A stretch of 64,000 nucleotides of DNA from an uncultured Eubacteriales bacterium (GCA_900318765.1 ONLX01000015.1:5955-69954), one strand, 5' to 3'. Positions 1 to 64,000 are shown, numbered from the stretch's first letter. Notes: generated from the letters alone by a model not told the origin. Translations and numbers: made by a program.

Positions 1-587
1 AGCCCCCGATCATGAAGGCGCTGACGACCAAGAAAGAGCGTATGATCGTCATGGAACAGCTTCGTCCGGTCTCGCAGGCGGAGAAGATCCTGTTCCCGAT
101 CGTCGTTACGATTTTTGTTTCCTTGCTCGTTCCGAGCGCAGCTCCGTTGGTTGGATGTCTGATGCTCGGCAATTTGTTCCGTGAGTGCGGCGTGACCGAA
201 CGTCTTTCCAAAACGGTGCAGAATGAATTGTGCAATATCGTTACGATTTTCCTCGGCGTCTGCGTCGGCGCAACGGCAACGGCAAATACGTTTATTAATT
301 GGACGACCATTGCGATTATCGTTCTCGGTGTCATTGCATTCATGGGCGGTACGGCCGGCGGCGTCCTGCTTGCCAAATTCATGAACCTGTTCCTTAAGAA
401 GAAGATCAATCCGTTGATCGGATCAGCAGGCGTTTCCGCCGTTCCGATGGCGGCGCGCGTAAGCCAGGTTGTCGGACAGAAGGAAAACCCGAAAAACTTT
501 CTGCTCATGCATGCTATGGGTCCGAACGTTGCCGGCGTTATCGGCTCTGCGATCGCAGCCGGTGTCTTCCTCTCTCTGTTCCGGTAA
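1..587 (+). CDS. oadB: Na+-translocating decarboxylase beta (membrane) subunit, OadB/GcdB/MmdB family; 5' end lies outside the window
   Basis: The reading frame is open to the window edge ([24 protein letters not shown]...). The product is polytopic and hydrophobic, with the C-terminal family motifs [13 protein letters not shown] and [14 protein letters not shown]. It is followed 12 nt later by a carboxyltransferase gene. Confidence 0.85.
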
Positions 588-599
588 GGAGGTGCGTTT

Positions 600-2033
600 A
601 TGTCAAAACTGTATATTACCGATACGATTCTGCGTGACTCGCATCAGTCGCTTGCTGCGACGCGTATGCCGATCTCCGATATGCTCCCCGCATGCGAAAT
701 CCTCGATTCCATTGGTTATTGGTCGTTGGAAGTCTGGGGAGGAGCGACCTTTGACGCCTGCCTACGCTTCCTGAATGAGGATCCGTGGGAAAGACTGCGC
801 ACACTTCGCAAGCATCTTCCGAACACCAAACTGCAGATGCTGTTTCGCGGGCAAAATATCCTCGGATACAAGCATTATGCCGACGATGTTGTCGAGCAGT
901 TCTGCCGGAAAGCGATTGAAAACGGGATCGACGTCATTCGCATTTTCGACGCGTTGAACGATCCGCGCAACCTTGAGGCTGCGATTAAGTACACAAAGAA
1001 ATACGGCGGCATCTGCGAACCGGCGATTTCCTATACCACGTCCCCGGTACACAGCGAGGATTATTTCGTCAAACTGGCGAAAGAATTGGTTCAGATGGGC
1101 GCGGATACGATTTGCATCAAAGATATGGCAAACCTTCTGTTGCCGTACGATGCCTATTCGCTTGTCAAGCGGTTGAAGGCCGAAGTGGATGTTCCGATTC
1201 ATCTGCATACGCATAACACCTCCGGTACCGGTGATATGACGTACCTGATGGCAATGCAGGCCGGTGTGGATATTGTTGATACGGCGTTGTCTCCCTTCGG
1301 CAACGGTACTTCACAGCCGGCAACGGAACCGCTTGTTGCTACATTGAAAGGACAGGAACGGGATACCGGCCTCGATCTGAATGCGCTTTCGGAGGCTGCA
1401 AAGCATTTCCGCAAGGTATTCGATCGGATGAAGAAGGAAGGGCTGATTTCCGACAAATCTCTTCGTGTTGATACGAATACGCTGCTTTACCAGGTTCCGG
1501 GCGGAATGCTCTCTAACCTGATCAGTCAGCTGAAACAGGCGAACGCGGAGGATCGTTATTACGAAGTGCTCGCCGAAGTGCCGCGTGTACGGAAAGATTT
1601 CGGATATCCGCCGCTCGTTACGCCGACCAGCCAAATCGTCGGCTCTCAGGCTGTTCTGAACGTACTGATGGGGCGGTATAAGAGCTTTACGAAGGAATCC
1701 AAGGGCTTACTGCGCGGCGAGTATGGTAGACTTCCCGGCGAAGTGAATGAGGAAGTTCGCAAAAAGGCGATCGGGGATGCCGAAGTGATCACCTGCCGCC
1801 CGGCCGATCTGTTGGAACCGGAACTGGAAAAATACCGCTCTGAGATCAAAGATCGCATTCGCCAGGAAGAAGATGTTCTCAGCTATGCGCTGTTCCCGCA
1901 GGTTGCGACGAAATTCTTCGATGCGCGTGATGCAGCGGAAGCTGCTAAGAATGCGCCCGTAAAGATGCAGGAGGAAGCGGTTGACGAGAATGCCGTTCGG
2001 GAACTGTACGTTGAGGATCTGACCGTTCGATGA
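600..2033 (+). CDS. oadA: Oxaloacetate decarboxylase alpha / 5S-type carboxyltransferase subunit with no fused biotinyl domain
   Basis: AAGGAGG RBS at 586-592. The N-terminus ITDTILRDSHQSLAATRM and the HLHTHNTSGTG metal-binding motif are typical of the HMGL-like pyruvate carboxyltransferase domain. The 477 aa protein ends without a lipoyl-like domain or an (A/V)MKM biotinylation site. Confidence 0.85.
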   Translation: MSKLYITDTILRDSHQSLAATRMPISDMLPACEILDSIGYWSLEVWGGATFDACLRFLNEDPWERLRTLRKHLPNTKLQMLFRGQNILGYKHYADDVVEQFCRKAIENGIDVIRIFDALNDPRNLEAAIKYTKKYGGICEPAISYTTSPVHSEDYFVKLAKELVQMGADTICIKDMANLLLPYDAYSLVKRLKAEVDVPIHLHTHNTSGTGDMTYLMAMQAGVDIVDTALSPFGNGTSQPATEPLVATLKGQERDTGLDLNALSEAAKHFRKVFDRMKKEGLISDKSLRVDTNTLLYQVPGGMLSNLISQLKQANAEDRYYEVLAEVPRVRKDFGYPPLVTPTSQIVGSQAVLNVLMGRYKSFTKESKGLLRGEYGRLPGEVNEEVRKKAIGDAEVITCRPADLLEPELEKYRSEIKDRIRQEEDVLSYALFPQVATKFFDARDAAEAAKNAPVKMQEEAVDENAVRELYVEDLTVR

Positions 2034-2710
2034 AACAGATTCCGAACATTCTGACTTCTCTTCGTATTGTGTTGACCGGCGTATTCGTTTGGCAATTCTT
2101 CGATGCGCTTTCGACCGCGACTGACCCGTCGAATTCCGTCGGTGTTGCTGCATTCTGGATTCCGCTGATTATCTATGCCGTCGCGTTTTTGACGGATATT
2201 CTTGACGGATTTTTGGCAAGAACGTTCGGCTGGGTAACTCCGGTCGGAAAGATTCTGGATCCACTCGCGGATAAGCTGATGGGGGTAGCGGCACTGATAT
2301 GCATCCTTATCGGCAAATTCTGTCTCGAATCCCGTACAATTGCGATTCTTTATGCAGTCGTTTTCGGGTTGATCGTTCTGAAAGAGCTGCTGATGTTTAC
2401 CGGCGGCGCGATCATGTTGAAGCATCATAAGGTTGCATATGCCGATTGGTATGGAAAGATTGCAACAGGCGTATTTACCGCAGGCGTAATCTTATCTCTT
2501 CTGAGCTTCGTTCTGCCCGTGATTGAGCCGTGGAACCTGATCGTCTTGGGTATATCGGTTGTTATCTCGTATGCAGCGATGGTACATTACGCAAAAACGC
2601 AGTTGTTTGCACCCAAGTCCGATCGACCGGCGTCCGAGGACGAACAAAAACTGTTCGACCGTGTTGACCGAGTCGTTGGGAATCGCGGAAACAAGACTTT
2701 ATCGAAATAA
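2030..2710 (+). CDS. pgsA: CDP-alcohol phosphatidyltransferase (phosphatidylglycerophosphate synthase-like)
   Basis: Exact CDP-OH-P transferase signature DILDGFLAR-x8-GKILDPLAD (D-x2-DG-x2-AR-x8-G-x3-D-x3-D). Multi-TM protein. The ATGA overlap with the upstream gene suggests translational coupling. Confidence 0.85.
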   Translation: MKQIPNILTSLRIVLTGVFVWQFFDALSTATDPSNSVGVAAFWIPLIIYAVAFLTDILDGFLARTFGWVTPVGKILDPLADKLMGVAALICILIGKFCLESRTIAILYAVVFGLIVLKELLMFTGGAIMLKHHKVAYADWYGKIATGVFTAGVILSLLSFVLPVIEPWNLIVLGISVVISYAAMVHYAKTQLFAPKSDRPASEDEQKLFDRVDRVVGNRGNKTLSK

Positions 2711-2713
2711 TAC

Positions 2714-2742
2714 TTGCATTCATCGCGATTCTATGGTATAAT
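2714..2742 (+). promoter_or_regulatory. SigA-type promoter with extended -10 upstream of the rimP-nusA-infB operon
   Basis: TTGCAT (2714-2719), a 17 nt spacer, then TGgTATAAT (2734-2742). Confidence 0.55.
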
Positions 2743-2809
2743 CCGCATTGTTGGAATGTTGAACTTGAAGGAGTGGGGAAAAACCTCACTCTTTCGTTTT
2801 GAGGGAGAA

Positions 2810-3268
2810 ATGAAAACGGTAGAAATCTGCGAACAGCTTGCTGCACCTGTGATTGCCCGGATGGGCTTTGAACTTTGCGATGTCGAATTTCAGAAGGAAT
2901 ACGGGGACTGGGTTCTTACATTTTACATCGATCGGGAAGGCGGTGTCACGATTGACGACTGCGAGGCTGTGAGCCGCGCTTTGGACCCGATCCTCGATGA
3001 AGCCGATCCGATTGAACAGGAGTATGTCCTTTCCGTTTCGTCGCTCGGAATCGATCGACCGCTGAAAAAGGATCGCGATTATGAGCGCGCCATGGGGAAA
3101 GAAATGCAGGTCAGGCTGTATGCTCCCTTGGAAAAGAAGAAGGAGTGGATTGGCGAGCTGATCGGCTTCGACGCAGAGACATTTACGATCCGCACGGAAA
3201 AGGGCGAAGAACGAACGATCATGAAAAAGGATTGTGCGTTGATTCGTCCCAATATCCGTTTTGATTAA
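2810..3268 (+). CDS. rimP: Ribosome maturation factor RimP
   Basis: An internal ATG at 2810 is preceded by GAGGGAG. The sequence MKTVEICEQLAAPVIARMGFELCDVEF... matches the RimP family and sits directly upstream of nusA. The ORF-track start at 2714 lies inside the promoter. Confidence 0.88.
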   Translation: MKTVEICEQLAAPVIARMGFELCDVEFQKEYGDWVLTFYIDREGGVTIDDCEAVSRALDPILDEADPIEQEYVLSVSSLGIDRPLKKDRDYERAMGKEMQVRLYAPLEKKKEWIGELIGFDAETFTIRTEKGEERTIMKKDCALIRPNIRFD

Positions 3269-3300
3269 TTTTTTAGAAAGAATGAAGGAGTTTTTTGAAG

Positions 3301-4368
3301 ATGAATGCAGAATTTATTGATGCTTTGAATGCGCTTGAAAAAGAACGCGGTATTAAAAAAGACGTTTTGCTGAACGCTTTTGAGGCTGCACTTTGCGTTG
3401 CTTATAAGAGAAACTACAATTCCACCGGCAACGTTCGTGCCGAGATTGACGGGAACACCGGAGAGATTCATATCTGGGCATCGAAAACGGTTGTTGAAAA
3501 GGTAGAAAATCCATCGCAGGAGATTTCTCTTGCGAAGGCAAAAAAAATCAATCCGCTCTATGATCTCGGCGACGTGCTTGAAGAGGAAGCATTTACAAAA
3601 GATTTCGGCCGCATCGCAGCCCAGACGGCAAAGCAGGTCATGGTTCAGCGAATTCGTGAAGCCGAACGCGGCAACATTTACGAGGAGTACAAGGAAACCG
3701 AGAACGAGATTCTCACTGCAATCGTACAGCGCGTCGAAAAAGGGAACGCGTTTGTTGAGCTTGGCAAGACGGATGGTATCCTGACCGCGAATGAAATGAT
3801 TCCCGGTGAAACGTATGAAAACAATCAACGTCTGAAAGTGTATGTGCTGGAAGTGCGTAAGGACAATAAGGGACCGCAGGTCTCTGTATCGAGAACGCAT
3901 CCGGGTCTGGTGAAACGGTTGTTTGAACTGGAAGTTCCCGAAATCATGAGCGGCGTTGTTCAGATCAAGTCCATTGCGCGTGAGGCCGGTTTCCGCACGA
4001 AGGTATCCGTTTGGTCGAGCGATCCCCAGGTGGATGCGGTCGGCGCGTGCGTCGGTCAGCGTGGGCAGCGTGTAGAACGTATTGTCAACGAATTGTATAA
4101 CGAGAAGATCGATATCATCGAGTGGGACAGCGACAGTGCAGTCTATATTGCAAAGGCTTTGAGCCCCGCGAAGGTGCTGATGGTTTATGTCAATGATGAG
4201 GAGAAGTCGGCACGCGTAATCGTACCGGATTCGCAGCTGTCTTTGGCGATCGGCAAGGAAGGTCAGAACGCAAGGCTTGCAGCTAAGCTGACCGGTTGGA
4301 AGATCGATATCAAGAGCCAGTCGCAGGCGGACAATGCTTCCGAAGCACTCGAATCATCGGAGGAATAA
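3301..4368 (+). CDS. nusA: Transcription termination/antitermination factor NusA
   Basis: N-terminal domain (FIDALNALEKERGI), an S1 domain and two KH domains (GACVGQRGQRV, LAIGKEGQNARLAAKLTGWKIDI). ATG at 3301 follows GAAGGAG; a TTG at 3295 is an alternative start. Confidence 0.95.
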   Translation: MNAEFIDALNALEKERGIKKDVLLNAFEAALCVAYKRNYNSTGNVRAEIDGNTGEIHIWASKTVVEKVENPSQEISLAKAKKINPLYDLGDVLEEEAFTKDFGRIAAQTAKQVMVQRIREAERGNIYEEYKETENEILTAIVQRVEKGNAFVELGKTDGILTANEMIPGETYENNQRLKVYVLEVRKDNKGPQVSVSRTHPGLVKRLFELEVPEIMSGVVQIKSIAREAGFRTKVSVWSSDPQVDAVGACVGQRGQRVERIVNELYNEKIDIIEWDSDSAVYIAKALSPAKVLMVYVNDEEKSARVIVPDSQLSLAIGKEGQNARLAAKLTGWKIDIKSQSQADNASEALESSEE

Positions 4369-4369
4369 C

Positions 4370-4645
4370 GTGCTGAAAAAAATACCGATGCGGATGTGTG
4401 TTGCGTGCAGGCAATCCTATCCGAAAACGGAGCTTTTGCGCGTTGTGCGAACCGAGGAGGAGAACATTGTAATCGATCGTACCGGGAAGCGCAACGGACG
4501 CGGCGCATACATCTGTGCGAAAACGGCGTGCTTTGAAAAGGCGTTGAAATCTCATGCAATTGATCGTGCGCTGCACGTAACGCTCGATGAAACGATCTGT
4601 TCTCAGCTTGCGGAGGATGTGAAACGTGCAGAACAAACTGTATAA
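4370..4645 (+). CDS. ylxR: YlxR/DUF448 RNA-binding protein
   Basis: The RMCVACRQSYPKTELLRVV and GRGAYIC motifs are typical of YlxR, and the gene has the conserved position between nusA and infB. A GTG start at 4370 lies just after the nusA stop. Confidence 0.85.
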   Translation: MLKKIPMRMCVACRQSYPKTELLRVVRTEEENIVIDRTGKRNGRGAYICAKTACFEKALKSHAIDRALHVTLDETICSQLAEDVKRAEQTV

Positions 4646-4922
4646 CGCGATCGGGCTTTGTATGAAGGCCGGAAAAGCACAGAGCGGCGCGTTCTCTGTT
4701 GAAAAAGCGATTCAATCGAATCGGGCAAAACTGGTTCTGGTGGAACATTCCGCATCCGAGGCAACAAAATCGCAGTATATCGCGATGTGTAAGCATCATC
4801 AGATTCCGATCTCCTTTGTCGACTGCGTCGGAGAAGCGATCGGAAAACCGGGGAGAGTTGCGATGGCGGTTTTGGATGAACCGTTTCGAACAATGATAGA
4901 AGGGCTTTTGTCCCAAGAGTAA
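4626..4922 (+). CDS. ylxQ: L7Ae/L30e-family RNA-binding protein (YlxQ-like)
   Basis: [13 protein letters not shown] ... [11 protein letters not shown] matches the L7Ae-like family, in the conserved position upstream of infB. The GTG start overlaps the end of ylxR. Confidence 0.82.
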
Positions 4923-4938
4923 CAGCGGGGGTACAAGA

Positions 4939-7395
4939 ATGGCGAATTATCTTGAAACTGCAAAACAATTAAAGGAAGATCTTCAGATGCTTCTGTCGTC
5001 TGTTGAGTCCACGAAGGCATCTTTGGGGAAGTTGCTGGATTCGGCGCGTCGGAACGAAGGGAAGTTGATCGACATAGAAGAAGCCCAAAAGGCAGCAAAA
5101 CTGGAGCAGGAGCGGAAAGAGCGTCTTGCTTCGATCCTTGCGAGCGAAAGCGATCTTGCCGTGCACGTCGGCGGAACCGAGGAACCGGAGCCTGTCGCTG
5201 TGCAGCAAGCGGAAGCATCGGAACACGTTCGCGAAGAACCACTCCCCAAAGCGGTTCCGGCACGTACAGAGACGAATGATCGTTCTCAGCGAAATCAGCA
5301 GGAACGGCCGCCGCGCCAGGACAATCGTCCGCAGCGGCAGGAAAACCGTGCGCCGCAGGCCGGCAACCGTCCGCAGCCGAATCGCAATCAGAGCGCGCAG
5401 ACGCAGCAAGGCTCGCGAGCGGTTGTAATCAATACGCCGACTTCTTCGGATCGTGCGCGTACGGACAAAAAGAAGAATTACGACACACAGGACAAGAAGG
5501 CGAAAAATAAAAAGACTATGCAAAAAGAAGCCGGACCGTCCGCTCGCGGATGGGAAGACGATACGCAGATGGGCAATCGCCGCAAAGTTCGTCGCGGTTC
5601 GCAGGAGGTTTCGTCGCCGAAGCCCGCTCCGATTGTGATCGAGCATGCCGTAATCAACGGGGAGACCATTACGGTGAAGGATCTGTCCGAGAAGCTCGGC
5701 AAACCTGCCAATGAGCTGCTGAAGAAGCTGCTGATGCTTGGCATCATTGCAAATATCAATCAGGAAATCGACTTTGATACCTGTGAGCTGATCGCCGGAG
5801 AATTTGGCATCACCCTTGAAAAACAAGTTGCCAAAACGATGGAAGAGACCCTGCTCGAAGCCGCAGAAGATGCTGATCCCGAGGATAAGCTTAAGCCTCG
5901 TCCTCCGGTCGTTACGATCATGGGCCACGTCGACCACGGTAAGACGTCGCTGCTTGACGCGATTCGGAATTCTCATGTGACCGCGGGCGAAGCGGGCGGT
6001 ATCACGCAGCATATCGGCGCGTATACGGTCACGCTGAACGATCGTCAGATCACGTTTATCGATACGCCCGGCCATGAAGCGTTTACGGCGATGCGCGCAC
6101 GCGGCGCTCAGGTTACGGATATCGTTATTTTGGTTGTTGCCGCGGATGACGGAATTATGCCGCAGACGGTGGAAGCCATCAATCATGCGAAGGCAGCGGG
6201 CGTTCCGATTGTTGTTGCGATCAATAAGATCGACCGTGATACGGCCGATCCGGAGCGGGTGAAACAGCAGCTGACCGAGCATGGACTCGTTTCGGAAGAA
6301 TGGGGCGGTGACACAATCTGCGTTCCGGTTTCCGCAAAGAAACAGATCAATCTGGACACCCTATTGGAGATGGTACTGCTCCAGGCGGATGTTCTCGAGC
6401 TTCGCGCCAATCCGGACCGCCTTGCGAAAGGAACGATTATCGAAGCGGAGCTTGATAAAGCAAGAGGCCCGGTAGCTACGGTTTTGGTTCAGAACGGTAC
6501 GCTGCATAAGGGCGATACAATCGTGGCTGGTACGGCTTATGGCAGAGTTCGCGCAATGATGGACGATAAGGGCCGCGTTGTGAATGCTGCGGGACCTTCT
6601 ACCCCTGTGGAAGTACTCGGCTTTAACGAAGTTCCGGATGCGGGCGATATGCTCTTTGCGGCAGACGATGACAAGCTCAACCGTCAGGTAGCGGAAGAAC
6701 GGCGTGATCGGATCAAGGCAGCGCAAATTAAGCAGCAGCAGAAAGTGTCGCTGGACGATTTGTTCAGTCAGATGGCCGAAGGCGAGCTGAAGACACTGAA
6801 CCTGATCATTAAAGCGGATGTGACCGGCTCGGTGGAAGCGGTCAAACAGGCGCTTGAAAAGCTTTCCAACGACGAAGTACGCGTTCGTTGCATTCACAGC
6901 GGCGTCGGCGCAATTACGGGAAGCGATATTATGTTCGCATCTGCTTCCAACGCGATCGTCATCGGGTTTAACGTTCGTCCGGATTCGACCGCACGCACAA
7001 CGGCCGAGAAGGAGAAGGTGGATGTACGCACCTACCGCGTGATTTACAATGCGATTGAAGACGTTGAGAACGCGATGAAGGGCATGTTCAAGCCGGTTTA
7101 TCAGGAAGTGGATCTCGGTCGCTGCACGGTTCGGGAAACCTTCCGCATCTCCGGCGTCGGAACGATTGCCGGTGCCTATGTCAATGAAGGCAAGGTCGTT
7201 CGCAATGCGCAGATCCGCGTTGTTCGCGGCGGTATCGTTCTGCACGACGGCAAGATTGCTTCTTTGAAGCGGTTTAAAGACGATGCAAGAGAAGTGCTTG
7301 CCGGGTATGAATGCGGTATTTCCATTGAGAATTTCAACGATATTCTTGTGGATGACGTGATTGAATGCTATACGGTGGAGGAAGTTCAGCGGTAA
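4939..7395 (+). CDS. infB: Translation initiation factor IF-2
   Basis: GTPase motifs [20 protein letters not shown] and NKID, followed by the conserved C-terminal domains. The N-terminal region is variable and rich in R/Q/N/P. Confidence 0.97.
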
Positions 7396-7766
7396 TGGCC
7401 AAGGTCAGAATGGAACGACTCAGCGAAGAGCTGAAAAAAACGGTCAGCGCGGTGATTTTCGATATGAAGGATCCGCGGATACCGGTCGTCACTTCGATTA
7501 CGGCAATGGAAGTAACGCCCGATCTGAAGTATGCCAAAGCGCATGTATCCATCTACGGAGAGGATGCGAATGCGACAAAAGAAGCAGTCGCCGCATTGAA
7601 TCATGCGGCAGGCTTCATTCAGCATGAGGTTGGCAATCGCATGACCATCCGGCGCGTCCCGCAGATCAAATTCGTCGGAGACGATTCGATCGCATATTCG
7701 GTTCATATCTCCGAAGTTCTGCGCTCCCTTCATAAAGATGCATCGAACGAGGAGCCTCAAGAATGA
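7395..7766 (+). CDS. rbfA: Ribosome-binding factor A
   Basis: [22 protein letters not shown]... matches the RbfA family. The TAATG overlap with the infB stop fixes the start at 7395. Confidence 0.92.
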   Translation: MAKVRMERLSEELKKTVSAVIFDMKDPRIPVVTSITAMEVTPDLKYAKAHVSIYGEDANATKEAVAALNHAAGFIQHEVGNRMTIRRVPQIKFVGDDSIAYSVHISEVLRSLHKDASNEEPQE

Positions 7767-8740
7767 ACCTTGCATGCGCTAAACAGTTCTTTGAATCGCA
7801 TAACGATTTTGTATTGGCAGCCCATCGTTCACCGGACGGTGATACGTTGGGCTCTTGCCTTGCATTGAGTCGCGCTTTGCAATCCCTTGGAAAACACGCG
7901 ATTGTTGCCTGTGTTGATGCAGTACCCAAGTATTTACGCTTTTTGTCCGGAAGCGATACGGTCGTTTCATCCGTTTCAAAGATTCCGGAAGCTGCCGTTT
8001 ACATCGATTGCGGCGATCATTCCCGCGCAGATGCTTTAGAACCGTTTCTGGAGCAATGTGCGTTTCGTTTCTGCATCGATCATCACGGAACGAACCCGAA
8101 GAATACCAAGGACGGAGACTGGGTCGAAGAAGTCGGTGCAACAGGGGAATTGATCTATCGGCTGTTGACGAAGATGCAGATTCCGATTGACCGTGAGATT
8201 GCCGTTTGTTTGTTCACTGCGATCGCGACCGATACCGGCAATTTTTCGTATTCCAACACTACATCGGATACCTTTCGGATCGCAGGAGAACTTTTGCAAT
8301 ACGGCATCGACCTTCCCGAACTGAATCGAATTCTGTTTCGTACAGTGCCTTTGAACAAGGGAAAACTGATCGCATACACGTTGGAGAACGTTACCCTTGC
8401 CGAGGAGAATTCCGTCGGGATTGTTTGTCTCAATCGGGATACGCTTGCTCGGTTTTCTGCAGAGGAATCCGATTGTGAAGGATTGATCGATTACGTTCGC
8501 GATCTTGCTCCCGTGGAAATCGCATGTACCCTGCGGGAATCGTCGGACGGAAAGATTCGCGGAAGTCTTCGGTCCAAATGGGGGGCAGACGTCTCGGAAA
8601 TTGCCACGCAATTCGGCGGTGGCGGACATTCGCGTGCAGCCGGATTCACGCTCTGCGTCCCTATGGAGAAAGCGAAAGAGCTCGTTCTATGTAAAATGGT
8701 GGAAGCGGTGAGAAAATGGAAGGCATCGTTGCAGTCTTAA
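7763..8740 (+). CDS. nrnA: DHH/DHHA1 phosphoesterase (NrnA-like oligoribonuclease / pAp phosphatase)
   Basis: Motifs HRSPDGDTLGS, DHH (CIDHHGTN) and DHHA1 GGGGHSRAAG. ATGA overlap with rbfA. Confidence 0.88.
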   Translation: MNLACAKQFFESHNDFVLAAHRSPDGDTLGSCLALSRALQSLGKHAIVACVDAVPKYLRFLSGSDTVVSSVSKIPEAAVYIDCGDHSRADALEPFLEQCAFRFCIDHHGTNPKNTKDGDWVEEVGATGELIYRLLTKMQIPIDREIAVCLFTAIATDTGNFSYSNTTSDTFRIAGELLQYGIDLPELNRILFRTVPLNKGKLIAYTLENVTLAEENSVGIVCLNRDTLARFSAEESDCEGLIDYVRDLAPVEIACTLRESSDGKIRGSLRSKWGADVSEIATQFGGGGHSRAAGFTLCVPMEKAKELVLCKMVEAVRKWKASLQS

Positions 8741-9603
8741 AACCACCTGCCATGTCGTCAAACGATGTTGTGGTGGATATTCGAAAGCTTTTCGGCATAA
8801 AGCGCGTCGGTCATCTCGGGACTTTGGACCCGGAGGCGGCCGGCGTTTTGCCGGTATGCGTCGGCAGAGCCGTCCGATTGTTTGATTATCTCGTTGACAA
8901 ACAAAAGGAATACCTTGCCGAAATTTCATTTGGCATTGCAACCAACACACAGGATGCACAGGGAACCGTTACGGAGCGCTGCGATACAATCATCCGAAGC
9001 GAACAGCTGACCGCTGTGCTTTCTCAATTTCTGGGATCCGGAGAACAGATCGCGCCGATGTATTCGGCTTTGAAGTACAATGGAAAAAAGTTGTATGACC
9101 TTGCGCGCAGCGGAACGGAAATTCCGGAGAAACGACGCGAGATTGTGATTGATTCGATTCAACTGATTGCGCAAACCGCGCCAAATCGGTTTCTGATTCG
9201 TGTGAAATGCTCGCGCGGAACCTATATCCGCACGCTTTGCGCCGATATCGGGTCTGCCCTGAATGTTCCGTCCCATATGTCATTTTTGCTTCGGACTTCC
9301 TCCGGACCGTTTGATCTGAATCGGTCCTTCACGATCCCGGAACTCTATCGACTGAAAGAAGCAAATCGGCTTTCCGATTCGCTGACTTCCTGCGAAGATG
9401 CACTGCAATTCATGCCGGCTTGCGTGCTGCACCCAGATCGGTTGCGTCCTTCGCTGAATGGATTGGAAACGAATCTGAACCGTCCCGTCCGTGGGTTTGT
9501 CCGACTTTATGCCGCCGATCGATTCCTCGGTATCGGCAGATCAAGCGAAGGATCGGTAAAACTGATTGTAAACTTATTAGAAAACGATTCGGATTTTCGA
9601 TAA
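8716..9603 (+). CDS. truB: tRNA pseudouridine-55 synthase TruB
   Basis: KPPAMSSNDVV and the catalytic-Asp motif GHLGTLDPEAAGVLPV. Conserved position after rbfA and nrnA. Confidence 0.93.
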   Translation: MEGIVAVLKPPAMSSNDVVVDIRKLFGIKRVGHLGTLDPEAAGVLPVCVGRAVRLFDYLVDKQKEYLAEISFGIATNTQDAQGTVTERCDTIIRSEQLTAVLSQFLGSGEQIAPMYSALKYNGKKLYDLARSGTEIPEKRREIVIDSIQLIAQTAPNRFLIRVKCSRGTYIRTLCADIGSALNVPSHMSFLLRTSSGPFDLNRSFTIPELYRLKEANRLSDSLTSCEDALQFMPACVLHPDRLRPSLNGLETNLNRPVRGFVRLYAADRFLGIGRSSEGSVKLIVNLLENDSDFR

Positions 9604-9610
9604 ATAGTGC

Positions 9611-9638
9611 TTGACATTTTCGTCTTTTTTTGTATAAT
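9611..9638 (+). promoter_or_regulatory. Consensus SigA promoter upstream of ylxM-ffh
   Basis: TTGACA (9611-9616), a 16 nt spacer, then TATAAT (9633-9638). Confidence 0.55.
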
Positions 9639-9681
9639 GAAACAAGTGTAAAGGAAAAATACTTTACACCTGTGAGGAACT

Positions 9682-10038
9682 ATGGATCGCATTATAGAAC
9701 TGGGCAATCTGTTGGATATGTACGGCGCGCTCTTGACCGATCGGCAGCGGAGCGTCGTCGACCAGTATGCAAATGAGAACTGTTCTCTTGCGGAGATTGC
9801 CGAGCGCGAGAATATCTCACGTCAGGCGGTCCGTGATCTGCTGATGCGCGCAGAGCATACGCTGAAGGATCATGAGTCCAAGCTGCATCTGCTTGAGAAG
9901 GCAATGCGCCATCGCAGCATTCTGAACGCGATGGAACGTCGGTTTCACGATGTGGAGCTGAATCCTGCCGATCGCGATGCTTTTGACGGATATCTTGTGA
10001 CTTTGAACGAGATCTGGGAGGATACATATGGCATTTGA
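9682..10038 (+). CDS. ylxM: YlxM/UPF0122 helix-turn-helix protein (sigma-70 region 4-like)
   Basis: LLDMYGALLTDRQRSVVDQYANENCSLAEIAERENISRQAVRD is typical of YlxM. The gene lies immediately upstream of ffh and overlaps it. Confidence 0.88.
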   Translation: MDRIIELGNLLDMYGALLTDRQRSVVDQYANENCSLAEIAERENISRQAVRDLLMRAEHTLKDHESKLHLLEKAMRHRSILNAMERRFHDVELNPADRDAFDGYLVTLNEIWEDTYGI

Positions 10039-11368
10039 AGGCATTGCTTCCAAATTGCAGAATATCTTTAAAAAGCTCACCGGAAAAGGGCGTTTGTCCG
10101 AACGCGAAGTGCGTGATGCCATGCGGGAGATCAAGCTTGCTCTTTTGGAGGCTGACGTCAACTTCCGCGTCGTAAAGGATTTTATCAAAACGGTTGAAGC
10201 GCGTGCCGTCGGAGCGGACGTTTTGGAAAGTTTAACGCCCGGTCAGATGATCATCAAGATCGTCAATGAAGAACTGACGAATCTGATGGGCAGCACCAAC
10301 GCGAAATTGGAGTTCGGTTCCAAAAAACCGGCAGTTATCCTGATGGCCGGTTTGCAGGGCGCCGGCAAAACGACGATGTGCGGAAAGCTCGCTTCCTTAA
10401 TTAAAAAGCAGTATGGGAAGAATGTACTTCTTTGCGCATGCGATATTTACCGTCCGGCTGCGATCGAACAATTGAAAGTGGTCGGAGCAAAAGCCGAAGC
10501 CCCTGTCTTCGAAAAAGGGACGCAAAAGCCGGAAAAAACGGTCCTCGAAGCGATCGACTATGCGAAGTCTCGCTTTATGGACGTAGTCATTGTGGATACC
10601 GCAGGTCGCTTGCACATTGACGACGATATGATGGACGAATTGAAGCGGGTTCGCGATGCCTGTGATCCTGCAGAGATTTTGCTTGTTATCGACGCAATGA
10701 CCGGTCAGGACGCTGTGAATGCTGCCAAAGCTTTTGATGAAGCCGTTCCGTTGACCGGTGTCATCATTACCAAATTGGATGGCGATACGAGAGGCGGCGC
10801 CGCGCTGTCGGTTCGCGCCGTGACTGGGAAGCCGATCAAGTTCGCGGGAACAGGCGAGAAGATGACGGATCTTGAACCGTTCCACCCGGACCGTATGGCA
10901 AGCCGAATCCTCGGTATGGGCGATGTTCTGACGCTGATTGAGAAAGCAGAGAAGGCTTTTGATGAAAAGAAGGCAAAGGAACTCGAGCAGAAAATGCGTT
11001 CCAATGCTTTTACGCTCAACGACTTTCTCGATCAGATGGAGCAGATGAAGGATATGGGCTCCATGGAGGAGATCATGGGGATGATCCCCGGAATGAGCGG
11101 AAAGATGGGGAACGTCGTCGTGGATGAAAAAGCGATGGGACGAACAAAGGCCATCATTCAGGCAATGACTCCGAAGGAACGGGAGAATCCGGATATTCTG
11201 AATGCATCCCGCCGTCGCAGAATAGCCCGCGGAAGCGGAACTCAGATTCAGGATGTGAATCGCTTGATCAATCAGTTTGATCAAAGCCGGAAACTGATGA
11301 AGCAGCTGACCGGCGGTAAGCTCGGGAAGAAGATGAAAAAGCGCGGCGGCTTCCCATTTTCGTTTTAA
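10028..11368 (+). CDS. ffh: Signal recognition particle protein Ffh
   Basis: N and G domains with [14 protein letters not shown] and [10 protein letters not shown], followed by a Met-rich M domain. Confidence 0.97.
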
Positions 11369-11436
11369 ACCTTGGACGATCACGGCACAGCCGTTTTCGA
11401 ACATACATCAGAAATTATAAATGGAGGAATCAAACC

Positions 11437-11679
11437 ATGTTGAAAATCAGACTCAGAAGAATGGGCGCGAAGAAGCAGCCTTTCTACCGTATTGTAGTAG
11501 CGGATTCCCGCGCACCGCGTGATGGCGCATTCGTTGAGGAAATCGGTTATTACAATCCTGTCACCGAGCCGGCAGAACTGAAGGTCAACAATGACCGTGC
11601 CAAGGAATGGATGAAGAATGGCGCTCAGCCGACCGACACCGTCCGCGGTTTGCTCAAGAAGTCCGGCGCGATCGATTGA
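11437..11679 (+). CDS. rpsP: 30S ribosomal protein S16
   Basis: [30 protein letters not shown] is a canonical S16 N-terminus, preceded by a GGAGG RBS. Confidence 0.97.
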
Positions 11680-11694
11680 TCGTGAGGGCATTGC

Positions 11695-11922
11695 ATGGAT
11701 AAACTTGTTGAAATGATCGCCAAAAGCCTTGTCGATCATCCGGAAGCTGTTCGGGTGGAGAAGCGGGAGGAAGAGGACCGCGTGGTCATCGAGCTCTCCG
11801 TGGATCCTTCCGATACCGGCAAGGTGATCGGGAAGTCCGGCAGAATCGCTAAGGCTATCCGTACCGTCGTAAAAGCCGCTTCGATCAACGATGAGAAGCG
11901 CGTCGTTGTGGATATTCTGTGA
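11695..11922 (+). CDS. khpA: KH-domain RNA-binding protein (YlqC/KhpA family)
   Basis: KH motif VIGKSGRIAKAIRTVV in a 75 aa protein. Conserved position between rpsP and rimM. Confidence 0.85.
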   Translation: MDKLVEMIAKSLVDHPEAVRVEKREEEDRVVIELSVDPSDTGKVIGKSGRIAKAIRTVVKAASINDEKRVVVDIL

Positions 11923-12440
11923 GCAACATGTATTATCGGATCGGGGAAATCGCCCGTCCGCACGGCGTTCATGGCGCCGTCAAGGTGAATCCGACGACCG
12001 ATGACAGCCGTCGGTTTCGCGGCCTTGAACATGCCTATCTGGAAATGCACGGGAATACGTATGTTCCCGTGCAGATTTCGGTTTCTTCGATTGTCGAAAA
12101 CAGTGTAATCCTTTCGATTGAAGGATATGAGACCCCGGAACAGGCAAACTTGCTGCGCGGGAAATATCTCTGTGTGGATCGTGCGCATGCCGTATCACTT
12201 CCGGCCTATACGTATTTTGTGGCGGATCTGATCGGCTGTTCGGCTTCCGATACGGATGGGAATTCTTACGGAACGGTTACCGATGTTTTGGAGACCGGCG
12301 CGAATGACGTCTATGAAATCGAGCACGGCAAACTCCTGGTTCCTGCTTTGAAACGGGTGCTGGATACGGTGGATGTAGAAGAGAAGCGTATCGTTTTCAA
12401 AGCAGACGTTCTGAAGGAGGTCGGACTCTTTGAAGATTGA
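11919..12440 (+). CDS. rimM: 16S rRNA processing protein RimM
   Basis: IGEIARPHGVHGAVKV, the PRC barrel C-terminus and conserved synteny. The start is GTG at 11919 (overlapping the khpA stop) or ATG at 11928. Confidence 0.9.
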   Translation: MSNMYYRIGEIARPHGVHGAVKVNPTTDDSRRFRGLEHAYLEMHGNTYVPVQISVSSIVENSVILSIEGYETPEQANLLRGKYLCVDRAHAVSLPAYTYFVADLIGCSASDTDGNSYGTVTDVLETGANDVYEIEHGKLLVPALKRVLDTVDVEEKRIVFKADVLKEVGLFED

Positions 12441-13119
12441 TATCTTAACGCTGTTTCCGGAAATGTTCACCGGCGTTTTCGGCTCCAGTATGCTTGGCAG
12501 GGCCCAGGCAAACGGACTGTTGGAAATCCACACGCACAACATTCGCGATTATGCCGACAATAAGCATCGAAAAACGGATGATTATCCGTTTGGCGGCGGT
12601 GCGGGAATGGTGATGATGGCACAGCCGATCTTTGATTGCATGGAAGCCGTTCAAGGCGATGCGCCTGCGCATCGAATCCTGCTGACTCCGCGCGGGCAAC
12701 TGCTGACGGCGAAAAGAGCCCAGGAACTTGCAAAGGAAGAACGGTTGATCCTGCTCTGCGGTCATTATGAAGGCGTCGATGAACGCGTCAACACCATCAT
12801 TGACGAAGAACTGTCCATCGGTGACTATGTTCTGACCGGCGGCGAATTGCCTGCGATGGTATTGGTTGATTGTCTGTCACGGTTTATTCCCGGCGTGCTT
12901 GGCAGTGAAGAGAGCGTGCTCGATGAGTCGCATGCGGACGGACTTCTGGAATATCCGCAGTATACGCGTCCGGCCGACTTTCGCGGAATGATCGTTCCGG
13001 AAATTTTGCAGAACGGTCATCATGCGAAGATTCAAAAGTGGCGTCATGAACAGGCACTCTTGAAGACCAAACAAATGCGTCCGATTTTACTCGGCCATTT
13101 CGGAAAGTTTCAAAAATAA
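12430..13119 (+). CDS. trmD: tRNA (guanine37-N1)-methyltransferase TrmD
   Basis: MKIDILTLFPEMF, DDYPFGGGAGMVM and LLCGHYEGVDERV. The TTG start overlaps the rimM stop. Confidence 0.95.
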   Translation: MKIDILTLFPEMFTGVFGSSMLGRAQANGLLEIHTHNIRDYADNKHRKTDDYPFGGGAGMVMMAQPIFDCMEAVQGDAPAHRILLTPRGQLLTAKRAQELAKEERLILLCGHYEGVDERVNTIIDEELSIGDYVLTGGELPAMVLVDCLSRFIPGVLGSEESVLDESHADGLLEYPQYTRPADFRGMIVPEILQNGHHAKIQKWRHEQALLKTKQMRPILLGHFGKFQK

Positions 13120-13122
13120 GTC

Positions 13123-13151
13123 TTGCAATTCGGCATGTTCTATGGTATAAT
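13123..13151 (+). promoter_or_regulatory. SigA-type promoter with extended -10 upstream of rplS
   Basis: TTGCAA (13123-13128), a 17 nt spacer, then TGgTATAAT (13143-13151). It carries the same CTATGGTATAAT block as the rimP promoter. Confidence 0.55.
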
Positions 13152-13231
13152 GCCGCTTGCGACATCGGGCGGTCCGCCGGAAGTTGCTCCGTGAACGTCT
13201 GTGAATATCATTCAAAAGGAGAAAATCAATC
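13152..13231 (+). promoter_or_regulatory. Structured 5' leader of rplS; candidate L19 autoregulatory leader
   Basis: An ~80 nt GC-rich leader lies between the promoter and the rplS RBS. It could form a GCGAC...GUUGC helix enclosing GGCG-GUC-CGCC. Assignment to the L19 leader class known in low-GC Gram-positives is unverified. Confidence 0.3.
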
Positions 13232-13588
13232 ATGTCTGACATCATTCGTGAACTCGAAAAAGAACAGCTTCGCAACGATCTGCCTGAACTCGAAATCGGC
13301 GATACCGTCCGTGTTTTCGTGAAGGTCGTTGAAGGCAACCGTGAGCGTCTTCAGAACTTTGAAGGCATCGTCATCAAAATTCAGGGCGGCGGCATCCGCA
13401 AGTCCTTTACAGTTCGTCGTATGTCCTATGGCATCGGCGTAGAGCGTACTTTCCCGTACAACAGCCCGCGTATTGGCCGGATCGAAGTCCTTCGTCACGG
13501 CGTTGTTCGCAGAGCAAAGCTCTATTATCTGCGTGACAGAAGCGGTAAGGCTGCGAAGATTCGCGAGCGCATCGACGAGAAGAAATAA
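13232..13588 (+). CDS. rplS: 50S ribosomal protein L19
   Basis: The [26 protein letters not shown] and [16 protein letters not shown] motifs, with an AAAGGAG RBS. Confidence 0.97.
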
Positions 13589-13605
13589 GTCCACTAGTAT
13601 TTGTG

Positions 13606-13640
13606 CAACGACCTTTCGATTCGAAGGGTCGTTGTTTTTT
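13606..13640 (+). terminator. Rho-independent terminator after rplS
   Basis: A 13 bp stem, CAACGACCTTTCG / CGAAGGGTCGTTG (one G-U pair), with a 3 nt loop, followed by TTTTTT. Confidence 0.85.
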
Positions 13641-13774
13641 GCATGATTTTACGTTTTTTCTCCGTTTTCGTAACATTTGGGGGGTTCCCTTTTCCAAACT
13701 TTTCGTGCATAATATAGGAAGAAATCCCGAACAGGGGTTTTGCTTTGCGTAGGAATCGACGCAGGAGGGCAGAT

Positions 13775-14659
13775 ATGAATCAAATCAATTGGTATCCGGG
13801 GCATATGGCAAAAGCACGACGACAGCTATCGGAGCAGCTGAAACGGATCGACGTTGTCGTGGAAATCGTCGATGCACGAGCGCCGCGCGCATCCCGGAAT
13901 CCGGATTTTGATGACTTGTTTGCGGGTAAAACGCGAATCGTGCTTTTGAACAAGAGTGATCTTGCGGATGATCACGTTTCCGAGGAATGGATTCAATATT
14001 TTCGAAGCCGGGGAATTCTCTCCGGGAAAATCGTCTCGACTTCTTCCGGAGGAAAGACGCTTGCAACTCGCCTGATATCCGAATCCACAAAAAGTGAAGT
14101 GGAACGCATGAAAGCAAAGGGCGTTCAAAAAACGGTGCGGGCATTGGTTGTCGGAATACCGAATGTAGGGAAATCGACGTTCATCAATCGGATCGCGGGG
14201 GAGTCGCGGACCAAAGTCGGAGATCGCCCCGGAGTTACAAAGGGAACGCAATGGGTTCGCGTAACACCCTATCTGGAGCTGCTCGATTCACCGGGTTTGC
14301 TCTGGCCGAAGCTTGAAGATCAGACAGCGGCCCGTCATCTTGCCTTCCTCGGCTCGATCAATGATGAAATACTTGAGCTTGAGGAGCTTGCTTTGCAATT
14401 GCTGCAAGAGCTTCGGAACCTTTGTCCGGAAGAACTGTCAGCCCGATATAAAAAAATCGATCGCGAAACACCGGATGAGAATCTTTTGCATGCAGTCTGC
14501 CAAAGTCGCGGATTTTTGATCAAAGGCGGCGAGCTTGATACGGAACGTGCAGCGCGGGTTTTGTTGGACGAGTTCCGCGGTGGAAAGATCGCACATGTTA
14601 CGCTGGAGCGACCGATTGCCAAGGAAGATGAGGCGGAACGTTATGGCGCAAAAGAATGA
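13775..14659 (+). CDS. rbgA: Ribosome biogenesis GTPase A (YlqF/RbgA)
   Basis: INWYPGHMAKA, with the circularly permuted GTPase motif order NKSDL before GIPNVGKST. ATG at 13775 follows GGAGGG. Confidence 0.92.
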   Translation: MNQINWYPGHMAKARRQLSEQLKRIDVVVEIVDARAPRASRNPDFDDLFAGKTRIVLLNKSDLADDHVSEEWIQYFRSRGILSGKIVSTSSGGKTLATRLISESTKSEVERMKAKGVQKTVRALVVGIPNVGKSTFINRIAGESRTKVGDRPGVTKGTQWVRVTPYLELLDSPGLLWPKLEDQTAARHLAFLGSINDEILELEELALQLLQELRNLCPEELSARYKKIDRETPDENLLHAVCQSRGFLIKGGELDTERAARVLLDEFRGGKIAHVTLERPIAKEDEAERYGAKE

Positions 14660-15278
14660 ACAGGAGCGGCTTCTTACCATTTCTCGGATCGATCGGGAAT
14701 TCTGGGCGCAGGACGGGATCGTTCTTGCCGGTATGGATGAAGTCGGAAGAGGACCGCTTGCGGGACCCGTTGTTGTTGCATGCGTCGTTATGCCGCCCGA
14801 ACCGTTGATCCCGTATATCAATGATTCCAAAAAGGTATCGGAGAAACGGCGTGAAATGCTTTATGAGCAGATTCTTCACACGGCCGTGGAGGTTCAGACT
14901 GCCTGGATCGAGCCGGATGTGATCGATCGAATCAACATCCTGGAGGCAACCAAGTTGGCTTTTGCGGATGCCTTTGCCAAAATGCAAACGCCTGTTACGG
15001 ACGTCATGATTGATGCGTTAACGGGATTGAATATCGCTGCGCGGCAGCATCCGCTCATTCACGGCGATGCGCTTTGTTACTCCATAGCGGCCGCATCGAT
15101 CGTAGCGAAGGTGGAACGGGATCACTACATGATTGAGCAGGACAAGCTGTATCCGCAATATGGTTTTGCTCGGAACAAAGGCTACGGAACGCAGGAGCAT
15201 ATGAACGCCATCCGCGAATTCGGAATGACTCCGATTCACAGAAGGTCGTTTTTGAAAAAGTTTTATGAGAACAATTGA
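14643..15278 (+). CDS. rnhB: Ribonuclease HII
   Basis: GMDEVGRGPLAGPVV, DSKK and SIAAASIVAKVERD motifs. ATG at 14643 overlaps the end of rbgA. Confidence 0.93.
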   Translation: MAQKNEQERLLTISRIDREFWAQDGIVLAGMDEVGRGPLAGPVVVACVVMPPEPLIPYINDSKKVSEKRREMLYEQILHTAVEVQTAWIEPDVIDRINILEATKLAFADAFAKMQTPVTDVMIDALTGLNIAARQHPLIHGDALCYSIAAASIVAKVERDHYMIEQDKLYPQYGFARNKGYGTQEHMNAIREFGMTPIHRRSFLKKFYENN

Positions 15279-15615
15279 CGCGGGGAAACGCGGGGAAGAG
15301 ATTGCCGAAAAAGCGTTGCATAAGGCGGGAATGAAGACGCTTGCGCGCAATTACCGATTCGGGCATTGCGAGTTGGATCTTGTCATGCAGGAACGGAAAA
15401 CCGGAACAATTGTTTTTGTGGAAGTGAAAGCAAGAAGCAAAGATACCGTTGCGTTTCCGCGTCAGTCCGTTACCTGGAAGAAGCAACAGAATCTTCGCAA
15501 GGCCGCGCTTGGGTACTGCGCCGAAAACGGTCTGACAGAACAACCCTGTCGATTTGACGTTGTGGAAGTTTGGCTCGACGACGCGCATGTCGAACAGTTT
15601 GAAAACGCATTTTAA
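15265..15615 (+). CDS. yraN: YraN-family (UPF0102) endonuclease-like protein
   Basis: KRGEEIAEKALHKAGMKTLARNYR..GELDLV....TIVFVEVKARS matches the YraN family. Conserved position after rnhB. Confidence 0.88.
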   Translation: MRTIDAGKRGEEIAEKALHKAGMKTLARNYRFGHCELDLVMQERKTGTIVFVEVKARSKDTVAFPRQSVTWKKQQNLRKAALGYCAENGLTEQPCRFDVVEVWLDDAHVEQFENAF

Positions 15616-15641
15616 GTACAGAACAGTCGGAGGAAGAGATT

Positions 15642-18047
15642 TTGAAAAGAAGATCGTATGCAGCCATTCTTACGTTGATGCTTTGCGCTGTAATACTGAT
15701 CGGCTGTGCCGGCTCCAATGGAGTATCGAAGGAATCATTTGATTTTCGGGAGTGTTCCGAGGACGGACTTCCGATCGGATGGAGCGTCGTTTCTTATGAG
15801 AACAGCTCTTCCGTAACCTGCGAAGACGGCGTGGTTACGATTGCTTCGGATACGTTGAATGACTGTCGGCTCGTGCATGACATCCCTGTTGCGGCAAGCA
15901 CGCGCTATGTTCTCCGGGCCGAGCTATGCACGGAAGGCGTTTCAGACGGAGAAGGCGCAACGCTGTCGATCGATAATTACAGCATTGACGGCAGCTATCT
16001 GTATTCCAACGGCGTTTACGGAACAAACGATTGGGAAACCGTCACGCTGGCATTTGAAACGGCAAAGTCTCAGGAGTCCGTTCGGATTGCGCTGCGACTC
16101 GGCGGGTATTCAAGCGTTTCCGAGGGCGTCGCCCGGTTTCGCAACATCACCGTCGAAAAAAGCGACAGCGCACCGGTTCCGTTTCAAAAGCTTGCAACAC
16201 GCTCTTCGCAAACCAAAGCGTCCGAAAAGGCAGAGGGTTCCTATGAAGCGTTATTCTCTCTGATCGCCTGGTCGACGATTTTTGCGGCGGCAGCGCTTCT
16301 TTATGGCATCTATCGGCATTTCGATTCTCTGCAAGCAGCTTCACTTCCAAAGCGCACCGGATATGCGATCTTTGCCGCAGTTGTCCTCATCGGATTCGTC
16401 ATCCGATTGCTTCTTTGCAGCGTTTATCAAGGTCATGCGACCGATATGAGCTGCTGGATCGCATGGGGAAATCAGATCGCGAACGGCGGTTTTGCGACGT
16501 TCTATGATGGAACATGGTACGATTACCCGCCGGGATATATGCTGATCCTCGGTGGGATGCAGACTCTGATGCGCGTTCTGCACGTTGCGGATTGGGAAAG
16601 CGAAACGCTTCGTTTGTTCTGGTATATGCTGCCTGCATTTTTGGCGGATATCGGATGCGGACTTTTGATTCTTCGATTCTGCAAAGAACAGGATTGCCCG
16701 GATGCAATAGGTCTGACGCTTGCCGGATTGATCGTACTGAACCCTGCGGTATTCTTCCTATCCGGGGCATGGGGACAGATTGATTCGATCCTGACGCTGT
16801 TCCTTTTGCTTTCCTTTGAAGCGCTTCGCAAAGATCGACGTATTCTGTGCGGAATCTGGTTTGCGATCGCGGTACTGATCAAATGGCAGGCATTGATTTA
16901 CGGTCCGGTTCTTGCCATCGTTTATATCGCTACGCTTGCAACGCAAAAGGATCGGAGATTGCAAAGAACGGATCTGATCAAGTCGGTTGTCGCAGTCGCA
17001 TCTTCGCTGCTGCTGATCTTTTTGGTATCTCTGCCGTTTCGCGGAACGATGTCTCCTTTTTGGATCGTGGAACGCTTCTTCAAAGCGTCCTCCGGTTATG
17101 ACTATGCCACGGTGGAGGGGTACAATTTCTTTGCGCTGCTCGGCGCGAATTGGACACGTGCGGATGCGGATTTGTTCCGCGGAGCTTCTGCAGGCGGTGC
17201 GCTCCTGAACGCGCTCAGCACGGCCGGAAAGCTTGTTTTTCCGACAGCGATCGTTTGGATCGGCTTCGAATCGGTGCGGGATTTTAAAACTCGCAACGGG
17301 ATCGGATCCTACCTGACATTGGGCTTTATGGCGTTGGCATTCGGAATCATTCAGCTGATCACATTTGCATTCCCGGAAGCCGAATCCTTCTACTGGGTTT
17401 TGCTTGGAACGGTCGGTGTGCTCGGAATGATCGGATGGTTGCTGCAGAATGCGAAGCTGTCCGAGCTGAAAACATTCTTATCGACAAACGACAGCGCGTT
17501 CTATGGTTCGGTGATCGGGCTCCTCGGTCTTATCCTTCCGATTGGCTGCTGGATTCTTTGGCTGATCGGTAAACTGCTCCCGCAGGGGTTTACCTTCAAG
17601 ATGTTCGGGATCATTGCGATTGTTGCTGCGCTTGGCGGGGTCATCTGGATGGTTTTCCGGTATACTCGTGCGGACAGAATGCATGAACGCGATCCGGAAG
17701 TATTGTACCTGACTGCGGCATGCTTTATGCTCTGGGTGTTTACGTTCGGACATTATATGCATGAGCGCTATGTTTTTCCGGTCTTGATTCTGCTGCTGTT
17801 CGCTTATGCGGGCAGTAAGGATAAGCGGATTTTGCTTGCAGCGCTGCTGCTGAGCGTTACGACATTCTTGAATGAGCAGGTCGCCATGTACGTTGTTTCG
17901 GACGGCGCGATCGACGCCATCCGCGGAGGAGAACGACACAATCATTTTCTCGCGGTCTGTTCGGCATTGGAGGTTCTCTCAACCTTCTATCTGACGACAG
18001 CCGTGGTTCGTAAGGAGATCGCACTTGGGAAAGGAGTGAAGGCATGA
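15642..18047 (+). CDS. Large GT-C-fold membrane glycosyltransferase-like protein with a lipobox signal and an N-terminal CBM-like beta-sandwich domain
   Basis: TTG start after GGAGGAAGAG. The signal peptide ends in the lipobox LIGC (Cys22). A soluble ~160 aa region (GWSVVSYEN...NDWETVTLAFE...RFRNITVEK) resembles CBM4/9-type jelly rolls. It is followed by many TM helices and a first-loop motif, HATDMSCWIAWGN...YDYPPGYMLILG...AWGQIDS, typical of polyprenyl-phosphate-dependent GT-C enzymes (PMT_2 / PIG-V / DUF2029-like). The exact family is unresolved. Confidence 0.7.
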   Translation: MKRRSYAAILTLMLCAVILIGCAGSNGVSKESFDFRECSEDGLPIGWSVVSYENSSSVTCEDGVVTIASDTLNDCRLVHDIPVAASTRYVLRAELCTEGVSDGEGATLSIDNYSIDGSYLYSNGVYGTNDWETVTLAFETAKSQESVRIALRLGGYSSVSEGVARFRNITVEKSDSAPVPFQKLATRSSQTKASEKAEGSYEALFSLIAWSTIFAAAALLYGIYRHFDSLQAASLPKRTGYAIFAAVVLIGFVIRLLLCSVYQGHATDMSCWIAWGNQIANGGFATFYDGTWYDYPPGYMLILGGMQTLMRVLHVADWESETLRLFWYMLPAFLADIGCGLLILRFCKEQDCPDAIGLTLAGLIVLNPAVFFLSGAWGQIDSILTLFLLLSFEALRKDRRILCGIWFAIAVLIKWQALIYGPVLAIVYIATLATQKDRRLQRTDLIKSVVAVASSLLLIFLVSLPFRGTMSPFWIVERFFKASSGYDYATVEGYNFFALLGANWTRADADLFRGASAGGALLNALSTAGKLVFPTAIVWIGFESVRDFKTRNGIGSYLTLGFMALAFGIIQLITFAFPEAESFYWVLLGTVGVLGMIGWLLQNAKLSELKTFLSTNDSAFYGSVIGLLGLILPIGCWILWLIGKLLPQGFTFKMFGIIAIVAALGGVIWMVFRYTRADRMHERDPEVLYLTAACFMLWVFTFGHYMHERYVFPVLILLLFAYAGSKDKRILLAALLLSVTTFLNEQVAMYVVSDGAIDAIRGGERHNHFLAVCSALEVLSTFYLTTAVVRKEIALGKGVKA

Positions 18048-20149
18048 AAAAAACGTTGATCCATGCAAATCCGATTCCCTCTTCGCGAACCTTGACCCAG
18101 AAGGATCGCCTACTGTTGCTTGCGTTGATGGCGGTATACGCGATCGTCGCGTTTGTCAACCTGGGGACAACGGCCTTTCCGACCCATCCATGGATCGGCG
18201 AAACCGAAGAAACGGTGATTATTGATCTCGGAACCGAATGCGATGTTTCTCAGATCTGGCTGAACGGCAACATTGCCGAAGGCACGATTCGGTTTTATGA
18301 CGATTCAGATCATTATACGGAAGTCAAACAAGATTTTGGTGATATGTTCAAATGGAAACAATGCAACGTTCCTTTGCATACACGCTATGTAAGATTGTTT
18401 GTCGCTTCCGGCAATGCGGCGTTCAATGAGATTGCAATCTTTGATGCGAACGGCAATCGGATCGATGCTTCGATCTATGTGCAGTACGACGCAAGAGGCG
18501 TTGATCAATTCCCGAATCAGCAGGCTCTGCTCGACGAGCAGAATACGGTTCCGAGCGAACCATCCTATCTCAACGGGATGTACTTTGACGAGATATATCA
18601 TGCGCGTACCGCTTATGAGATTGTTACGGATACAAATCTGTACTTTGAAGGAAAACGTGTCGGCGTAACGGATTTCTCCTATGTGCGCGACAACGGCTTT
18701 TCTATCTATGAGTGGACGCATCCGCAGCTTGGAAAAGTTCTGATCGCACTCGGCGTTCGCATTTTCGGTATGAATCCGTTTGGATGGCGGTTTACCGGTA
18801 CGCTGTTCGGCGTGTTGATCCTTTGGGTGCTGTATGCTTTGGCGAAGCGGATCTTTCGGAGAACCGAATATGCGTTCCTGACAGCGGGTTTGTTTGCGGT
18901 TGACTGTATGCATTTTTCTCAAACGCGTATTGCAACGATCGATGTTTATGCGTTGTTCTTTACGCTGCTGATGTTCCTGTTCATGCTGGATTATATGGAA
19001 CAGAATCGAACAGATGCACCGTTTGAAAAGCAGATGCTCTCGCTTGGACTTTGCGGGCTTGCCTTCGGACTCGGTGCATCCAGCAAATGGACCTGTCTGT
19101 ATTCCGGAGCGGGACTTGCCGTGCTGTTTTTCACACAGTTTATCGCTCGATGCGTTTCGTGGTTCCGGGATCGGAAGGAATCCAAAAAACACGGCATGCA
19201 GGTCGGAAAGATTGTGATCAATCCGATTCCGCTTCTGCCCGTTCTGTATACGCTCGGCGCATTTGTGCTGTTTGCGGCAGCAAAGCTTTCCCACCCGTCG
19301 CAGGGATTTTTCTATCGGGTCAAGTACGATTGGGAATGGTACGATTTGATTTTGGCCAACGGATTCTGGATTCCGATGCTTTTCCTGTCGGTTGCGGCAA
19401 TCGTTTCGGCATTCCTGTTTCGACGGTTCACAAAAGGCAAGGACTTTGATCTTCGGTGGAATCGGCAATGTATGACATTGGTTCTGTGCTGCGTGTTCTT
19501 TATCCTGATTCCGGTCATCCTGTATTACGCGTCTTCGTACAGCTTTTACCTGTCCGAAAATCGCAATACGCTGCATGAACAGCTGCAATGCCTTTGGGAT
19601 AAGCAAAAAAGCATGTATGCGTACCATGCCGGTCTGGATGCTACGCATCCGTGCCAGTCGAACTGGTATGAATGGTTCTTTGCCGAGAAGTCGGTTTGGT
19701 TCTATGCAGGGTATCCGGACGGGAAGCTTTCGAATATCTCAAGCACCGGGAATCCTGCGGTCTGGTATGTTTCGGCCATCCTTGCGCTTTTGATGTTGAT
19801 TCGGATCGTTTTTCATAAGGATGATCGTAAAAATCGAAGCTATTGGGTTGTCATCGTCGGAATTCTTTCCGGAATTCTTCCATGGGTGTTTGTGTCCCGG
19901 TGCGTATTCCTGTATCATTACTTCTCCGCGCTGCCCTTTGTGATGCTTGCGGGGATCGCGTTCCTGTACGAAGCAGAAAAACAGTATCCGCAGGTAAGGA
20001 CCATCCGTTGGATATGGCTCGGCGTTTCGGCGGCATTCTTCCTTCTCATGTATCCTGCTATCTCCGGTTTACCGATGGAATTCGGATATGCGGGATTCAT
20101 TGAACATGTGCTTACGATTTTCGGAAAGGTTTTTTATGTCAGCGTCTGA
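18044..20149 (+). CDS. GT39-like (protein O-mannosyltransferase family) phospholipid-carrier-dependent glycosyltransferase with a discoidin-like domain
   Basis: ATGA overlap with the upstream gene. After TM1 there is a ~90 aa segment (IDLGTECDVSQIWLNGN...RYVRLFVASGNAAFNEIAIFD) resembling F5/8 type C domains. The loop-1 DE motif MYFDEIYHARTAYE and HPQLGKVLIALGVRIFGMNPFGWRF follow. The C-terminal region (NPAVWY...LYHYFSALPF) resembles PMT_4TMC. Confidence 0.8.
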   Translation: MKKTLIHANPIPSSRTLTQKDRLLLLALMAVYAIVAFVNLGTTAFPTHPWIGETEETVIIDLGTECDVSQIWLNGNIAEGTIRFYDDSDHYTEVKQDFGDMFKWKQCNVPLHTRYVRLFVASGNAAFNEIAIFDANGNRIDASIYVQYDARGVDQFPNQQALLDEQNTVPSEPSYLNGMYFDEIYHARTAYEIVTDTNLYFEGKRVGVTDFSYVRDNGFSIYEWTHPQLGKVLIALGVRIFGMNPFGWRFTGTLFGVLILWVLYALAKRIFRRTEYAFLTAGLFAVDCMHFSQTRIATIDVYALFFTLLMFLFMLDYMEQNRTDAPFEKQMLSLGLCGLAFGLGASSKWTCLYSGAGLAVLFFTQFIARCVSWFRDRKESKKHGMQVGKIVINPIPLLPVLYTLGAFVLFAAAKLSHPSQGFFYRVKYDWEWYDLILANGFWIPMLFLSVAAIVSAFLFRRFTKGKDFDLRWNRQCMTLVLCCVFFILIPVILYYASSYSFYLSENRNTLHEQLQCLWDKQKSMYAYHAGLDATHPCQSNWYEWFFAEKSVWFYAGYPDGKLSNISSTGNPAVWYVSAILALLMLIRIVFHKDDRKNRSYWVVIVGILSGILPWVFVSRCVFLYHYFSALPFVMLAGIAFLYEAEKQYPQVRTIRWIWLGVSAAFFLLMYPAISGLPMEFGYAGFIEHVLTIFGKVFYVSV

Positions 20150-20615
20150 AAAGAAAGGGATTGTACAGTTCATTCAGTTCATTTTGGTCGGCGTACTGAA
20201 CACGCTTGTGGATCTGGTTGTGACAAGATTGCTGCAGGTCGGATTCGGGCTCTTGACAAATCAGTTGCTTTTGACCTACTATATTCCTAAAGTCATCGGA
20301 TACGCCTGCGGTATCGTCAACAGCTATGTTCTGAATACGGCATGGACGTTTCAGAAGGAGCGCAAACGCGATGCAAGAGAGATTATCTCGTTTCTGATCA
20401 TCAATGCGCTGACGCTCGGCGTTTCACTCGGACTGATGTTTTTGTTCCGAAACGTATTCGGGCTTTCGAATTGGTGGAACAATGTGATTTCGATCGATTG
20501 GATTCTTCGGATAATCCCGGGCGATTTTTTCTGCACGCTGCTGTCCTCGGGGATCGCACTCGTGCTGAATTTTCTGGGAAACAAACTGATCGTTTTTGCA
20601 AAGCGCAAAGCCTAA
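20136..20615 (+). CDS. GtrA-family membrane protein (putative lipid-linked sugar translocase)
   Basis: QFIQFILVGVLNTLVDLVV, YVLNTAWTF and NFLGNKLIVF in a four-TM protein of ~159 aa. ATG at 20136 overlaps the upstream gene by 14 nt. Confidence 0.85.
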   Translation: MSASEKKGIVQFIQFILVGVLNTLVDLVVTRLLQVGFGLLTNQLLLTYYIPKVIGYACGIVNSYVLNTAWTFQKERKRDAREIISFLIINALTLGVSLGLMFLFRNVFGLSNWWNNVISIDWILRIIPGDFFCTLLSSGIALVLNFLGNKLIVFAKRKA

Positions 20616-20648
20616 CACGTTTTGTGTTCATGGGAAGGGGGCAAACGA

Positions 20649-22169
20649 ATGCTGGCAAAAGTCTACAGCTACGGCTTGATCGGATTAAACGGCTTCTTGG
20701 TTACGGTAGAAGCCTCCATCATGAACGGAATCGGCAATTATCAGACGGTCGGTCTTCCCGATACGGCGGTCAAAGAATCCAAAGAACGGATCCATGCGGC
20801 AATCCGCCAGTCCGGAATGTCATATCCGGTGGCGAATATCATCGTAAACCTTGCTCCTGCTGATCTCAGAAAGGAAGGATCGATTTATGATCTCCCGATT
20901 GCGCTTGCCATTTTGCAGGCGTCCGGCCAGATTCGCCCGATCCCGGAGAATACGATTGCGCTCGGCGAGCTCGCCTTGGACGGAACAATCCGACCGGTCA
21001 ACGGCGTTCTGCCGATGATGATTGACGCGTTTGCAAATGGGTATAAAGAGTTCTTTATCCCGTGGGAAAATGCAGCGGAGGCATCGTATATCGATGGAGC
21101 GACTGTTTATGCGGTACATTCGCTCAACGAATTGCTTCGGCATCTGAACGCGTCGGAACCGCTTGCGCCGATTCCGATCCGGAGCTTTTCGGGAGAATTG
21201 GTCAGCTCCTCCTTCGACTTTTCCGAAATCAAAGGGCAGGAAGCTGCAAAGCGTGCCGCAGAGGTTGCGGTGGCGGGCGGCCATAATATGCTTTTATGCG
21301 GTACACCGGGATCCGGAAAGACCATGCTTGCAAGAGCGATTCCGTCAATCCTCCCGGAAATGACCTTTTCGGAAGCTCTGGAAGTAACGAAGATTCATTC
21401 GATTACGGGACGCATGAAGGGCAGCGACGGGTTGATGGTCGAACGTCCCTTTCGCGCGCCGCATCACGGTGCGAGCGCGTCGGCTTTGATCGGAGGGGGA
21501 ACGAAAGCGCTTCCGGGCGAGATCAGCCTCGCGCATAACGGGGTTCTGTTCTTAGACGAGTTTCCGGAATTTCAGCGGCAGGTCCTCGAATCGCTTCGCC
21601 AACCGTTGGAAGATGGGGAAGTGACGGTTTCACGCGCATCAGCCAACGCGACATATCCCGCGCGCTTTATCCTGATTGCGGCGATGAATCCCTGCCCCTG
21701 TGGGAACCGAGGATCCAAAACCAAAAAATGCACTTGCACGCCCTCACAGATCCGAAGATATGCTTCTCGGGTTTCCGGCCCACTGCTCGATCGGATCGAT
21801 CTCCATATTGAGATGACCGAGGTCGGGTATCATGAGATCACCGAGCGCAGACCTGCGGAATCTAGTGCATTGATCCGCGAACGCGTCAAGGCGGCGAGAT
21901 TGATTCAGGCAAAACGGTTTCAAAACGACGGAATCCGAACCAATGCGCAGATGAACAGTCGACTGGTGCAAACGTATTGTACGCCGACCGGGACTGCCGA
22001 AACAATGCTGCAGGCTGCATTTACACGGCTTCACCTTTCGGCAAGAGCGTATCAACGGGTTCTGAAGGTCGCCAGGACGATTGCCGATCTGGACGGTGAA
22101 TCGGAAATCCTGCCGAAGCATTATGCCGAGGCGATTCAGTACCGCAGCACGGAGCTTTTGAAAGTGTAA
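20649..22169 (+). CDS. comM: YifB/ComM-family Mg-chelatase-like AAA+ ATPase
   Basis: Lon-protease-like N-domain (MLAKVYSYGLIGLNGFLVTVE), Walker A GTPGSGKTMLA and LFLDEFPEF. Positioned upstream of dprA. Confidence 0.92.
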   Translation: MLAKVYSYGLIGLNGFLVTVEASIMNGIGNYQTVGLPDTAVKESKERIHAAIRQSGMSYPVANIIVNLAPADLRKEGSIYDLPIALAILQASGQIRPIPENTIALGELALDGTIRPVNGVLPMMIDAFANGYKEFFIPWENAAEASYIDGATVYAVHSLNELLRHLNASEPLAPIPIRSFSGELVSSSFDFSEIKGQEAAKRAAEVAVAGGHNMLLCGTPGSGKTMLARAIPSILPEMTFSEALEVTKIHSITGRMKGSDGLMVERPFRAPHHGASASALIGGGTKALPGEISLAHNGVLFLDEFPEFQRQVLESLRQPLEDGEVTVSRASANATYPARFILIAAMNPCPCGNRGSKTKKCTCTPSQIRRYASRVSGPLLDRIDLHIEMTEVGYHEITERRPAESSALIRERVKAARLIQAKRFQNDGIRTNAQMNSRLVQTYCTPTGTAETMLQAAFTRLHLSARAYQRVLKVARTIADLDGESEILPKHYAEAIQYRSTELLKV

Positions 22170-22182
22170 GTCGGAGGAGAAT

Positions 22183-23340
22183 ATGACACAGGAACAACGC
22201 CTTTGGCTTTGGCTGAATTACGCAACGGAACATAATCCGAAACTGTTTTATACAATTTTGCAAAGGTTTGATTCGATCGAAGAGGTGTTCGATGCGGTCC
22301 TTCATCGGTCGTTTGATGATTTCGGAAATCTGGATGCACGCGTGAAAGAACGGATGCTAACTGCATCGGCTGATCGATTTTTGGATCGCTATATCGGTTG
22401 GATAGAGAAAAACGGCATCGGCATCACAACGCCGGAATCCGAAGATTATCCCACGCTGCTGAATGAAATCGTGGATCCGCCGTCCGTTCTGTTTTATCGC
22501 GGTACGATGCGGGCAGATCTTCCGCTGCCGATTGCTGTTGTCGGGTCGAGAAGCATGACCGATTATGGCAAGGAAATCGCAAGGTTATTCGGAAGCCAGA
22601 TCGCCGAACATAACGGAACGGTCGTTACGGGGTTGGCTGCGGGTATCGATTCGGAAGCGGCAAAGGGCGCGTTATCCTGCCTTTTTTCCGATCATCCGGT
22701 GATCGGAGTGATTCCCTGCGGAATCGATCTCGTTTATCCGAGCGGAAACGAAAGACTGTATGAGGAAGTGGCGGAACGGGGATGTCTTATGACCGAGATG
22801 CTACCCAAAACCTCTCCTCAGAAGTTTGTGTTTCCCATGCGTAATCGGATTCTTTCGGGTCTTTCGCGAGGCGTACTCGTTGTGGAAGCCGGGGAACGCA
22901 GCGGAACGTCGTTAACGGTTGATCATGCGCACGACCAGGGCCGCGATGTATTTGCGATTCCCGGGCGGCTGACCGATCTGATGAGTGTCGGAACGAATCG
23001 GCTGATTGCTCGCGGTGAAGCAAAACCGGTGACGAATATCCAGGATATTCTTTCCGAGTATGAGGATTTCCTGCAGGTTGATGACGGCGCACTGAATCCG
23101 AACGCGAAGCGCGTTCAGTTCTCCAGTCTTTCAAGAATCGGGCAGGAGATCTATATGGCTTTGCTGCAGGGCGAAAAGAATGCGGACGATCTTTTGGACT
23201 GGATCGACGCAACACCTGCAGAACTGAATGCTGCCTTGACGGAACTGCAATTTTCGGAGGTCATCCGGCAATTACCGGGGAGAATGTATACGATTGACGC
23301 ACTGCGTACCACAGTGACGTTTGACGAACAACAGAGTTGA
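22183..23340 (+). CDS. dprA: DNA-processing protein DprA (Smf)
   Basis: Rossmann-fold motifs VVGSRSMTDYG, GLAAGIDSEAAKGAL and the C-terminal winged-helix-like tail. GGAGGAG RBS. Confidence 0.92.
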   Translation: MTQEQRLWLWLNYATEHNPKLFYTILQRFDSIEEVFDAVLHRSFDDFGNLDARVKERMLTASADRFLDRYIGWIEKNGIGITTPESEDYPTLLNEIVDPPSVLFYRGTMRADLPLPIAVVGSRSMTDYGKEIARLFGSQIAEHNGTVVTGLAAGIDSEAAKGALSCLFSDHPVIGVIPCGIDLVYPSGNERLYEEVAERGCLMTEMLPKTSPQKFVFPMRNRILSGLSRGVLVVEAGERSGTSLTVDHAHDQGRDVFAIPGRLTDLMSVGTNRLIARGEAKPVTNIQDILSEYEDFLQVDDGALNPNAKRVQFSSLSRIGQEIYMALLQGEKNADDLLDWIDATPAELNAALTELQFSEVIRQLPGRMYTIDALRTTVTFDEQQS

Positions 23341-23363
23341 AAACACACAGAGGAGAACGATTT

Positions 23364-25445
23364 ATGGCTGATACGCTTGTTATCGTAGAGTCGCCTGCAA
23401 AGGCAAAAACCATCGGGAAGTTTTTAGGGAGCAAATATAAGGTCGTTGCGTCCAACGGCCACGTTCGCGATCTTCCGAAGTCAACGCTCGGCGTTGATCC
23501 GGATAAGAACTTTGCTCCAAAGTATATTACACTTCGCGGAAGAGGTGAGGTTCTTGAAACCATTCGGCGTGAAGCAAAGGATGCGAAGAATATTCTTCTC
23601 GCAACCGACCCTGATCGCGAGGGAGAAGCGATTTCCTGGCATCTTGCGAAGATTCTCGATCTGGACGTGCAGAAGAAGTGCAGAATTGAGTTCAATGAGA
23701 TTACTGCGAATGCCGTCAAAAGTTCCATCAAAAAGCCGAGAACGATCAATATGAATCTTGTCGATGCTCAGCAGGCACGCCGCGTTCTGGATCGTCTTGT
23801 CGGCTATAAGATCAGTCCGATTCTTTGGCACAAGGTGCAGAAGGGTCTGTCTGCCGGACGTGTACAGTCCGTCGCAACACGGATCATCTGCGACCGGGAA
23901 GAGGAAATCAACGAGTTCGTTCCTGAGGAATACTGGACGATCACTGCGAAGCTCGACGGTTCCAAGACCTTTGAAGCGCGTTACTTCGGCGAAGACGGTA
24001 AAAAGCGCGATATTCATACGGAAGCGGAAGCTAATGAAGTTAAAGCTCGTACGCTCGGAGCATCGTTTCGGACGGTGGAATGCAAAACAACCGAAAAGCG
24101 CAAGCACGCGCCGGCTCCGTTTACGACTTCCGGACTGCAGCAGGATGCATCACGCAAGCTTGGCTTTACGACCAAGAGAACGATGATGATCGCACAGCAG
24201 CTGTATGAAGGTGTGGAGCTCGGAAAGCGTGGTCCCGTCGGTATGATTTCCTATATCCGTACCGACTCGGTGCGCGTCGCTTCCGAGGCGCAGCAGAGCG
24301 CAAGACAGTATATTGCCGATACGTTTGGTCAGACCTATGTTCCGCAATCGCCGAATATCTATCGCGGAAGGCGCGGCGCGCAGGATGCGCACGAAGCCAT
24401 TCGTCCCACCGATCTTGGCAACGATCCGAAATCGGTAAAGCCGTATCTATCTTCCGAACAATACAAATTGTACAAATTGATTTTTGATCGATTCGTTGCG
24501 AGCCAAATGAGCGAAGCTGTGCAGATGGTTACAAGCTGTACCTTTGACGCAAACGGCGCTACGTTTAAATCCTCCGGCACGCGTACCATGTTCGACGGAT
24601 ATACTGCCGTGTATACGGAAAGCAAAGAGGATGATGAGAAGGAAGTAACGTTGCCGAAACTTGCCGAAGGGGATGTCTTTAAGGCATCCGCGATTGACAC
24701 GCAGCAGAAGTTCACGCAGCCGCCGGCGCGCTATACGGAGGCGTCGCTCGTTCATACGCTCGAAGAAAAGGGAATCGGCAGACCGTCAACCTATGCGCCG
24801 ACGATCTCCACTGTAATCGATCGCGGGTATGTCGCCCGGGAAAAGAAATTGCTTGTTCCGACGGATCTCGGTTTCATCGTTACGAACCTGATGAAAAAGA
24901 GCTTCCCGGATATCGTCGATATCGCCTTTACTGCGAACATGGAAGAGGAGTTGGACGAAGTCGAAGAAGGCAAGATGGATTGGACACAGCTGATGTCCGA
25001 ATTCTATGCGCCGTTTATCAAGACGGTTCAGAAGGCAGATTCCGAGATCGAGAAGGTCAACATTCCGGATGAGGTTTCCGATGTTGTCTGCGAACTATGC
25101 GGAGCTCAGATGGTTTATAAAAACGGTCGTTACGGAAGATTCCTTGCCTGCCCGAATTATCCGACCTGTAAAAATACCAAGCCGATCATTGAAAAACTCG
25201 ATGTTCCCTGCCCAAAGTGCGGAGGCTCGATTCTGAAACGCCGCAGCAAGAAGGGCCACACATTCTACGGATGCGAAAACTATCCGACCTGTGATTTCAC
25301 AAGCTGGAATCCGCTTGTCAACCAGAAATGCCCGAAGTGCGGTGGCTATATGGTACAAAAACGAGGCAGAAACGGAACGTTTGTTGCGTGCGCGGATCCG
25401 CAGTGCGCTTATATTTTCCGGGAAAAGAAGAAGGACGATGAATAA
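23364..25445 (+). CDS. topA: DNA topoisomerase I
   Basis: Toprim N-terminus [18 protein letters not shown], the active-site region ISYIRTDS, and three C-terminal C4 zinc ribbons. ATG at 23364 follows GAGGAG. Confidence 0.97.
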
Positions 25446-26727
25446 TCCGGTTACGATCGTCGGCGCCGGACTGGCCGGTTCGGAAGCAGCCTATCAGCTT
25501 TTGAAACGCGGTTTTTCCGTCACGTTGCATGAAATGAAGCCGGTGCGGTTTTCCCCGGCGCATCACAGCGAATCGTTTGCGGAGCTTGTTTGTTCGAATT
25601 CGCTTCGCTCGGACCGCATCGAAAATGCTGTCGGTCTTTTAAAGGAGGAACTGCGAAGCATGGATTCGCTGATTCTTTCCTGCGCAGATGCAACGCGCGT
25701 CCCGGCGGGCGGAGCGCTTGCAGTCGATCGGGAAGGATTTGCGGCACTTGTTACAAAGCGTCTTCTGGAATTTCCGAATTTGAAAGTTGTTCACGATGAG
25801 GTCACGGAAATTCCTTCTTCACCGTGTATCATAGCAAGCGGACCGTTGACAAGCGATGCGCTTTCACAGGCGATTGAGCGTCGTCTCGGAATTTCCTTGC
25901 ATTTTTACGATGCTGCCGCTCCGATTGTAACGAAAGATTCTCTTGATTTTTCGAAGGTCTATTGCGCATCGCGCTACGGACGCGGAGAGGACTATCTCAA
26001 TTGCCCGATGACACGGGAGGAATACTTCCGGTTTTATCAGGAGCTGATTGCGGCAGAGACTGCTCCGCTGCATTCGTTCGAAACGCCGCGGGTTTTCGAA
26101 GGCTGCATGCCGGTGGAAGTGATGGCAAAACGCGGTGAGATGACGCTTGCGTATGGTCCGATGAAGCCGGTTGGATTGGAAGTCGACGGACAACGCCCGT
26201 TCGCGGTTGTTCAACTTCGGCGCGACAATGCAGAAGATACGCTGTATAACATTGTTGGGTTTCAGACCAATCTGAAGTTCGGGGAGCAAAAACGCGTTTT
26301 CGGCTTGATCCCGGGACTTGAACATGCCGAGTTTGTGCGCTTTGGCGTTATGCACCGCAACACGTTTTTGAACAGTCCGAACCTGCTCCGCTGGGACTTC
26401 TCGATGCGAGATGATCCGATGCTCTTCTTTGCCGGTCAGATGACCGGTGTGGAAGGGTATGTGGAGTCTGCCGCAAGCGGTTTTTCGGCGGGTGTCCATC
26501 TTGCAAGAAAACTGCAGGGGCGTGCTCCGATCGATTTTACCGCCGAAACGGCGATCGGGGCGTTGGGACATTATGTTTCGGAGTTTACCGGAAAAGACTT
26601 TCAGCCGATGAATGTCACGTTCGGGATCATGGATGCCTATCCGGAACGGATTCGCAACAAACAGGAACGCTATCATAAGATTGCCGAACGGTCTTTGGAA
26701 CGGATTCGTGCAATCGTTTTTGAGTAA
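25438..26727 (+). CDS. trmFO: Methylenetetrahydrofolate-tRNA-(uracil54-C5)-methyltransferase TrmFO (Gid)
   Basis: FAD-binding [17 protein letters not shown], the CSNSLR motif and [19 protein letters not shown] at 25438 overlaps the topA stop. Confidence 0.93.
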
Positions 26728-26743
26728 GATTTCAGGAGGAACT

Positions 26744-27277
26744 ATGGAATTACAGGGAACAACGATTTTGGCCGTCAAACGAAACGGGAAAACAGCTGTC
26801 TGCGGCGATGGACAGGTGACAATGGGCCAACAAGCCGTTATGAAGGCGACGGCAAAGAAGGTTCGCCGGATTTTTCATGATCGGGTCGTCGTCGGATTTG
26901 CAGGATCGGTCGCCGACGCATTCAGTCTCTGCGACCGGTTCGAAGAGAAAATGCAGATGTACGGCGGATCGCTTGCCCGCGCGGCGGTAGCTTTGGCACA
27001 GGATTGGCGCAATGATAAAGTCATGCGCAAGCTCGAAGCCATGATGATTGTCGCGGATAAAGAATCGTTGCTTGTGATCTCCGGAACCGGCGAAGTCATT
27101 GAACCGGACGACGGCGTTGCAGCGATCGGCTCGGGTGGACTGTACGCGCTTGCGGCTGCAAAAGCGCTTGTGCAGAATACCGATCTGGATGCGCGTACCA
27201 TTGCTGTGAAAGGCCTTGAAATTGCCGGAGAGATCTGTATTTTCACCAACAACAATCTGACCGTTGAGGAGGTATAA
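26744..27277 (+). CDS. hslV: ATP-dependent protease subunit HslV (ClpQ)
   Basis: N-terminus [11 protein letters not shown] carries the active-site Thr, followed by [10 protein letters not shown] and GSGG. AGGAGGA RBS. Confidence 0.95.
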
Positions 27278-27281
27278 CCGT

Positions 27282-28664
27282 ATGATGACACCGAAACAAA
27301 TCGTAGATGCGCTGGATCGGTACATTATCGGTCAGGAAGAAGCGAAACGAGCCGTCGCGATTGCGCTGCGGAACCGTTATCGGAGGTCTTGCCTCAGTGA
27401 AGATTTGCGTGAGGAGATTACGCCGAAGAATATCATTATGCTTGGGCCGACCGGAGTCGGCAAAACCGAAATTGCCCGTCGCCTTGCGAAGCTTGTTGAC
27501 GCGCCGTTTATCAAGGTTGAAGCAACAAAGTTTACCGAGGTCGGCTATGTCGGCAAGGATGTGGAAAGCATGATCCGTGATCTTGTTGAAGAATCGATTC
27601 GCTTGACGAAAACCCTGCGAATGAACGAAGTGAAATTCGCAGCAGAAGCGGCAACGGAAGCGCGGATTGTCGAACTGCTGTTGCCGCAGGCGAAAAAACA
27701 GCGTCCGCCGGTCAATCCGCTGCAATACCTGCTCGGAGCAGGCGCATCGCAGCCGGCAAGCGAAGAACCCAAGCTCTCCGAGGAGGAGCAGGAAAAGCAT
27801 CGTTCTCTGCGGGAACAGACCCTTGCGCGGCTGCGTGCGGGGCAGATGGAGAATGAAATTATCGAGATCGAGGTGGAGGAGAGCTCATCCGGCCCGATTC
27901 TGGCTATGGGGGTCGATATGGACCTTGGTTCGGTTCTCGGCGATATGCTCCCCAAAAGGCATAAACTGAAGAAGATGCCGGTATGCCAGGCCAGACCGAT
28001 TCTGTTGCAGCAGGAGTCGGAGAAGCGAATCGATATGGATGACGTTAACCGCGTTGCATTGATGAATGCGGAGCAGAACGGAATAATCTTCCTTGATGAG
28101 ATTGACAAGATTGCAGGCGCGGCAAATCGCGGAGGCGCGGATGTTTCACGCGAAGGCGTGCAGCGCGATATACTTCCGATCGTGGAAGGGACCACGATAT
28201 CGACCAAATACGGTGCAATCAAAACGGACTTTATTCTGTTTATCGGCGCAGGCGCATTCCACGTTTCAAAAGTCAGCGATCTGATTCCGGAACTTCAAGG
28301 CCGTTTCCCGATTCGTGTTACACTCAAGGATCTGACAGAAGAAGATTTCTATAAGATTTTGACGCAGCCGGATAACGCAGTTACCAAGCAATATGCAGCT
28401 TTACTCCGTCCGGACAACGTGAATCTTTCGTTTACGGAAGATGCGCTGCGTGAGATCGCGAAATTTGCATTCCGCGCCAACGAACAAAATGAGAACATCG
28501 GTGCGCGTCGCCTGCACACCGTTATGGAGAATTTGCTGAACGATATTTCCTTCAATGCCAACGGACAGCATCCGTTGATCGATGTTGTGATTGACGGGGA
28601 TTACGTCGATTCCCACCTTGCGTCGGAGTGGACGGAGGACAATATCCACAAGTATATTCTCTGA
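27282..28664 (+). CDS. hslU: ATP-dependent protease ATPase subunit HslU (ClpY)
   Basis: TPKQIVDALDRYIIGQEEAKRAVAIALRNRYRR, Walker A GPTGVGKTEIARRLA and IIFLDEIDKI. Confidence 0.96.
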   Translation: MMTPKQIVDALDRYIIGQEEAKRAVAIALRNRYRRSCLSEDLREEITPKNIIMLGPTGVGKTEIARRLAKLVDAPFIKVEATKFTEVGYVGKDVESMIRDLVEESIRLTKTLRMNEVKFAAEAATEARIVELLLPQAKKQRPPVNPLQYLLGAGASQPASEEPKLSEEEQEKHRSLREQTLARLRAGQMENEIIEIEVEESSSGPILAMGVDMDLGSVLGDMLPKRHKLKKMPVCQARPILLQQESEKRIDMDDVNRVALMNAEQNGIIFLDEIDKIAGAANRGGADVSREGVQRDILPIVEGTTISTKYGAIKTDFILFIGAGAFHVSKVSDLIPELQGRFPIRVTLKDLTEEDFYKILTQPDNAVTKQYAALLRPDNVNLSFTEDALREIAKFAFRANEQNENIGARRLHTVMENLLNDISFNANGQHPLIDVVIDGDYVDSHLASEWTEDNIHKYIL

Positions 28665-28679
28665 TGAACTACGAAGGAT

Positions 28680-30338
28680 ATGAAAGGAAAAATGCAACAT
28701 AAACTGAAAATCATCCCGCTCGGCGGCGTCGGAGAAATCGGAAAGAATATGACGCTGCTCGAATACGAGGATCGTATTTTGATTATTGATTGCGGCATGA
28801 GCTTCCCAGATGATGAGATGCCCGGAATCGACGTCGTCATTCCGGACATGACCTATCTCGAGACCAATCGGGAAAAGATTGTCGCAATGCTGATTACGCA
28901 TGGGCATGAGGATCACATCGGGGCGATTCCGTATGCGATGCAGAAATTCCGCTGCCCGATCTACGGAACAAAATTTACAAACGCGTTGATTCGGCATAAG
29001 CTCGAAGAGAATCAACTGCATGATGTGCAACTGACTGACGTCGCACCCGGCGATATCGTTACACTGGACAAATTCAAAGTTGATTTTATCAAGACCGGAC
29101 ACAGCATTGCAGGGGCTGTGGCGCTTGCGATTACGACGCCGATCGGAACCGTGATTCATACCGGAGATTTTAAGATTGACCTGACTCCGATGGACGGGGA
29201 ACCGATCAATATCAATCGGTTTGCGTATTACGGCACGCGCGGCGTACTTGCGCTTTTGTCCGACAGTACCAACGTCGAACGACCGGGCTTTACGCAATCG
29301 GAAAAAGAGATCGGAAAGACTTTTGAATCCTGCTTTGCGCAGGCAAAAGGGCGTGTAATCGTTGCTACCTTTGCATCCAACGTCTATCGGATGCAGCAGG
29401 TGGCGGATGTTGCGATCGAACACGGACGCGTTCTTTGCTTTCAGGGACGCAGCATGGAACAGGTTGTCAAGATTGCCACACAGCTCGGCTATCTGAAAAT
29501 TCCGGAGGACAAGCTTGTCCGCGTCGATCAGCTTACGCGGTACCGAGACGAAGAAATTTGCGTCATCACGACGGGGAGTCAGGGAGAACCGATGAGCGGA
29601 CTGTTTCGTATGGCTAATGCGACACATCGGCTGAACATCGGCAAGGGCGATACCGTCATTATCTCTGCATCCGCAATTCCCGGAAATGAGCTCGGCGTTG
29701 CGCGGGTGATCAATCAACTGTATGAAAAGGGCGCAAACGTCGTTTATGATCAGATGGCGGACGTTCATGTGTCGGGACATGCTTGCCGTGAAGAGCTCAA
29801 ATTGATGCTTGCGATCACAAAGCCGAAGTACTTCATTCCCGTTCACGGGGAAGCAAGACATCTTCGGATGCATGCAGAACTCGGAGAGCGAATGGGCGTT
29901 GAAAAGGATCGCATCTTTGTTCCTCAGCTCGGCAACGTGATTGCGCTGACAAGTCGGAAAGGAACGATGACGGAAACCGTTCCTTCCGGAAGCGTGATGG
30001 TGGATGGGCTTGCCAATATTGAGGATGCGGTTCTGCACGATCGCAAATTGCTCAGTGAGGACGGCCTTGTGCTTGCAATCATCACGATGGACGGTGAGAC
30101 AGGTCGCCTGTGCGCACCTGTGGAAATCATCTCACGCGGGTTCGTCTTTATGCGGGAAGCTGAAGAGCTGATTGCGGAATCGACAACGCTGATTACCGAA
30201 GAAGCCAAGCGGTTTGAAGGCGCGAACAAAAATGAGTATTCGGCCATCAAGAATGCCGTCAAGAGCCGTTTAAAGAACTACCTCTATGGAAAAACACATC
30301 GGAGTCCGATGATTTTGCCGATCACGATTGAAATTTGA
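28680..30338 (+). CDS. rnj: Ribonuclease J
   Basis: Metallo-beta-lactamase motif THGHEDHIG, the beta-CASP region (SDSTN, HVSGHA), and an N-terminus LKIIPLGGVGEIGKNM like RNase J1/J2. An alternative start lies at 28692. Confidence 0.93.
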   Translation: MKGKMQHKLKIIPLGGVGEIGKNMTLLEYEDRILIIDCGMSFPDDEMPGIDVVIPDMTYLETNREKIVAMLITHGHEDHIGAIPYAMQKFRCPIYGTKFTNALIRHKLEENQLHDVQLTDVAPGDIVTLDKFKVDFIKTGHSIAGAVALAITTPIGTVIHTGDFKIDLTPMDGEPININRFAYYGTRGVLALLSDSTNVERPGFTQSEKEIGKTFESCFAQAKGRVIVATFASNVYRMQQVADVAIEHGRVLCFQGRSMEQVVKIATQLGYLKIPEDKLVRVDQLTRYRDEEICVITTGSQGEPMSGLFRMANATHRLNIGKGDTVIISASAIPGNELGVARVINQLYEKGANVVYDQMADVHVSGHACREELKLMLAITKPKYFIPVHGEARHLRMHAELGERMGVEKDRIFVPQLGNVIALTSRKGTMTETVPSGSVMVDGLANIEDAVLHDRKLLSEDGLVLAIITMDGETGRLCAPVEIISRGFVFMREAEELIAESTTLITEEAKRFEGANKNEYSAIKNAVKSRLKNYLYGKTHRSPMILPITIEI

Positions 30339-30352
30339 AAAGAGGAACGGGT

Positions 30353-30694
30353 ATGGTATATGAACATGCGCATCTGCTTGCAGCAGAGATGAAAGAGAGC
30401 GAGGAATACCGTGCATACTGCGCGGCAAAGGAACGGGCTTTTGTCAACGAAACGACGCGCAACCTGATCGCAGAGTATCACAAGCTTCAGGTGAAACTGC
30501 AGGCGGGTGCTCTGACCGGTGAAAAGAATGATGCGTTGCTTCAACAAGCCCAAAAGCTCGGCGAGGTTTTGCAGTTCGATGCGAATGCAGCGGAGTTTCT
30601 GATGGCGGAATACCGGATTCGGACCATGCTCGGAGATATCTACAAAATTCTTGCGGAAGCGATCGACATCGATCTATCCGCGTTGGAAGCGTGA
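30353..30694 (+). CDS. YlbF/YmcA-family (Com_YlbF, RicF-like) helical protein
   Basis: A helical ~113 aa protein with the family pattern EMKESEEYRAYCAAKERAF...LIAEYHKLQVKLQ...FLMAEYRIRTMLGDIYKIL. It starts 15 nt after the rnj stop. Confidence 0.7.
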   Translation: MVYEHAHLLAAEMKESEEYRAYCAAKERAFVNETTRNLIAEYHKLQVKLQAGALTGEKNDALLQQAQKLGEVLQFDANAAEFLMAEYRIRTMLGDIYKILAEAIDIDLSALEA

Positions 30695-30703
30695 GGCAGG
30701 GGA

Positions 30704-31846
30704 ATGAAGACCGATGATAGAGATCTGACGCCGGTTCAGCGTCGATGGAAAACGTTTTGGCGTTATGCACGTCCTGTTGCGGTCTGGGCAGCGAGCATCG
30801 CAATCGTCCTGATCGTTGTTTCACTGTCTGTCAATTTTATTGTGTCTCACTATGTTTCGGCTGTTGATCCCGACGACAACACGCCGTATGAAATCACCAT
30901 TCCGCAAAGCGCATCGGCAAGTTCGATCGCCCGGATTCTTTATACCGCTTGCGGAGAGGATCAGAAGGGGTTGATCGTTTCGACCGCCTCGTTCAAGATT
31001 TATGTGGATTTTGTCGGGAAGGCCAACAGCCTGAAAGCCGGAACCTATATCCTGTCCAAGAATATGTCCATCAAGGAAATTGTCAATATTCTTGCCGAAG
31101 GAAACGCGACCAGGAGTTTCAAACGTGTAACGATTCCGGAAGGGTATACCGTCGATCAGATTGCGCAAACACTCGCTTTAGAGCAAATCATCTCCGACGC
31201 CGCCGCCTTCCAGACACTTTGTCGAACGACGGAATCGTTTGAAAAATATCCGTTTCTGATCGATCTGCCATCCGAGAGCGAACGCATGTACGCGCTCGAA
31301 GGGTATTTGTTCCCGGACACCTACGAATTTTATGTGGATTCTTCTCCGGAGGAAGTCGTCGATCGTATGCTGACCCGATATTATGAAATTTATATTGGAG
31401 AATTTGTCGATCGTGCGGAAGAAATCGGCCTGACGCGCGATCAAGTGATGATCCTAGCGTCAATCATTGAGCGGGAAGCCAGAAATCCGGATGATTTTTC
31501 GAAGGTTTCGGCAGTTTTCCATAACCGCTTGCAGGACGGAATGAAACTGGAGTCGTGCGCAACGCTTTCGTACGCAACGCATACGAACCGACTGTATTTC
31601 AGCGCAGAAGAGATTCAGACGGTTTCTCCGTATAACACGTACTTAAACGACGGTCTTCCCGTCGGAGCCGTCTGCAATCCGGGACTTGCCGCAATCCGCG
31701 CCGCTCTGTACCCGAACGAAGAGTATATTTCGGAGCATTATCTGTTCTTCTGCAATGCGAATCCGAAGGAAACTTCTTCCTTGCTGTTCAGCAAAACATA
31801 TGAAGAACATCAGGAGAATGTAGAAAAATACAAGATATATTGGTAA
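30704..31846 (+). CDS. mltG: Endolytic murein transglycosylase MltG (YceG-like)
   Basis: An N-terminal TM helix, then the YceG domain with the signature EGYLFPDTYEF and ILASIIEREA. Confidence 0.92.
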   Translation: MKTDDRDLTPVQRRWKTFWRYARPVAVWAASIAIVLIVVSLSVNFIVSHYVSAVDPDDNTPYEITIPQSASASSIARILYTACGEDQKGLIVSTASFKIYVDFVGKANSLKAGTYILSKNMSIKEIVNILAEGNATRSFKRVTIPEGYTVDQIAQTLALEQIISDAAAFQTLCRTTESFEKYPFLIDLPSESERMYALEGYLFPDTYEFYVDSSPEEVVDRMLTRYYEIYIGEFVDRAEEIGLTRDQVMILASIIEREARNPDDFSKVSAVFHNRLQDGMKLESCATLSYATHTNRLYFSAEEIQTVSPYNTYLNDGLPVGAVCNPGLAAIRAALYPNEEYISEHYLFFCNANPKETSSLLFSKTYEEHQENVEKYKIYW

Positions 31847-31955
31847 AATTCTTGATAAAACATCTTCCATTCGGCAAAGTTATCTGTTATAATAACGTTG
31901 CACATTGGTGCGAGATTCTTCATTGGGAAAGAAATCTATAGGAGGAAAAACAAAC

Positions 31956-33146
31956 ATGAAGAAGATCATTGCTCTGCTCCTGTCGTTGGTTATGGTATTT
32001 GCAATTGTCGCATGTACTGCTTCCACCCCGGCAGCGACGACCGAAGGAAATAGCACCCCGGAATATAAGGTTGCTATGATCACGGACTACGGCGATATCA
32101 CTGACCAGAGCTTCAACCAGACCACGTATGAAGCTTGCGAAGCGTTCGCGAAGGACTACAACGTTGAGTTCACCTATAAGAAGCCGGGCGACAACAACAC
32201 CGAAGCTCGTGTTGCTATGGTTGACGCAGCGGTTGCGGATGGCTACAATGTCATCGTTATGCCGGGCTATGCATTCGCCGGCACGATCGTGGAAGCTGCT
32301 CCGAAGTATCCGGATGTGAAGTTCATCGCTCTGGACGTCGGCGTTGGCGATCTCCTCGAGGCGGGTGTTACTGCGAAGGGCGAAGCGTATGACTACAATC
32401 CCGATAATTGGGTTCTTAGCGACTATGTCGAGATGAACAACGTGTATTGCGCGATCTATCAGGAAGAGCTGTGCGGTTACATGGCCGGTTATGCGGCTGT
32501 GAAACTCGGCTACAAAGAGCTCGGCTTCCTCGGCGGCATGGCGGTTCCGGCAGTTGTCCGTTACGGCTATGGCTTCGTTCAGGGCGCTGACGCGGCTGCT
32601 GCTGAACTCGGTCAGCCTGTCAACATCAAGTATGCTTACGGCAACCAGTTCTACGGCGATCCGGACATCACCGCTTACATGGACACCTGGTATGCTGCAG
32701 GTACCGAAGTTGTCTTCGCTTGCGGCGGCGGCATCTACTCCTCTGCGGCAGAAGCTGCTGCGAAGGTAAACGGCAAGGTCATCGGTGTTGACGTTGACCA
32801 GGCTGCGATCATCGACGGTCTCTACGGCGCAGGCATGACGGTTACTTCCGCTATGAAGGGTCTCTATCCGGCAACCTACAACACGCTGAAGGATGTCATC
32901 ATCAATGGCAACTGGGCAAACTACAACGGCGCGATCGAGACGCTGGGTCTGTATTCTGCGAATCCGACCGAGAACTACGTTCAGATCCCGATGGAGTCCA
33001 CGCAGTGGTCCGATTCCTTCACGAAGGATGATTATACCGCACTCGTCGGCAAGATGCTGGATGGCACGATTGTTGTTTCCAACGACATCACTGCTGAACC
33101 GGCAGTTACGACCGCAGTTGTTGACTATCAGGGCAACATCAAATAA
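31956..33146 (+). CDS. BMP-family (PnrA/Med/NupN-like) ABC substrate-binding lipoprotein
   Basis: Signal peptide with the lipobox IVAC. The motifs MITDYGDITDQSFNQ and GVDVDQ are typical of basic membrane protein / nucleoside-binding SBPs. GGAGG RBS. Confidence 0.88.
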   Translation: MKKIIALLLSLVMVFAIVACTASTPAATTEGNSTPEYKVAMITDYGDITDQSFNQTTYEACEAFAKDYNVEFTYKKPGDNNTEARVAMVDAAVADGYNVIVMPGYAFAGTIVEAAPKYPDVKFIALDVGVGDLLEAGVTAKGEAYDYNPDNWVLSDYVEMNNVYCAIYQEELCGYMAGYAAVKLGYKELGFLGGMAVPAVVRYGYGFVQGADAAAAELGQPVNIKYAYGNQFYGDPDITAYMDTWYAAGTEVVFACGGGIYSSAAEAAAKVNGKVIGVDVDQAAIIDGLYGAGMTVTSAMKGLYPATYNTLKDVIINGNWANYNGAIETLGLYSANPTENYVQIPMESTQWSDSFTKDDYTALVGKMLDGTIVVSNDITAEPAVTTAVVDYQGNIK

Positions 33147-33166
33147 TTTCAAAGCAACAGCCTTTG

Positions 33167-33197
33167 GGACGCACTTCTTTCGAGTGCGTCCTTTTTT
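33167..33197 (+). terminator. Rho-independent terminator after the BMP lipoprotein gene
   Basis: A 9 bp stem, GGACGCACT / AGTGCGTCC, with a 7 nt loop, followed by TTTTTT. Confidence 0.8.
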
Positions 33198-33219
33198 GCA
33201 CGGATGCATGTAAAAATGA

Positions 33220-33248
33220 TTGCAATTTCTTGACGAAACCTTTATACT
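33220..33248 (+). promoter_or_regulatory. SigA-type promoter upstream of the ABC ATPase and permease genes
   Basis: TTGCAA (33220-33225), a 17 nt spacer, then TATACT (33243-33248). Confidence 0.45.
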
Positions 33249-33291
33249 TATCCTATAAGGCAAAACCATACCGGTATAAGGAGGGCACGCC

Positions 33292-34854
33292 ATGGAGCAA
33301 GTTACGACTCAAGCATCCGAGCCTTATGTAATCGAGATGCTTCATATCACCAAAGAGTTCCCGGGCATCAAAGCGAATGATGATATCACGCTTCAGTTGA
33401 AACGGGGCGAGATTCATGCGCTGTTGGGGGAGAACGGCGCCGGGAAATCGACCCTGATGAGCGTTTTGTTCGGAATGTATCAGCCGGAAGCAGGCGAGAT
33501 TCGCAAGGACGGAAAGGTGGTCCAGATTAAGGATCCGAACGTAGCGACGGAGCTCGGCATCGGCATGGTGCATCAGCATTTCAAGCTTGTGGAATGCTTC
33601 ACCGTGCTGGATAACATCATTCTCGGTATTGAGCCGAACACGCTTGGCTTTTTGAAAAAGGCCGATGCGCGCGCTAAGGTTTTAGAACTTTCCAAGCATT
33701 ACGGCTTGCAGGTTGATCCGGACGCGAAGGTCGAGGATATCTCCGTCGGTATGCAGCAGCGTACCGAGATTTTGAAGATGCTCTTCCGGGACAACGAGAT
33801 TCTGATTTTCGATGAGCCGACTGCTGTCTTGACACCGCAGGAGATCACCGAGCTGATGCAGATCATGAACAACCTCAAAAAGGAAGGGAAGAGCATCCTG
33901 TTCATTTCGCATAAGCTGAACGAGATTATGGAGGTTGCCGATCGCTGCACGGTTCTGCGGAAGGGCAAGTACATCGGAACCGTTAATATTGCTGACACCA
34001 CGAAGGAAGAACTTTCCCGTATGATGGTTGGCCGGAACGTCAATTTCCATGTTCAGAAGGAAGAAGCAAAGATCGGCGAAGCTGTCCTTAAGGTTCGCAA
34101 TATGACGGTTGCTTCCAAAGTTCATAAGAACAATGCCGTCAAACATGTTTCATTCGATGTCCATGCCGGGGAGATTCTGTGTATCGCCGGCATCGACGGA
34201 AACGGTCAGACCGAATTGGTCCATGGTATTACCGGATTGGAACCGCTTGTCTCCGGATCGATTACAATGTGTGGAATGGATATTTCCAAAACCAGCATCC
34301 GTAAGCGCAGTGTAATGGGTATGAGTCATATTCCGGAGGATCGGCACAAACATGGCCTCGTATTGGATTATACGTTGGAAGACAATCTGATCCTGCAGCG
34401 GTACTTTACACCGGAATTTACGAATAAAGCCGGATTCCTTCGCCGCAAAAATATCCGCAGCTATGCCAATCGTTTGATTGAGCAGTACGATATCCGTTCC
34501 GGTCAGGGGCCGATCACGTTGGCTCGTTCCATGTCTGGCGGCAATCAGCAAAAAGCAATTGTTGCTCGGGAAATTGATAAGAATCCGGAATTGCTTGTCG
34601 CGGTTCAGCCGACGCGTGGTTTGGATGTCGGCGCAATCGAATATATTCACAGTCAGTTGGTTGCGCAGCGTGATGCGGGGAAAGCCGTTCTTTTGATCTC
34701 GCTCGAATTGGATGAGGTCATGGACGTTCCGGATCGTATCCTCGTCATGTACGAGGGCGAGATCGTCGGTGAGCTGGATCCGAAGAACACCACTCAGGAA
34801 GAACTCGGTCTCTACATGGCCGGTGCAAAGAAGGATGAGGTGACTGTTGAATGA
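33292..34854 (+). CDS. CUT2-type ABC transporter ATP-binding protein with duplicated NBDs
   Basis: Walker A GENGAGKST and the signature sequences VGMQQRTEI and MSGGNQQKA show two tandem ATPase domains, as in ribose/nucleoside importers. Confidence 0.92.
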   Translation: MEQVTTQASEPYVIEMLHITKEFPGIKANDDITLQLKRGEIHALLGENGAGKSTLMSVLFGMYQPEAGEIRKDGKVVQIKDPNVATELGIGMVHQHFKLVECFTVLDNIILGIEPNTLGFLKKADARAKVLELSKHYGLQVDPDAKVEDISVGMQQRTEILKMLFRDNEILIFDEPTAVLTPQEITELMQIMNNLKKEGKSILFISHKLNEIMEVADRCTVLRKGKYIGTVNIADTTKEELSRMMVGRNVNFHVQKEEAKIGEAVLKVRNMTVASKVHKNNAVKHVSFDVHAGEILCIAGIDGNGQTELVHGITGLEPLVSGSITMCGMDISKTSIRKRSVMGMSHIPEDRHKHGLVLDYTLEDNLILQRYFTPEFTNKAGFLRRKNIRSYANRLIEQYDIRSGQGPITLARSMSGGNQQKAIVAREIDKNPELLVAVQPTRGLDVGAIEYIHSQLVAQRDAGKAVLLISLELDEVMDVPDRILVMYEGEIVGELDPKNTTQEELGLYMAGAKKDEVTVE

Positions 34855-36005
34855 AACTGTTAAAGAATAAAACCTTCCAATCCCTGATTTCCTCGCTGAT
34901 TTGTATTATTCTCGGTGTTCTTGTCGGATACATCGTTCTTTTGATCATCAACGCAGAGGGTGCAGGGAAGGCGATGATCACCATCCTGAAGAACTTCTTC
35001 GTGTATCCGAACGCCAAAATGCGCATGGAGTATTTCGGAACGGTACTTGTCAAAATGGCTCCGCTTTTGATGTGCTCGCTCTCGGTCCTCTTCGCGTATA
35101 AGACCGGATTGTTCAATATCGGCGCGGCGGGACAGTATTGTATCGGAATCTGTGCATGTTTGTTTACAGCCTTATATCTGCATTGGAGTTGGCCGCTCTG
35201 CCTTTTGAGCGCAGTAGCAGCGGGCGCATTGTTCGGATTCATCGTCGGTGTTCTGAAATCCTATCGGAACGTGAACGAAGTCATCTCCGGCATTATGCTG
35301 AACTGGATTGCGCTTTACATCACAAATTCCGTTTTAAGCCTCGTAAAAGAGCCGTCCAGCCCGTATACGTATAAGCTTCAAGGTGCAAGAGGCAAAGCCG
35401 CCTTGCTTCCTCAGCTCGGCTTTGTCAATCAAATTTTCAACAACAACAAATACATTACGATTGCCGTTCCGATTGCAATTGCGGTTGCAATTATCATTTG
35501 GGTCGTATTGGAAAAGACGAAGTTCGGATATGAGCTGAAGGCGACCGGATTCAATCGAAACGCTGCAAAGTATTGCGGCATGGCGGAGAAGCGCAACGCG
35601 ATCCTGACGCTTGTGATCGCGGGAGCGCTCGCAGGCCTCGGCGCTTCGTTCTATTATCAGTCCGGCATTGAACAATGGGAGTGCACGGCGACCTCCGTTC
35701 CGGGCATGGGCTTCAACGGAATTGCAGCAACGTTCCTCGGCGGCCTGAATCCGATCGGGACGATTTTCTCCTCCTACTTCCTGCAGCATATCAAGGAAGG
35801 CGGCACACATATCGACACGATGAAATACAGCGCGCAGATCTCCGATCTGATTTCTTCTGTGATCATTTATCTTTGCGGTTTCGTTCTGTTCATCAAATAC
35901 ATGATGAACAAGATCACCGTAAAATCGGAGGAGCGCAAGAAAGAACGTCTTGCGGCTGCCGCATCCGCTGTAAATTCCAATGAGAAGAAAGGAGGCGATC
36001 GGTAA
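34851..36005 (+). CDS. ABC transporter permease (BPD_transp_2 family)
   Basis: Polytopic protein with FNIGAAGQY and GFNGIAATFLGG motifs. ATGA overlap with the ATPase gene. Confidence 0.88.
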   Translation: MKLLKNKTFQSLISSLICIILGVLVGYIVLLIINAEGAGKAMITILKNFFVYPNAKMRMEYFGTVLVKMAPLLMCSLSVLFAYKTGLFNIGAAGQYCIGICACLFTALYLHWSWPLCLLSAVAAGALFGFIVGVLKSYRNVNEVISGIMLNWIALYITNSVLSLVKEPSSPYTYKLQGARGKAALLPQLGFVNQIFNNNKYITIAVPIAIAVAIIIWVVLEKTKFGYELKATGFNRNAAKYCGMAEKRNAILTLVIAGALAGLGASFYYQSGIEQWECTATSVPGMGFNGIAATFLGGLNPIGTIFSSYFLQHIKEGGTHIDTMKYSAQISDLISSVIIYLCGFVLFIKYMMNKITVKSEERKKERLAAAASAVNSNEKKGGDR

Positions 36006-36976
36006 TGCTGCAGATCTTGGAACAATACACATTGCTCTTGCAATACACGCTGATTTTCTCATCCGTTTTGTTGCTTGTTGCTCTCGGCGGCTGCTTCTCC
36101 GAGCATTCCGGCGTGATCAACCTCGGTCTCGAGGGCATCATGGTGATCGGCGCTCTCGGCGGCGCGCTGTTCATGTACTACTTCCAGGATAAGCTCACTG
36201 GCTTTCCGATGATTGCATTAACGGTACTGACTTCTGTTGCTTGCGGGGTCTTATATTCCGCCTTACTCGGCGTCGCCTGTATCAACTTCAAAGCCGATCA
36301 GACGATTGTCGGTACGGCTTTGAACATGCTCGGAACTGCGGCAGCGACCGTTATTGTCAAGGCGGTCAATCTTGCACGCGACGGCAAACCATCGGACGAA
36401 TTGATTTATCGCCTCGGTCGTTCCTCCTTCATTAAAGGATTGAACTTCGGAGAAACGAACTTCGAATTCAACTGGTTCATGGCGATCGCGGTTGTAATGC
36501 TGATTGTGGCTTACGTCGTTCTCTATAAGACCAAATTCGGTCTCCGGCTGATGTCTTGCGGCGAACATCCGCAGGCAGCGGCTTCGGTCGGTATCAGCGT
36601 CTATAAGATGCGTTGGTCCGGAGTATTGATCTCCGGCGCATATGGCGGACTCGGCGGAATTTGCTACATCATGGCCGGCGGCGGAACTTGGCATTTCTCC
36701 TACGGCGTTGCCGGTTTCGGCTTCCTGTCTCTTGCGGTTATGATTTTCGGTCAATGGAAACCCGGAAAGATTGCGCTTGCGGCGTTGCTGTTCGGCGTTT
36801 TCCGCGCACTATCGAATGTGAACGGGAGCATCTCGCTGCTTTCAAGCCTGAACCTCCCTCCGACGGTGTATAACATGCTTCCGTACATCGTGTCCTTGAT
36901 CGTGCTTGCGTTTACGTCCAAGAAGTCCCGCGCTCCGAAGGCGGAAGGCATTCCGTACGATAAAGGACAGAGATAA
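36005..36976 (+). CDS. ABC transporter permease (BPD_transp_2 family), second subunit
   Basis: Polytopic protein with INLGLEGIMVIGA and GFGFLSLAVMIFGQW motifs. Its start abuts the stop of the preceding permease gene. Confidence 0.88.
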   Translation: MLQILEQYTLLLQYTLIFSSVLLLVALGGCFSEHSGVINLGLEGIMVIGALGGALFMYYFQDKLTGFPMIALTVLTSVACGVLYSALLGVACINFKADQTIVGTALNMLGTAAATVIVKAVNLARDGKPSDELIYRLGRSSFIKGLNFGETNFEFNWFMAIAVVMLIVAYVVLYKTKFGLRLMSCGEHPQAAASVGISVYKMRWSGVLISGAYGGLGGICYIMAGGGTWHFSYGVAGFGFLSLAVMIFGQWKPGKIALAALLFGVFRALSNVNGSISLLSSLNLPPTVYNMLPYIVSLIVLAFTSKKSRAPKAEGIPYDKGQR

Positions 36977-36991
36977 TTCCCAAAAATATGA

Positions 36992-37027
36992 AGAACCTTT
37001 CGCTTTTTGCGAAAGGTTCTTTCTATT
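36992..37027. terminator. Bidirectional rho-independent terminator between convergent operons
   Basis: A 12 bp perfect stem, AGAACCTTTCGC / GCGAAAGGTTCT, with a TTTTT loop. It is flanked by an A-rich tract on the left and a T-rich tract on the right. Confidence 0.85.
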
Positions 37028-37029
37028 TA

Positions 37030-37797
37030 TCAAAGGATATTTTGAATGTGGTTTAGATGAAATCGCTCGATCATGGATTCCGCAACAGCAAGGGCATCTA
37101 CGGGGTAAACATTGCCGGGATCATGGGCATCCGCTCCAATAATCACATCGTTTCCAACGCCTCCGGCGATCTCCCAAAAGTCAGGATTTGGGTACCAACG
37201 CCCGCGTACAATGCCCAGAAGGTTGATTTCCAAAGGAACCTTTAATCCTTTTGCAGCTTCGCAAAGACGTCTCATTTCATCGCGATAAAACGGATCTTTC
37301 GTATCGTTATATCGTACCAGATCCGGATGCGCGATGTAGAGAAATGCTCCGGTTTGGATCGCATCGATCACTTGATCGACATAACGCGATACGATGGTTT
37401 TGTCATCCGTAGGATGGCTGCTGTAGAGTTCCTCGTATGTCGTCCCGATGTTGTGCTGCCCCAGAATAAAATAATCAAACGGGTAGGGGGAGATAAACGC
37501 TTTCCAATCGTCAAAATGGTTCGGATAGTATTCGACTTCGAGACCAAGAAGAATGCGGATTTGCGATTTGTATTCTTCCCGAAGACGTAAAATCGATTGA
37601 ACATATTCTTCCAACCGCTCCGGCTGCATCCGGATCCGCGCAACATATCGGTCGCCCATATCCGGGAACGGCGTATGATCGGAGAATCCTACAGTCTCGT
37701 AACCGCTTTGAATGGCATTTTCGATATACTCCCGATCTGTCCCAACGGCGTGTCCGCAGCGAGCGGTGTGCATGTGATAGTTTTGTAACAATCTCAT
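37030..37797 (-). CDS. HisJ-family PHP-domain phosphatase (histidinol-phosphatase-like)
   Basis: MRLLQNYHMHTARCGHA shows the PHP H-x-H motif, together with GFSDHTP and IIGADAHD. ATG at 37797 lies 4 nt after the upstream stop; the longer ORF-track start would overlap that gene. Confidence 0.82.
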   Translation of the reverse strand: MRLLQNYHMHTARCGHAVGTDREYIENAIQSGYETVGFSDHTPFPDMGDRYVARIRMQPERLEEYVQSILRLREEYKSQIRILLGLEVEYYPNHFDDWKAFISPYPFDYFILGQHNIGTTYEELYSSHPTDDKTIVSRYVDQVIDAIQTGAFLYIAHPDLVRYNDTKDPFYRDEMRRLCEAAKGLKVPLEINLLGIVRGRWYPNPDFWEIAGGVGNDVIIGADAHDPGNVYPVDALAVAESMIERFHLNHIQNIL

Positions 37798-37801
37798 GCC
37801 G

Positions 37802-38503
37802 TTAGGATTCCGTTTCGTTGTTGTTGGAGGATTCCTCTTCAAAATCGAACGCAGAGGAAGGCATCGATCCGCCGGATGCTGCTTTTGCACGTGCTTTGGC
37901 GAGTTTTTCCTTATCCGTGAACCGATTGATCAAAATGAACAATCCGATGACGATAACGATGGCAAGCCCCATCAAAACCCACGTAAGTATTTGCGATGCT
38001 TGATACGAAATAACCGAACGAAGCTTTGCATATGTCGTGTTCTCGTTGACGCTGTTTTCCCCTAAGCCGAGAAACACATATTGACCGTTTTCATCCGTAA
38101 CGGGAGAAACATAGGTGACCTGGACGCCATCCGGAATGGTCGGCTGTTCGAGGTTCGAGAAGATCGAAGACATCTTCGTATAGCTGTAGGTTTCATTTAC
38201 GTTGCCATCCGTGCCCTGAATGGTTCCGTCAGCGGAAATCTGTTCCGCAAAAATCGATTTAAAATCGTTCGTAAATTCGTAAGCGGGATCAGCATATACA
38301 ATATTTTGATAGGCTGATGTCAAGGCCATCAGGAACATCAAAACGCCCAATGCCGCATAGATGGGGCGAAGCAGCTTTTTGAACTGAGAAACCTTTTCTT
38401 CCTTGATGTTATCAACGGCAAACAGCTTTCCTTTAGCGGTGATTGCGCCGTAAAGAACATATCCGGCGATCGCAAGCAATACAGCAGTAAACAGAAAATT
38501 CAT
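37802..38503 (-). CDS. Hypothetical membrane protein (2 N-terminal TM helices, an ~110 aa extracytoplasmic segment, a C-terminal TM helix and an acidic tail)
   Basis: A clean ORF with a GAGGAT RBS, starting 15 nt after the cysS stop. I recognised no family motif. Confidence 0.6.
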   Translation of the reverse strand: MNFLFTAVLLAIAGYVLYGAITAKGKLFAVDNIKEEKVSQFKKLLRPIYAALGVLMFLMALTSAYQNIVYADPAYEFTNDFKSIFAEQISADGTIQGTDGNVNETYSYTKMSSIFSNLEQPTIPDGVQVTYVSPVTDENGQYVFLGLGENSVNENTTYAKLRSVISYQASQILTWVLMGLAIVIVIGLFILINRFTDKEKLAKARAKAASGGSMPSSAFDFEEESSNNNETES

Positions 38504-38518
38504 CGTAAATCCTCACTC

Positions 38519-39904
38519 TCAAATTCTTTTCAGTTTCGGACCTTGGGCAGAATCTTCCACGGCAAAGCCCATATCTTTTAATTGATTCCGGATTGCGTCT
38601 GCCCTTGCCCAATTCTTCTCTTTCCGGGCAACTGTACGTTCCTCAAGCAATTGCAGCGCTTCGGCGGGAAAATCTTCGGAGCTTCCCTTTTGGAGCAGTC
38701 CGAGAACTTTCGCAAGCAGCCGATATTGCTTCTTTACTGCGTCGATTTCTGCTTTCGGATGCGCCTCCGTTGCAAAGATATTTACAAACCGGGCAAAATC
38801 GAACAATACACCGAGCGCATCGGCCGTGTTGAGATCGTCATCCATTGCTTCGTTGAAGCGATTTTGGAAGTTCAAAAGCTTTGTCTCAAGCTCCGGCGCG
38901 GGGGTGGAATCGTTTGTCGGCGTAGCATCGAGGCGTTCTTTTGCGGTACGAAGCCGTGTCAGGGATGTTACCGCCTGATCCATCAGTTCGCGGGAGAAAT
39001 TCAGCGGATTCCGATAGTTTGCGCCGAGCATGAACATGCGCACCGCTTCGGGATCATACTGCTTTGTAATGTCACGGACCGTGAAAAAGTTTCCGAGCGA
39101 TTTGGACATCTTTTGATTGTCGATATTGATATAGCCGTTGTGCATCCAGTAATGCGCGAACGGTTTGCCGGTTGCCGCTTCACTTTGCGCAATTTCGTTT
39201 TCATGATGCGGAAAGATCAGGTCCGCTCCGCCGCCGTGGATATCAAATGTCGGTCCGAGAATATTCATGCTCATTGCCGAGCATTCGATGTGCCATCCGG
39301 GACGGCCTTCGCCCCAAGGGGAGGGCCAGCTCGGCTCGCCGGGCTTCGCACCTTTCCAAAGAGCGAAATCCAAAGGATCCCGCTTGACGTCGTTCGTATC
39401 GATACGAACACCGTTTTCCATATCGTTGATATCCTGTCCTTTCAGTTTTCCGTAGCCCGGATAGCTGCGAACAGAAAAATACACATCACCGTTTTCCGTT
39501 GGATAGGCGTGCCCAAGATCGATCAATTTCTGAACAAGGTCAATGATATCACGGATGTGTTCTGTGGCACGCGGATTGACGGTGGATCGTTCAATGCCGA
39601 GCGCATCGGCATCGGTATAATATTCGCGGATGAACCGTTCTGCCAGCGCAGGCACCGTAGTTCCTTCCTGATTTGCCCGACGGATCAGCTTATCGTCAAT
39701 ATCCGTAAAGTTCTGAACGTACGTTACCTGATAGCCGCGGTATTCGAGATAACGCCGAAACGTATCGAAAACGATCAGCGGACGCGCATTCCCGATATGA
39801 ATAAAATCGTATACAGTCGGGCCGCAAACGTACATGGAAACCTGTCCCTCCCGAATCGGAACGAACGGTTCTTTTTTTCTGGTCATCGTATTATAAATCT
39901 GCAT
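38519..39904 (-). CDS. cysS: Cysteine-tRNA ligase
   Basis: Class I motifs HIGNARP (HIGH) and KMSKSLGN (KMSKS), plus the zinc-site region CGPTVYD. ATG at 39904 follows GGAGGG. Confidence 0.97.
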   Translation of the reverse strand: MQIYNTMTRKKEPFVPIREGQVSMYVCGPTVYDFIHIGNARPLIVFDTFRRYLEYRGYQVTYVQNFTDIDDKLIRRANQEGTTVPALAERFIREYYTDADALGIERSTVNPRATEHIRDIIDLVQKLIDLGHAYPTENGDVYFSVRSYPGYGKLKGQDINDMENGVRIDTNDVKRDPLDFALWKGAKPGEPSWPSPWGEGRPGWHIECSAMSMNILGPTFDIHGGGADLIFPHHENEIAQSEAATGKPFAHYWMHNGYINIDNQKMSKSLGNFFTVRDITKQYDPEAVRMFMLGANYRNPLNFSRELMDQAVTSLTRLRTAKERLDATPTNDSTPAPELETKLLNFQNRFNEAMDDDLNTADALGVLFDFARFVNIFATEAHPKAEIDAVKKQYRLLAKVLGLLQKGSSEDFPAEALQLLEERTVARKEKNWARADAIRNQLKDMGFAVEDSAQGPKLKRI

Positions 39905-39976
39905 AGTATCCCTCCGGCAAAACAGTATAGCATATTCGAATGCGCTTGAAAACACATATCCGAATCTTTTCCAATT

Positions 39977-40004
39977 ATTTTATTACTATTGAACAAAATG
40001 TCAA
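39977..40004 (-). promoter_or_regulatory. Candidate SigA promoter for cysS
   Basis: On the minus strand: TTGACA (40004-39999), a 16 nt spacer, then TAAAAT (39982-39977). Confidence 0.4.
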
Positions 40005-40042
40005 GATTCTTGTGAACTTTCGGAAAAACCGAAAAACGATGT

Positions 40043-40071
40043 TTGACGAATCGAAGTGTTTCCGTTATACT
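40043..40071 (+). promoter_or_regulatory. Candidate SigA promoter for the cohesin-like protein gene
   Basis: TTGACG (40043-40048), a 17 nt spacer, then TATACT (40066-40071). It diverges from the cysS promoter. Confidence 0.5.
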
Positions 40072-40108
40072 TATCGATGAGAAAAGAATCCGTCCAAAGG
40101 GGATGCTT

Positions 40109-41206
40109 ATGAAAAAAAGAGCCGTACTGCTGATGGCGCTGATTCTGTGCCTTCTGCTTTGCATCAATGAAACGTATGCCGAAACGGGGACCGCGGAGTT
40201 TTCCGCGTCTGTTTCGTCGGAAGAAGTTGTTGTCGGTGAGAAAGTGTATGTAAAACTCTCCGTGAAATCCAATCTTCCCTCGGGCGAAGCGTTAAACACC
40301 TGGAAGGGAACGTTCTCTTACGATCCGGAAGCGCTCACCTATGCCGGCTTTTCCGTTCAGGATGAAACGATCAAAAAAGATTCGGTTGCCGGGCTGGACA
40401 GCGTCTGGGCGGTAAACGACGCGACTCCCGGAACTCTTGAGCTCGGTTTTGCAAATGCGTATGGCTGTTCGGGGGACGGCTATCTTGTTACGCTGCTGTT
40501 TCAGTCTGTTAAAGAGGCATCGGCAACGATCACTTTAAAAGACAGTTCATACAGCGTGTACTACTCCGACTCGGGCGCAGTTTCAACCTATACGCTTCCG
40601 GAACAAAAGCTTATTACGCTTTCAATTAAGGAACCGATCCCGACCGCAACTCCTACGGCGACGCCGGATCCAACCGCAACACCGGAGCCGACCGCGACAG
40701 CAACACCCTCGCCGACGGCCACGCCGACAGTCAAGCCGACGCCGACCGAGGACCCCGATGACGATGATGACGATGATGATGACGATCCGACGCCGTACCC
40801 GACCAGACGACCGACGGCTACTCCGACGCGGAGACCAACGGCTTCGCCTTCTCCGACGCCGACACCGACGCCTACCCCCACGCCGACGGTCGCACCGACG
40901 ATTGCTCCTACGGCGAGTCCGACCGCTACGCCGACAGCAACGCCCAAAACGGGTCGCGTCATTACGGACGGTGAAGGTGGTTGCAGCTCCTGCAGCAACA
41001 CGTCGCTCGGGATTCTGATTCTGGACATCGGCATTGCGTTCTTGGCGGTTCAGATGATTATTGTTGTCTTGATCATCTATCGCAAACGGAGACAGGCCAA
41101 GAAAGGGTTCTTAAACGACGATGACGAGCCCGATCCCGAGGATCCCGATTCGGATCTTTTCGATGATTCGGAGGATTCCGAGGACGATATCGATATGAAG
41201 CATTAA
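40109..41206 (+). CDS. Membrane-anchored surface protein: signal peptide, cohesin-like domain, Pro/Thr-rich linkers with a 10-Asp run, a C-terminal TM helix and an acidic cytoplasmic tail
   Basis: Signal peptide MKKRAVLLMALILCLLLCINETYA. The ~140 aa domain VVVGEKVYVKLSVKS...WKGTFSYDPEALTY...GYLVTLLFQSVK follows the cohesin pattern. It is followed by PTATPTATPDPTATPEPTATATPSPTATPT, DDDDDDDDDD and PTPTPTPTPTPT. The TM helix is LGILILDIGIAFLAVQMIIVVLIIY and the tail is DDDEPDPEDPDSDLFDDSEDSEDD. There is no LPXTG, SLH or dockerin motif. Confidence 0.7.
   Translation: MKKRAVLLMALILCLLLCINETYAETGTAEFSASVSSEEVVVGEKVYVKLSVKSNLPSGEALNTWKGTFSYDPEALTYAGFSVQDETIKKDSVAGLDSVWAVNDATPGTLELGFANAYGCSGDGYLVTLLFQSVKEASATITLKDSSYSVYYSDSGAVSTYTLPEQKLITLSIKEPIPTATPTATPDPTATPEPTATATPSPTATPTVKPTPTEDPDDDDDDDDDDPTPYPTRRPTATPTRRPTASPSPTPTPTPTPTPTVAPTIAPTASPTATPTATPKTGRVITDGEGGCSSCSNTSLGILILDIGIAFLAVQMIIVVLIIYRKRRQAKKGFLNDDDEPDPEDPDSDLFDDSEDSEDDIDMKH
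40634..40950 (+). repeat. Low-complexity coding repeat: degenerate ACN-CCN (Thr-Pro) units interrupted by a (GAY)10 poly-Asp block at 40757-40786
   Basis: Direct reading shows reiterated ccgacggc/acgccgac units. The same tract produces mirror low-complexity ORFs on the opposite strand (GVGVGV). Confidence 0.85.
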
Positions 41207-41222
41207 CAGAATTGCACCGATC

Positions 41223-41261
41223 GGATGAACTGTTCACATAAATGGACAGTTCATCCTTTTT
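41223..41261 (+). terminator. Rho-independent terminator after the cohesin-like gene
   Basis: An 11 bp stem, GGATGAACTGT / ACAGTTCATCC, followed by TTTTT. Confidence 0.85.
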
Positions 41262-41292
41262 ATGAAAACGGTTCGTAAATTTCCGAAGCCGA

Positions 41293-41321
41293 CTTGCATT
41301 TTTCGTGCCCGTAGGATATGA
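41293..41321 (+). promoter_or_regulatory. Candidate SigA promoter for lepA-hemW
   Basis: TTGCAT (41293-41298), a 17 nt spacer, then TATGAT (41316-41321). Confidence 0.5.
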
Positions 41322-41347
41322 TAATACCAATATTCGGGAGGAATACC

Positions 41348-43153
41348 ATGGAATACGATCTTTCCCTGATTCGAAACTTTTCGATCATTGCACATATTGA
41401 TCACGGCAAGTCGACGCTTGCCGATCGTATGATGGAGTTGACCGATACGGTCGCCAAACGCGATATGGAAGCGCAGCTGCTCGACTCAATGGATATTGAA
41501 CGGGAACGCGGAATTACGATCAAAGCATCTGCAGTCCGGATGTTTTATCATCATACCGACGGCAAGACATACATGTTCAATTTGATCGATACACCGGGCC
41601 ATGTGGACTTCAATTATGAGGTGTCCCGCGCGCTGGCTGCCTGTGAAGGCGCGGTATTGGTTGTCGATGCAACGCAGGGAATCGAAGCGCAGACGCTTGC
41701 CAATGTTTATCTTGCAGTGGATAATGGGCTGGAAGTGTTGCCGGTTATCAATAAAGTGGATCTGCCGAGTGCAGAACCGGAACGCGTGATTCATGAGATC
41801 GAGGATATTATCGGAATTCCGGCGGAGGATGCACCGTGCATCTCGGCAAAGACCGGTTATAACGTTGATTCCGTTCTGGCAAAGATTGTAGATACGGTCC
41901 CTGCGCCGAAGGGGGATGTTCATGCGCCTTTGAAAGCGTTGATCTTTGACTGCCTGTATGACAACTATAAGGGCGCGCTTTCCTATGTTCGCGTATTCGA
42001 TGGAGAGGTGCGGGCCGGAACCCGGATTCAATCCATGGCAACCGGCAACTCGTTCGAAGTGACCGAAGTCGGCGTATTCGCTCCGACGTGGAAACCTGTG
42101 GACTGTCTTTCGGCCGGCGAGGTTGGGTATATTGCAGCCTCGATCAAAAGCGTTGCGGAAACGAAGGTCGGCGATACGTTTACGCTTGCGGATCATCCCG
42201 CGGACGAACCGCTCCCGGGCTACAAACATGTAAACCCGATGGTCTATTGCGGTATCTATCCGGCGGACGGCGCGCATTATGACGATCTCAAAGATGCGCT
42301 CGACAAATTACAGCTCAATGACGCTTCGCTCGTGTATGAACATGAAACTTCGGTTGCGCTCGGTTATGGATTCCGTTGCGGCTTCTTGGGGCTGTTGCAT
42401 ATGGAGATTATTACGGAGCGGCTGGAGCGCGAATTCGATCTGGATCTCGTAACGACTGCGCCGAGCGTTGTGTATCGCGTTTACACGTTGGATGGGGAAG
42501 AGCTGATTATCGATAACCCGACCAATCTGCCGCCCGCCGCGGAGATCGAACATATGGAAGAACCGATGGTGAAAGCCACCATTATGACGCCTTCCGCCTA
42601 TGTAGGAACAATTATGGAGCTGTGCCAGAACAACCGCGGTCTGTTCCATGATATGAATTACATTGAGGAAGGACGTGTCAATCTTCATTATACGCTGCCG
42701 CTGAACGAGATCATATACGACTTTTTCGACAGCCTGAAATCCCGCAGCCGCGGCTATGCGTCGTTTGATTATGAGATTTGCGGGTATCAGAAGAGCGATC
42801 TTGTGCGGCTTGACTTTTTGCTGAACGGAGATATCTGCGATGCGCTTTCCACAATTGTTCATAAGGATCGTGCCTATGCAAAGGGACGCGCGGTCGCCGA
42901 GAAACTGAAGGACGTTATTCCGCGTCAGCAGTTCGAGATTCCGATTCAGGCCGCAATAGGCTCGAAGATCATTGCACGTGAAACGGTAAAAGCTGTTCGT
43001 AAGGACGTTTTGGCAAAGTGCTACGGCGGAGATATTTCCCGGAAAAAGAAGCTGCTTGAAAAGCAGAAAGAGGGTAAAAAGCGAATGCGTCAGGTTGGCT
43101 CGGTCTCCGTTCCGTCCGACGCGTTTATGAGCGTACTTCGTATCAACGGATGA
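41348..43153 (+). CDS. lepA: Elongation factor 4 (LepA)
   Basis: [28 protein letters not shown] and NKVDL motifs, plus the LepA-specific C-terminal domain. GGGAGGA RBS. Confidence 0.97.
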
Positions 43154-44316
43154 CAGCACTCTATTTTCATATTCCATATTGCGTTCAAAAATGTCGCTAC
43201 TGCGATTTCTGCTCGGTTCCGTGGAACGAATCAGCAGGGGAATATAGCGCTGCGCTTCAAAAAGAGCTTTCTCTTCGACGGGAACAGTATCCCAAAGAGA
43301 GAGCAGGCACCGTATTCTTCGGAGGCGGTACGCCGACGCTGCTGCCCGCAAACGATCTCTGTCGCGTTTTGGAAGAAGCGGATCGTTGTTTTCCGTTTGT
43401 ATCCGACGCGGAGATCAGCATTGAATGCAATCCCAAGACGTCATCTAAGGAGTCGCTTCGTACGCTTAGAAGAGCCGGATTCAATCGCCTTTCCATCGGG
43501 CTGCAGAGCACCGACGATCGATTGCTGCGTCGAATCGGAAGGGTACATACGGTTTTTGACTTTTTGAACACGTATTCATGGGCGCGGGATGCGGGATTTG
43601 AGAACATTAATGTGGATCTGATGCATGGGCTGCCCGCACAGACGCAAGCGGATTATCTGCAATCGCTGACACAAGTCATTGCGCTGGCACCCGAACACGT
43701 TTCCGCTTATGCATTGATCCTTGAAGAGGAAACCCCTCTGTATTCGGACGTGAAAAAAGGCTTGGAATCGCTGTCGGATGAGGATGCAGTTGCGGATATG
43801 CAGGATGCCGGAATGGATCTGTTGGAAGCATCGGGCTATATGCGGTACGAAATTTCCAACTTTGCAAAACCCGGCTACGCCTGCCGCCATAATCTGACCT
43901 ATTGGAACAACGAACCGTATCTCGGGTTCGGTGTAGCGGCACATTCGTCCATGCCGAAAGGGAATCGTTGGTATCGATTTTCAAATACCGAATCAATCCC
44001 GACGTATTATAAACGACTGCAGCATAATAAGCTCCCCGAAGCGGAACGGATTCTCATCAACACGTTTGAGCAGATGTTTGAATCCGTTATGCTCGGATTG
44101 CGGAAAACGGAGGGTGTATCCTTGCGTGCGTTCTCGGAACGTTTTGGCTGCGACCTGGAAGAAACCTATCCGGAAGCGATCGAACGAAACGAAAGACGGA
44201 ATCTTTGGGATCACAGCGATCCGGCGTATCTACGGTTGAACCGACGCGGCTTGGATCTTTTAAACATGGTATTATGTGATTTTCGGGAGCGAAACTACTG
44301 GGATTTGCTGCGCTGA
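43150..44316 (+). CDS. hemW: Radical SAM heme chaperone HemW (HemN-like, oxygen-independent coproporphyrinogen oxidase family)
   Basis: [18 protein letters not shown] shows the CxxxCxxC motif, and an HemN_C-like tail is present. ATGA overlap with lepA reproduces the conserved lepA-hemW pairing. Confidence 0.9.
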
Positions 44317-44361
44317 ACCGATGCCGAACGCTGAAAAAGCTCGTTTCGAAACAAGTAATGC

Positions 44362-44390
44362 TTGCAATTCGGAAAGAAATGCTCTATAAT
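44362..44390 (+). promoter_or_regulatory. SigA-type promoter upstream of the M24 peptidase and efp genes
   Basis: TTGCAA (44362-44367), a 17 nt spacer, then TATAAT (44385-44390). Confidence 0.55.
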
Positions 44391-44424
44391 TATTCTGTTA
44401 TTGGATAGAAACAGAGGCAGTACC

Positions 44425-45495
44425 ATGAACGACAGATTGAATCGGCTTCGGAATTCGATGGCGAAAGCCGGAATCGATGCAGTGATTGTAAACTCAATCA
44501 CTTCCATCCGCTATCTTTCCAATTTTACCAGCGACGAAGCATTCGTATTGGTCACCAAACAACGCAGCCTGCTGATCACCGATTTTCGGTATACGATTCA
44601 GGCCAAGGATCAATCGGGCGACCGTTATGAGATTTTGGAAGCATCCGGTGAAAAGCAGCTTGCGCTTGTTCACGAAGCGCTTTTGGATGAGAATGTAAAA
44701 ACGCTCGGCTTTGAAGACGATATTGTGAGCTTTGCCCGGTATCGTTCGTACGAAGCATTCGGCGTTGAATTGGTTCCGTTTGCAAAAGAACTGAACGCGC
44801 TTCGCCTGATCAAAACGCCGGATGAAATCGAAGCATTGCAGAAGGCGCAGACGCTTGCGGATCAATCCTTTACAGAACTGTTGACCGTGATTCATGCAGG
44901 CATGACGGAGAAGCGTGTTGCAGCCGAACTGGAATACATCGGTGCGAAACTCGGCAGTGAGGGACCTTCGTTTGACACGATTGTCGGTTCCGGTCCGAAC
45001 GGTGCGATGTGTCATGCTGTTCCGGGCGAAAGAAAGCTGCAGCGCGGCGATCTTGTCGTACTCGATTACGGTTGCTTGTTTAACGGCTATCATTCGGATA
45101 TGACGAGGACCTTTGCGGTCGGCGAACCGGATGCGTTCTCCAGTAAGATTTACGAGATCGTTCGAACCGCACAGCAAAAAGCACTCGATGCGCTGCGCCC
45201 CGGGATCACCGGCAAACAGCTCGACGCGATTGCGCGCGATTATATCAAAGAGCAAGGCTATGGAGACTGTTTCGGGCATTCGCTCGGGCACGGGTTCGGT
45301 CTGTTGATTCATGAATCGCCCCGCGCCGCAGTAACGTGTGAAACGGTGCTTGAACCCGGCATGACAATCACAGTTGAACCCGGGATTTACATTGAAGGAA
45401 AACTCGGCGTGCGCATTGAAGACTGCTGCGTAGTGACCGAGACCGGCAAACGAAATTTCTGCGTTTCTACCAAGGAACTGCAGATCATTGAATAA
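44425..45495 (+). CDS. M24B-family Xaa-Pro aminopeptidase/dipeptidase
   Basis: Creatinase-like N-domain followed by the pita-bread fold, with metal ligands in VLDYGCLFNGYHSDMTRT, GHSLGHGFG and TVEPGIY. Upstream of efp, as in Bacillus. Confidence 0.9.
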   Translation: MNDRLNRLRNSMAKAGIDAVIVNSITSIRYLSNFTSDEAFVLVTKQRSLLITDFRYTIQAKDQSGDRYEILEASGEKQLALVHEALLDENVKTLGFEDDIVSFARYRSYEAFGVELVPFAKELNALRLIKTPDEIEALQKAQTLADQSFTELLTVIHAGMTEKRVAAELEYIGAKLGSEGPSFDTIVGSGPNGAMCHAVPGERKLQRGDLVVLDYGCLFNGYHSDMTRTFAVGEPDAFSSKIYEIVRTAQQKALDALRPGITGKQLDAIARDYIKEQGYGDCFGHSLGHGFGLLIHESPRAAVTCETVLEPGMTITVEPGIYIEGKLGVRIEDCCVVTETGKRNFCVSTKELQIIE

Positions 45496-45538
45496 CGGCT
45501 ATTCAATCACATATTAATCTATATTGGAGGACTTTCTT

Positions 45539-46096
45539 ATGATTATGGCAGGCGACTTCCGTAAGGGTGTCACAGTAGAGATCGACGGCAACGTTTGGTC
45601 GATTGCAGACTTTCAGCACGTCAAGCCGGGCAAGGGCGCAGCGTTTGTTCGGACCCGTCTGAAGAACGTTATGACCGGAGCGGTGCTGGAACGTACGTTC
45701 AGCCCGACGGATAAGTACCCGCTCGCGCATATCGAAACGAAGGATATGCAGTACCTGTACAGCGACGGCGAACTGTACTACTTCATGGATGCGGAAACCT
45801 ACGATCAGATTCCGCTGAATTATGATCAGGTTGAAGACGCGATTCAGTACATCAAAGAGAACGACGGCGTTAAGATTCGTTTCTATAAGGGCAGCCCGTT
45901 CTCCGTTGAAGCGCCGAACTTCGTTGAACTGACGATCACGCATACCGAACCCGGCTTCAAGGGCGATACCGCAACCGGAACGACCAAACCCGCAACCCTC
46001 GAAACCGGTCTTGAAATCGCAGTTCCGCTGTTCTGCAACGAGGGAGATACGATCCGCGTCGATACAAGAACCGGCGAATATATGTCGAGACTGTAA
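45539..46096 (+). CDS. efp: Elongation factor P
   Basis: [10 protein letters not shown] and the [17 protein letters not shown] loop. GGAGG RBS 8 nt upstream. Confidence 0.97.
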
Positions 46097-46121
46097 GGAT
46101 TTTGATTGAGGAGGTAGGGAA

Positions 46122-46535
46122 ATGAGCAGAATCTCCGAGAAAGTTGCATACCTGGACGGCCTGATGGAAGGCATGAACATTCAGGAAGACAAGTATTCCA
46201 AGCTGTTTACCGCAATTGTCGATACGCTGGATGTCATTGCAGAGGAACTTTCCGATCATGAGGATATTCTGGATGATCTCGAGGACAGCGTGGAAGAGAT
46301 TTTCGACAATCTCGATGAGTACGACGAGATTCTTTTCGATGAGGATGACGACAAGGATGAAGACTTCGACGCCGAAGATTTAGACGACGAATTCTATGAA
46401 GTCGTTTGCCCGAATTGCGGAGAGACGATCTATTTCGACGAGGATATGTTGGATTCGCCGGACGGCTTGATCTGCCCGAATTGCAACGAACCCGTTGAAC
46501 TGCATATCCCGGAAACGCTCCCCGAAGACGAATAA
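46122..46535 (+). CDS. Highly acidic small protein with a C-terminal CPxCG...CPxC zinc ribbon; function unknown
   Basis: 137 aa. A central D/E-rich stretch (LDDLEDSVEEIFDNLDEYDEILFDEDDDKDEDFDAEDLDDE) is followed by CPNCGETIYFDEDMLDSPDGLICPNCNEP. The gene starts 25 nt after efp, preceded by GAGGAGG. Confidence 0.7.
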   Translation: MSRISEKVAYLDGLMEGMNIQEDKYSKLFTAIVDTLDVIAEELSDHEDILDDLEDSVEEIFDNLDEYDEILFDEDDDKDEDFDAEDLDDEFYEVVCPNCGETIYFDEDMLDSPDGLICPNCNEPVELHIPETLPEDE

Positions 46536-46547
46536 TCCGATCCCGTT

Positions 46548-46586
46548 ATAGAGGGAACGAAACCGTTCCCTCTATTCTTGTTTTCT
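46548..46586 (+). terminator. Rho-independent terminator after the efp / zinc-ribbon operon
   Basis: A 12 bp stem, ATAGAGGGAACG / CGTTCCCTCTAT, with a 4 nt loop and a T-rich tail. Confidence 0.8.
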
Positions 46587-46587
46587 T

Positions 46588-47490
46588 ATGATCGAATACG
46601 CGAGAAAAATTTGCAAACGTCTCCATGCATACGTTCGAATGCGGCCCTGTCGCGGCATCATTCGTATGCTTTCTCCGAGCAGCTTGCGCATTGAATCCGA
46701 GATCGGATATCTTTCCGTTTTGTCGAACACGAGCTGTTTGCAGCCGTTTTCGCTGATCATTAACGAGACCAAACCGTTCCACGAATCGGAGCTTGAGGAA
46801 GGGCAGCTTGTCCATATCGAGGATGAACGGATCACGTTTGAGGAGTCCGATTTTGTAATTGACCTATCACAGTCGACGGATATTGAGCTTTCGATCGATG
46901 TGATGAAAACGCTGTTTTTGCCGATGGACCTGAATTTGCGGATCCGGCATTTGATTCGCGTCGTGGAAAGCGGCTCCGGCACGAATCCGCTTGCCGCGCT
47001 CGTGACCGGCGAACGATTGGATTCAACTGCGGAAACTGTTTCACAGCTCCTTCCGCGACTGCACCGTGCTGTTTATGATCAGGATGTCGAGGAATGCTGC
47101 GCAGCAGGAGCTGCGCTGACCGGTTACGGAAATGGCATCACGCCCGATTCGGATGACTTGCTGGAAGGATACTTTGCTGGGTATGCAGCGCTTTCCATGG
47201 CGCTTGGCAGATCACGTGAACGTGTTCGCGGGCTGACGAGGGAGATTGCAACAGCGGCTGCAACGCATACGACCGATGTTTCCGGCGCACTGCTTTTGCA
47301 GGCAGGGGAAGGTCTTGTAAGTGAAGATACATTTCGACTCTTGCAAAGCATTTTTTCCGACGCACCGTATCGGACGGTTACTGCGGATGCGAGCCGTGTT
47401 GCAAGAAGTATCGGCCCTTCCGGCATCAACCTGCTGTCCGGTATTGTACTTGCGATTCGCAATCAGTACGTTCCGGCAATGACCCTATAA
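46588..47490 (+). CDS. DUF2877 (AllH-like) domain protein; start codon uncertain
   Basis: The central motif GYGNGITPDSDDLLEGYFAGY resembles the G-x-G-(L/I)TP-x-(G/S)DD-x-L-x-G signature I associate with DUF2877/AllH. The first ATG abuts the terminator and has no clear RBS. Confidence 0.5.
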   Translation: MIEYARKICKRLHAYVRMRPCRGIIRMLSPSSLRIESEIGYLSVLSNTSCLQPFSLIINETKPFHESELEEGQLVHIEDERITFEESDFVIDLSQSTDIELSIDVMKTLFLPMDLNLRIRHLIRVVESGSGTNPLAALVTGERLDSTAETVSQLLPRLHRAVYDQDVEECCAAGAALTGYGNGITPDSDDLLEGYFAGYAALSMALGRSRERVRGLTREIATAAATHTTDVSGALLLQAGEGLVSEDTFRLLQSIFSDAPYRTVTADASRVARSIGPSGINLLSGIVLAIRNQYVPAMTL

Positions 47491-47504
47491 TCGGAATGAA
47501 CAAC

Positions 47505-47536
47505 AAAAGCGGACGGGGAGGCCCGGTCCGCTTTTA
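47505..47536. terminator. Bidirectional terminator between the DUF2877 gene and uvrC
   Basis: AAAAGCGGAC ... GTCCGCTTTT hairpin with a GC-rich interior, flanked by A and T tracts. It overlaps the uvrC stop codon. Confidence 0.75.
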
Positions 47537-49351
47537 TGATTTTGGATGAAAGTATTGATACACTGCTTCTGCAGCCGGTTCGTTCATTCCCTTCACACTC
47601 TGGATTTCCTCTTTGGTTGCCGCTTTGATGGCATCCACCGTGTAAAACCGATCCAAAAGCGCATGTTTCCGTTTTTCGCCTACTTTCGGAATCTGATCCA
47701 ATTGCGAATACAGAGCCGATTTGGACCGTAGGTTTCGATGGTATGTAATGGCAAATCGGTGCGCTTCATCCCGGATGCGTTGAACCAGATGCAGGGAAGC
47801 GCTGTTCCTGGGTAATATGATAGGTTCTTCACGGTCTGGGATGTACAGCCATTCTTCCGATTCGGCCAATGCAGCGATCGGAATATCTTCATGATTCGTC
47901 TCGCGCAGGATTTCTTCACCGATGGCAAGCTGTGTTTTCCCGCCGTCGAGAAGGAGCAAATCCGGCATCGTTCCTTCCTTAGAGAACCGGCGCGTCAAAA
48001 CTTCCTTCATGGATGCAATGTCGTCTCCGTCCTGTACCGTATGGATACGATAATGCCGGTATTCGGCCTTGTCCGGTTTTCCGTCGGTAAAGACGACCAT
48101 GGAAGAAACCGTATTCGTTCCAAAAAGGTGCGAGTTATCGAAGCATTCGATCCGACTCGGAGGAGCATCGAGCCCGAGGGCTTCCGAGAGAGTCAGCAAA
48201 GCGCCTTCATCCCGTTCCCATGCTCTGCGCTGCAGCTCCGCGTTCTTTGCCAAAAGTTCGGTGCAGTTGTGCTTTGCCATTTCAGTCAGGCGCTTCTTTT
48301 CACCTCGTTGCGGAATGGAGACAGAAACTTTGCTGTGACGCTTTTCACTCAGAATCTCAGCGATGGCAACGCTGTCGCTGTATTCTCCGTCGAGAAGGAT
48401 TTCTTTCGGGATCTCCACATCATTTGTTCCGTAATACTGCATCAGAAAAGCGCTGCGAAGGGAATTGAGATCGGAATCCCCTTCGGAAGCCATTGGAAAC
48501 GCGTGTGTTCCGATGACCTTTCCGTTACGCACATACAGCGCGAAGATCATCAACGCGTCGCCGAGAAAATCGGCAGCGAAGACGTCTGCGGATAGCCCTT
48601 TCACCGTGATTGCGACCTGCTTTTCCTGTAAAGCCCGAAGCGCTTTCAGCTTGTCCCGGATCATAGCGGCTTTCTCAAATTCCATCGCTTCGGCATACTC
48701 CGCCATCTTCTGTTCCAGTTTCGGAATCAGATCGCCGGATTTGCCGTCAAACAGTTTGATAATCTCCTGCAGATAGGCATGATACGTTTCCCGGGAAACC
48801 TGACCGCTGCATGGCGCGCAGCATTTTCCGAGATGATAGAGGAGACAGGGCCGTTCGCGACGGGCGATTGCTTTTTCGATATTCTTCTTGCAATGCCGGA
48901 TCGGGTAAAGGTCGTACGCCAAGCGAAGCTCCTCCTGGATCGACGGTCCGACGATATACGGTCCCAGATACACCGCACCGTCCTGCTTGACACGGCGCAC
49001 GATTTCGATCCGCGGAAAGTCTTGCCGTAAATCGATTCGGAAATACGGAAAGTGTTTATCATCCTTAAGCAGGATATTGTATTTCGGCAAGAACGCTTTG
49101 ATCAGATTGCTTTCCAAAGACAGAGCTTCCGTTTCACTGCTGACGACAATCGTTTCAAAATCGGCGATATGCGATACCATCGCCAAAACTTTCGGAGAAT
49201 GATTCTTGTTCGTCTGAAAGTATTGACGTACGCGATTCTTCAATATTTTTGCTTTTCCAACATAGATCACTTCGCCGTGATCGTCCAGCATTTTATAGAC
49301 GCCCGGCTTCTCGGGAAGCAAAGCAATTTTATCCTGCAGTATCTGGTTCAT
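47534..49351 (-). CDS. uvrC: Excinuclease ABC subunit C
   Basis: GIY-YIG N-terminus (PGVYKMLDDHGEVIYVGKA), the UVR domain, an endonuclease V-like domain and a C-terminal (HhH)2. Confidence 0.97.
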   Translation of the reverse strand: MNQILQDKIALLPEKPGVYKMLDDHGEVIYVGKAKILKNRVRQYFQTNKNHSPKVLAMVSHIADFETIVVSSETEALSLESNLIKAFLPKYNILLKDDKHFPYFRIDLRQDFPRIEIVRRVKQDGAVYLGPYIVGPSIQEELRLAYDLYPIRHCKKNIEKAIARRERPCLLYHLGKCCAPCSGQVSRETYHAYLQEIIKLFDGKSGDLIPKLEQKMAEYAEAMEFEKAAMIRDKLKALRALQEKQVAITVKGLSADVFAADFLGDALMIFALYVRNGKVIGTHAFPMASEGDSDLNSLRSAFLMQYYGTNDVEIPKEILLDGEYSDSVAIAEILSEKRHSKVSVSIPQRGEKKRLTEMAKHNCTELLAKNAELQRRAWERDEGALLTLSEALGLDAPPSRIECFDNSHLFGTNTVSSMVVFTDGKPDKAEYRHYRIHTVQDGDDIASMKEVLTRRFSKEGTMPDLLLLDGGKTQLAIGEEILRETNHEDIPIAALAESEEWLYIPDREEPIILPRNSASLHLVQRIRDEAHRFAITYHRNLRSKSALYSQLDQIPKVGEKRKHALLDRFYTVDAIKAATKEEIQSVKGMNEPAAEAVYQYFHPKS

Positions 49352-49932
49352 TCCGAAAATGTTCGATCTTCCGTTAAAAATCCGTTCTCCAAAAGCATCC
49401 GATACACCATCGGCGCGGGAAGGCCGATGACGTTGAAGTAGTTTCCTTTCATCCCCTGAACAAACACCGAACCGAGTCCCTGCAATCCGTATGCGCCGGC
49501 CTTATCCAGCGGTTCGCCGGTCTGAACATACCATCGAATCTCCGTATCGGTCATTGGACAGAAGGTAACTTCGGTTTCGCAGCAGCGTACATCGATGGTA
49601 TCACCATGCAGCAGCGCAACGCCGGTAAAGACGGTATGTGTGTTTTCCTGCAGCATCGATAGGTACTCGATCGCCTGCTCTTTCGAGTGTGGTTTTCCTA
49701 GTATTCTTCCGTTGAATTCCACAACGGTATCGGCTCCTAAAATGTAGTCGCCCGGGTGTTTCCGCTGTACAAATGTAGCTTTTTGAAGCGCAAGATGCAT
49801 CACGGTATCACGCGCCGTGAGTTGCTCCGGAAGAATTTCCGGTTCCGTACAAATATCCGTTTCAAAGGGGATTCCCATCCAACCGAGAATATCATGCCGC
49901 CGTGGGGATTGTGACGCCAAAATCAGTTTCAT
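49348..49932 (-). CDS. maf: Maf-family nucleoside triphosphate pyrophosphatase
   Basis: MKLILASQSPRRHDIL and GAYGLQG motifs. ATG at 49932 forms an ATGA overlap with the xth stop. Confidence 0.92.
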   Translation of the reverse strand: MKLILASQSPRRHDILGWMGIPFETDICTEPEILPEQLTARDTVMHLALQKATFVQRKHPGDYILGADTVVEFNGRILGKPHSKEQAIEYLSMLQENTHTVFTGVALLHGDTIDVRCCETEVTFCPMTDTEIRWYVQTGEPLDKAGAYGLQGLGSVFVQGMKGNYFNVIGLPAPMVYRMLLENGFLTEDRTFSE

Positions 49933-50687
49933 AAGCCCTCCGTAACGATACCGACGGGGCAGTGATCGCTGCCATACACATTCGAATAGATTGTGTGCTC
50001 CTTCAGAAAAGGAGCGTCTTCTTTGCGCATCAAAAAGTAGTCGATACGCCAACCGGCATTTCGCTCACGGGAGCGGAACCGATAGCTCCACCAGGAATAT
50101 GCATCCCGTCGATCCGGATACAAATATCGAAACGTATCGATCCAACCGCTGTTCAACAGTTCGGTAAATTTAGCGCGTTCTTCATCGGAAAAACCGGCGT
50201 TTTGATGATTCGTCGCAGGATTCTTCAGATCGATCTCCTGATGGGCGACGTTCATATCCCCGCATACGATGACCGGACGATCCTTGGCAAGCTCGCCGAG
50301 ATAGACCCGGAAACGATCCTCCCATTCCATGCGCGTGTTGAGACGTTTCAATCCGTCCTGTGCGTTCGGTGTATACACCGTTACAAACGCACATGTGGGG
50401 AAGAACAACGTAATGCAGCGCCCCTCGGCGTCCAACTCGGGATAGCCGATGCCGAACCGAACCTGGTCGGGAAGACGCTTTGTTAAAACAGCTGTTCCGG
50501 AATAGCCATTCTTTTCTGCGCTGTTCCAAATGATATGATACCCATCAAACGAGAAATCGGCCTGTTCCGGCTTCATCTTGATTTCTTGCAGCGCAAGAAT
50601 ATCCGGTTGTTCCGAAAGCAGAAACTCCGAAAATCCTTTGTTCAGGCATGCCCGCAGCCCATTCACATTCCAACTGATCCATTTCAT
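49929..50687 (-). CDS. xth: Exodeoxyribonuclease III
   Basis: MKWISWNVNGLRA, LALQEIK and SDHCPV motifs of the EEP AP-endonuclease family. Confidence 0.95.
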   Translation of the reverse strand: MKWISWNVNGLRACLNKGFSEFLLSEQPDILALQEIKMKPEQADFSFDGYHIIWNSAEKNGYSGTAVLTKRLPDQVRFGIGYPELDAEGRCITLFFPTCAFVTVYTPNAQDGLKRLNTRMEWEDRFRVYLGELAKDRPVIVCGDMNVAHQEIDLKNPATNHQNAGFSDEERAKFTELLNSGWIDTFRYLYPDRRDAYSWWSYRFRSRERNAGWRIDYFLMRKEDAPFLKEHTIYSNVYGSDHCPVGIVTEGL

Positions 50688-50716
50688 GGTTCTATTATAG
50701 CATCATGAAAATCCTC

Positions 50717-50745
50717 TTGACAAGTGAAAAGTTTTATTGTATGAT
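50717..50745 (+). promoter_or_regulatory. SigA-type promoter upstream of the Crp-family regulator
   Basis: TTGACA (50717-50722), a 17 nt spacer, then TATGAT (50740-50745). Confidence 0.5.
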
Positions 50746-50782
50746 TCTGTATCATTTGATACAAATAATAAGGTGAATTGCA

Positions 50783-51430
50783 TTGAATCGAGCCGATTTA
50801 AAACGAATTGTATCCTGTGCGCTCTTTCGAAACATTTCCCTTGAGGAGATTGAACGCCTTCTGTCTGAGTCGGATGTATCAGTTTTGACCTTTGATGCGG
50901 GTTCCTATCTGATGAGACGTGCATCAACCCACCATCGGCTCGGAATCCTATTGAAAGGGCAGGCGGTCGTTGAACGGAAAACGGATGGCGGTTTGATGCA
51001 TATGAGTCGCCTTAGAGAAAGCGACTTATTCGGAGCAGCGTCCGTGTTCTGCGAAGACGAAACATACGTGGTCGATATCCGTTGTGTGACGCCGTGTCGT
51101 GTCGTCTTCTGGAACGAAGCTGCGATTTTGCGTTGGTGTCAGCAGAACGAATCGGTTTTGAAAAACTATCTTAGGTATCTGACGACACGGATTCGTTTTC
51201 TGAACCGAAGGCTCGATGCGCTTTCGAAAAACAGCGTTCCCGGCAAATTGATGTCCTACTTTTCTTCGGAAAGTCAGGAAGGCGTGCTGACCGTAAAAAG
51301 CTATACGGAGCTTGCCGACACGCTTTGCCTGAGCCGCGCAACGTTATACCGTGCTTTGGATACCCTGTGCGCAGAAGGGAGAATTCTGCGCGACGGAAAG
51401 AAAATCATACTGTTGGAGGAATCAATCTGA
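50783..51430 (+). CDS. Crp/Fnr-family transcriptional regulator
   Basis: A cNMP-binding-like beta barrel (LFGAASVF...) and a C-terminal HTH (YTELADTLCLSRATLYRALDTL). TTG start 6 nt after AAGGTGA. Confidence 0.85.
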   Translation: MNRADLKRIVSCALFRNISLEEIERLLSESDVSVLTFDAGSYLMRRASTHHRLGILLKGQAVVERKTDGGLMHMSRLRESDLFGAASVFCEDETYVVDIRCVTPCRVVFWNEAAILRWCQQNESVLKNYLRYLTTRIRFLNRRLDALSKNSVPGKLMSYFSSESQEGVLTVKSYTELADTLCLSRATLYRALDTLCAEGRILRDGKKIILLEESI

Positions 51431-51432
51431 AC

Positions 51433-52503
51433 ATGAAAACCACTGTACTTCGCATTTTTACTGTTTTACTTTCACTGACACTTATGGCAAGCGTTTTTGC
51501 CTGCACCAAGGGTGCGCAAATTGAAACGACCCCGGAACCGTCCGCTGTACCGATCGAATCGGCAACCTCTGAACCGGTTGTTGAAGCGACGGAACAACCT
51601 ACTGCGGAGCCGACCGAGGAGCCCAAACCGGAATTGCCAGCAGAACCCGTTCGCGTCGGTGCCCTTGCGGGACCGACCGGCGTCGGCTTATCCTATCTCA
51701 TGGATCAGACCGATCGCTACAGCGTTGAACTGTTTACCGCACCCGATCAGCTCAGCCCGAAGATCATCAAAGGTGAAGTGGATATTGCCGCTGTCCCGAT
51801 CAATCTTGCATCGGTTTTGTATCAAAAAACGAATGGCGCAGTCTCTGTGATTGCCGTAAATACGCTCGGTGTTCTGTATTTTCTCGAAAATGGCGACACG
51901 ATTCATTCCGTAAACGATCTTGCCGGAAAGACGATCTACGCAACAGGGCAGGGGAGCACGCCGGAATACGTACTTGCGGAAATCCTTCGCCAGAATGATT
52001 TGGTCGATTCCGTTCAGGTCGAATACATCGCTGACAATACGGATCTGATCGCGAAGCTGATCGCAGGCGAAGCCGAGGTCGCGCTTTTGCCGGAACCGCA
52101 TGTTTCGGTTGCCTGCACGAAGGGAGAGACCGTTCGTGTTGCGCTTTCGGCCAATAATCTTTGGCAGGAGCACAACGAAGCCGCATTGGTTCAGGGCGTA
52201 TACATCGTCCGAAAAGCGTATCTGGAAGAACATGCGGACGCAGTGAATCAATTCCTTGCGGATGCAGCGGCTTCTGCAGAACGCGTCAAGACAGACGAGA
52301 ACGCGGCCGAAAAGGTCGTGGAATACGGAATCATCCCGGCCGCTCCGATTGCCAAGAAAGCGATTCCGAACTGCAACATCGTTCTGGAAACCGGGGAGTC
52401 CATGAAGAAACTCGTCTCCGCTATGCTCGATACGCTGTATCAGGCAAATCCGGCGTCCGTCGGCGGAACTCTCCCGGATGAAGCATTTTACTATGTCCCG
52501 TAA
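51433..52503 (+). CDS. NMT1/SsuA/TauA-like ABC substrate-binding lipoprotein
   Basis: Lipobox VFAC, a T/P/E-rich tether (TPEPSAVPIESATSEPVVEATEQPTAEPTEEPKPELPAEP), then a type 2 periplasmic-binding fold (VRVGALAGPTGVGLSYL...). It starts 3 nt after the regulator's stop codon. Confidence 0.8.
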   Translation: MKTTVLRIFTVLLSLTLMASVFACTKGAQIETTPEPSAVPIESATSEPVVEATEQPTAEPTEEPKPELPAEPVRVGALAGPTGVGLSYLMDQTDRYSVELFTAPDQLSPKIIKGEVDIAAVPINLASVLYQKTNGAVSVIAVNTLGVLYFLENGDTIHSVNDLAGKTIYATGQGSTPEYVLAEILRQNDLVDSVQVEYIADNTDLIAKLIAGEAEVALLPEPHVSVACTKGETVRVALSANNLWQEHNEAALVQGVYIVRKAYLEEHADAVNQFLADAAASAERVKTDENAAEKVVEYGIIPAAPIAKKAIPNCNIVLETGESMKKLVSAMLDTLYQANPASVGGTLPDEAFYYVP

Positions 52504-53254
52504 GAATCCGATCATACAATATGGCAGGATACCGTTTCTGATTCTGCTGTATCTCGGAATATGGCAGCTGCTGTCGATGCTCGTCGGCAGCAGTTTGCTG
52601 TTGCCATCGCCCTTGGAAACCGGATCACGTCTGATCTTGATTATGCGGGATCCTGCTTGCTGGAAGGATCTCGGATTCACGTTTATGCGTCTGCTCGGAG
52701 GCTATCTGATCGGCGCTGCAATCGGAATCATTCTCGCGATCCTTACCGCCAAAAGCAAAGCAATGCATTTTGTACTGTCTCCGCTGCGGGTTTTGATCCG
52801 ATCCACACCGATTCTCTCCTTTGTTCTGCTTCTGCTTGTCTCCATCGCCTCCGGATTCGTTCCGGTCACGGTTGTAGCGATCATGGTCGCGCCGATGCTC
52901 TGGGCGACGACCGAGCAGGCAATCCTGTCCTTGGATGCAAAGCTCATCGAGATGGGGAAGATTTACTTTTCTCCATGGAAACGATTTCGCCTTGTGTATC
53001 TGCCGCAAATGCTTCCGCAAATCTTGGCGTCCGCAGTCACCGCACTCGGCTTTGCCTGGAAATCGGTCATTACTGCCGAGGTGTTGTCCCTGCCGAAATT
53101 TGCCATCGGAAATCGGATGTATTTCAGCAAAATCTATCTGGAGACGCCGGATCTGATTGCTTGGACGGTTTTGGTCGTGCTGCTCTCGCTTCTTATGGAG
53201 AAGGTGCTGAACCTGCTTGTTCGGAAAGGAGTTCAGAGGTATGATACGAATTGA
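52478..53254 (+). CDS. ABC transporter permease (SsuC/TauC-like, BPD_transp_1)
   Basis: A six-TM protein with an EAA-like loop (TEQAILSLDAKLIEMGKIYFSPWKRFRLVYLPQMLP). An alternative start lies at 52493. Confidence 0.85.
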   Translation: MKHFTMSRKNPIIQYGRIPFLILLYLGIWQLLSMLVGSSLLLPSPLETGSRLILIMRDPACWKDLGFTFMRLLGGYLIGAAIGIILAILTAKSKAMHFVLSPLRVLIRSTPILSFVLLLLVSIASGFVPVTVVAIMVAPMLWATTEQAILSLDAKLIEMGKIYFSPWKRFRLVYLPQMLPQILASAVTALGFAWKSVITAEVLSLPKFAIGNRMYFSKIYLETPDLIAWTVLVVLLSLLMEKVLNLLVRKGVQRYDTN

Positions 53255-53792
53255 AAATCTGACCGTTCGGTTCGATGGAAAAACCGTTTTCGATCACGCT
53301 TCCTTTGAACTTCCGGATACCGGTATTGTGCAGCTGCAAGGCGTTTCCGGAATCGGAAAAACGACGCTTTTGCGCGTTTTGGCAAAAACGTTACAACCTG
53401 ACTCCGGTTCGGTTATGGGCTTGGAGGGAAGGACCGTTTCCTTCGTTTTTCAGGAGCCTCGCTTGCTCGAGTGGCGAACGGCGCTCGAAAACGTTGCCCT
53501 CGTTTCCGATCGGGAGACAGCGCTTTCACTGCTGGACCGACTCGGCCTTTCTGCGGAATCGAACACCCCTACAAAGAATCTTTCCGGCGGACAGAAGCAG
53601 CGCGTTTCGCTTGCCCGCGCCTTCGCGTTCGGATCGGATGTTGTTCTGCTGGACGAACCGTTTACCGGTCTGGATACGGAGAATAAGCACATCGCTGCCG
53701 ATCTAATCCGTACGGCGCGACTTGCAATTGTTGTAACGCATGAGCCGTCGGACGAAACGTTTTTGAACCCACAGAAAAAAATTCGGCTTTGA
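53241..53792 (+). CDS. ABC transporter ATP-binding protein (compact single NBD)
   Basis: Walker A GVSGIGKTT, signature LSGGQKQRVSLARA, Walker B VVLLDEP and H-loop VVTHEP. It overlaps the end of the permease gene. Confidence 0.88.
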   Translation: MIRIENLTVRFDGKTVFDHASFELPDTGIVQLQGVSGIGKTTLLRVLAKTLQPDSGSVMGLEGRTVSFVFQEPRLLEWRTALENVALVSDRETALSLLDRLGLSAESNTPTKNLSGGQKQRVSLARAFAFGSDVVLLDEPFTGLDTENKHIAADLIRTARLAIVVTHEPSDETFLNPQKKIRL

Positions 53793-53793
53793 C

Positions 53794-53822
53794 TTGCTAT
53801 TTTGCCTCTGATATGGTAAGAT
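53794..53822 (+). promoter_or_regulatory. Candidate promoter with extended -10 upstream of the hydrolase gene
   Basis: TTGCTA (53794-53799), a 17 nt spacer, then TGgTAAGAT (53814-53822). Confidence 0.4.
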
Positions 53823-53853
53823 AATGTATCTTATCATGTGCAGAGGTATTTTT

Positions 53854-54792
53854 ATGGGAATCGTTGTCCGTGAGAAACACTTTCCTTCCGCAACCGGAAT
53901 CTGTGAGATCAAATTCAAGATCTGGCAGCCGGAAGAGCCTCGCATCTGCTTGCAGATCATTCATGGCATGGCGGAGCATATCGCTCGCTACGATGCGTTT
54001 GCAAGGTTTCTTGCAGAGAACGGCGTTCTTGTGTACGGGATGGACCTTGCAGGCCACGGGAAATCCATCCGTGAAGGCGAGCCGTATGGATTCTTCGGTG
54101 AGAAAGACGGGTGGGATCATCTGATTGCCGATAATATCACGATGCATGATATGGTTTTGAAGGACTATCCGGCACTGCCTCGCGTGTTGTTTGGTCATTC
54201 GATGGGCAGCTTTCTTGCGCGGACCTATGCCGGCCGTCGCGGCCAGGATTTCAACGCGTTTATTTTTTCCGGTACTGCGGGCAGCAACCCGGCGATTTCG
54301 ATCGCAAAAGCAATCGCAAAGTCTGCGATCCGGAAGGGGAACGGCAAACAAGAGAATCATACGCTGAATAAGCTTGGATTCGGTTCCTACAATAAGCAGT
54401 TCAAACCGCAGCGTACACCGTTTGATTGGCTCTCGCGGGACAATGCGTCGGTCGACCGCTATATCGAAGATCCGCTGTGCGGATTCGTTTTCACCTCCTG
54501 CGGGTTCTACGACTTGTTTTCGGGCCTCTCTGAAATTTCCGCGAGAACCTGGGCAGAGCGCGTACCGAATAAGCCGATTCTGCTGTTCTCCGGAACGCAG
54601 GATCCGGTCGGAAACAACGGCAAGGGCGTACGACAGGTGTATCGCAGATTGAAAAAAACCGGTCATGAACCGTGCCTGAAGCTGTACGAAGGCGGACGGC
54701 ATGAAATGTTGAACGAAATCAACCGTGACGAAGTCTATCGGGACGTTTTGCTGTTCCTGGAATCCGTTGCGGCTTCGGGAGAATTGGAATGA
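53854..54792 (+). CDS. Alpha/beta hydrolase (lysophospholipase / monoacylglycerol lipase-like)
   Basis: HGMAEH oxyanion region, nucleophile elbow GHSMGS, and the C-terminal GGRHEMLNE with the catalytic His. ATG at 53854 follows AGAGG; earlier ATGs lie at or upstream of the predicted transcription start. Confidence 0.82.
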   Translation: MGIVVREKHFPSATGICEIKFKIWQPEEPRICLQIIHGMAEHIARYDAFARFLAENGVLVYGMDLAGHGKSIREGEPYGFFGEKDGWDHLIADNITMHDMVLKDYPALPRVLFGHSMGSFLARTYAGRRGQDFNAFIFSGTAGSNPAISIAKAIAKSAIRKGNGKQENHTLNKLGFGSYNKQFKPQRTPFDWLSRDNASVDRYIEDPLCGFVFTSCGFYDLFSGLSEISARTWAERVPNKPILLFSGTQDPVGNNGKGVRQVYRRLKKTGHEPCLKLYEGGRHEMLNEINRDEVYRDVLLFLESVAASGELE

Positions 54793-55460
54793 GCGTTTTG
54801 ATTTATCCGGATTCGCATACCGCCGGCGTCGCTGCGGCGACGATGTTTGCCGCCGCGCTGATGGAGAATCCCTATGCGTCTGTCGGCATTACGTACGATT
54901 CCATGCTTGAGGAAACCTATGCTTCGATGAACGCAATGCTCTCGAACGGTGTTTTCTCATTCGGGAATGCGCGGATTTATCAGCTCTGCGAATTTGTTCC
55001 GACGGAAGAGCAAACGGCGAACATTCGCAGCTTTTTGGAGGAATCGCTGTTTTCCGGATTTGTTCCGAACGATTCGCAGTATACGATTCCTTATAGGGAA
55101 AATCGGAACTGGGCCGAGATATGCACCGATTACGAGAACGATATCCTCGAACACGGCGGGCTTGATTTTTCACTTTTGGTCTTGCGAAGCGACGGGAGTT
55201 TATTGTATAATCTCCCGGGCGCGGAGATGGCGCCGATTACGCATGTGGAACTGATCGGCAACGAAAAGGTTGTTACAGCGGGGCTTGCAACGATCATGCG
55301 CTCCAAGAAGCTTTTGGTTGTCGCAACCGGAAAGGATTCAGCGCAGGCAGCTGCAAAAGCGCTCGGAGGATCGGTGGAAAGCGATCAGCCGGCAAGTTAT
55401 CTGCAGCTGCATCAAAATGTAACGTTTATTCTCGATGAAGAAGCGGCATCGCTGCTTTGA
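54789..55460 (+). CDS. NagB/6-phosphogluconolactonase-fold protein with a degenerate active site (probable pseudoenzyme)
   Basis: Collinear with glucosamine-6-phosphate deaminases (…KKLLVVATGKDSAQAAAKALGGSVESDQPASYLQLHQNVTFILDEEAASLL). The canonical motifs read GITYDSML instead of GLATGGTP, QLCEF instead of NLDEY, and DGSLLYNLP instead of NGHIGFNEP. ATGA overlap with the hydrolase gene. Confidence 0.75.
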   Translation: MSVLIYPDSHTAGVAAATMFAAALMENPYASVGITYDSMLEETYASMNAMLSNGVFSFGNARIYQLCEFVPTEEQTANIRSFLEESLFSGFVPNDSQYTIPYRENRNWAEICTDYENDILEHGGLDFSLLVLRSDGSLLYNLPGAEMAPITHVELIGNEKVVTAGLATIMRSKKLLVVATGKDSAQAAAKALGGSVESDQPASYLQLHQNVTFILDEEAASLL

Positions 55461-55489
55461 TATGGATATACTATTAGGGAGGAACTACC

Positions 55490-56230
55490 ATGTCCGGACA
55501 TTCCAAATGGGCAAACATTAAAAACAAAAAAGAGAAGACCGATGCGCAAAAAGGGAAAATCTTTACCAAGATCGGTCGTGAAATTGCAATTGCCGTAAAA
55601 GAGGGCGGCGGCGGAGACCCTGTCAACAACTCGAAATTGCGCGACGTTATCGCCAAAGCGAAGGCGGCGAACATGCCGAATGACAATATCAGTCGTTCGA
55701 TCAAAAAGGCCATGGGTGACGCAAACGCTGCCAACTATGAAGAGATCACGTATGAGGGCTATGGCCCGGGCAACATCGCTGTTATCGTCGATGTTCTGAC
55801 CGATAATCGCAACCGGATCGCGGCGGAAATGCGGCATATCTTCGATAAGAGCGGCGGAAACATGGGCAACTCCGGTTCCGTATCCTGGATGTTTGATAAA
55901 AAAGGACAGATCGTCATCGAACGGACTGCTTTGATGGATGAAGACGAAGTGATGATGCAGGCACTCGATGCCGGCGCGGAGGATTTCGTTTCGAATGACG
56001 ATGCGTTTGAAGTTTACACCGCGCCGAACGATTTCTCTGCCGTCCGGGAAACGTTGGAAGGGTATGGATATACGTTTTTGACCGCGGAAGTCAATATGAT
56101 TCCGCAGAACACGACCGAGATCACCGATGCCGAGACGATCGAGAAGATCGAGCGGTTCCTGGAGCGTCTTGACGATAATGACGATGTTCAGGAAGTCTAT
56201 CACAACGGTTCGTGGGAAGAGAACGAATAA
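55490..56230 (+). CDS. yebC: YebC/PmpR-family DNA-binding regulatory protein
   Basis: [27 protein letters not shown] is the canonical YebC N-terminus. Confidence 0.95.
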
Positions 56231-56278
56231 TTCACGGCATTTGTGTCGTATATTGAATCATGAAAAGGAGGCTGCAAT

Positions 56279-56635
56279 ATGGCGCTTAGTCTTGTGAACG
56301 ATATCGGAAAGATCCATATTTCCGAAGATATCATCGCTGTTATTGCCGGTTATGCCGCAATGGAAAATTACGGGATTATCGGCATGTGCGCCCGTACTGC
56401 GGGTGATGCGTTTGTCGAGCTTTTTGGCGGAGACAATCTGCAAAAAGGTGTGAAGATCGAGAAAATCAACGACGCGCAGGTGGATGTTTCGCTGCATGTC
56501 GCGTTGCAGTACGGCGTTTCTCTGCCGGCTGTTGCGGAGAATACCAAGAAGAATGTAAAGTATCGCATTGAGGATATGACCGGCGTTCCCGTGCGAAACG
56601 TGAATATTTTCGTAGAAAGTATTCGTGTTAACTGA
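56279..56635 (+). CDS. yloU: Asp23/Gls24-family alkaline shock protein
   Basis: The IHISEDIIAVIAGYAAMENYGIIGM pattern, in the conserved position upstream of the DAK2-domain gene. Confidence 0.85.
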   Translation: MALSLVNDIGKIHISEDIIAVIAGYAAMENYGIIGMCARTAGDAFVELFGGDNLQKGVKIEKINDAQVDVSLHVALQYGVSLPAVAENTKKNVKYRIEDMTGVPVRNVNIFVESIRVN

Positions 56636-56656
56636 CGACGAACGGAGGTTAGAGCA

Positions 56657-58324
56657 TTGATAGTACATACCGTTGACGGCGACTTGCTGAGAAATCTGTT
56701 TCTCGGGGGTGCAGCCAATCTGGAACTGAATCGTTCTTATGTCGATTCTTTGAACGTTTTTCCGGTGCCGGACGGCGATACCGGTACGAATATGTCGATG
56801 ACCATGCAGGGCGCTGTAAAAGAGCTCGCTTCCGTTCCGAACGGAGCATCGGTCAGTACGGTAATGGATGCTGTATCCATCGGCGCATTGAAAAATGCAC
56901 GCGGCAATTCCGGTGTGATCCTTTCGCAGCTGTTCCGCGGCTTTGCGTCGTCGCTCAAAGGCGCTAAAGAGTTTACGGCTGCGGACTTTGCGAATGCGCT
57001 GGAAGCAGGCTCCAATAAAGCCTATAAAGCCGTTATGCGCCCCAAAGAGGGTACGATTCTGACCGTTTCCCGTTTGATCGCGGAAGCATGCAAGCAGAAG
57101 GCGGAGGAGACGCCCGAGCTGAGCTTTGATCAGCTGATGGAAGCCATTCTCGTTTCCGGAGAAGCCGCGTTGGAAAAGACGCCTGATTTGCTTCCGGTTC
57201 TGAAGGAAGCCGGCGTGGTAGACAGCGGCGGCATGGGCCTTCTGTGCGTTTATCGCGGATTTATGGCGGTTTTGAACGGAGAAGAGATATCCTCAGCCGA
57301 ACAACCCGTAGAAAAGGAAGAGAAGACGTTCCTAGCAGAGGAGCAGGGAAACAGCGCCGATTTTGAATCGATCAGCACAGAAGAAATCGAGTTCGGCTAT
57401 TGCTCCGAGTTCTTCATCATTCATCTGAAGGAAGGCTTCGGAGAAAATGATCTGGATCAGATTCGCGAGTATTACAACAACATCGGCGATTCGCTTGTGC
57501 TTGCGCATGGTGATGATTTTGTCAAAGTACATGTGCATTCCAATTGCCCGGGCAACGTACTGCAGTTCGCATTGCAGTTCGGCGAACTGGATAAGCTCAA
57601 GATAGAGAATATGCGTGAACAGAACCGTCAGTTGCTTGCCAGCCGTCAGAAGAGCGAGAAGGAATATGCAATCTTAGCCGTCTCGGCAGGGGTCGGTATC
57701 GATGAAGTTTTCCATAACATCGGTGTGGAACAGCTGATCTCCGGCGGACAAACGATGAACCCGAGCATCGATACGATCGTGAATGCGGTCAAATCCTGCA
57801 ACGCACGCAATGTGTTCGTTCTGCCGAACAATTCCAATATCATCCTTGCCGCTCAGCAGGCAATGGAGCTTTGCACCTGCAATGTTGTCGTTCTGCCGAC
57901 GAAGACGATTCCGCAGGGCATCACCGCGGCGATGGCGTTCAATCCCGACGCTTCGTTGGAAGAGAATACTTCCGCCATGGAGGATTCGATCGGTTCCGTT
58001 GTTTCGGGCGCTGTCACATATGCGATCCGCGATACCAGCTTCAACGGAAATCAGATTCACGAAGGTGATATCATCGGTTTGATGGACAATGAGATCGTTT
58101 CCGTCAAGACCAATATCGATGAAACCGTTCGCGATTTGATCGATCGTATGGTGGAAAAAAGCGGAATCGATGATCCGATCGTCAACCTCTACTACGGCGA
58201 TCAGGTGGAGAGCGAGCGAGCCGAAGCCTTGGTGGAATTGCTCGAGGCGCTTCGACCGGACAGCGAGTTTATTCTCACGCCGGGTGAACAGCCGCTCTAT
58301 TACTACTATCTGTCCGTTGAGTAA
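56657..58324 (+). CDS. yloV: DAK2-domain fatty-acid-kinase-related protein (YloV family)
   Basis: N-terminal Dak2 domain (LNVFPVPDGDTGTNM, GNSGVILSQ) and a C-terminal DegV-like/DUF domain. TTG start 8 nt after CGGAGG. Confidence 0.88.
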   Translation: MIVHTVDGDLLRNLFLGGAANLELNRSYVDSLNVFPVPDGDTGTNMSMTMQGAVKELASVPNGASVSTVMDAVSIGALKNARGNSGVILSQLFRGFASSLKGAKEFTAADFANALEAGSNKAYKAVMRPKEGTILTVSRLIAEACKQKAEETPELSFDQLMEAILVSGEAALEKTPDLLPVLKEAGVVDSGGMGLLCVYRGFMAVLNGEEISSAEQPVEKEEKTFLAEEQGNSADFESISTEEIEFGYCSEFFIIHLKEGFGENDLDQIREYYNNIGDSLVLAHGDDFVKVHVHSNCPGNVLQFALQFGELDKLKIENMREQNRQLLASRQKSEKEYAILAVSAGVGIDEVFHNIGVEQLISGGQTMNPSIDTIVNAVKSCNARNVFVLPNNSNIILAAQQAMELCTCNVVVLPTKTIPQGITAAMAFNPDASLEENTSAMEDSIGSVVSGAVTYAIRDTSFNGNQIHEGDIIGLMDNEIVSVKTNIDETVRDLIDRMVEKSGIDDPIVNLYYGDQVESERAEALVELLEALRPDSEFILTPGEQPLYYYYLSVE

Positions 58325-58330
58325 TCTTTC

Positions 58331-58355
58331 AGAGCCGCATTTGCGGCTCTTTTTT
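58331..58355 (+). terminator. Rho-independent terminator-like hairpin between yloV and recG
   Basis: An 8 bp stem, AGAGCCGC / GCGGCTCT, with a 4 nt loop, followed by TTTTT. The recG ATG follows 11 nt later. Confidence 0.7.
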
Positions 58356-58365
58356 ACCGGAATCC

Positions 58366-60357
58366 ATGCAATTATCCGATCTGAAAGGGTTCGGGCCGAA
58401 ACGGCTTGCACTCCTGAAACAATTGCATATCGAAACCTGTGCGGACCTGATCCGAACCTATCCGCATTCCTATCTGGATTTTTCATCGACGACAACGATT
58501 CAATCCGCACCGCTCGATGAACCGGTGACGCTGCGGGTACGCGTGGTTTCCGATCCGTCGGTTTGGTATACGAAAGGGAAGCCGGTTGTCACAATGCGTG
58601 TCAGCGACGGAACCGGAACACTTTTGATCCGGTTTATGAATCAGCCGTTTCGCGCTTCCCAATACGGAATCGGATCCGTCTTGTTCGTTCATGGAAAAAT
58701 CACCAACCGACATGGCAAAGTTCTGTATAATCCACGAACAGAATCGGAAGAACGCGGTATTGTTCCAATTTACGATCTCCCGAAAGGTCTGACGCAAACG
58801 GTCTTTCGGGAAGCAGTTCGAACCGTCCTCGAGCAAACGACTTTGCTCGATCCGCTGCCGGAATCTCTGTTGAAACAGGAAGCGTTGATGCCGCTTTCTG
58901 AAACGCTGTCGGAGCTCCATTTTCCGACTGAGCAAAGCCGGCTGCAAAGAGCAAAATTTCGGATTTTGTTTGAAGATGCTTTTTTCTATTTCCTTGCGGT
59001 GAAAGCGTTTCGCGAATCTTCGCGCGTGCAAAACGGGTACGCGTTTCCCACCGAAGGCGTTTTGGATTCGTTTTTGGATACGATTCCCTATCAGCCGACG
59101 GGCGCGCAGCTTCGCGTTTTGAAGGAAGTAGAAGCGGACATGCGGCTTCCGATCCCGATGAACCGTCTGATTCAGGGCGATGTCGGATCGGGGAAGACTA
59201 CAATTGCCGAATATGCCTTGCTTGTTGCGGTATCATCAGGTAAGCAGGGCGTCTTGCTTGCCCCGACCGAAATTCTGGCGGAACAGCATTACCAAAAGAT
59301 CCGTCGGCTGTTCGGCGATGCATCCCTTCTCTATACCGGGAGCATGAAATCGAAAGATCAAGCGGATGCGCTGCTTCGAATCCGAAGCGGTCAGGCTAAG
59401 GTCATTGTCGGTACCCATGCGCTCCTGTCCGACCGCGTTTTGTTTTCGGATCTCGGACTGCTGATTACCGATGAGCAACACCGATTCGGCGTTGAACAGC
59501 GTGCCAAAATGGAAGCGAAGGGCATCCGTCCGGACGTTCTTGTCATGTCGGCCACACCGATTCCGAGAACGCTTGCATTGCTCCTGTATGCCGATCTTTC
59601 CCTTTCCGTGATTGACGAAATGCCGCTCGGCCGTACCCCTGTGCAAACAAGCTTTGTTCCCGATACGCGGCGCCTTGCGATGTATCGCTATGTGCGCGAC
59701 CGCGTGAAGCAGAACGACGAACGAGCTTTTGTCGTTTGCCCCTTGATCGAGAAAACGGATCATTATGAGAATCTCTCGGCGGAGGAGATTTTTTCGGAGC
59801 TGAACCGTCTGCTGCCCGATTGTCCGATCGGTCTCTTACACGGCCGGATGAAGGAGGAAGAGAAGCGGGACGTCATGGAACGGTTCCGCAGCGGGAGGAT
59901 CCGAATTCTGGTCAGCACGACTGTGATCGAAGTCGGCGTCGATATTCCGGAAGCGACCTATATGATTGTTGAGGGATGTGACCATTATGGACTTGCAACG
60001 CTTCATCAGCTGCGCGGAAGGGTCGGCCGAAGCGATCGACCTTCGTTTTGTTACCTGCTTTGCTCGGATCCTTCCGAACAGGCAAGGGAGCGGATCCGGA
60101 TCATGCTGCAGTCGAACGACGGATTTGAGCTTGCAAAAAAGGATATGGATCTTCGCGGATACGGAGATTTATTCGGTGTCCGACAGAGCGGGGAAGGGAT
60201 GCTCTCGCGGTTTCTGCGGTCCTGCAGCGTAGACTTAATCGAGAAGGCTTCGAATGCCGCAGAATCCGTTTTGACGACGCCGTCGCTGCAGAACAACGAA
60301 TTGATTCGTTACGCATTCGATCAGTATGCCGGGGATACACAAATCGCACGAAATTAA
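58366..60357 (+). CDS. recG: ATP-dependent DNA helicase RecG
   Basis: Wedge domain, then SF2 motifs GDVGSGKT, DEQHRFG and SATPIPRT, with LHQLRGRVGR in the C-terminal part. Confidence 0.96.
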   Translation: MQLSDLKGFGPKRLALLKQLHIETCADLIRTYPHSYLDFSSTTTIQSAPLDEPVTLRVRVVSDPSVWYTKGKPVVTMRVSDGTGTLLIRFMNQPFRASQYGIGSVLFVHGKITNRHGKVLYNPRTESEERGIVPIYDLPKGLTQTVFREAVRTVLEQTTLLDPLPESLLKQEALMPLSETLSELHFPTEQSRLQRAKFRILFEDAFFYFLAVKAFRESSRVQNGYAFPTEGVLDSFLDTIPYQPTGAQLRVLKEVEADMRLPIPMNRLIQGDVGSGKTTIAEYALLVAVSSGKQGVLLAPTEILAEQHYQKIRRLFGDASLLYTGSMKSKDQADALLRIRSGQAKVIVGTHALLSDRVLFSDLGLLITDEQHRFGVEQRAKMEAKGIRPDVLVMSATPIPRTLALLLYADLSLSVIDEMPLGRTPVQTSFVPDTRRLAMYRYVRDRVKQNDERAFVVCPLIEKTDHYENLSAEEIFSELNRLLPDCPIGLLHGRMKEEEKRDVMERFRSGRIRILVSTTVIEVGVDIPEATYMIVEGCDHYGLATLHQLRGRVGRSDRPSFCYLLCSDPSEQARERIRIMLQSNDGFELAKKDMDLRGYGDLFGVRQSGEGMLSRFLRSCSVDLIEKASNAAESVLTTPSLQNNELIRYAFDQYAGDTQIARN

Positions 60358-60385
60358 AAAAATCGCCGAATTCGGCGATTTTTTA
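60356..60385. terminator. Bidirectional terminator shared by recG and the convergent SASP gene
   Basis: The palindrome AAAAAATCGCCGAATTCGGCGATTTTTT has an A tract on the left and a T tract on the right. Confidence 0.85.
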
Positions 60386-60446
60386 TCGATCGATTCATCT
60401 ATCTGATCATGGAGAAGAATCAACCATGTATTTTTTTCGTTGGTTC

Positions 60447-60644
60447 TTATTTGATGTTCTTCTCGGCGTACTCGATCATACGCTTGACCATCTCACCGCC
60501 GATGCTGCCTGCTTCACGCGAAGTAAGCTCACCGTTTTCACCGGAGCTCAGATTGATATTCAGCGAGGAAGCGACCTCCGCCTTCAGGTTTTCGAGATTG
60601 CTCTTGTTGCTGCTTTCGTTGTTGTTATTCTTCTTAGTTGCCAT
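60447..60644 (-). CDS. Alpha/beta-type small acid-soluble spore protein
   Basis: ATG at 60644 follows AAGGAGGTG. The 65 aa product has LENLKAEVASSLNINL and the C-terminal LTSREAGSIGGEMVKRMIEYAEK, which is the SASP alpha/beta signature region. Confidence 0.88.
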   Translation of the reverse strand: MATKKNNNNESSNKSNLENLKAEVASSLNINLSSGENGELTSREAGSIGGEMVKRMIEYAEKNIK

Positions 60645-60674
60645 TTGTTTCACCTCCTTATTGGTTGATGGTCT

Positions 60675-60704
60675 TATGATGCCCGATCGAAGTCTATAGT
60701 ATCC
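60675..60704 (-). promoter_or_regulatory. Candidate forespore (SigG/SigF-type) promoter for the SASP gene
   Basis: On the minus strand: GGATA (60704-60700), an 18 nt spacer, then CATCATA (60681-60675). Compare the SigG consensus GHATR-17/18-CATNNTA; the second base of the -35 deviates. Confidence 0.4.
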
Positions 60705-60737
60705 CATCCAATTTTTGCATTTGTGAGAAAGTCCATC

Positions 60738-60766
60738 TTGTCTCAAGCTCCTTTTTGTTGTATAAT
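60738..60766 (+). promoter_or_regulatory. SigA-type promoter upstream of miaB
   Basis: TTGTCT (60738-60743), a 17 nt spacer, then TATAAT (60761-60766). Confidence 0.5.
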
Positions 60767-60792
60767 AAATTGATTTTTTATGGAGATAGGGT

Positions 60793-62199
60793 ATGACAAA
60801 TTCGAAATATATTCCGGAAGAAGAGATTCAGCGTCAGATGACGCTCTGCGATGCGTTGTATAAGGAGATTCATCCACGTCATTTAACGTTTTTTGTGGAA
60901 ACGTTTGGCTGTCAGATGAACGTGCGCGACAGCGAGACGATCAAGGGCATCCTTTTTCGTGCCGGCTATTCCGAGAGCGAATCGAAAGAAACTGCTGATC
61001 TGATTTTGTTCAACACCTGCTGCGTACGCGATCATGCCGAAAAGCGCTTGATGGGCAATATCGGCGCGCTTCGCGAACAGAAGGAAGCCAACCCGGCATT
61101 GATTGTCGGAATCTGCGGCTGTATGATGCAGCAGGAAGGAATGGCAAAAAAGATTCTGAAACGGTTTCCGCATGTCAGCCTTGTATTTGGAACCAATGTC
61201 GTGTTCCGGCTTCCGCAAATGTTGGCAGCCGTTCTCGGAGGGGAACGTGTTGCGTTGACGAATGAAGAGGATTTTGCAATCGCCGAAGGCTTGCCGCAGC
61301 TCAGGGATAACGTTCGAAGTGCGTTTGTGAACATAACGTTTGGCTGCAACAACTACTGTACCTATTGCATCGTACCGTTTGTCCGCGGAAGAGAGCGCAG
61401 CAGAAGCATGGCCGATATTCGAACCGAAGTGGAAGCGCTCTGCGCAAACGGAATTACGGAGATTACGCTCCTCGGGCAAAACGTCAATTCCTATGCGAAC
61501 GATCTTGAAGAAGGTTCCTTTGCCGAGCTTCTGACGCTTTTGAATGACGTTTCGAACCTGAAACGACTTCGCTTCATGTCCTCCCATCCGAAGGATCTGA
61601 ATGACGATGTGATTATGGCAATCGCATCGAATAGCCACGTTTGTCATCATGTGCATCTGCCGGTTCAGTCCGGAAACGATACCATTCTGAAGCGCATGAA
61701 CCGTAAGTACACGCGCGCGCAATATTTGGAGATCATTCGAAAACTGCGTGCTGCGGTACCGGATATAGAATTCACGACCGATATTATTGTCGGCTTCCCC
61801 GGAGAGACGGAGGAAATGTTCCGGGATACGCTATCTCTTGTAGAGGAAGTCGGTTTTGCTGCCGCGTTTACTTTTGCTTATTCGCCACGTGTCGGAACCG
61901 CTGCCGCGGCTATGCACGATCAGGTTCCGGAGGAGGTCAAAAAACGGCGCTTGCAGGAACTGAATGCATTGCAGGTGAGAAAGACCGTGGAAAACAATGC
62001 GAAATACATCGGCTACGAAGGCGAAGTATTGATCGAAGGGTGCGACGTCCGGACCGATGAAACGCTTCTTTACGGGAAGTATCCGAATATCAAGATGGTC
62101 TATTTCCCGGGAAATCCAGATAGGGTCAATACATACGCTAAGGTTCGTGTTCTGCGGCCGAGCAAGAATTCTTTGATCGGAGAAGAAATCGATGGGTGA
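60793..62199 (+). CDS. miaB: tRNA-2-methylthio-N6-dimethylallyladenosine synthase MiaB
   Basis: UPF0004 domain (FVETFGCQMN), radical SAM CNNYCTYCIVP and a C-terminal TRAM domain. Confidence 0.95.
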   Translation: MTNSKYIPEEEIQRQMTLCDALYKEIHPRHLTFFVETFGCQMNVRDSETIKGILFRAGYSESESKETADLILFNTCCVRDHAEKRLMGNIGALREQKEANPALIVGICGCMMQQEGMAKKILKRFPHVSLVFGTNVVFRLPQMLAAVLGGERVALTNEEDFAIAEGLPQLRDNVRSAFVNITFGCNNYCTYCIVPFVRGRERSRSMADIRTEVEALCANGITEITLLGQNVNSYANDLEEGSFAELLTLLNDVSNLKRLRFMSSHPKDLNDDVIMAIASNSHVCHHVHLPVQSGNDTILKRMNRKYTRAQYLEIIRKLRAAVPDIEFTTDIIVGFPGETEEMFRDTLSLVEEVGFAAAFTFAYSPRVGTAAAAMHDQVPEEVKKRRLQELNALQVRKTVENNAKYIGYEGEVLIEGCDVRTDETLLYGKYPNIKMVYFPGNPDRVNTYAKVRVLRPSKNSLIGEEIDG

Positions 62200-62533
62200 A
62201 TTGAAAGACTATCTGACGTTGTTTCAGCTTGTGAAAAAAGACGAAAAGCTGATGCAGCTGATGACCGAATATGAAACTGACGCGAACCGACTTCAGGCTC
62301 TGTTGAACGATCCCGATTACGATGCAGCCGAAGCGATCCGATTGACCAACGATCTGGAATACCTGTCCGACGAGATTCAAAGAGTTCCGCTCTATCATGC
62401 GTTTGCCGAGGCCAAAGCCAAGCTGGATCAATCCGTTTCCGAACGCGCTTCGACTCTGCATCTTTCCGGCTGTAACTGTGCCGCCTGCCAAAAGGCAAGA
62501 ACATCCCGCAAACCGTACGGAGAATCGAAATGA
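62192..62533 (+). CDS. ricA: YmcA/YlbF-family (RicA-like) protein with a C-terminal Cys cluster
   Basis: A helical 113 aa protein ending in GCNCAACQKAR. It occupies the slot between miaB and mutS that ymcA (ricA) holds after ymcB (miaB) in B. subtilis. It overlaps both neighbouring genes. Confidence 0.6.
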   Translation: MGELKDYLTLFQLVKKDEKLMQLMTEYETDANRLQALLNDPDYDAAEAIRLTNDLEYLSDEIQRVPLYHAFAEAKAKLDQSVSERASTLHLSGCNCAACQKARTSRKPYGESK

Positions 62534-64000
62534 ATCAGAAACTTTCGCCGATGATGCAGCATTATTTGTCGGTCAAACAGCAGTATCCGGACTGTTTTCT
62601 GTTTTACCGCCTCGGAGACTTCTATGAAATGTTCTTCGATGATGCTGTCGAAGGCTCCAAAATCCTGGAATTGACATTGACCGGCCGCGATTGCGGCTTG
62701 GACGAGCGCGCTCCGATGTGCGGCGTCCCGTATCATGCAGTCGATACGTACATCAATAAAATGATCCATGCGGGGCACAAAGTCGCCATCTGCGAGCAGA
62801 TGGAGGATCCTGCACTGGCAAAAGGGCTTGTAGAACGCAGCGTTATTCGCGTGATCACACCGGGCACGGTCATCGAGGAGAACATTCTTGACGCCAACAA
62901 AAACAATTACCTCGTAGCCGTCAACTCTACCAAAACGGGCATCGGCTATGCGTATTGCGATATCTCCGTCGGTTCGTTCGTAGCATGCGAGCTTTACGGC
63001 GGTCATGCGGAAACGGATCTATTTGATGAACTCAATCGACTGAATCCGACCGAGATTCTTGCCAACGAATCGTTATTTGAGAACACGCTTTTGGCAAAGC
63101 AGATCCAAAGCGCGTTTTATCTGGAACGGATGCCGGATGTTCGGTTTCTCGCAGGGCAAAGTGCCGAACGCTTGAAGAAGCATTTTCAGGTCGCTTCGCT
63201 CGTGGGCTTCGGACTTGAAGGAAAGAATCTTGCGATCGGCGCGTGCGGTGCGCTGCTGCAATATTTGGAGGAGACTCAGAAGAATTCGCTTTCCCATTTG
63301 CACGGGATCCGATTTCTGTCGCGAGCCGGGTATATGCAGCTCGATGTCGCCACACGCCGGAATTTGGAACTGACGATGCCGCTTCGCTTTGATGGAAACC
63401 CGAAGGAAACGCTGTTGTATCTTTTGGATGCCACAAAGACGAAAATGGGTTCGCGTATGCTGCGTACGTGGATTGATTGTCCGCTGCAGCAAAAGGAAGC
63501 GATCGATCGCCGATTGGACGCCGTATCAGCCTTCTTTTCGGATATGCGTACGCGGCGCTCGCTGCGCAGCTTTCTCGATGAGATTTATGATATCGAACGG
63601 TTGACGAGTAAGATCGCATACGGTTCCATCAACGGACGGGATTGTGTTGCCCTTGCAAATTCGTTGCGGCAGATCGTTCCGATCTGCATGCTGCTCGGGG
63701 GAATCCCTGCCGAAGCGATCGACGAGATTTGCCGGAATCTGGATCCGATGGAGGATGTTGTCTCCCTGATCGATTCCGCAATTGCGCCGAATCCGCCCGT
63801 CAACATCAAAGACGGCGGGCTGATCCGCCCGGGATACAATGCCGAGGTCGATGAATTGCGATCGATTTCTTCGGACAGCAAACGTTGGCTTGAAGAGCTC
63901 GTTGCGCGTGAGCGCGAATCGACCGGAATCAAGACGCTTCGGATCGGGTTCAACCGCGTGTTTGGCTATTATCTGGAAGTAACCAAATCTTTAACGCATC
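62530..64000 (+). CDS. mutS: DNA mismatch repair protein MutS; 3' end lies outside the window
   Basis: My own translation from ATG 62530 gives MNQKLSPMMQHYLSVKQQYPDCFLFYRLGDFYEMFFDDAVEGSKILELTLTGRD...APMCGVPYHAV, a canonical MutS domain I. The frame is open to the window end, so the ORF is absent from the supplied track. Confidence 0.95.
   Translation, partial: MNQKLSPMMQHYLSVKQQYPDCFLFYRLGDFYEMFFDDAVEGSKILELTLTGRDCGLDERAPMCGVPYHAVDTYINKMIHAGHKVAICEQMEDPALAKGLVERSVIRVITPGTVIEENILDANKNNYLVAVNSTKTGIGYAYCDISVGSFVACELYGGHAETDLFDELNRLNPTEILANESLFENTLLAKQIQSAFYLERMPDVRFLAGQSAERLKKHFQVASLVGFGLEGKNLAIGACGALLQYLEETQKNSLSHLHGIRFLSRAGYMQLDVATRRNLELTMPLRFDGNPKETLLYLLDATKTKMGSRMLRTWIDCPLQQKEAIDRRLDAVSAFFSDMRTRRSLRSFLDEIYDIERLTSKIAYGSINGRDCVALANSLRQIVPICMLLGGIPAEAIDEICRNLDPMEDVVSLIDSAIAPNPPVNIKDGGLIRPGYNAEVDELRSISSDSKRWLEELVARERESTGIKTLRIGFNRVFGYYLEVTKSLTH

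Follow-up and report, generated by a model that had tools for sequence, protein, structure and literature searches.

In Actinobacteria, protein O-mannosylation is begun by Pmt, a GT39 enzyme, and elongated by the GT87 enzyme PimE (PMC12757957). Mycobacterial Pmt has been predicted to heterodimerise with a GT87-like protein, ML2687c, and translational GT87-GT39 fusions have been reported in the Firmicute Paenibacillus (bioRxiv 10.64898/2026.07.15.738315). The GT39 protein Cbes_1864 of Caldicellulosiruptor bescii is needed for O-glycosylation of the Pro/Thr linkers of secreted cellulases (PMC6151902), a description that makes outdated the remark, in an earlier annotation of the DNA studied here (henceforth the sequence-only reading), that the GT39 enzymes of Firmicutes are for the most part functionally uncharacterised. 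Other Firmicute systems, namely CsbB/GtcA/YfhO, GtlA/GtcA/GtlB and the streptococcal GtrB/PgtC2, follow the same logic: they combine a GT2 polyprenyl-phosphate-sugar synthase with a flippase of GtrA type and a GT-C enzyme acting outside the cytoplasm, and their genes often lie scattered over the genome (PMC8035078; PMC12041528). For PgtC2, the acceptors also include disordered, Ser/Thr-rich stretches of membrane-associated proteins (PMC8035078; PMC12041528).

The locus described here lies in a 64-kb stretch of DNA from an uncultured Eubacteriales bacterium (the window) and encodes two large GT-C proteins, GTC1 (GT87-like) and GTC2 (GT39), followed by a GtrA-family protein. Like the actinobacterial system, whose targets are Ser/Thr-rich regions of secreted proteins and lipoproteins, it joins GT39 to a GT87-type GT-C enzyme and would use a polyprenyl-phosphate-sugar donor from a separate GT2. 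The actinobacterial genes are unlinked, however, Pmt is without a large extracytoplasmic domain and ML2687c is without catalytic residues, whereas here both enzymes carry lectin-like domains, GTC1 is a lipoprotein and its putative catalytic residues are kept. Cbes_1864, compared by its published description, is likewise a GT39 protein from the class Clostridia, with an N-terminal TM/signal segment, a sugar-binding-like domain in loop 1 (its residues 32–124) and a GT-C body (PMC6151902). Its donor is also presumed to be lipid-linked and its acceptors are Pro/Thr linkers, one protein with such a linker being encoded in the window. It is shorter (556 aa against 701 aa for GTC2) and lies in a glucan-degradation locus, and its paper neither describes a GT87-like partner nor mentions GtrA (PMC6151902); in GTC2, by contrast, a PMT_4TMC region is clearly recognisable, the protein has a GT87-like enzyme as separate or fused partner, and its gene is followed by gtrA and sits in a housekeeping gene string. 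The eukaryotic enzymes Pmt1-Pmt2 and Pmt4 (6p25, 9i5k, 9e61) share with GTC2 the loop-1 DE motif and a C-terminal four-TM region, and a further likeness is that they are dimers with a lectin-type domain toward the acceptor side, but in them loop 5 contains a MIR beta-trefoil and the dimer partner is a second GT39, whereas GTC2 has a discoidin-like domain in loop 1 and a GT87-like partner. The Firmicute multi-component systems differ in using GT-C enzymes of YfhO or PMT_2-only type that act singly, and a GT87-GT39 pair or fusion is described for none of them (PMC8035078; PMC12041528).

Three coupled genes between yraN and comM

The module consists of three overlapping membrane-protein genes on the plus strand (15642-20615; Table 1). 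Gene 1 begins with a TTG codon 26 nt after the end of yraN and is preceded by a ribosome-binding site (GGAGG, 15629-15633). Its stop codon (18045-18047) forms an ATGA overlap with the ATG of gene 2 (18044), the stop of gene 2 (20147-20149) falls in a 14-nt overlap that starts at the ATG of gtrA (20136), and a gap of 33 nt separates gtrA from the ATG of comM. The sequence-only reading had given these coordinates, overlaps and gaps, and all proved exact on recheck. All three genes are genuine and not chance ORFs. An independent gene prediction for the source contig (ENA ERZ1029111 k87_2259583, 82 kb) yields them too, at 801, 701 and 159 aa, and homologues at E = 0 number in the hundreds to thousands for each of the two large proteins.

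A consensus scan detected no terminator-like site in either gap flanking the module, in agreement with what had been claimed. The closest strong terminator, from the same consensus scan only, is the hairpin 3' of rplS, which is likely to be the upstream boundary of the rbgA-to-topA transcription unit containing the module. The translational coupling and the placement inside this gene string, both proposed earlier, are likewise supported by the overlaps and gaps, and the module would be expressed together with the housekeeping string rbgA-rnhB-yraN...comM-dprA-topA.

Table 1. Positions in the window of the module, its neighbours and related features
Feature	Position	Strand	Basis
Strong intrinsic-terminator-like hairpin after rplS	13605..13635	+	14-bp stem then T-run; consensus scan only
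yraN (UPF0102), upstream neighbour	15265..15615	+	Pfam UPF0102 87 bits; NCBIfam YraN
Gene 1 (GTC1), lipoprotein-anchored GT-C glycosyltransferase of GT87/ALG6/PIG-M type, 801 aa	15642..18047	+	Pfam, AF2, Foldseek
GTC1 signal peptide with lipobox L-I-G-C (Cys22)	15642..15707	+	Read from sequence
GTC1 extracytoplasmic beta-sandwich, residues 30-173, CBM4/16/29/70-like	15729..16160	+	Foldseek, family profile, Pfam
GTC1 Asp268, H-x-T-D motif, start of first juxtamembrane helix; putative catalytic base	16443..16445	+	Conservation
Gene 2 (GTC2), GT39/PMT-family GT-C glycosyltransferase, 701 aa	18044..20149	+	Pfam, AF2, Foldseek, NCBI
GTC2 loop-1 beta-sandwich insert, residues 50-133, discoidin/CBM32-like	18191..18442	+	AF2, Foldseek, Pfam
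GTC2 Asp182-Glu183 (YFDEIYHARTA), PMT loop-1 DE motif	18587..18592	+	Conservation
Gene 3, GtrA-family membrane protein, putative polyprenyl-phosphate-sugar translocase, 159 aa	20136..20615	+	Pfam GtrA_DPMS_TM
comM/yifB (Mg-chelatase-like AAA ATPase), downstream neighbour	20649..22169	+	TIGR00368 592 bits
Secreted cohesin-domain protein, candidate acceptor (speculative)	40109..41206	+	Translation; Pfam Cohesin 27.5 bits (cut-off 24.1)

Families, folds and fusion of the encoded proteins

GTC2 is a true GT39/PMT-type GT-C enzyme. It scores above the Pfam cut-offs (in brackets) for PMT (PF02366), 55.1 bits (22.7), PMT_2, 57.1 (26.1), and PMT_4TMC (PF16192), 56.8 (32.4), and a protein identical to it is titled "glycosyltransferase family 39 protein" at NCBI. 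The best Foldseek matches of its AF2 model (pLDDT 86.9, pTM 0.88) are Pmt4 9i5k (E 1.8e-9), Pmt1/Pmt2 6p25 and Pmt4 9e61, at an identity to these eukaryotic structures of just 10–15%. Both residues of the DE motif are invariant in 39 homologues. The most likely, though putative, activity is transfer of a sugar from a polyprenyl-phosphate-sugar to protein Ser/Thr. Judged by the NCBIfam equivalog of actinobacterial Pmt (NF058602), for which its 50.9 bits fall far under the cut-off of 800, GTC2 is a distant family member and no orthologue of that enzyme. No Pfam match to MIR was obtained in GTC2, a domain also missing from bacterial Pmt enzymes (bioRxiv 10.64898/2026.07.15.738315).

GTC1 has, in its AF2 model (pLDDT 86.2), a GT-C membrane fold, with a Foldseek match to ALG6 (6snh, E 1.2e-3). 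It passes the Pfam cut-off for Alg6_Alg8 (28.3 bits; cut-off 25) and stays under that for GT87 (PF09594, 19 bits; cut-off 25), a threshold that its fused or split orthologues exceed with 30–36 bits (L007 31, L038 30.5, L050 36.3); PF09594 is precomputed for many of its homologues. A profile of the family retrieved PIG-M from the PDB (E 7e-9), while the solved PimE was absent from PDB sequence matches both with this profile (E <= 1) and with the L050 orthologue as query (E <= 10). That both large proteins are GT-C enzymes had been recognised by the sequence-only reading and is borne out by Pfam, the AlphaFold models and Foldseek; it had missed that gene 1 is of the GT87/ALG6/PIG-M type and no second GT39. 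The cysteine after the hydrophobic N-terminus is retained in the GTC1 family consensus.

The lectin-like domains that had been proposed for both proteins, CBM_4_9-like in gene 1 and F5/F8 type C or CBM32-like in gene 2, match as folds, with sequence scores below threshold. The beta-sandwich of GTC1 resembles 4d0q (CBM70) by Foldseek (E 4e-8) and by family profile (E 4e-6), with CBM16, CBM4 and CBM29 also matched, and Pfam CBM_4_9_1 rises from a sub-threshold 18.9 bits in GTC1 to 26–30 bits in homologues. In the AF2 model of GTC2, the strands at residues 50–133 lie between TM1 and the DE helix; this domain matches CBM32 (4a42) with a Foldseek E of 0.07 at 26% identity, and Pfam F5_F8_type_C gives 18.6 bits (E 0.002), below threshold.

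Gene 3 was read as GtrA from the start, and it covers the whole Pfam GtrA_DPMS_TM model (1–117) at 81.8 bits, with three to four hydrophobic segments. A gtrA gene also follows the GT39 gene in L038, L050, L087, L088, L089 and L090. The GT2 polyprenyl-phosphate sugar synthase had been said to be missing from the window, and two lines of evidence agree: none occurs among the Pfam-annotated called genes of the 64 kb, and a GtrB-like consensus (checked as a query against 5EKP, E 4e-80) gave no tblastn match in the window or within 10 kb at about 90 (88) related loci.

In most relatives genes 1 and 2 are a single gene, a fusion that the earlier annotation had overlooked. The two form one protein in L003, L007, L038, L043 and L059, where the halves are joined by a linker whose basic character makes a cytoplasmic location probable. 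Clusters of fused proteins number at least 120. Most relatives have the fused GT87-like and GT39 protein, of ~1300 aa: 85 of the best 150 family representatives are 1200 aa or longer, and all 85 contain GT39 and the F/Y-D-E-x-Y/H motif. Fusion in most relatives, together with the ATGA overlap in the window, indicates a functional link between both enzymes, and GTC1 and GTC2 probably form a heterodimer.

Probable reaction and acceptors, and competing readings

The reading we favour, at a probability of roughly 55%, is that the locus encodes the extracytoplasmic half of a two-enzyme, polyprenyl-phosphate-sugar-dependent protein O-glycosylation system. A GT2 encoded elsewhere in the genome would charge undecaprenyl phosphate with a sugar (its identity, like that of the acceptor, being a matter of prediction) at the inner membrane face, and GtrA would assist the passage of the lipid-linked sugar to the outer face. 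There GTC2 and GTC1 would act jointly, probably as a heterodimer, and in most relatives as one polypeptide. With its Asp-Glu site in loop 1, the GT39 enzyme would put on the first sugar; its GT87-like partner may elongate the glycan, recruit the acceptor, or both, and the two lectin-like beta-sandwiches may keep the acceptor or nascent glycan close to the active sites. The likeliest acceptors would be Ser/Thr residues that lie within the Pro/Thr-rich linkers of proteins secreted or displayed on the surface. Two Pro/Thr-rich tracts had been pointed out in the window and are present where described. One is the ~105-aa linker (40634-40950) of the cohesin-domain protein, which also bears a run of Asp residues, is membrane-anchored at its C-terminus and comes from the only ORF in the window to reach at least 15 Pro+Thr per 30 aa; the other (~51520-51650) lies in an ABC substrate-binding lipoprotein. 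That the cohesin-domain protein is an acceptor of the module is speculative.

The main rival keeps the same chemistry but has the sugar transferred to a polymer of the cell envelope (lipoteichoic acid, wall teichoic acid or a secondary wall polysaccharide), to which the lectin-like domains would bind; we consider this possible but distinctly less probable than a protein acceptor. GtrA and a GT-C enzyme with a distant GT2 are the standard Firmicute layout, several such GT-C enzymes have PMT_2 and some have extracellular carbohydrate-binding domains (PMC8035078), and CBM-like folds are present in both GTC1 and GTC2. Systems for the decoration of teichoic acids or wall polysaccharides just as typically feature CBM-like domains and a GtrA partner (PMC8035078). 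Against the protein-acceptor model also count the failure to find a GT2 in the window or near the related loci, the score of GTC2 well under the actinobacterial Pmt threshold, and the conservation of the module in a housekeeping string, which resembles that of a core envelope function and could fit an envelope polymer as well as proteins. However, GTC2 matches PMT and PMT_4TMC over their cut-offs, and the structures nearest to it are those of true protein O-mannosyltransferases, whereas the polymer-modifying GT-C enzymes tabulated in a 2021 review are PMT_2-only, YfhO or unassigned (PMC8035078). Further, the clostridial GT39 with the same loop-1 domain, Cbes_1864, works on proteins (PMC6151902), and the pairing of GT39 with GT87 is familiar from protein O-mannosylation (PMC12757957; bioRxiv 10.64898/2026.07.15.738315).

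A sub-variant of the protein O-glycosylation reading, which we find rather unlikely, makes GT39 the sole catalytic subunit and the GT87-like protein a non-catalytic recruiter of acceptors through its CBM-like domain, akin to yeast Pmt2 in the Pmt1-Pmt2 dimer or to the catalytically dead mycobacterial ML2687c. A Pmt-GT87-like heterodimer with a partner without catalytic residues is what the preprint predicts (bioRxiv 10.64898/2026.07.15.738315), fusion speaks for physical association and says nothing on catalysis, and the window protein is under the GT87 Pfam cut-off. The residues of GTC1 point the other way. In the AF2 model Asp268 (HATD) lies where helix 266-282 begins, downstream of TM 238-262, and it is invariant in 39 homologues and in six orthologues, fused or split, at other loci; judged from position only, it would be the equivalent of PimE D58 and the ALG6 catalytic Asp (PMC12041525) and a putative catalytic base. 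Together with Lys414 and the MHERY motif (His707-Glu708-Arg709), it is invariant in more than 45 split and fused sequences of 24–60% identity, which argues that GTC1 is active as an enzyme. In L020, L041 and L057, divergent single GT-C-like proteins in the same slot have lost these motifs and so give a picture of what relaxed constraint looks like.

Conservation of the slot and its meaning

The order yraN, GT87-like, GT39, gtrA, comM, dprA, topA recurs in distant relatives, two single-contig genomes of 3.4–3.9 Mb among them. The module occupies the same slot in L003, L007, L027, L038, L043, L050, L059, L084, L087, L088, L089 and L090; in L049 it follows yraN with comM inverted, and in L001 gtrA alone is visible before comM, at a contig end. 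Across the clade that keeps the module in this slot, ComM identity goes down to about 50%, and the identity of the module drops in step with ComM, DprA and TopA, as expected under vertical descent. Its base composition shows no anomaly, being within the local range (GC 0.46–0.53 in the module, 0.47–0.56 in the flanks). Only short chance repeats flank it, and no mobility genes occur among the called genes around it.

The sequence-only reading had taken the module for a 5 kb accessory insertion and had named beforehand a comparison of the yraN-comM interval as a possible refutation; a broad clade proved to have these genes in this very slot, a result that contradicts the idea. We reject as highly improbable a recently gained or horizontally acquired island between normally adjacent yraN and comM: a spacing of 18 nt in one distant MAG (L065), and rplS alone between the two genes in many Christensenellaceae-labelled MAGs, mean that the content of the slot has changed over deep evolutionary time, but the occupied slot in the 12 loci above, the parallel identities, the ordinary GC and the want of mobility genes or more than chance repeats in the surveyed surroundings stand against recent gain. 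Among gut Clostridia, a large group carries the module as a conserved element of this chromosomal region; it is no recent insertion.

All its components come from described families, the proteins are already labelled GT39 in databases, and nothing in it is conceptually new. More tentatively, a whole clade of Clostridia from gut and rumen, of order rank and represented by MAGs labelled Christensenellaceae or Eubacteriales, might possess constitutive, housekeeping-linked general protein O-glycosylation by an obligate GT87-GT39 heterodimer or fusion, with both halves active, GT39 initiating and GT87 elongating, and CBM4-like and discoidin-like modules in place of the eukaryotic MIR. If so, bacteria would have in the GT87-GT39 machine their own counterpart to Pmt1-Pmt2, and cohesin/cellulosome-type surface proteins a way to acquire glycosylated Pro/Thr linkers.

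Taken together, the naturally split genes of the window and their fusion in most relatives give comparative genomic support to the recently predicted Pmt-GT87 heterodimer, and offer a handy system in which to ask about the role of each half. If protein O-glycosylation is the right reading, a two-enzyme GT87-GT39 machine that travels with core housekeeping genes glycosylates the secreted and surface proteins of gut Clostridia that are abundant but for the most part uncultured. In C. bescii, linker glycosylation of this kind shields secreted enzymes from proteolysis (PMC6151902), and surface glycans influence host-microbe recognition, which gives the system a practical angle.

Gene layout and enzyme families

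Rereading the coordinates, overlaps and gaps bore out exactly the layout proposed by the sequence-only reading, i.e. a coupled module of two large membrane-protein genes (gene 1 and gene 2) and gtrA between yraN and comM. The three genes (801, 701 and 159 aa) are also present in the public gene call of the source contig (ENA ERZ1029111 k87_2259583, 82 kb), and MAG GCA_016291865.1, of the same species, has on its contig a protein identical to one of the window. The consensus scan found a strong terminator after rplS and no similar signal in either of the gaps that border the module, a pattern that would fit co-transcription with rbgA-rnhB-yraN and comM-dprA-topA. Over window positions 1-64000 the tRNA scan was empty and the Rfam scan gave no family above its gathering score, so no RNA element is involved. 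A 447-aa antisense ORF lying wholly inside gene 2 (18305-19648, minus strand) was rejected as a mechanical ORF absent from the source-contig gene call; it very likely results from the composition of the coding strand opposite to it.

Coordinates of the module, its neighbours and related features (fused ORFs in the numbering of their own loci)
Feature	Sequence	Position	Strand	Remarks
Strong terminator	window	13605-13635	+	after rplS, consensus scan
yraN (UPF0102)	window	end 15615	+	upstream neighbour of module
Gene 1	window	15642-18047	+	TTG start, GGAGG ribosome-binding site ahead, 26 nt past yraN
Gene 2	window	18044-20149	+	ATG overlaps gene 1 stop as ATGA, 18044-18047
gtrA	window	20136-20615	+	ATG start, 14-nt overlap with gene 2
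comM	window	ATG 20649	+	33 nt past gtrA end
Cohesin-domain secreted protein	window	40109-41206	+	Pfam Cohesin 27.5 bits
Fused ORF	L003	5011-8895		
Fused ORF	L007	5805-9662		
Fused ORF	L038	5471-9379		
Fused ORF	L043	5740-9870		
Fused ORF	L059	5938-9966		

Gene 2 encodes a true member of the GT39/PMT family. The Pfam models PMT, PMT_2 and PMT_4TMC each scored 55-57 bits, all over cut-off, and the confident AlphaFold model (pLDDT 87, pTM 0.88) matched Pmt4 and Pmt1-Pmt2 best in the PDB, followed by AglB, ArnT and EmbC. Its loop-1 motif, YFDEIYHARTA, includes D182-E183, invariant in the homologue alignment. Between TM1 (residues 19-38) and this DE motif sits a beta-sandwich (residues 50-133), the closest fold to which is CBM32 (26% identity, E 0.07), with F5_F8_type_C as top Pfam match at a sub-threshold 18.6 bits. 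Gene 3 belongs to the GtrA family (Pfam 81.8 bits).

Gene 1 is no second GT39; its membrane domain resembles Alg6_Alg8, GT87, PIG-M and ALG6. Alg6_Alg8 scored 28.3 bits (over cut-off) and GT87 19 bits (under cut-off), rising in the orthologues to 30-36 bits, over cut-off; the family profile matched PIG-M in the PDB at E 7e-9, and the fold of the model matched ALG6 (Foldseek). The protein starts with a lipoprotein signal peptide (lipobox LIGC) followed by a beta-sandwich (residues 30-173) matching CBM70, CBM16, CBM4 and CBM29 (Foldseek E 4e-8; family profile against 4d0q, E 4e-6), scored in homologues as Pfam CBM_4_9_1. Residues D268, D294 (DYPPGY), K414 and H707-E708-R709 (MHERY) are invariant among split and fused sequences that share 24-60% identity. 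D268, in the H-x-T-D motif with which the first juxtamembrane helix begins, occupies the position of PimE D58 (PimE being an actinobacterial GT87) and of the ALG6 catalytic Asp (PMC12041525). From this conservation and position we infer that gene 1 encodes an active transferase; the GT87-like half may instead serve only as a recruiting subunit. The GT87-like orthologue in locus L050 had no hits in a PDB sequence search and the family profile misses PimE, so the putative link with PimE is drawn from the Pfam GT87 scores and from where the residue lies. Kyte-Doolittle hydropathy was too coarse for the topology of gene 1, but the basic linker of the fused orthologues points to a C-terminus inside the cell.

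Three further loci have, just upstream of comM, a single lipoprotein of ~700 aa (L020 7947-9983, L041 6167-8350, L057 7676-9862) whose N-terminal part is a CBM_4_9-type domain and whose membrane domain is polytopic. Over the matched parts, those of L020 and L041 share 24-25% identity with gene 1. All three are without the H-x-T-D, K-W/P-Q and MHERY motifs and may be degenerate or non-catalytic relatives.

Fusion of the two glycosyltransferases

In five related loci (L003, L007, L038, L043 and L059) the counterparts of genes 1 and 2 are joined in one reading frame, 1285-1376 aa long, in the order GT87-like half, short basic linker and GT39 half including the loop-1 beta-sandwich. Used as a database query, the L038 fusion recovered at least 120 clusters of fused proteins, carrying Pfam GT87, PMT, PMT_2 and PMT_4TMC, in some cases also CBM_4_9_1, under names such as "glycosyltransferase family 39 protein" and "Gpi18-like mannosyltransferase". 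An exhaustive profile search defined a gene 1 family of 814 representatives (E <= 1e-30). Of the 150 best, 85 reach a length of 1200 aa or more, and every one of these 85 has a GT39 half with the F/Y-D-E motif; the split arrangement in the window is thus the minority form. That the two are usually one polypeptide is strong comparative evidence that both enzymes act together.

A conserved position between yraN and comM

The module had been proposed to be a 5-kb accessory insertion between yraN and comM, and a comparison of this interval among relatives essentially removes the case for it, the same slot being kept across related and distant loci. We fetched 80 loci with ComM from species-representative genomes and mapped the window proteins onto them. 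The order rbgA-rnhB-yraN-GTC1-GTC2-(gtrA)-comM-dprA-topA, in which GTC1 and GTC2 are genes 1 and 2, is shared with L003, L007, L038, L043, L050 and L059, as well as with L049, where comM is inverted; L027 and L001 are at contig ends and only the last genes of the string are visible. Across module-bearing loci, ComM identity to the window falls from 76% to 50% and the identities of GTC1 and GTC2 drop in parallel, as expected for vertical descent. More distant homologues occupy the same slot in L084 (565-kb contig), L087/L088, L089 (OW818651.1) and L090; L089 and L090 are two single-contig genomes of 3.4-3.9 Mb, both with gtrA directly next. The GC content of the module (0.46-0.53) is within the local range, and there are neither flanking repeats around it nor mobility genes among the called genes. 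In other Christensenellaceae-labelled MAGs, yraN and comM are separated by rplS alone or, in some, by rplS plus one divergent GT-C-like lipoprotein. Such varied contents among lineages indicate that the slot was remodelled over deep time, not recently.

The gene order of the housekeeping string is rearranged between lineages. In the window rplS (L19) lies upstream of rbgA (13232-13635 region, the terminator following it), and it is found between yraN and comM instead in many Christensenellaceae-labelled MAGs (L006, L008, L010, L012, L016 and others). In L049 comM alone (7388-8902) is flipped relative to rbgA-rnhB-yraN-GTC1-GTC2 and dprA-topA; either a local inversion or an artefact of assembly may explain this. 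In L043 two ORFs of 163 and 392 aa (4077-5743) are inserted between yraN and the fusion; going by the N-termini, the two look like a regulator of the Lrp/AsnC type and an aminotransferase. A link between glycosylation and DNA uptake through comM/dprA was rejected, inherited gene order being the simplest explanation for an adjacency with no other support.

Genes related to translation are densely represented in the window (infB, rbfA, truB, ffh, rpsP, rimM, trmD, rplS). Directly upstream of rimP-nusA, positions 12-2710 (plus strand) hold genes like those for the oxaloacetate decarboxylase beta and alpha subunits, then a CDP-alcohol phosphatidyltransferase. A small acid-soluble spore protein gene at ~60447-60644 (minus strand; Pfam SASP in the matching locus L083) suggests endospore formation by the organism.

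Sugar donor, acceptor and precedents

In the established framework for such systems, a GT2 makes a polyprenyl-phosphate-sugar, which a protein of the GtrA type is believed to flip to the other side of the membrane; there, on the outside of the cell, a GT-C enzyme carries out the transfer of the sugar (PMC8035078; PMC12041528). The sequence-only reading had seen no GT2 in the window, and it was right: Pfam annotation of the called genes across the window contained none, and tblastn with a GtrB-like consensus gave no match either in the window or among 88 related loci. This query was validated by its matches to GtrB 5EKP (E 4e-80), ArnC and DPMS; it and the Pfam annotation supersede a first regex screen for GT2 motifs, also negative but too crude to trust. 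The GT2 would therefore have to be encoded elsewhere in the genome, and separation from the partner genes is common in such systems (PMC8035078).

As acceptor we favour proteins, with a probability of about 0.55. Gene 2 matches PMT-specific models and structures, beyond PMT_2, and the pairing of GT39 with GT87 is known from actinobacterial protein O-mannosylation, in which Pmt initiates and PimE elongates (PMC12757957). There is a precedent in Cbes_1864 of Caldicellulosiruptor bescii, the one characterised clostridial GT39, which is required for O-glycosylation of the Pro/Thr linkers of secreted enzymes and, by description, resembles gene 2 in having a sugar-binding-like domain in loop 1 (PMC6151902). 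A surface protein with a cohesin domain and a Pro/Thr linker is encoded in the window itself. The main rival is transfer to a wall polymer. In its favour are the CBM-like domains, the partnership with GtrA and a conservation of the module like that of a core function, and we regard it as possible but distinctly less probable than a protein acceptor.

In the cohesin-domain protein, the ~105-aa linker is broken by a run of 10 Asp; beyond it lie a Cys-rich segment, a TM anchor and, in the cytoplasm, an acidic tail. The protein suggests that this organism has a surface system of the cohesin-dockerin type. Near the orthologous module of L087 there is a 1759-aa dockerin-containing protein. A literature search on cellulosome linker glycosylation yielded nothing directly useful.

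All components belong to described families, and gene 2 and the fusions are annotated as GT39 in databases. A 2026 preprint predicted a Pmt-GT87-like heterodimer resembling Pmt1-Pmt2 and remarked on GT87-GT39 fusions in Paenibacillus, another Firmicute (bioRxiv 10.64898/2026.07.15.738315). What is specific to the module described here is that genes 1 and 2 are naturally separate and translationally coupled, that the GT87-like enzyme has a lipoprotein anchor and a CBM4-like module, that the GT39 has a discoidin-like module in loop 1, and that the place of the module between yraN and comM is deeply conserved.
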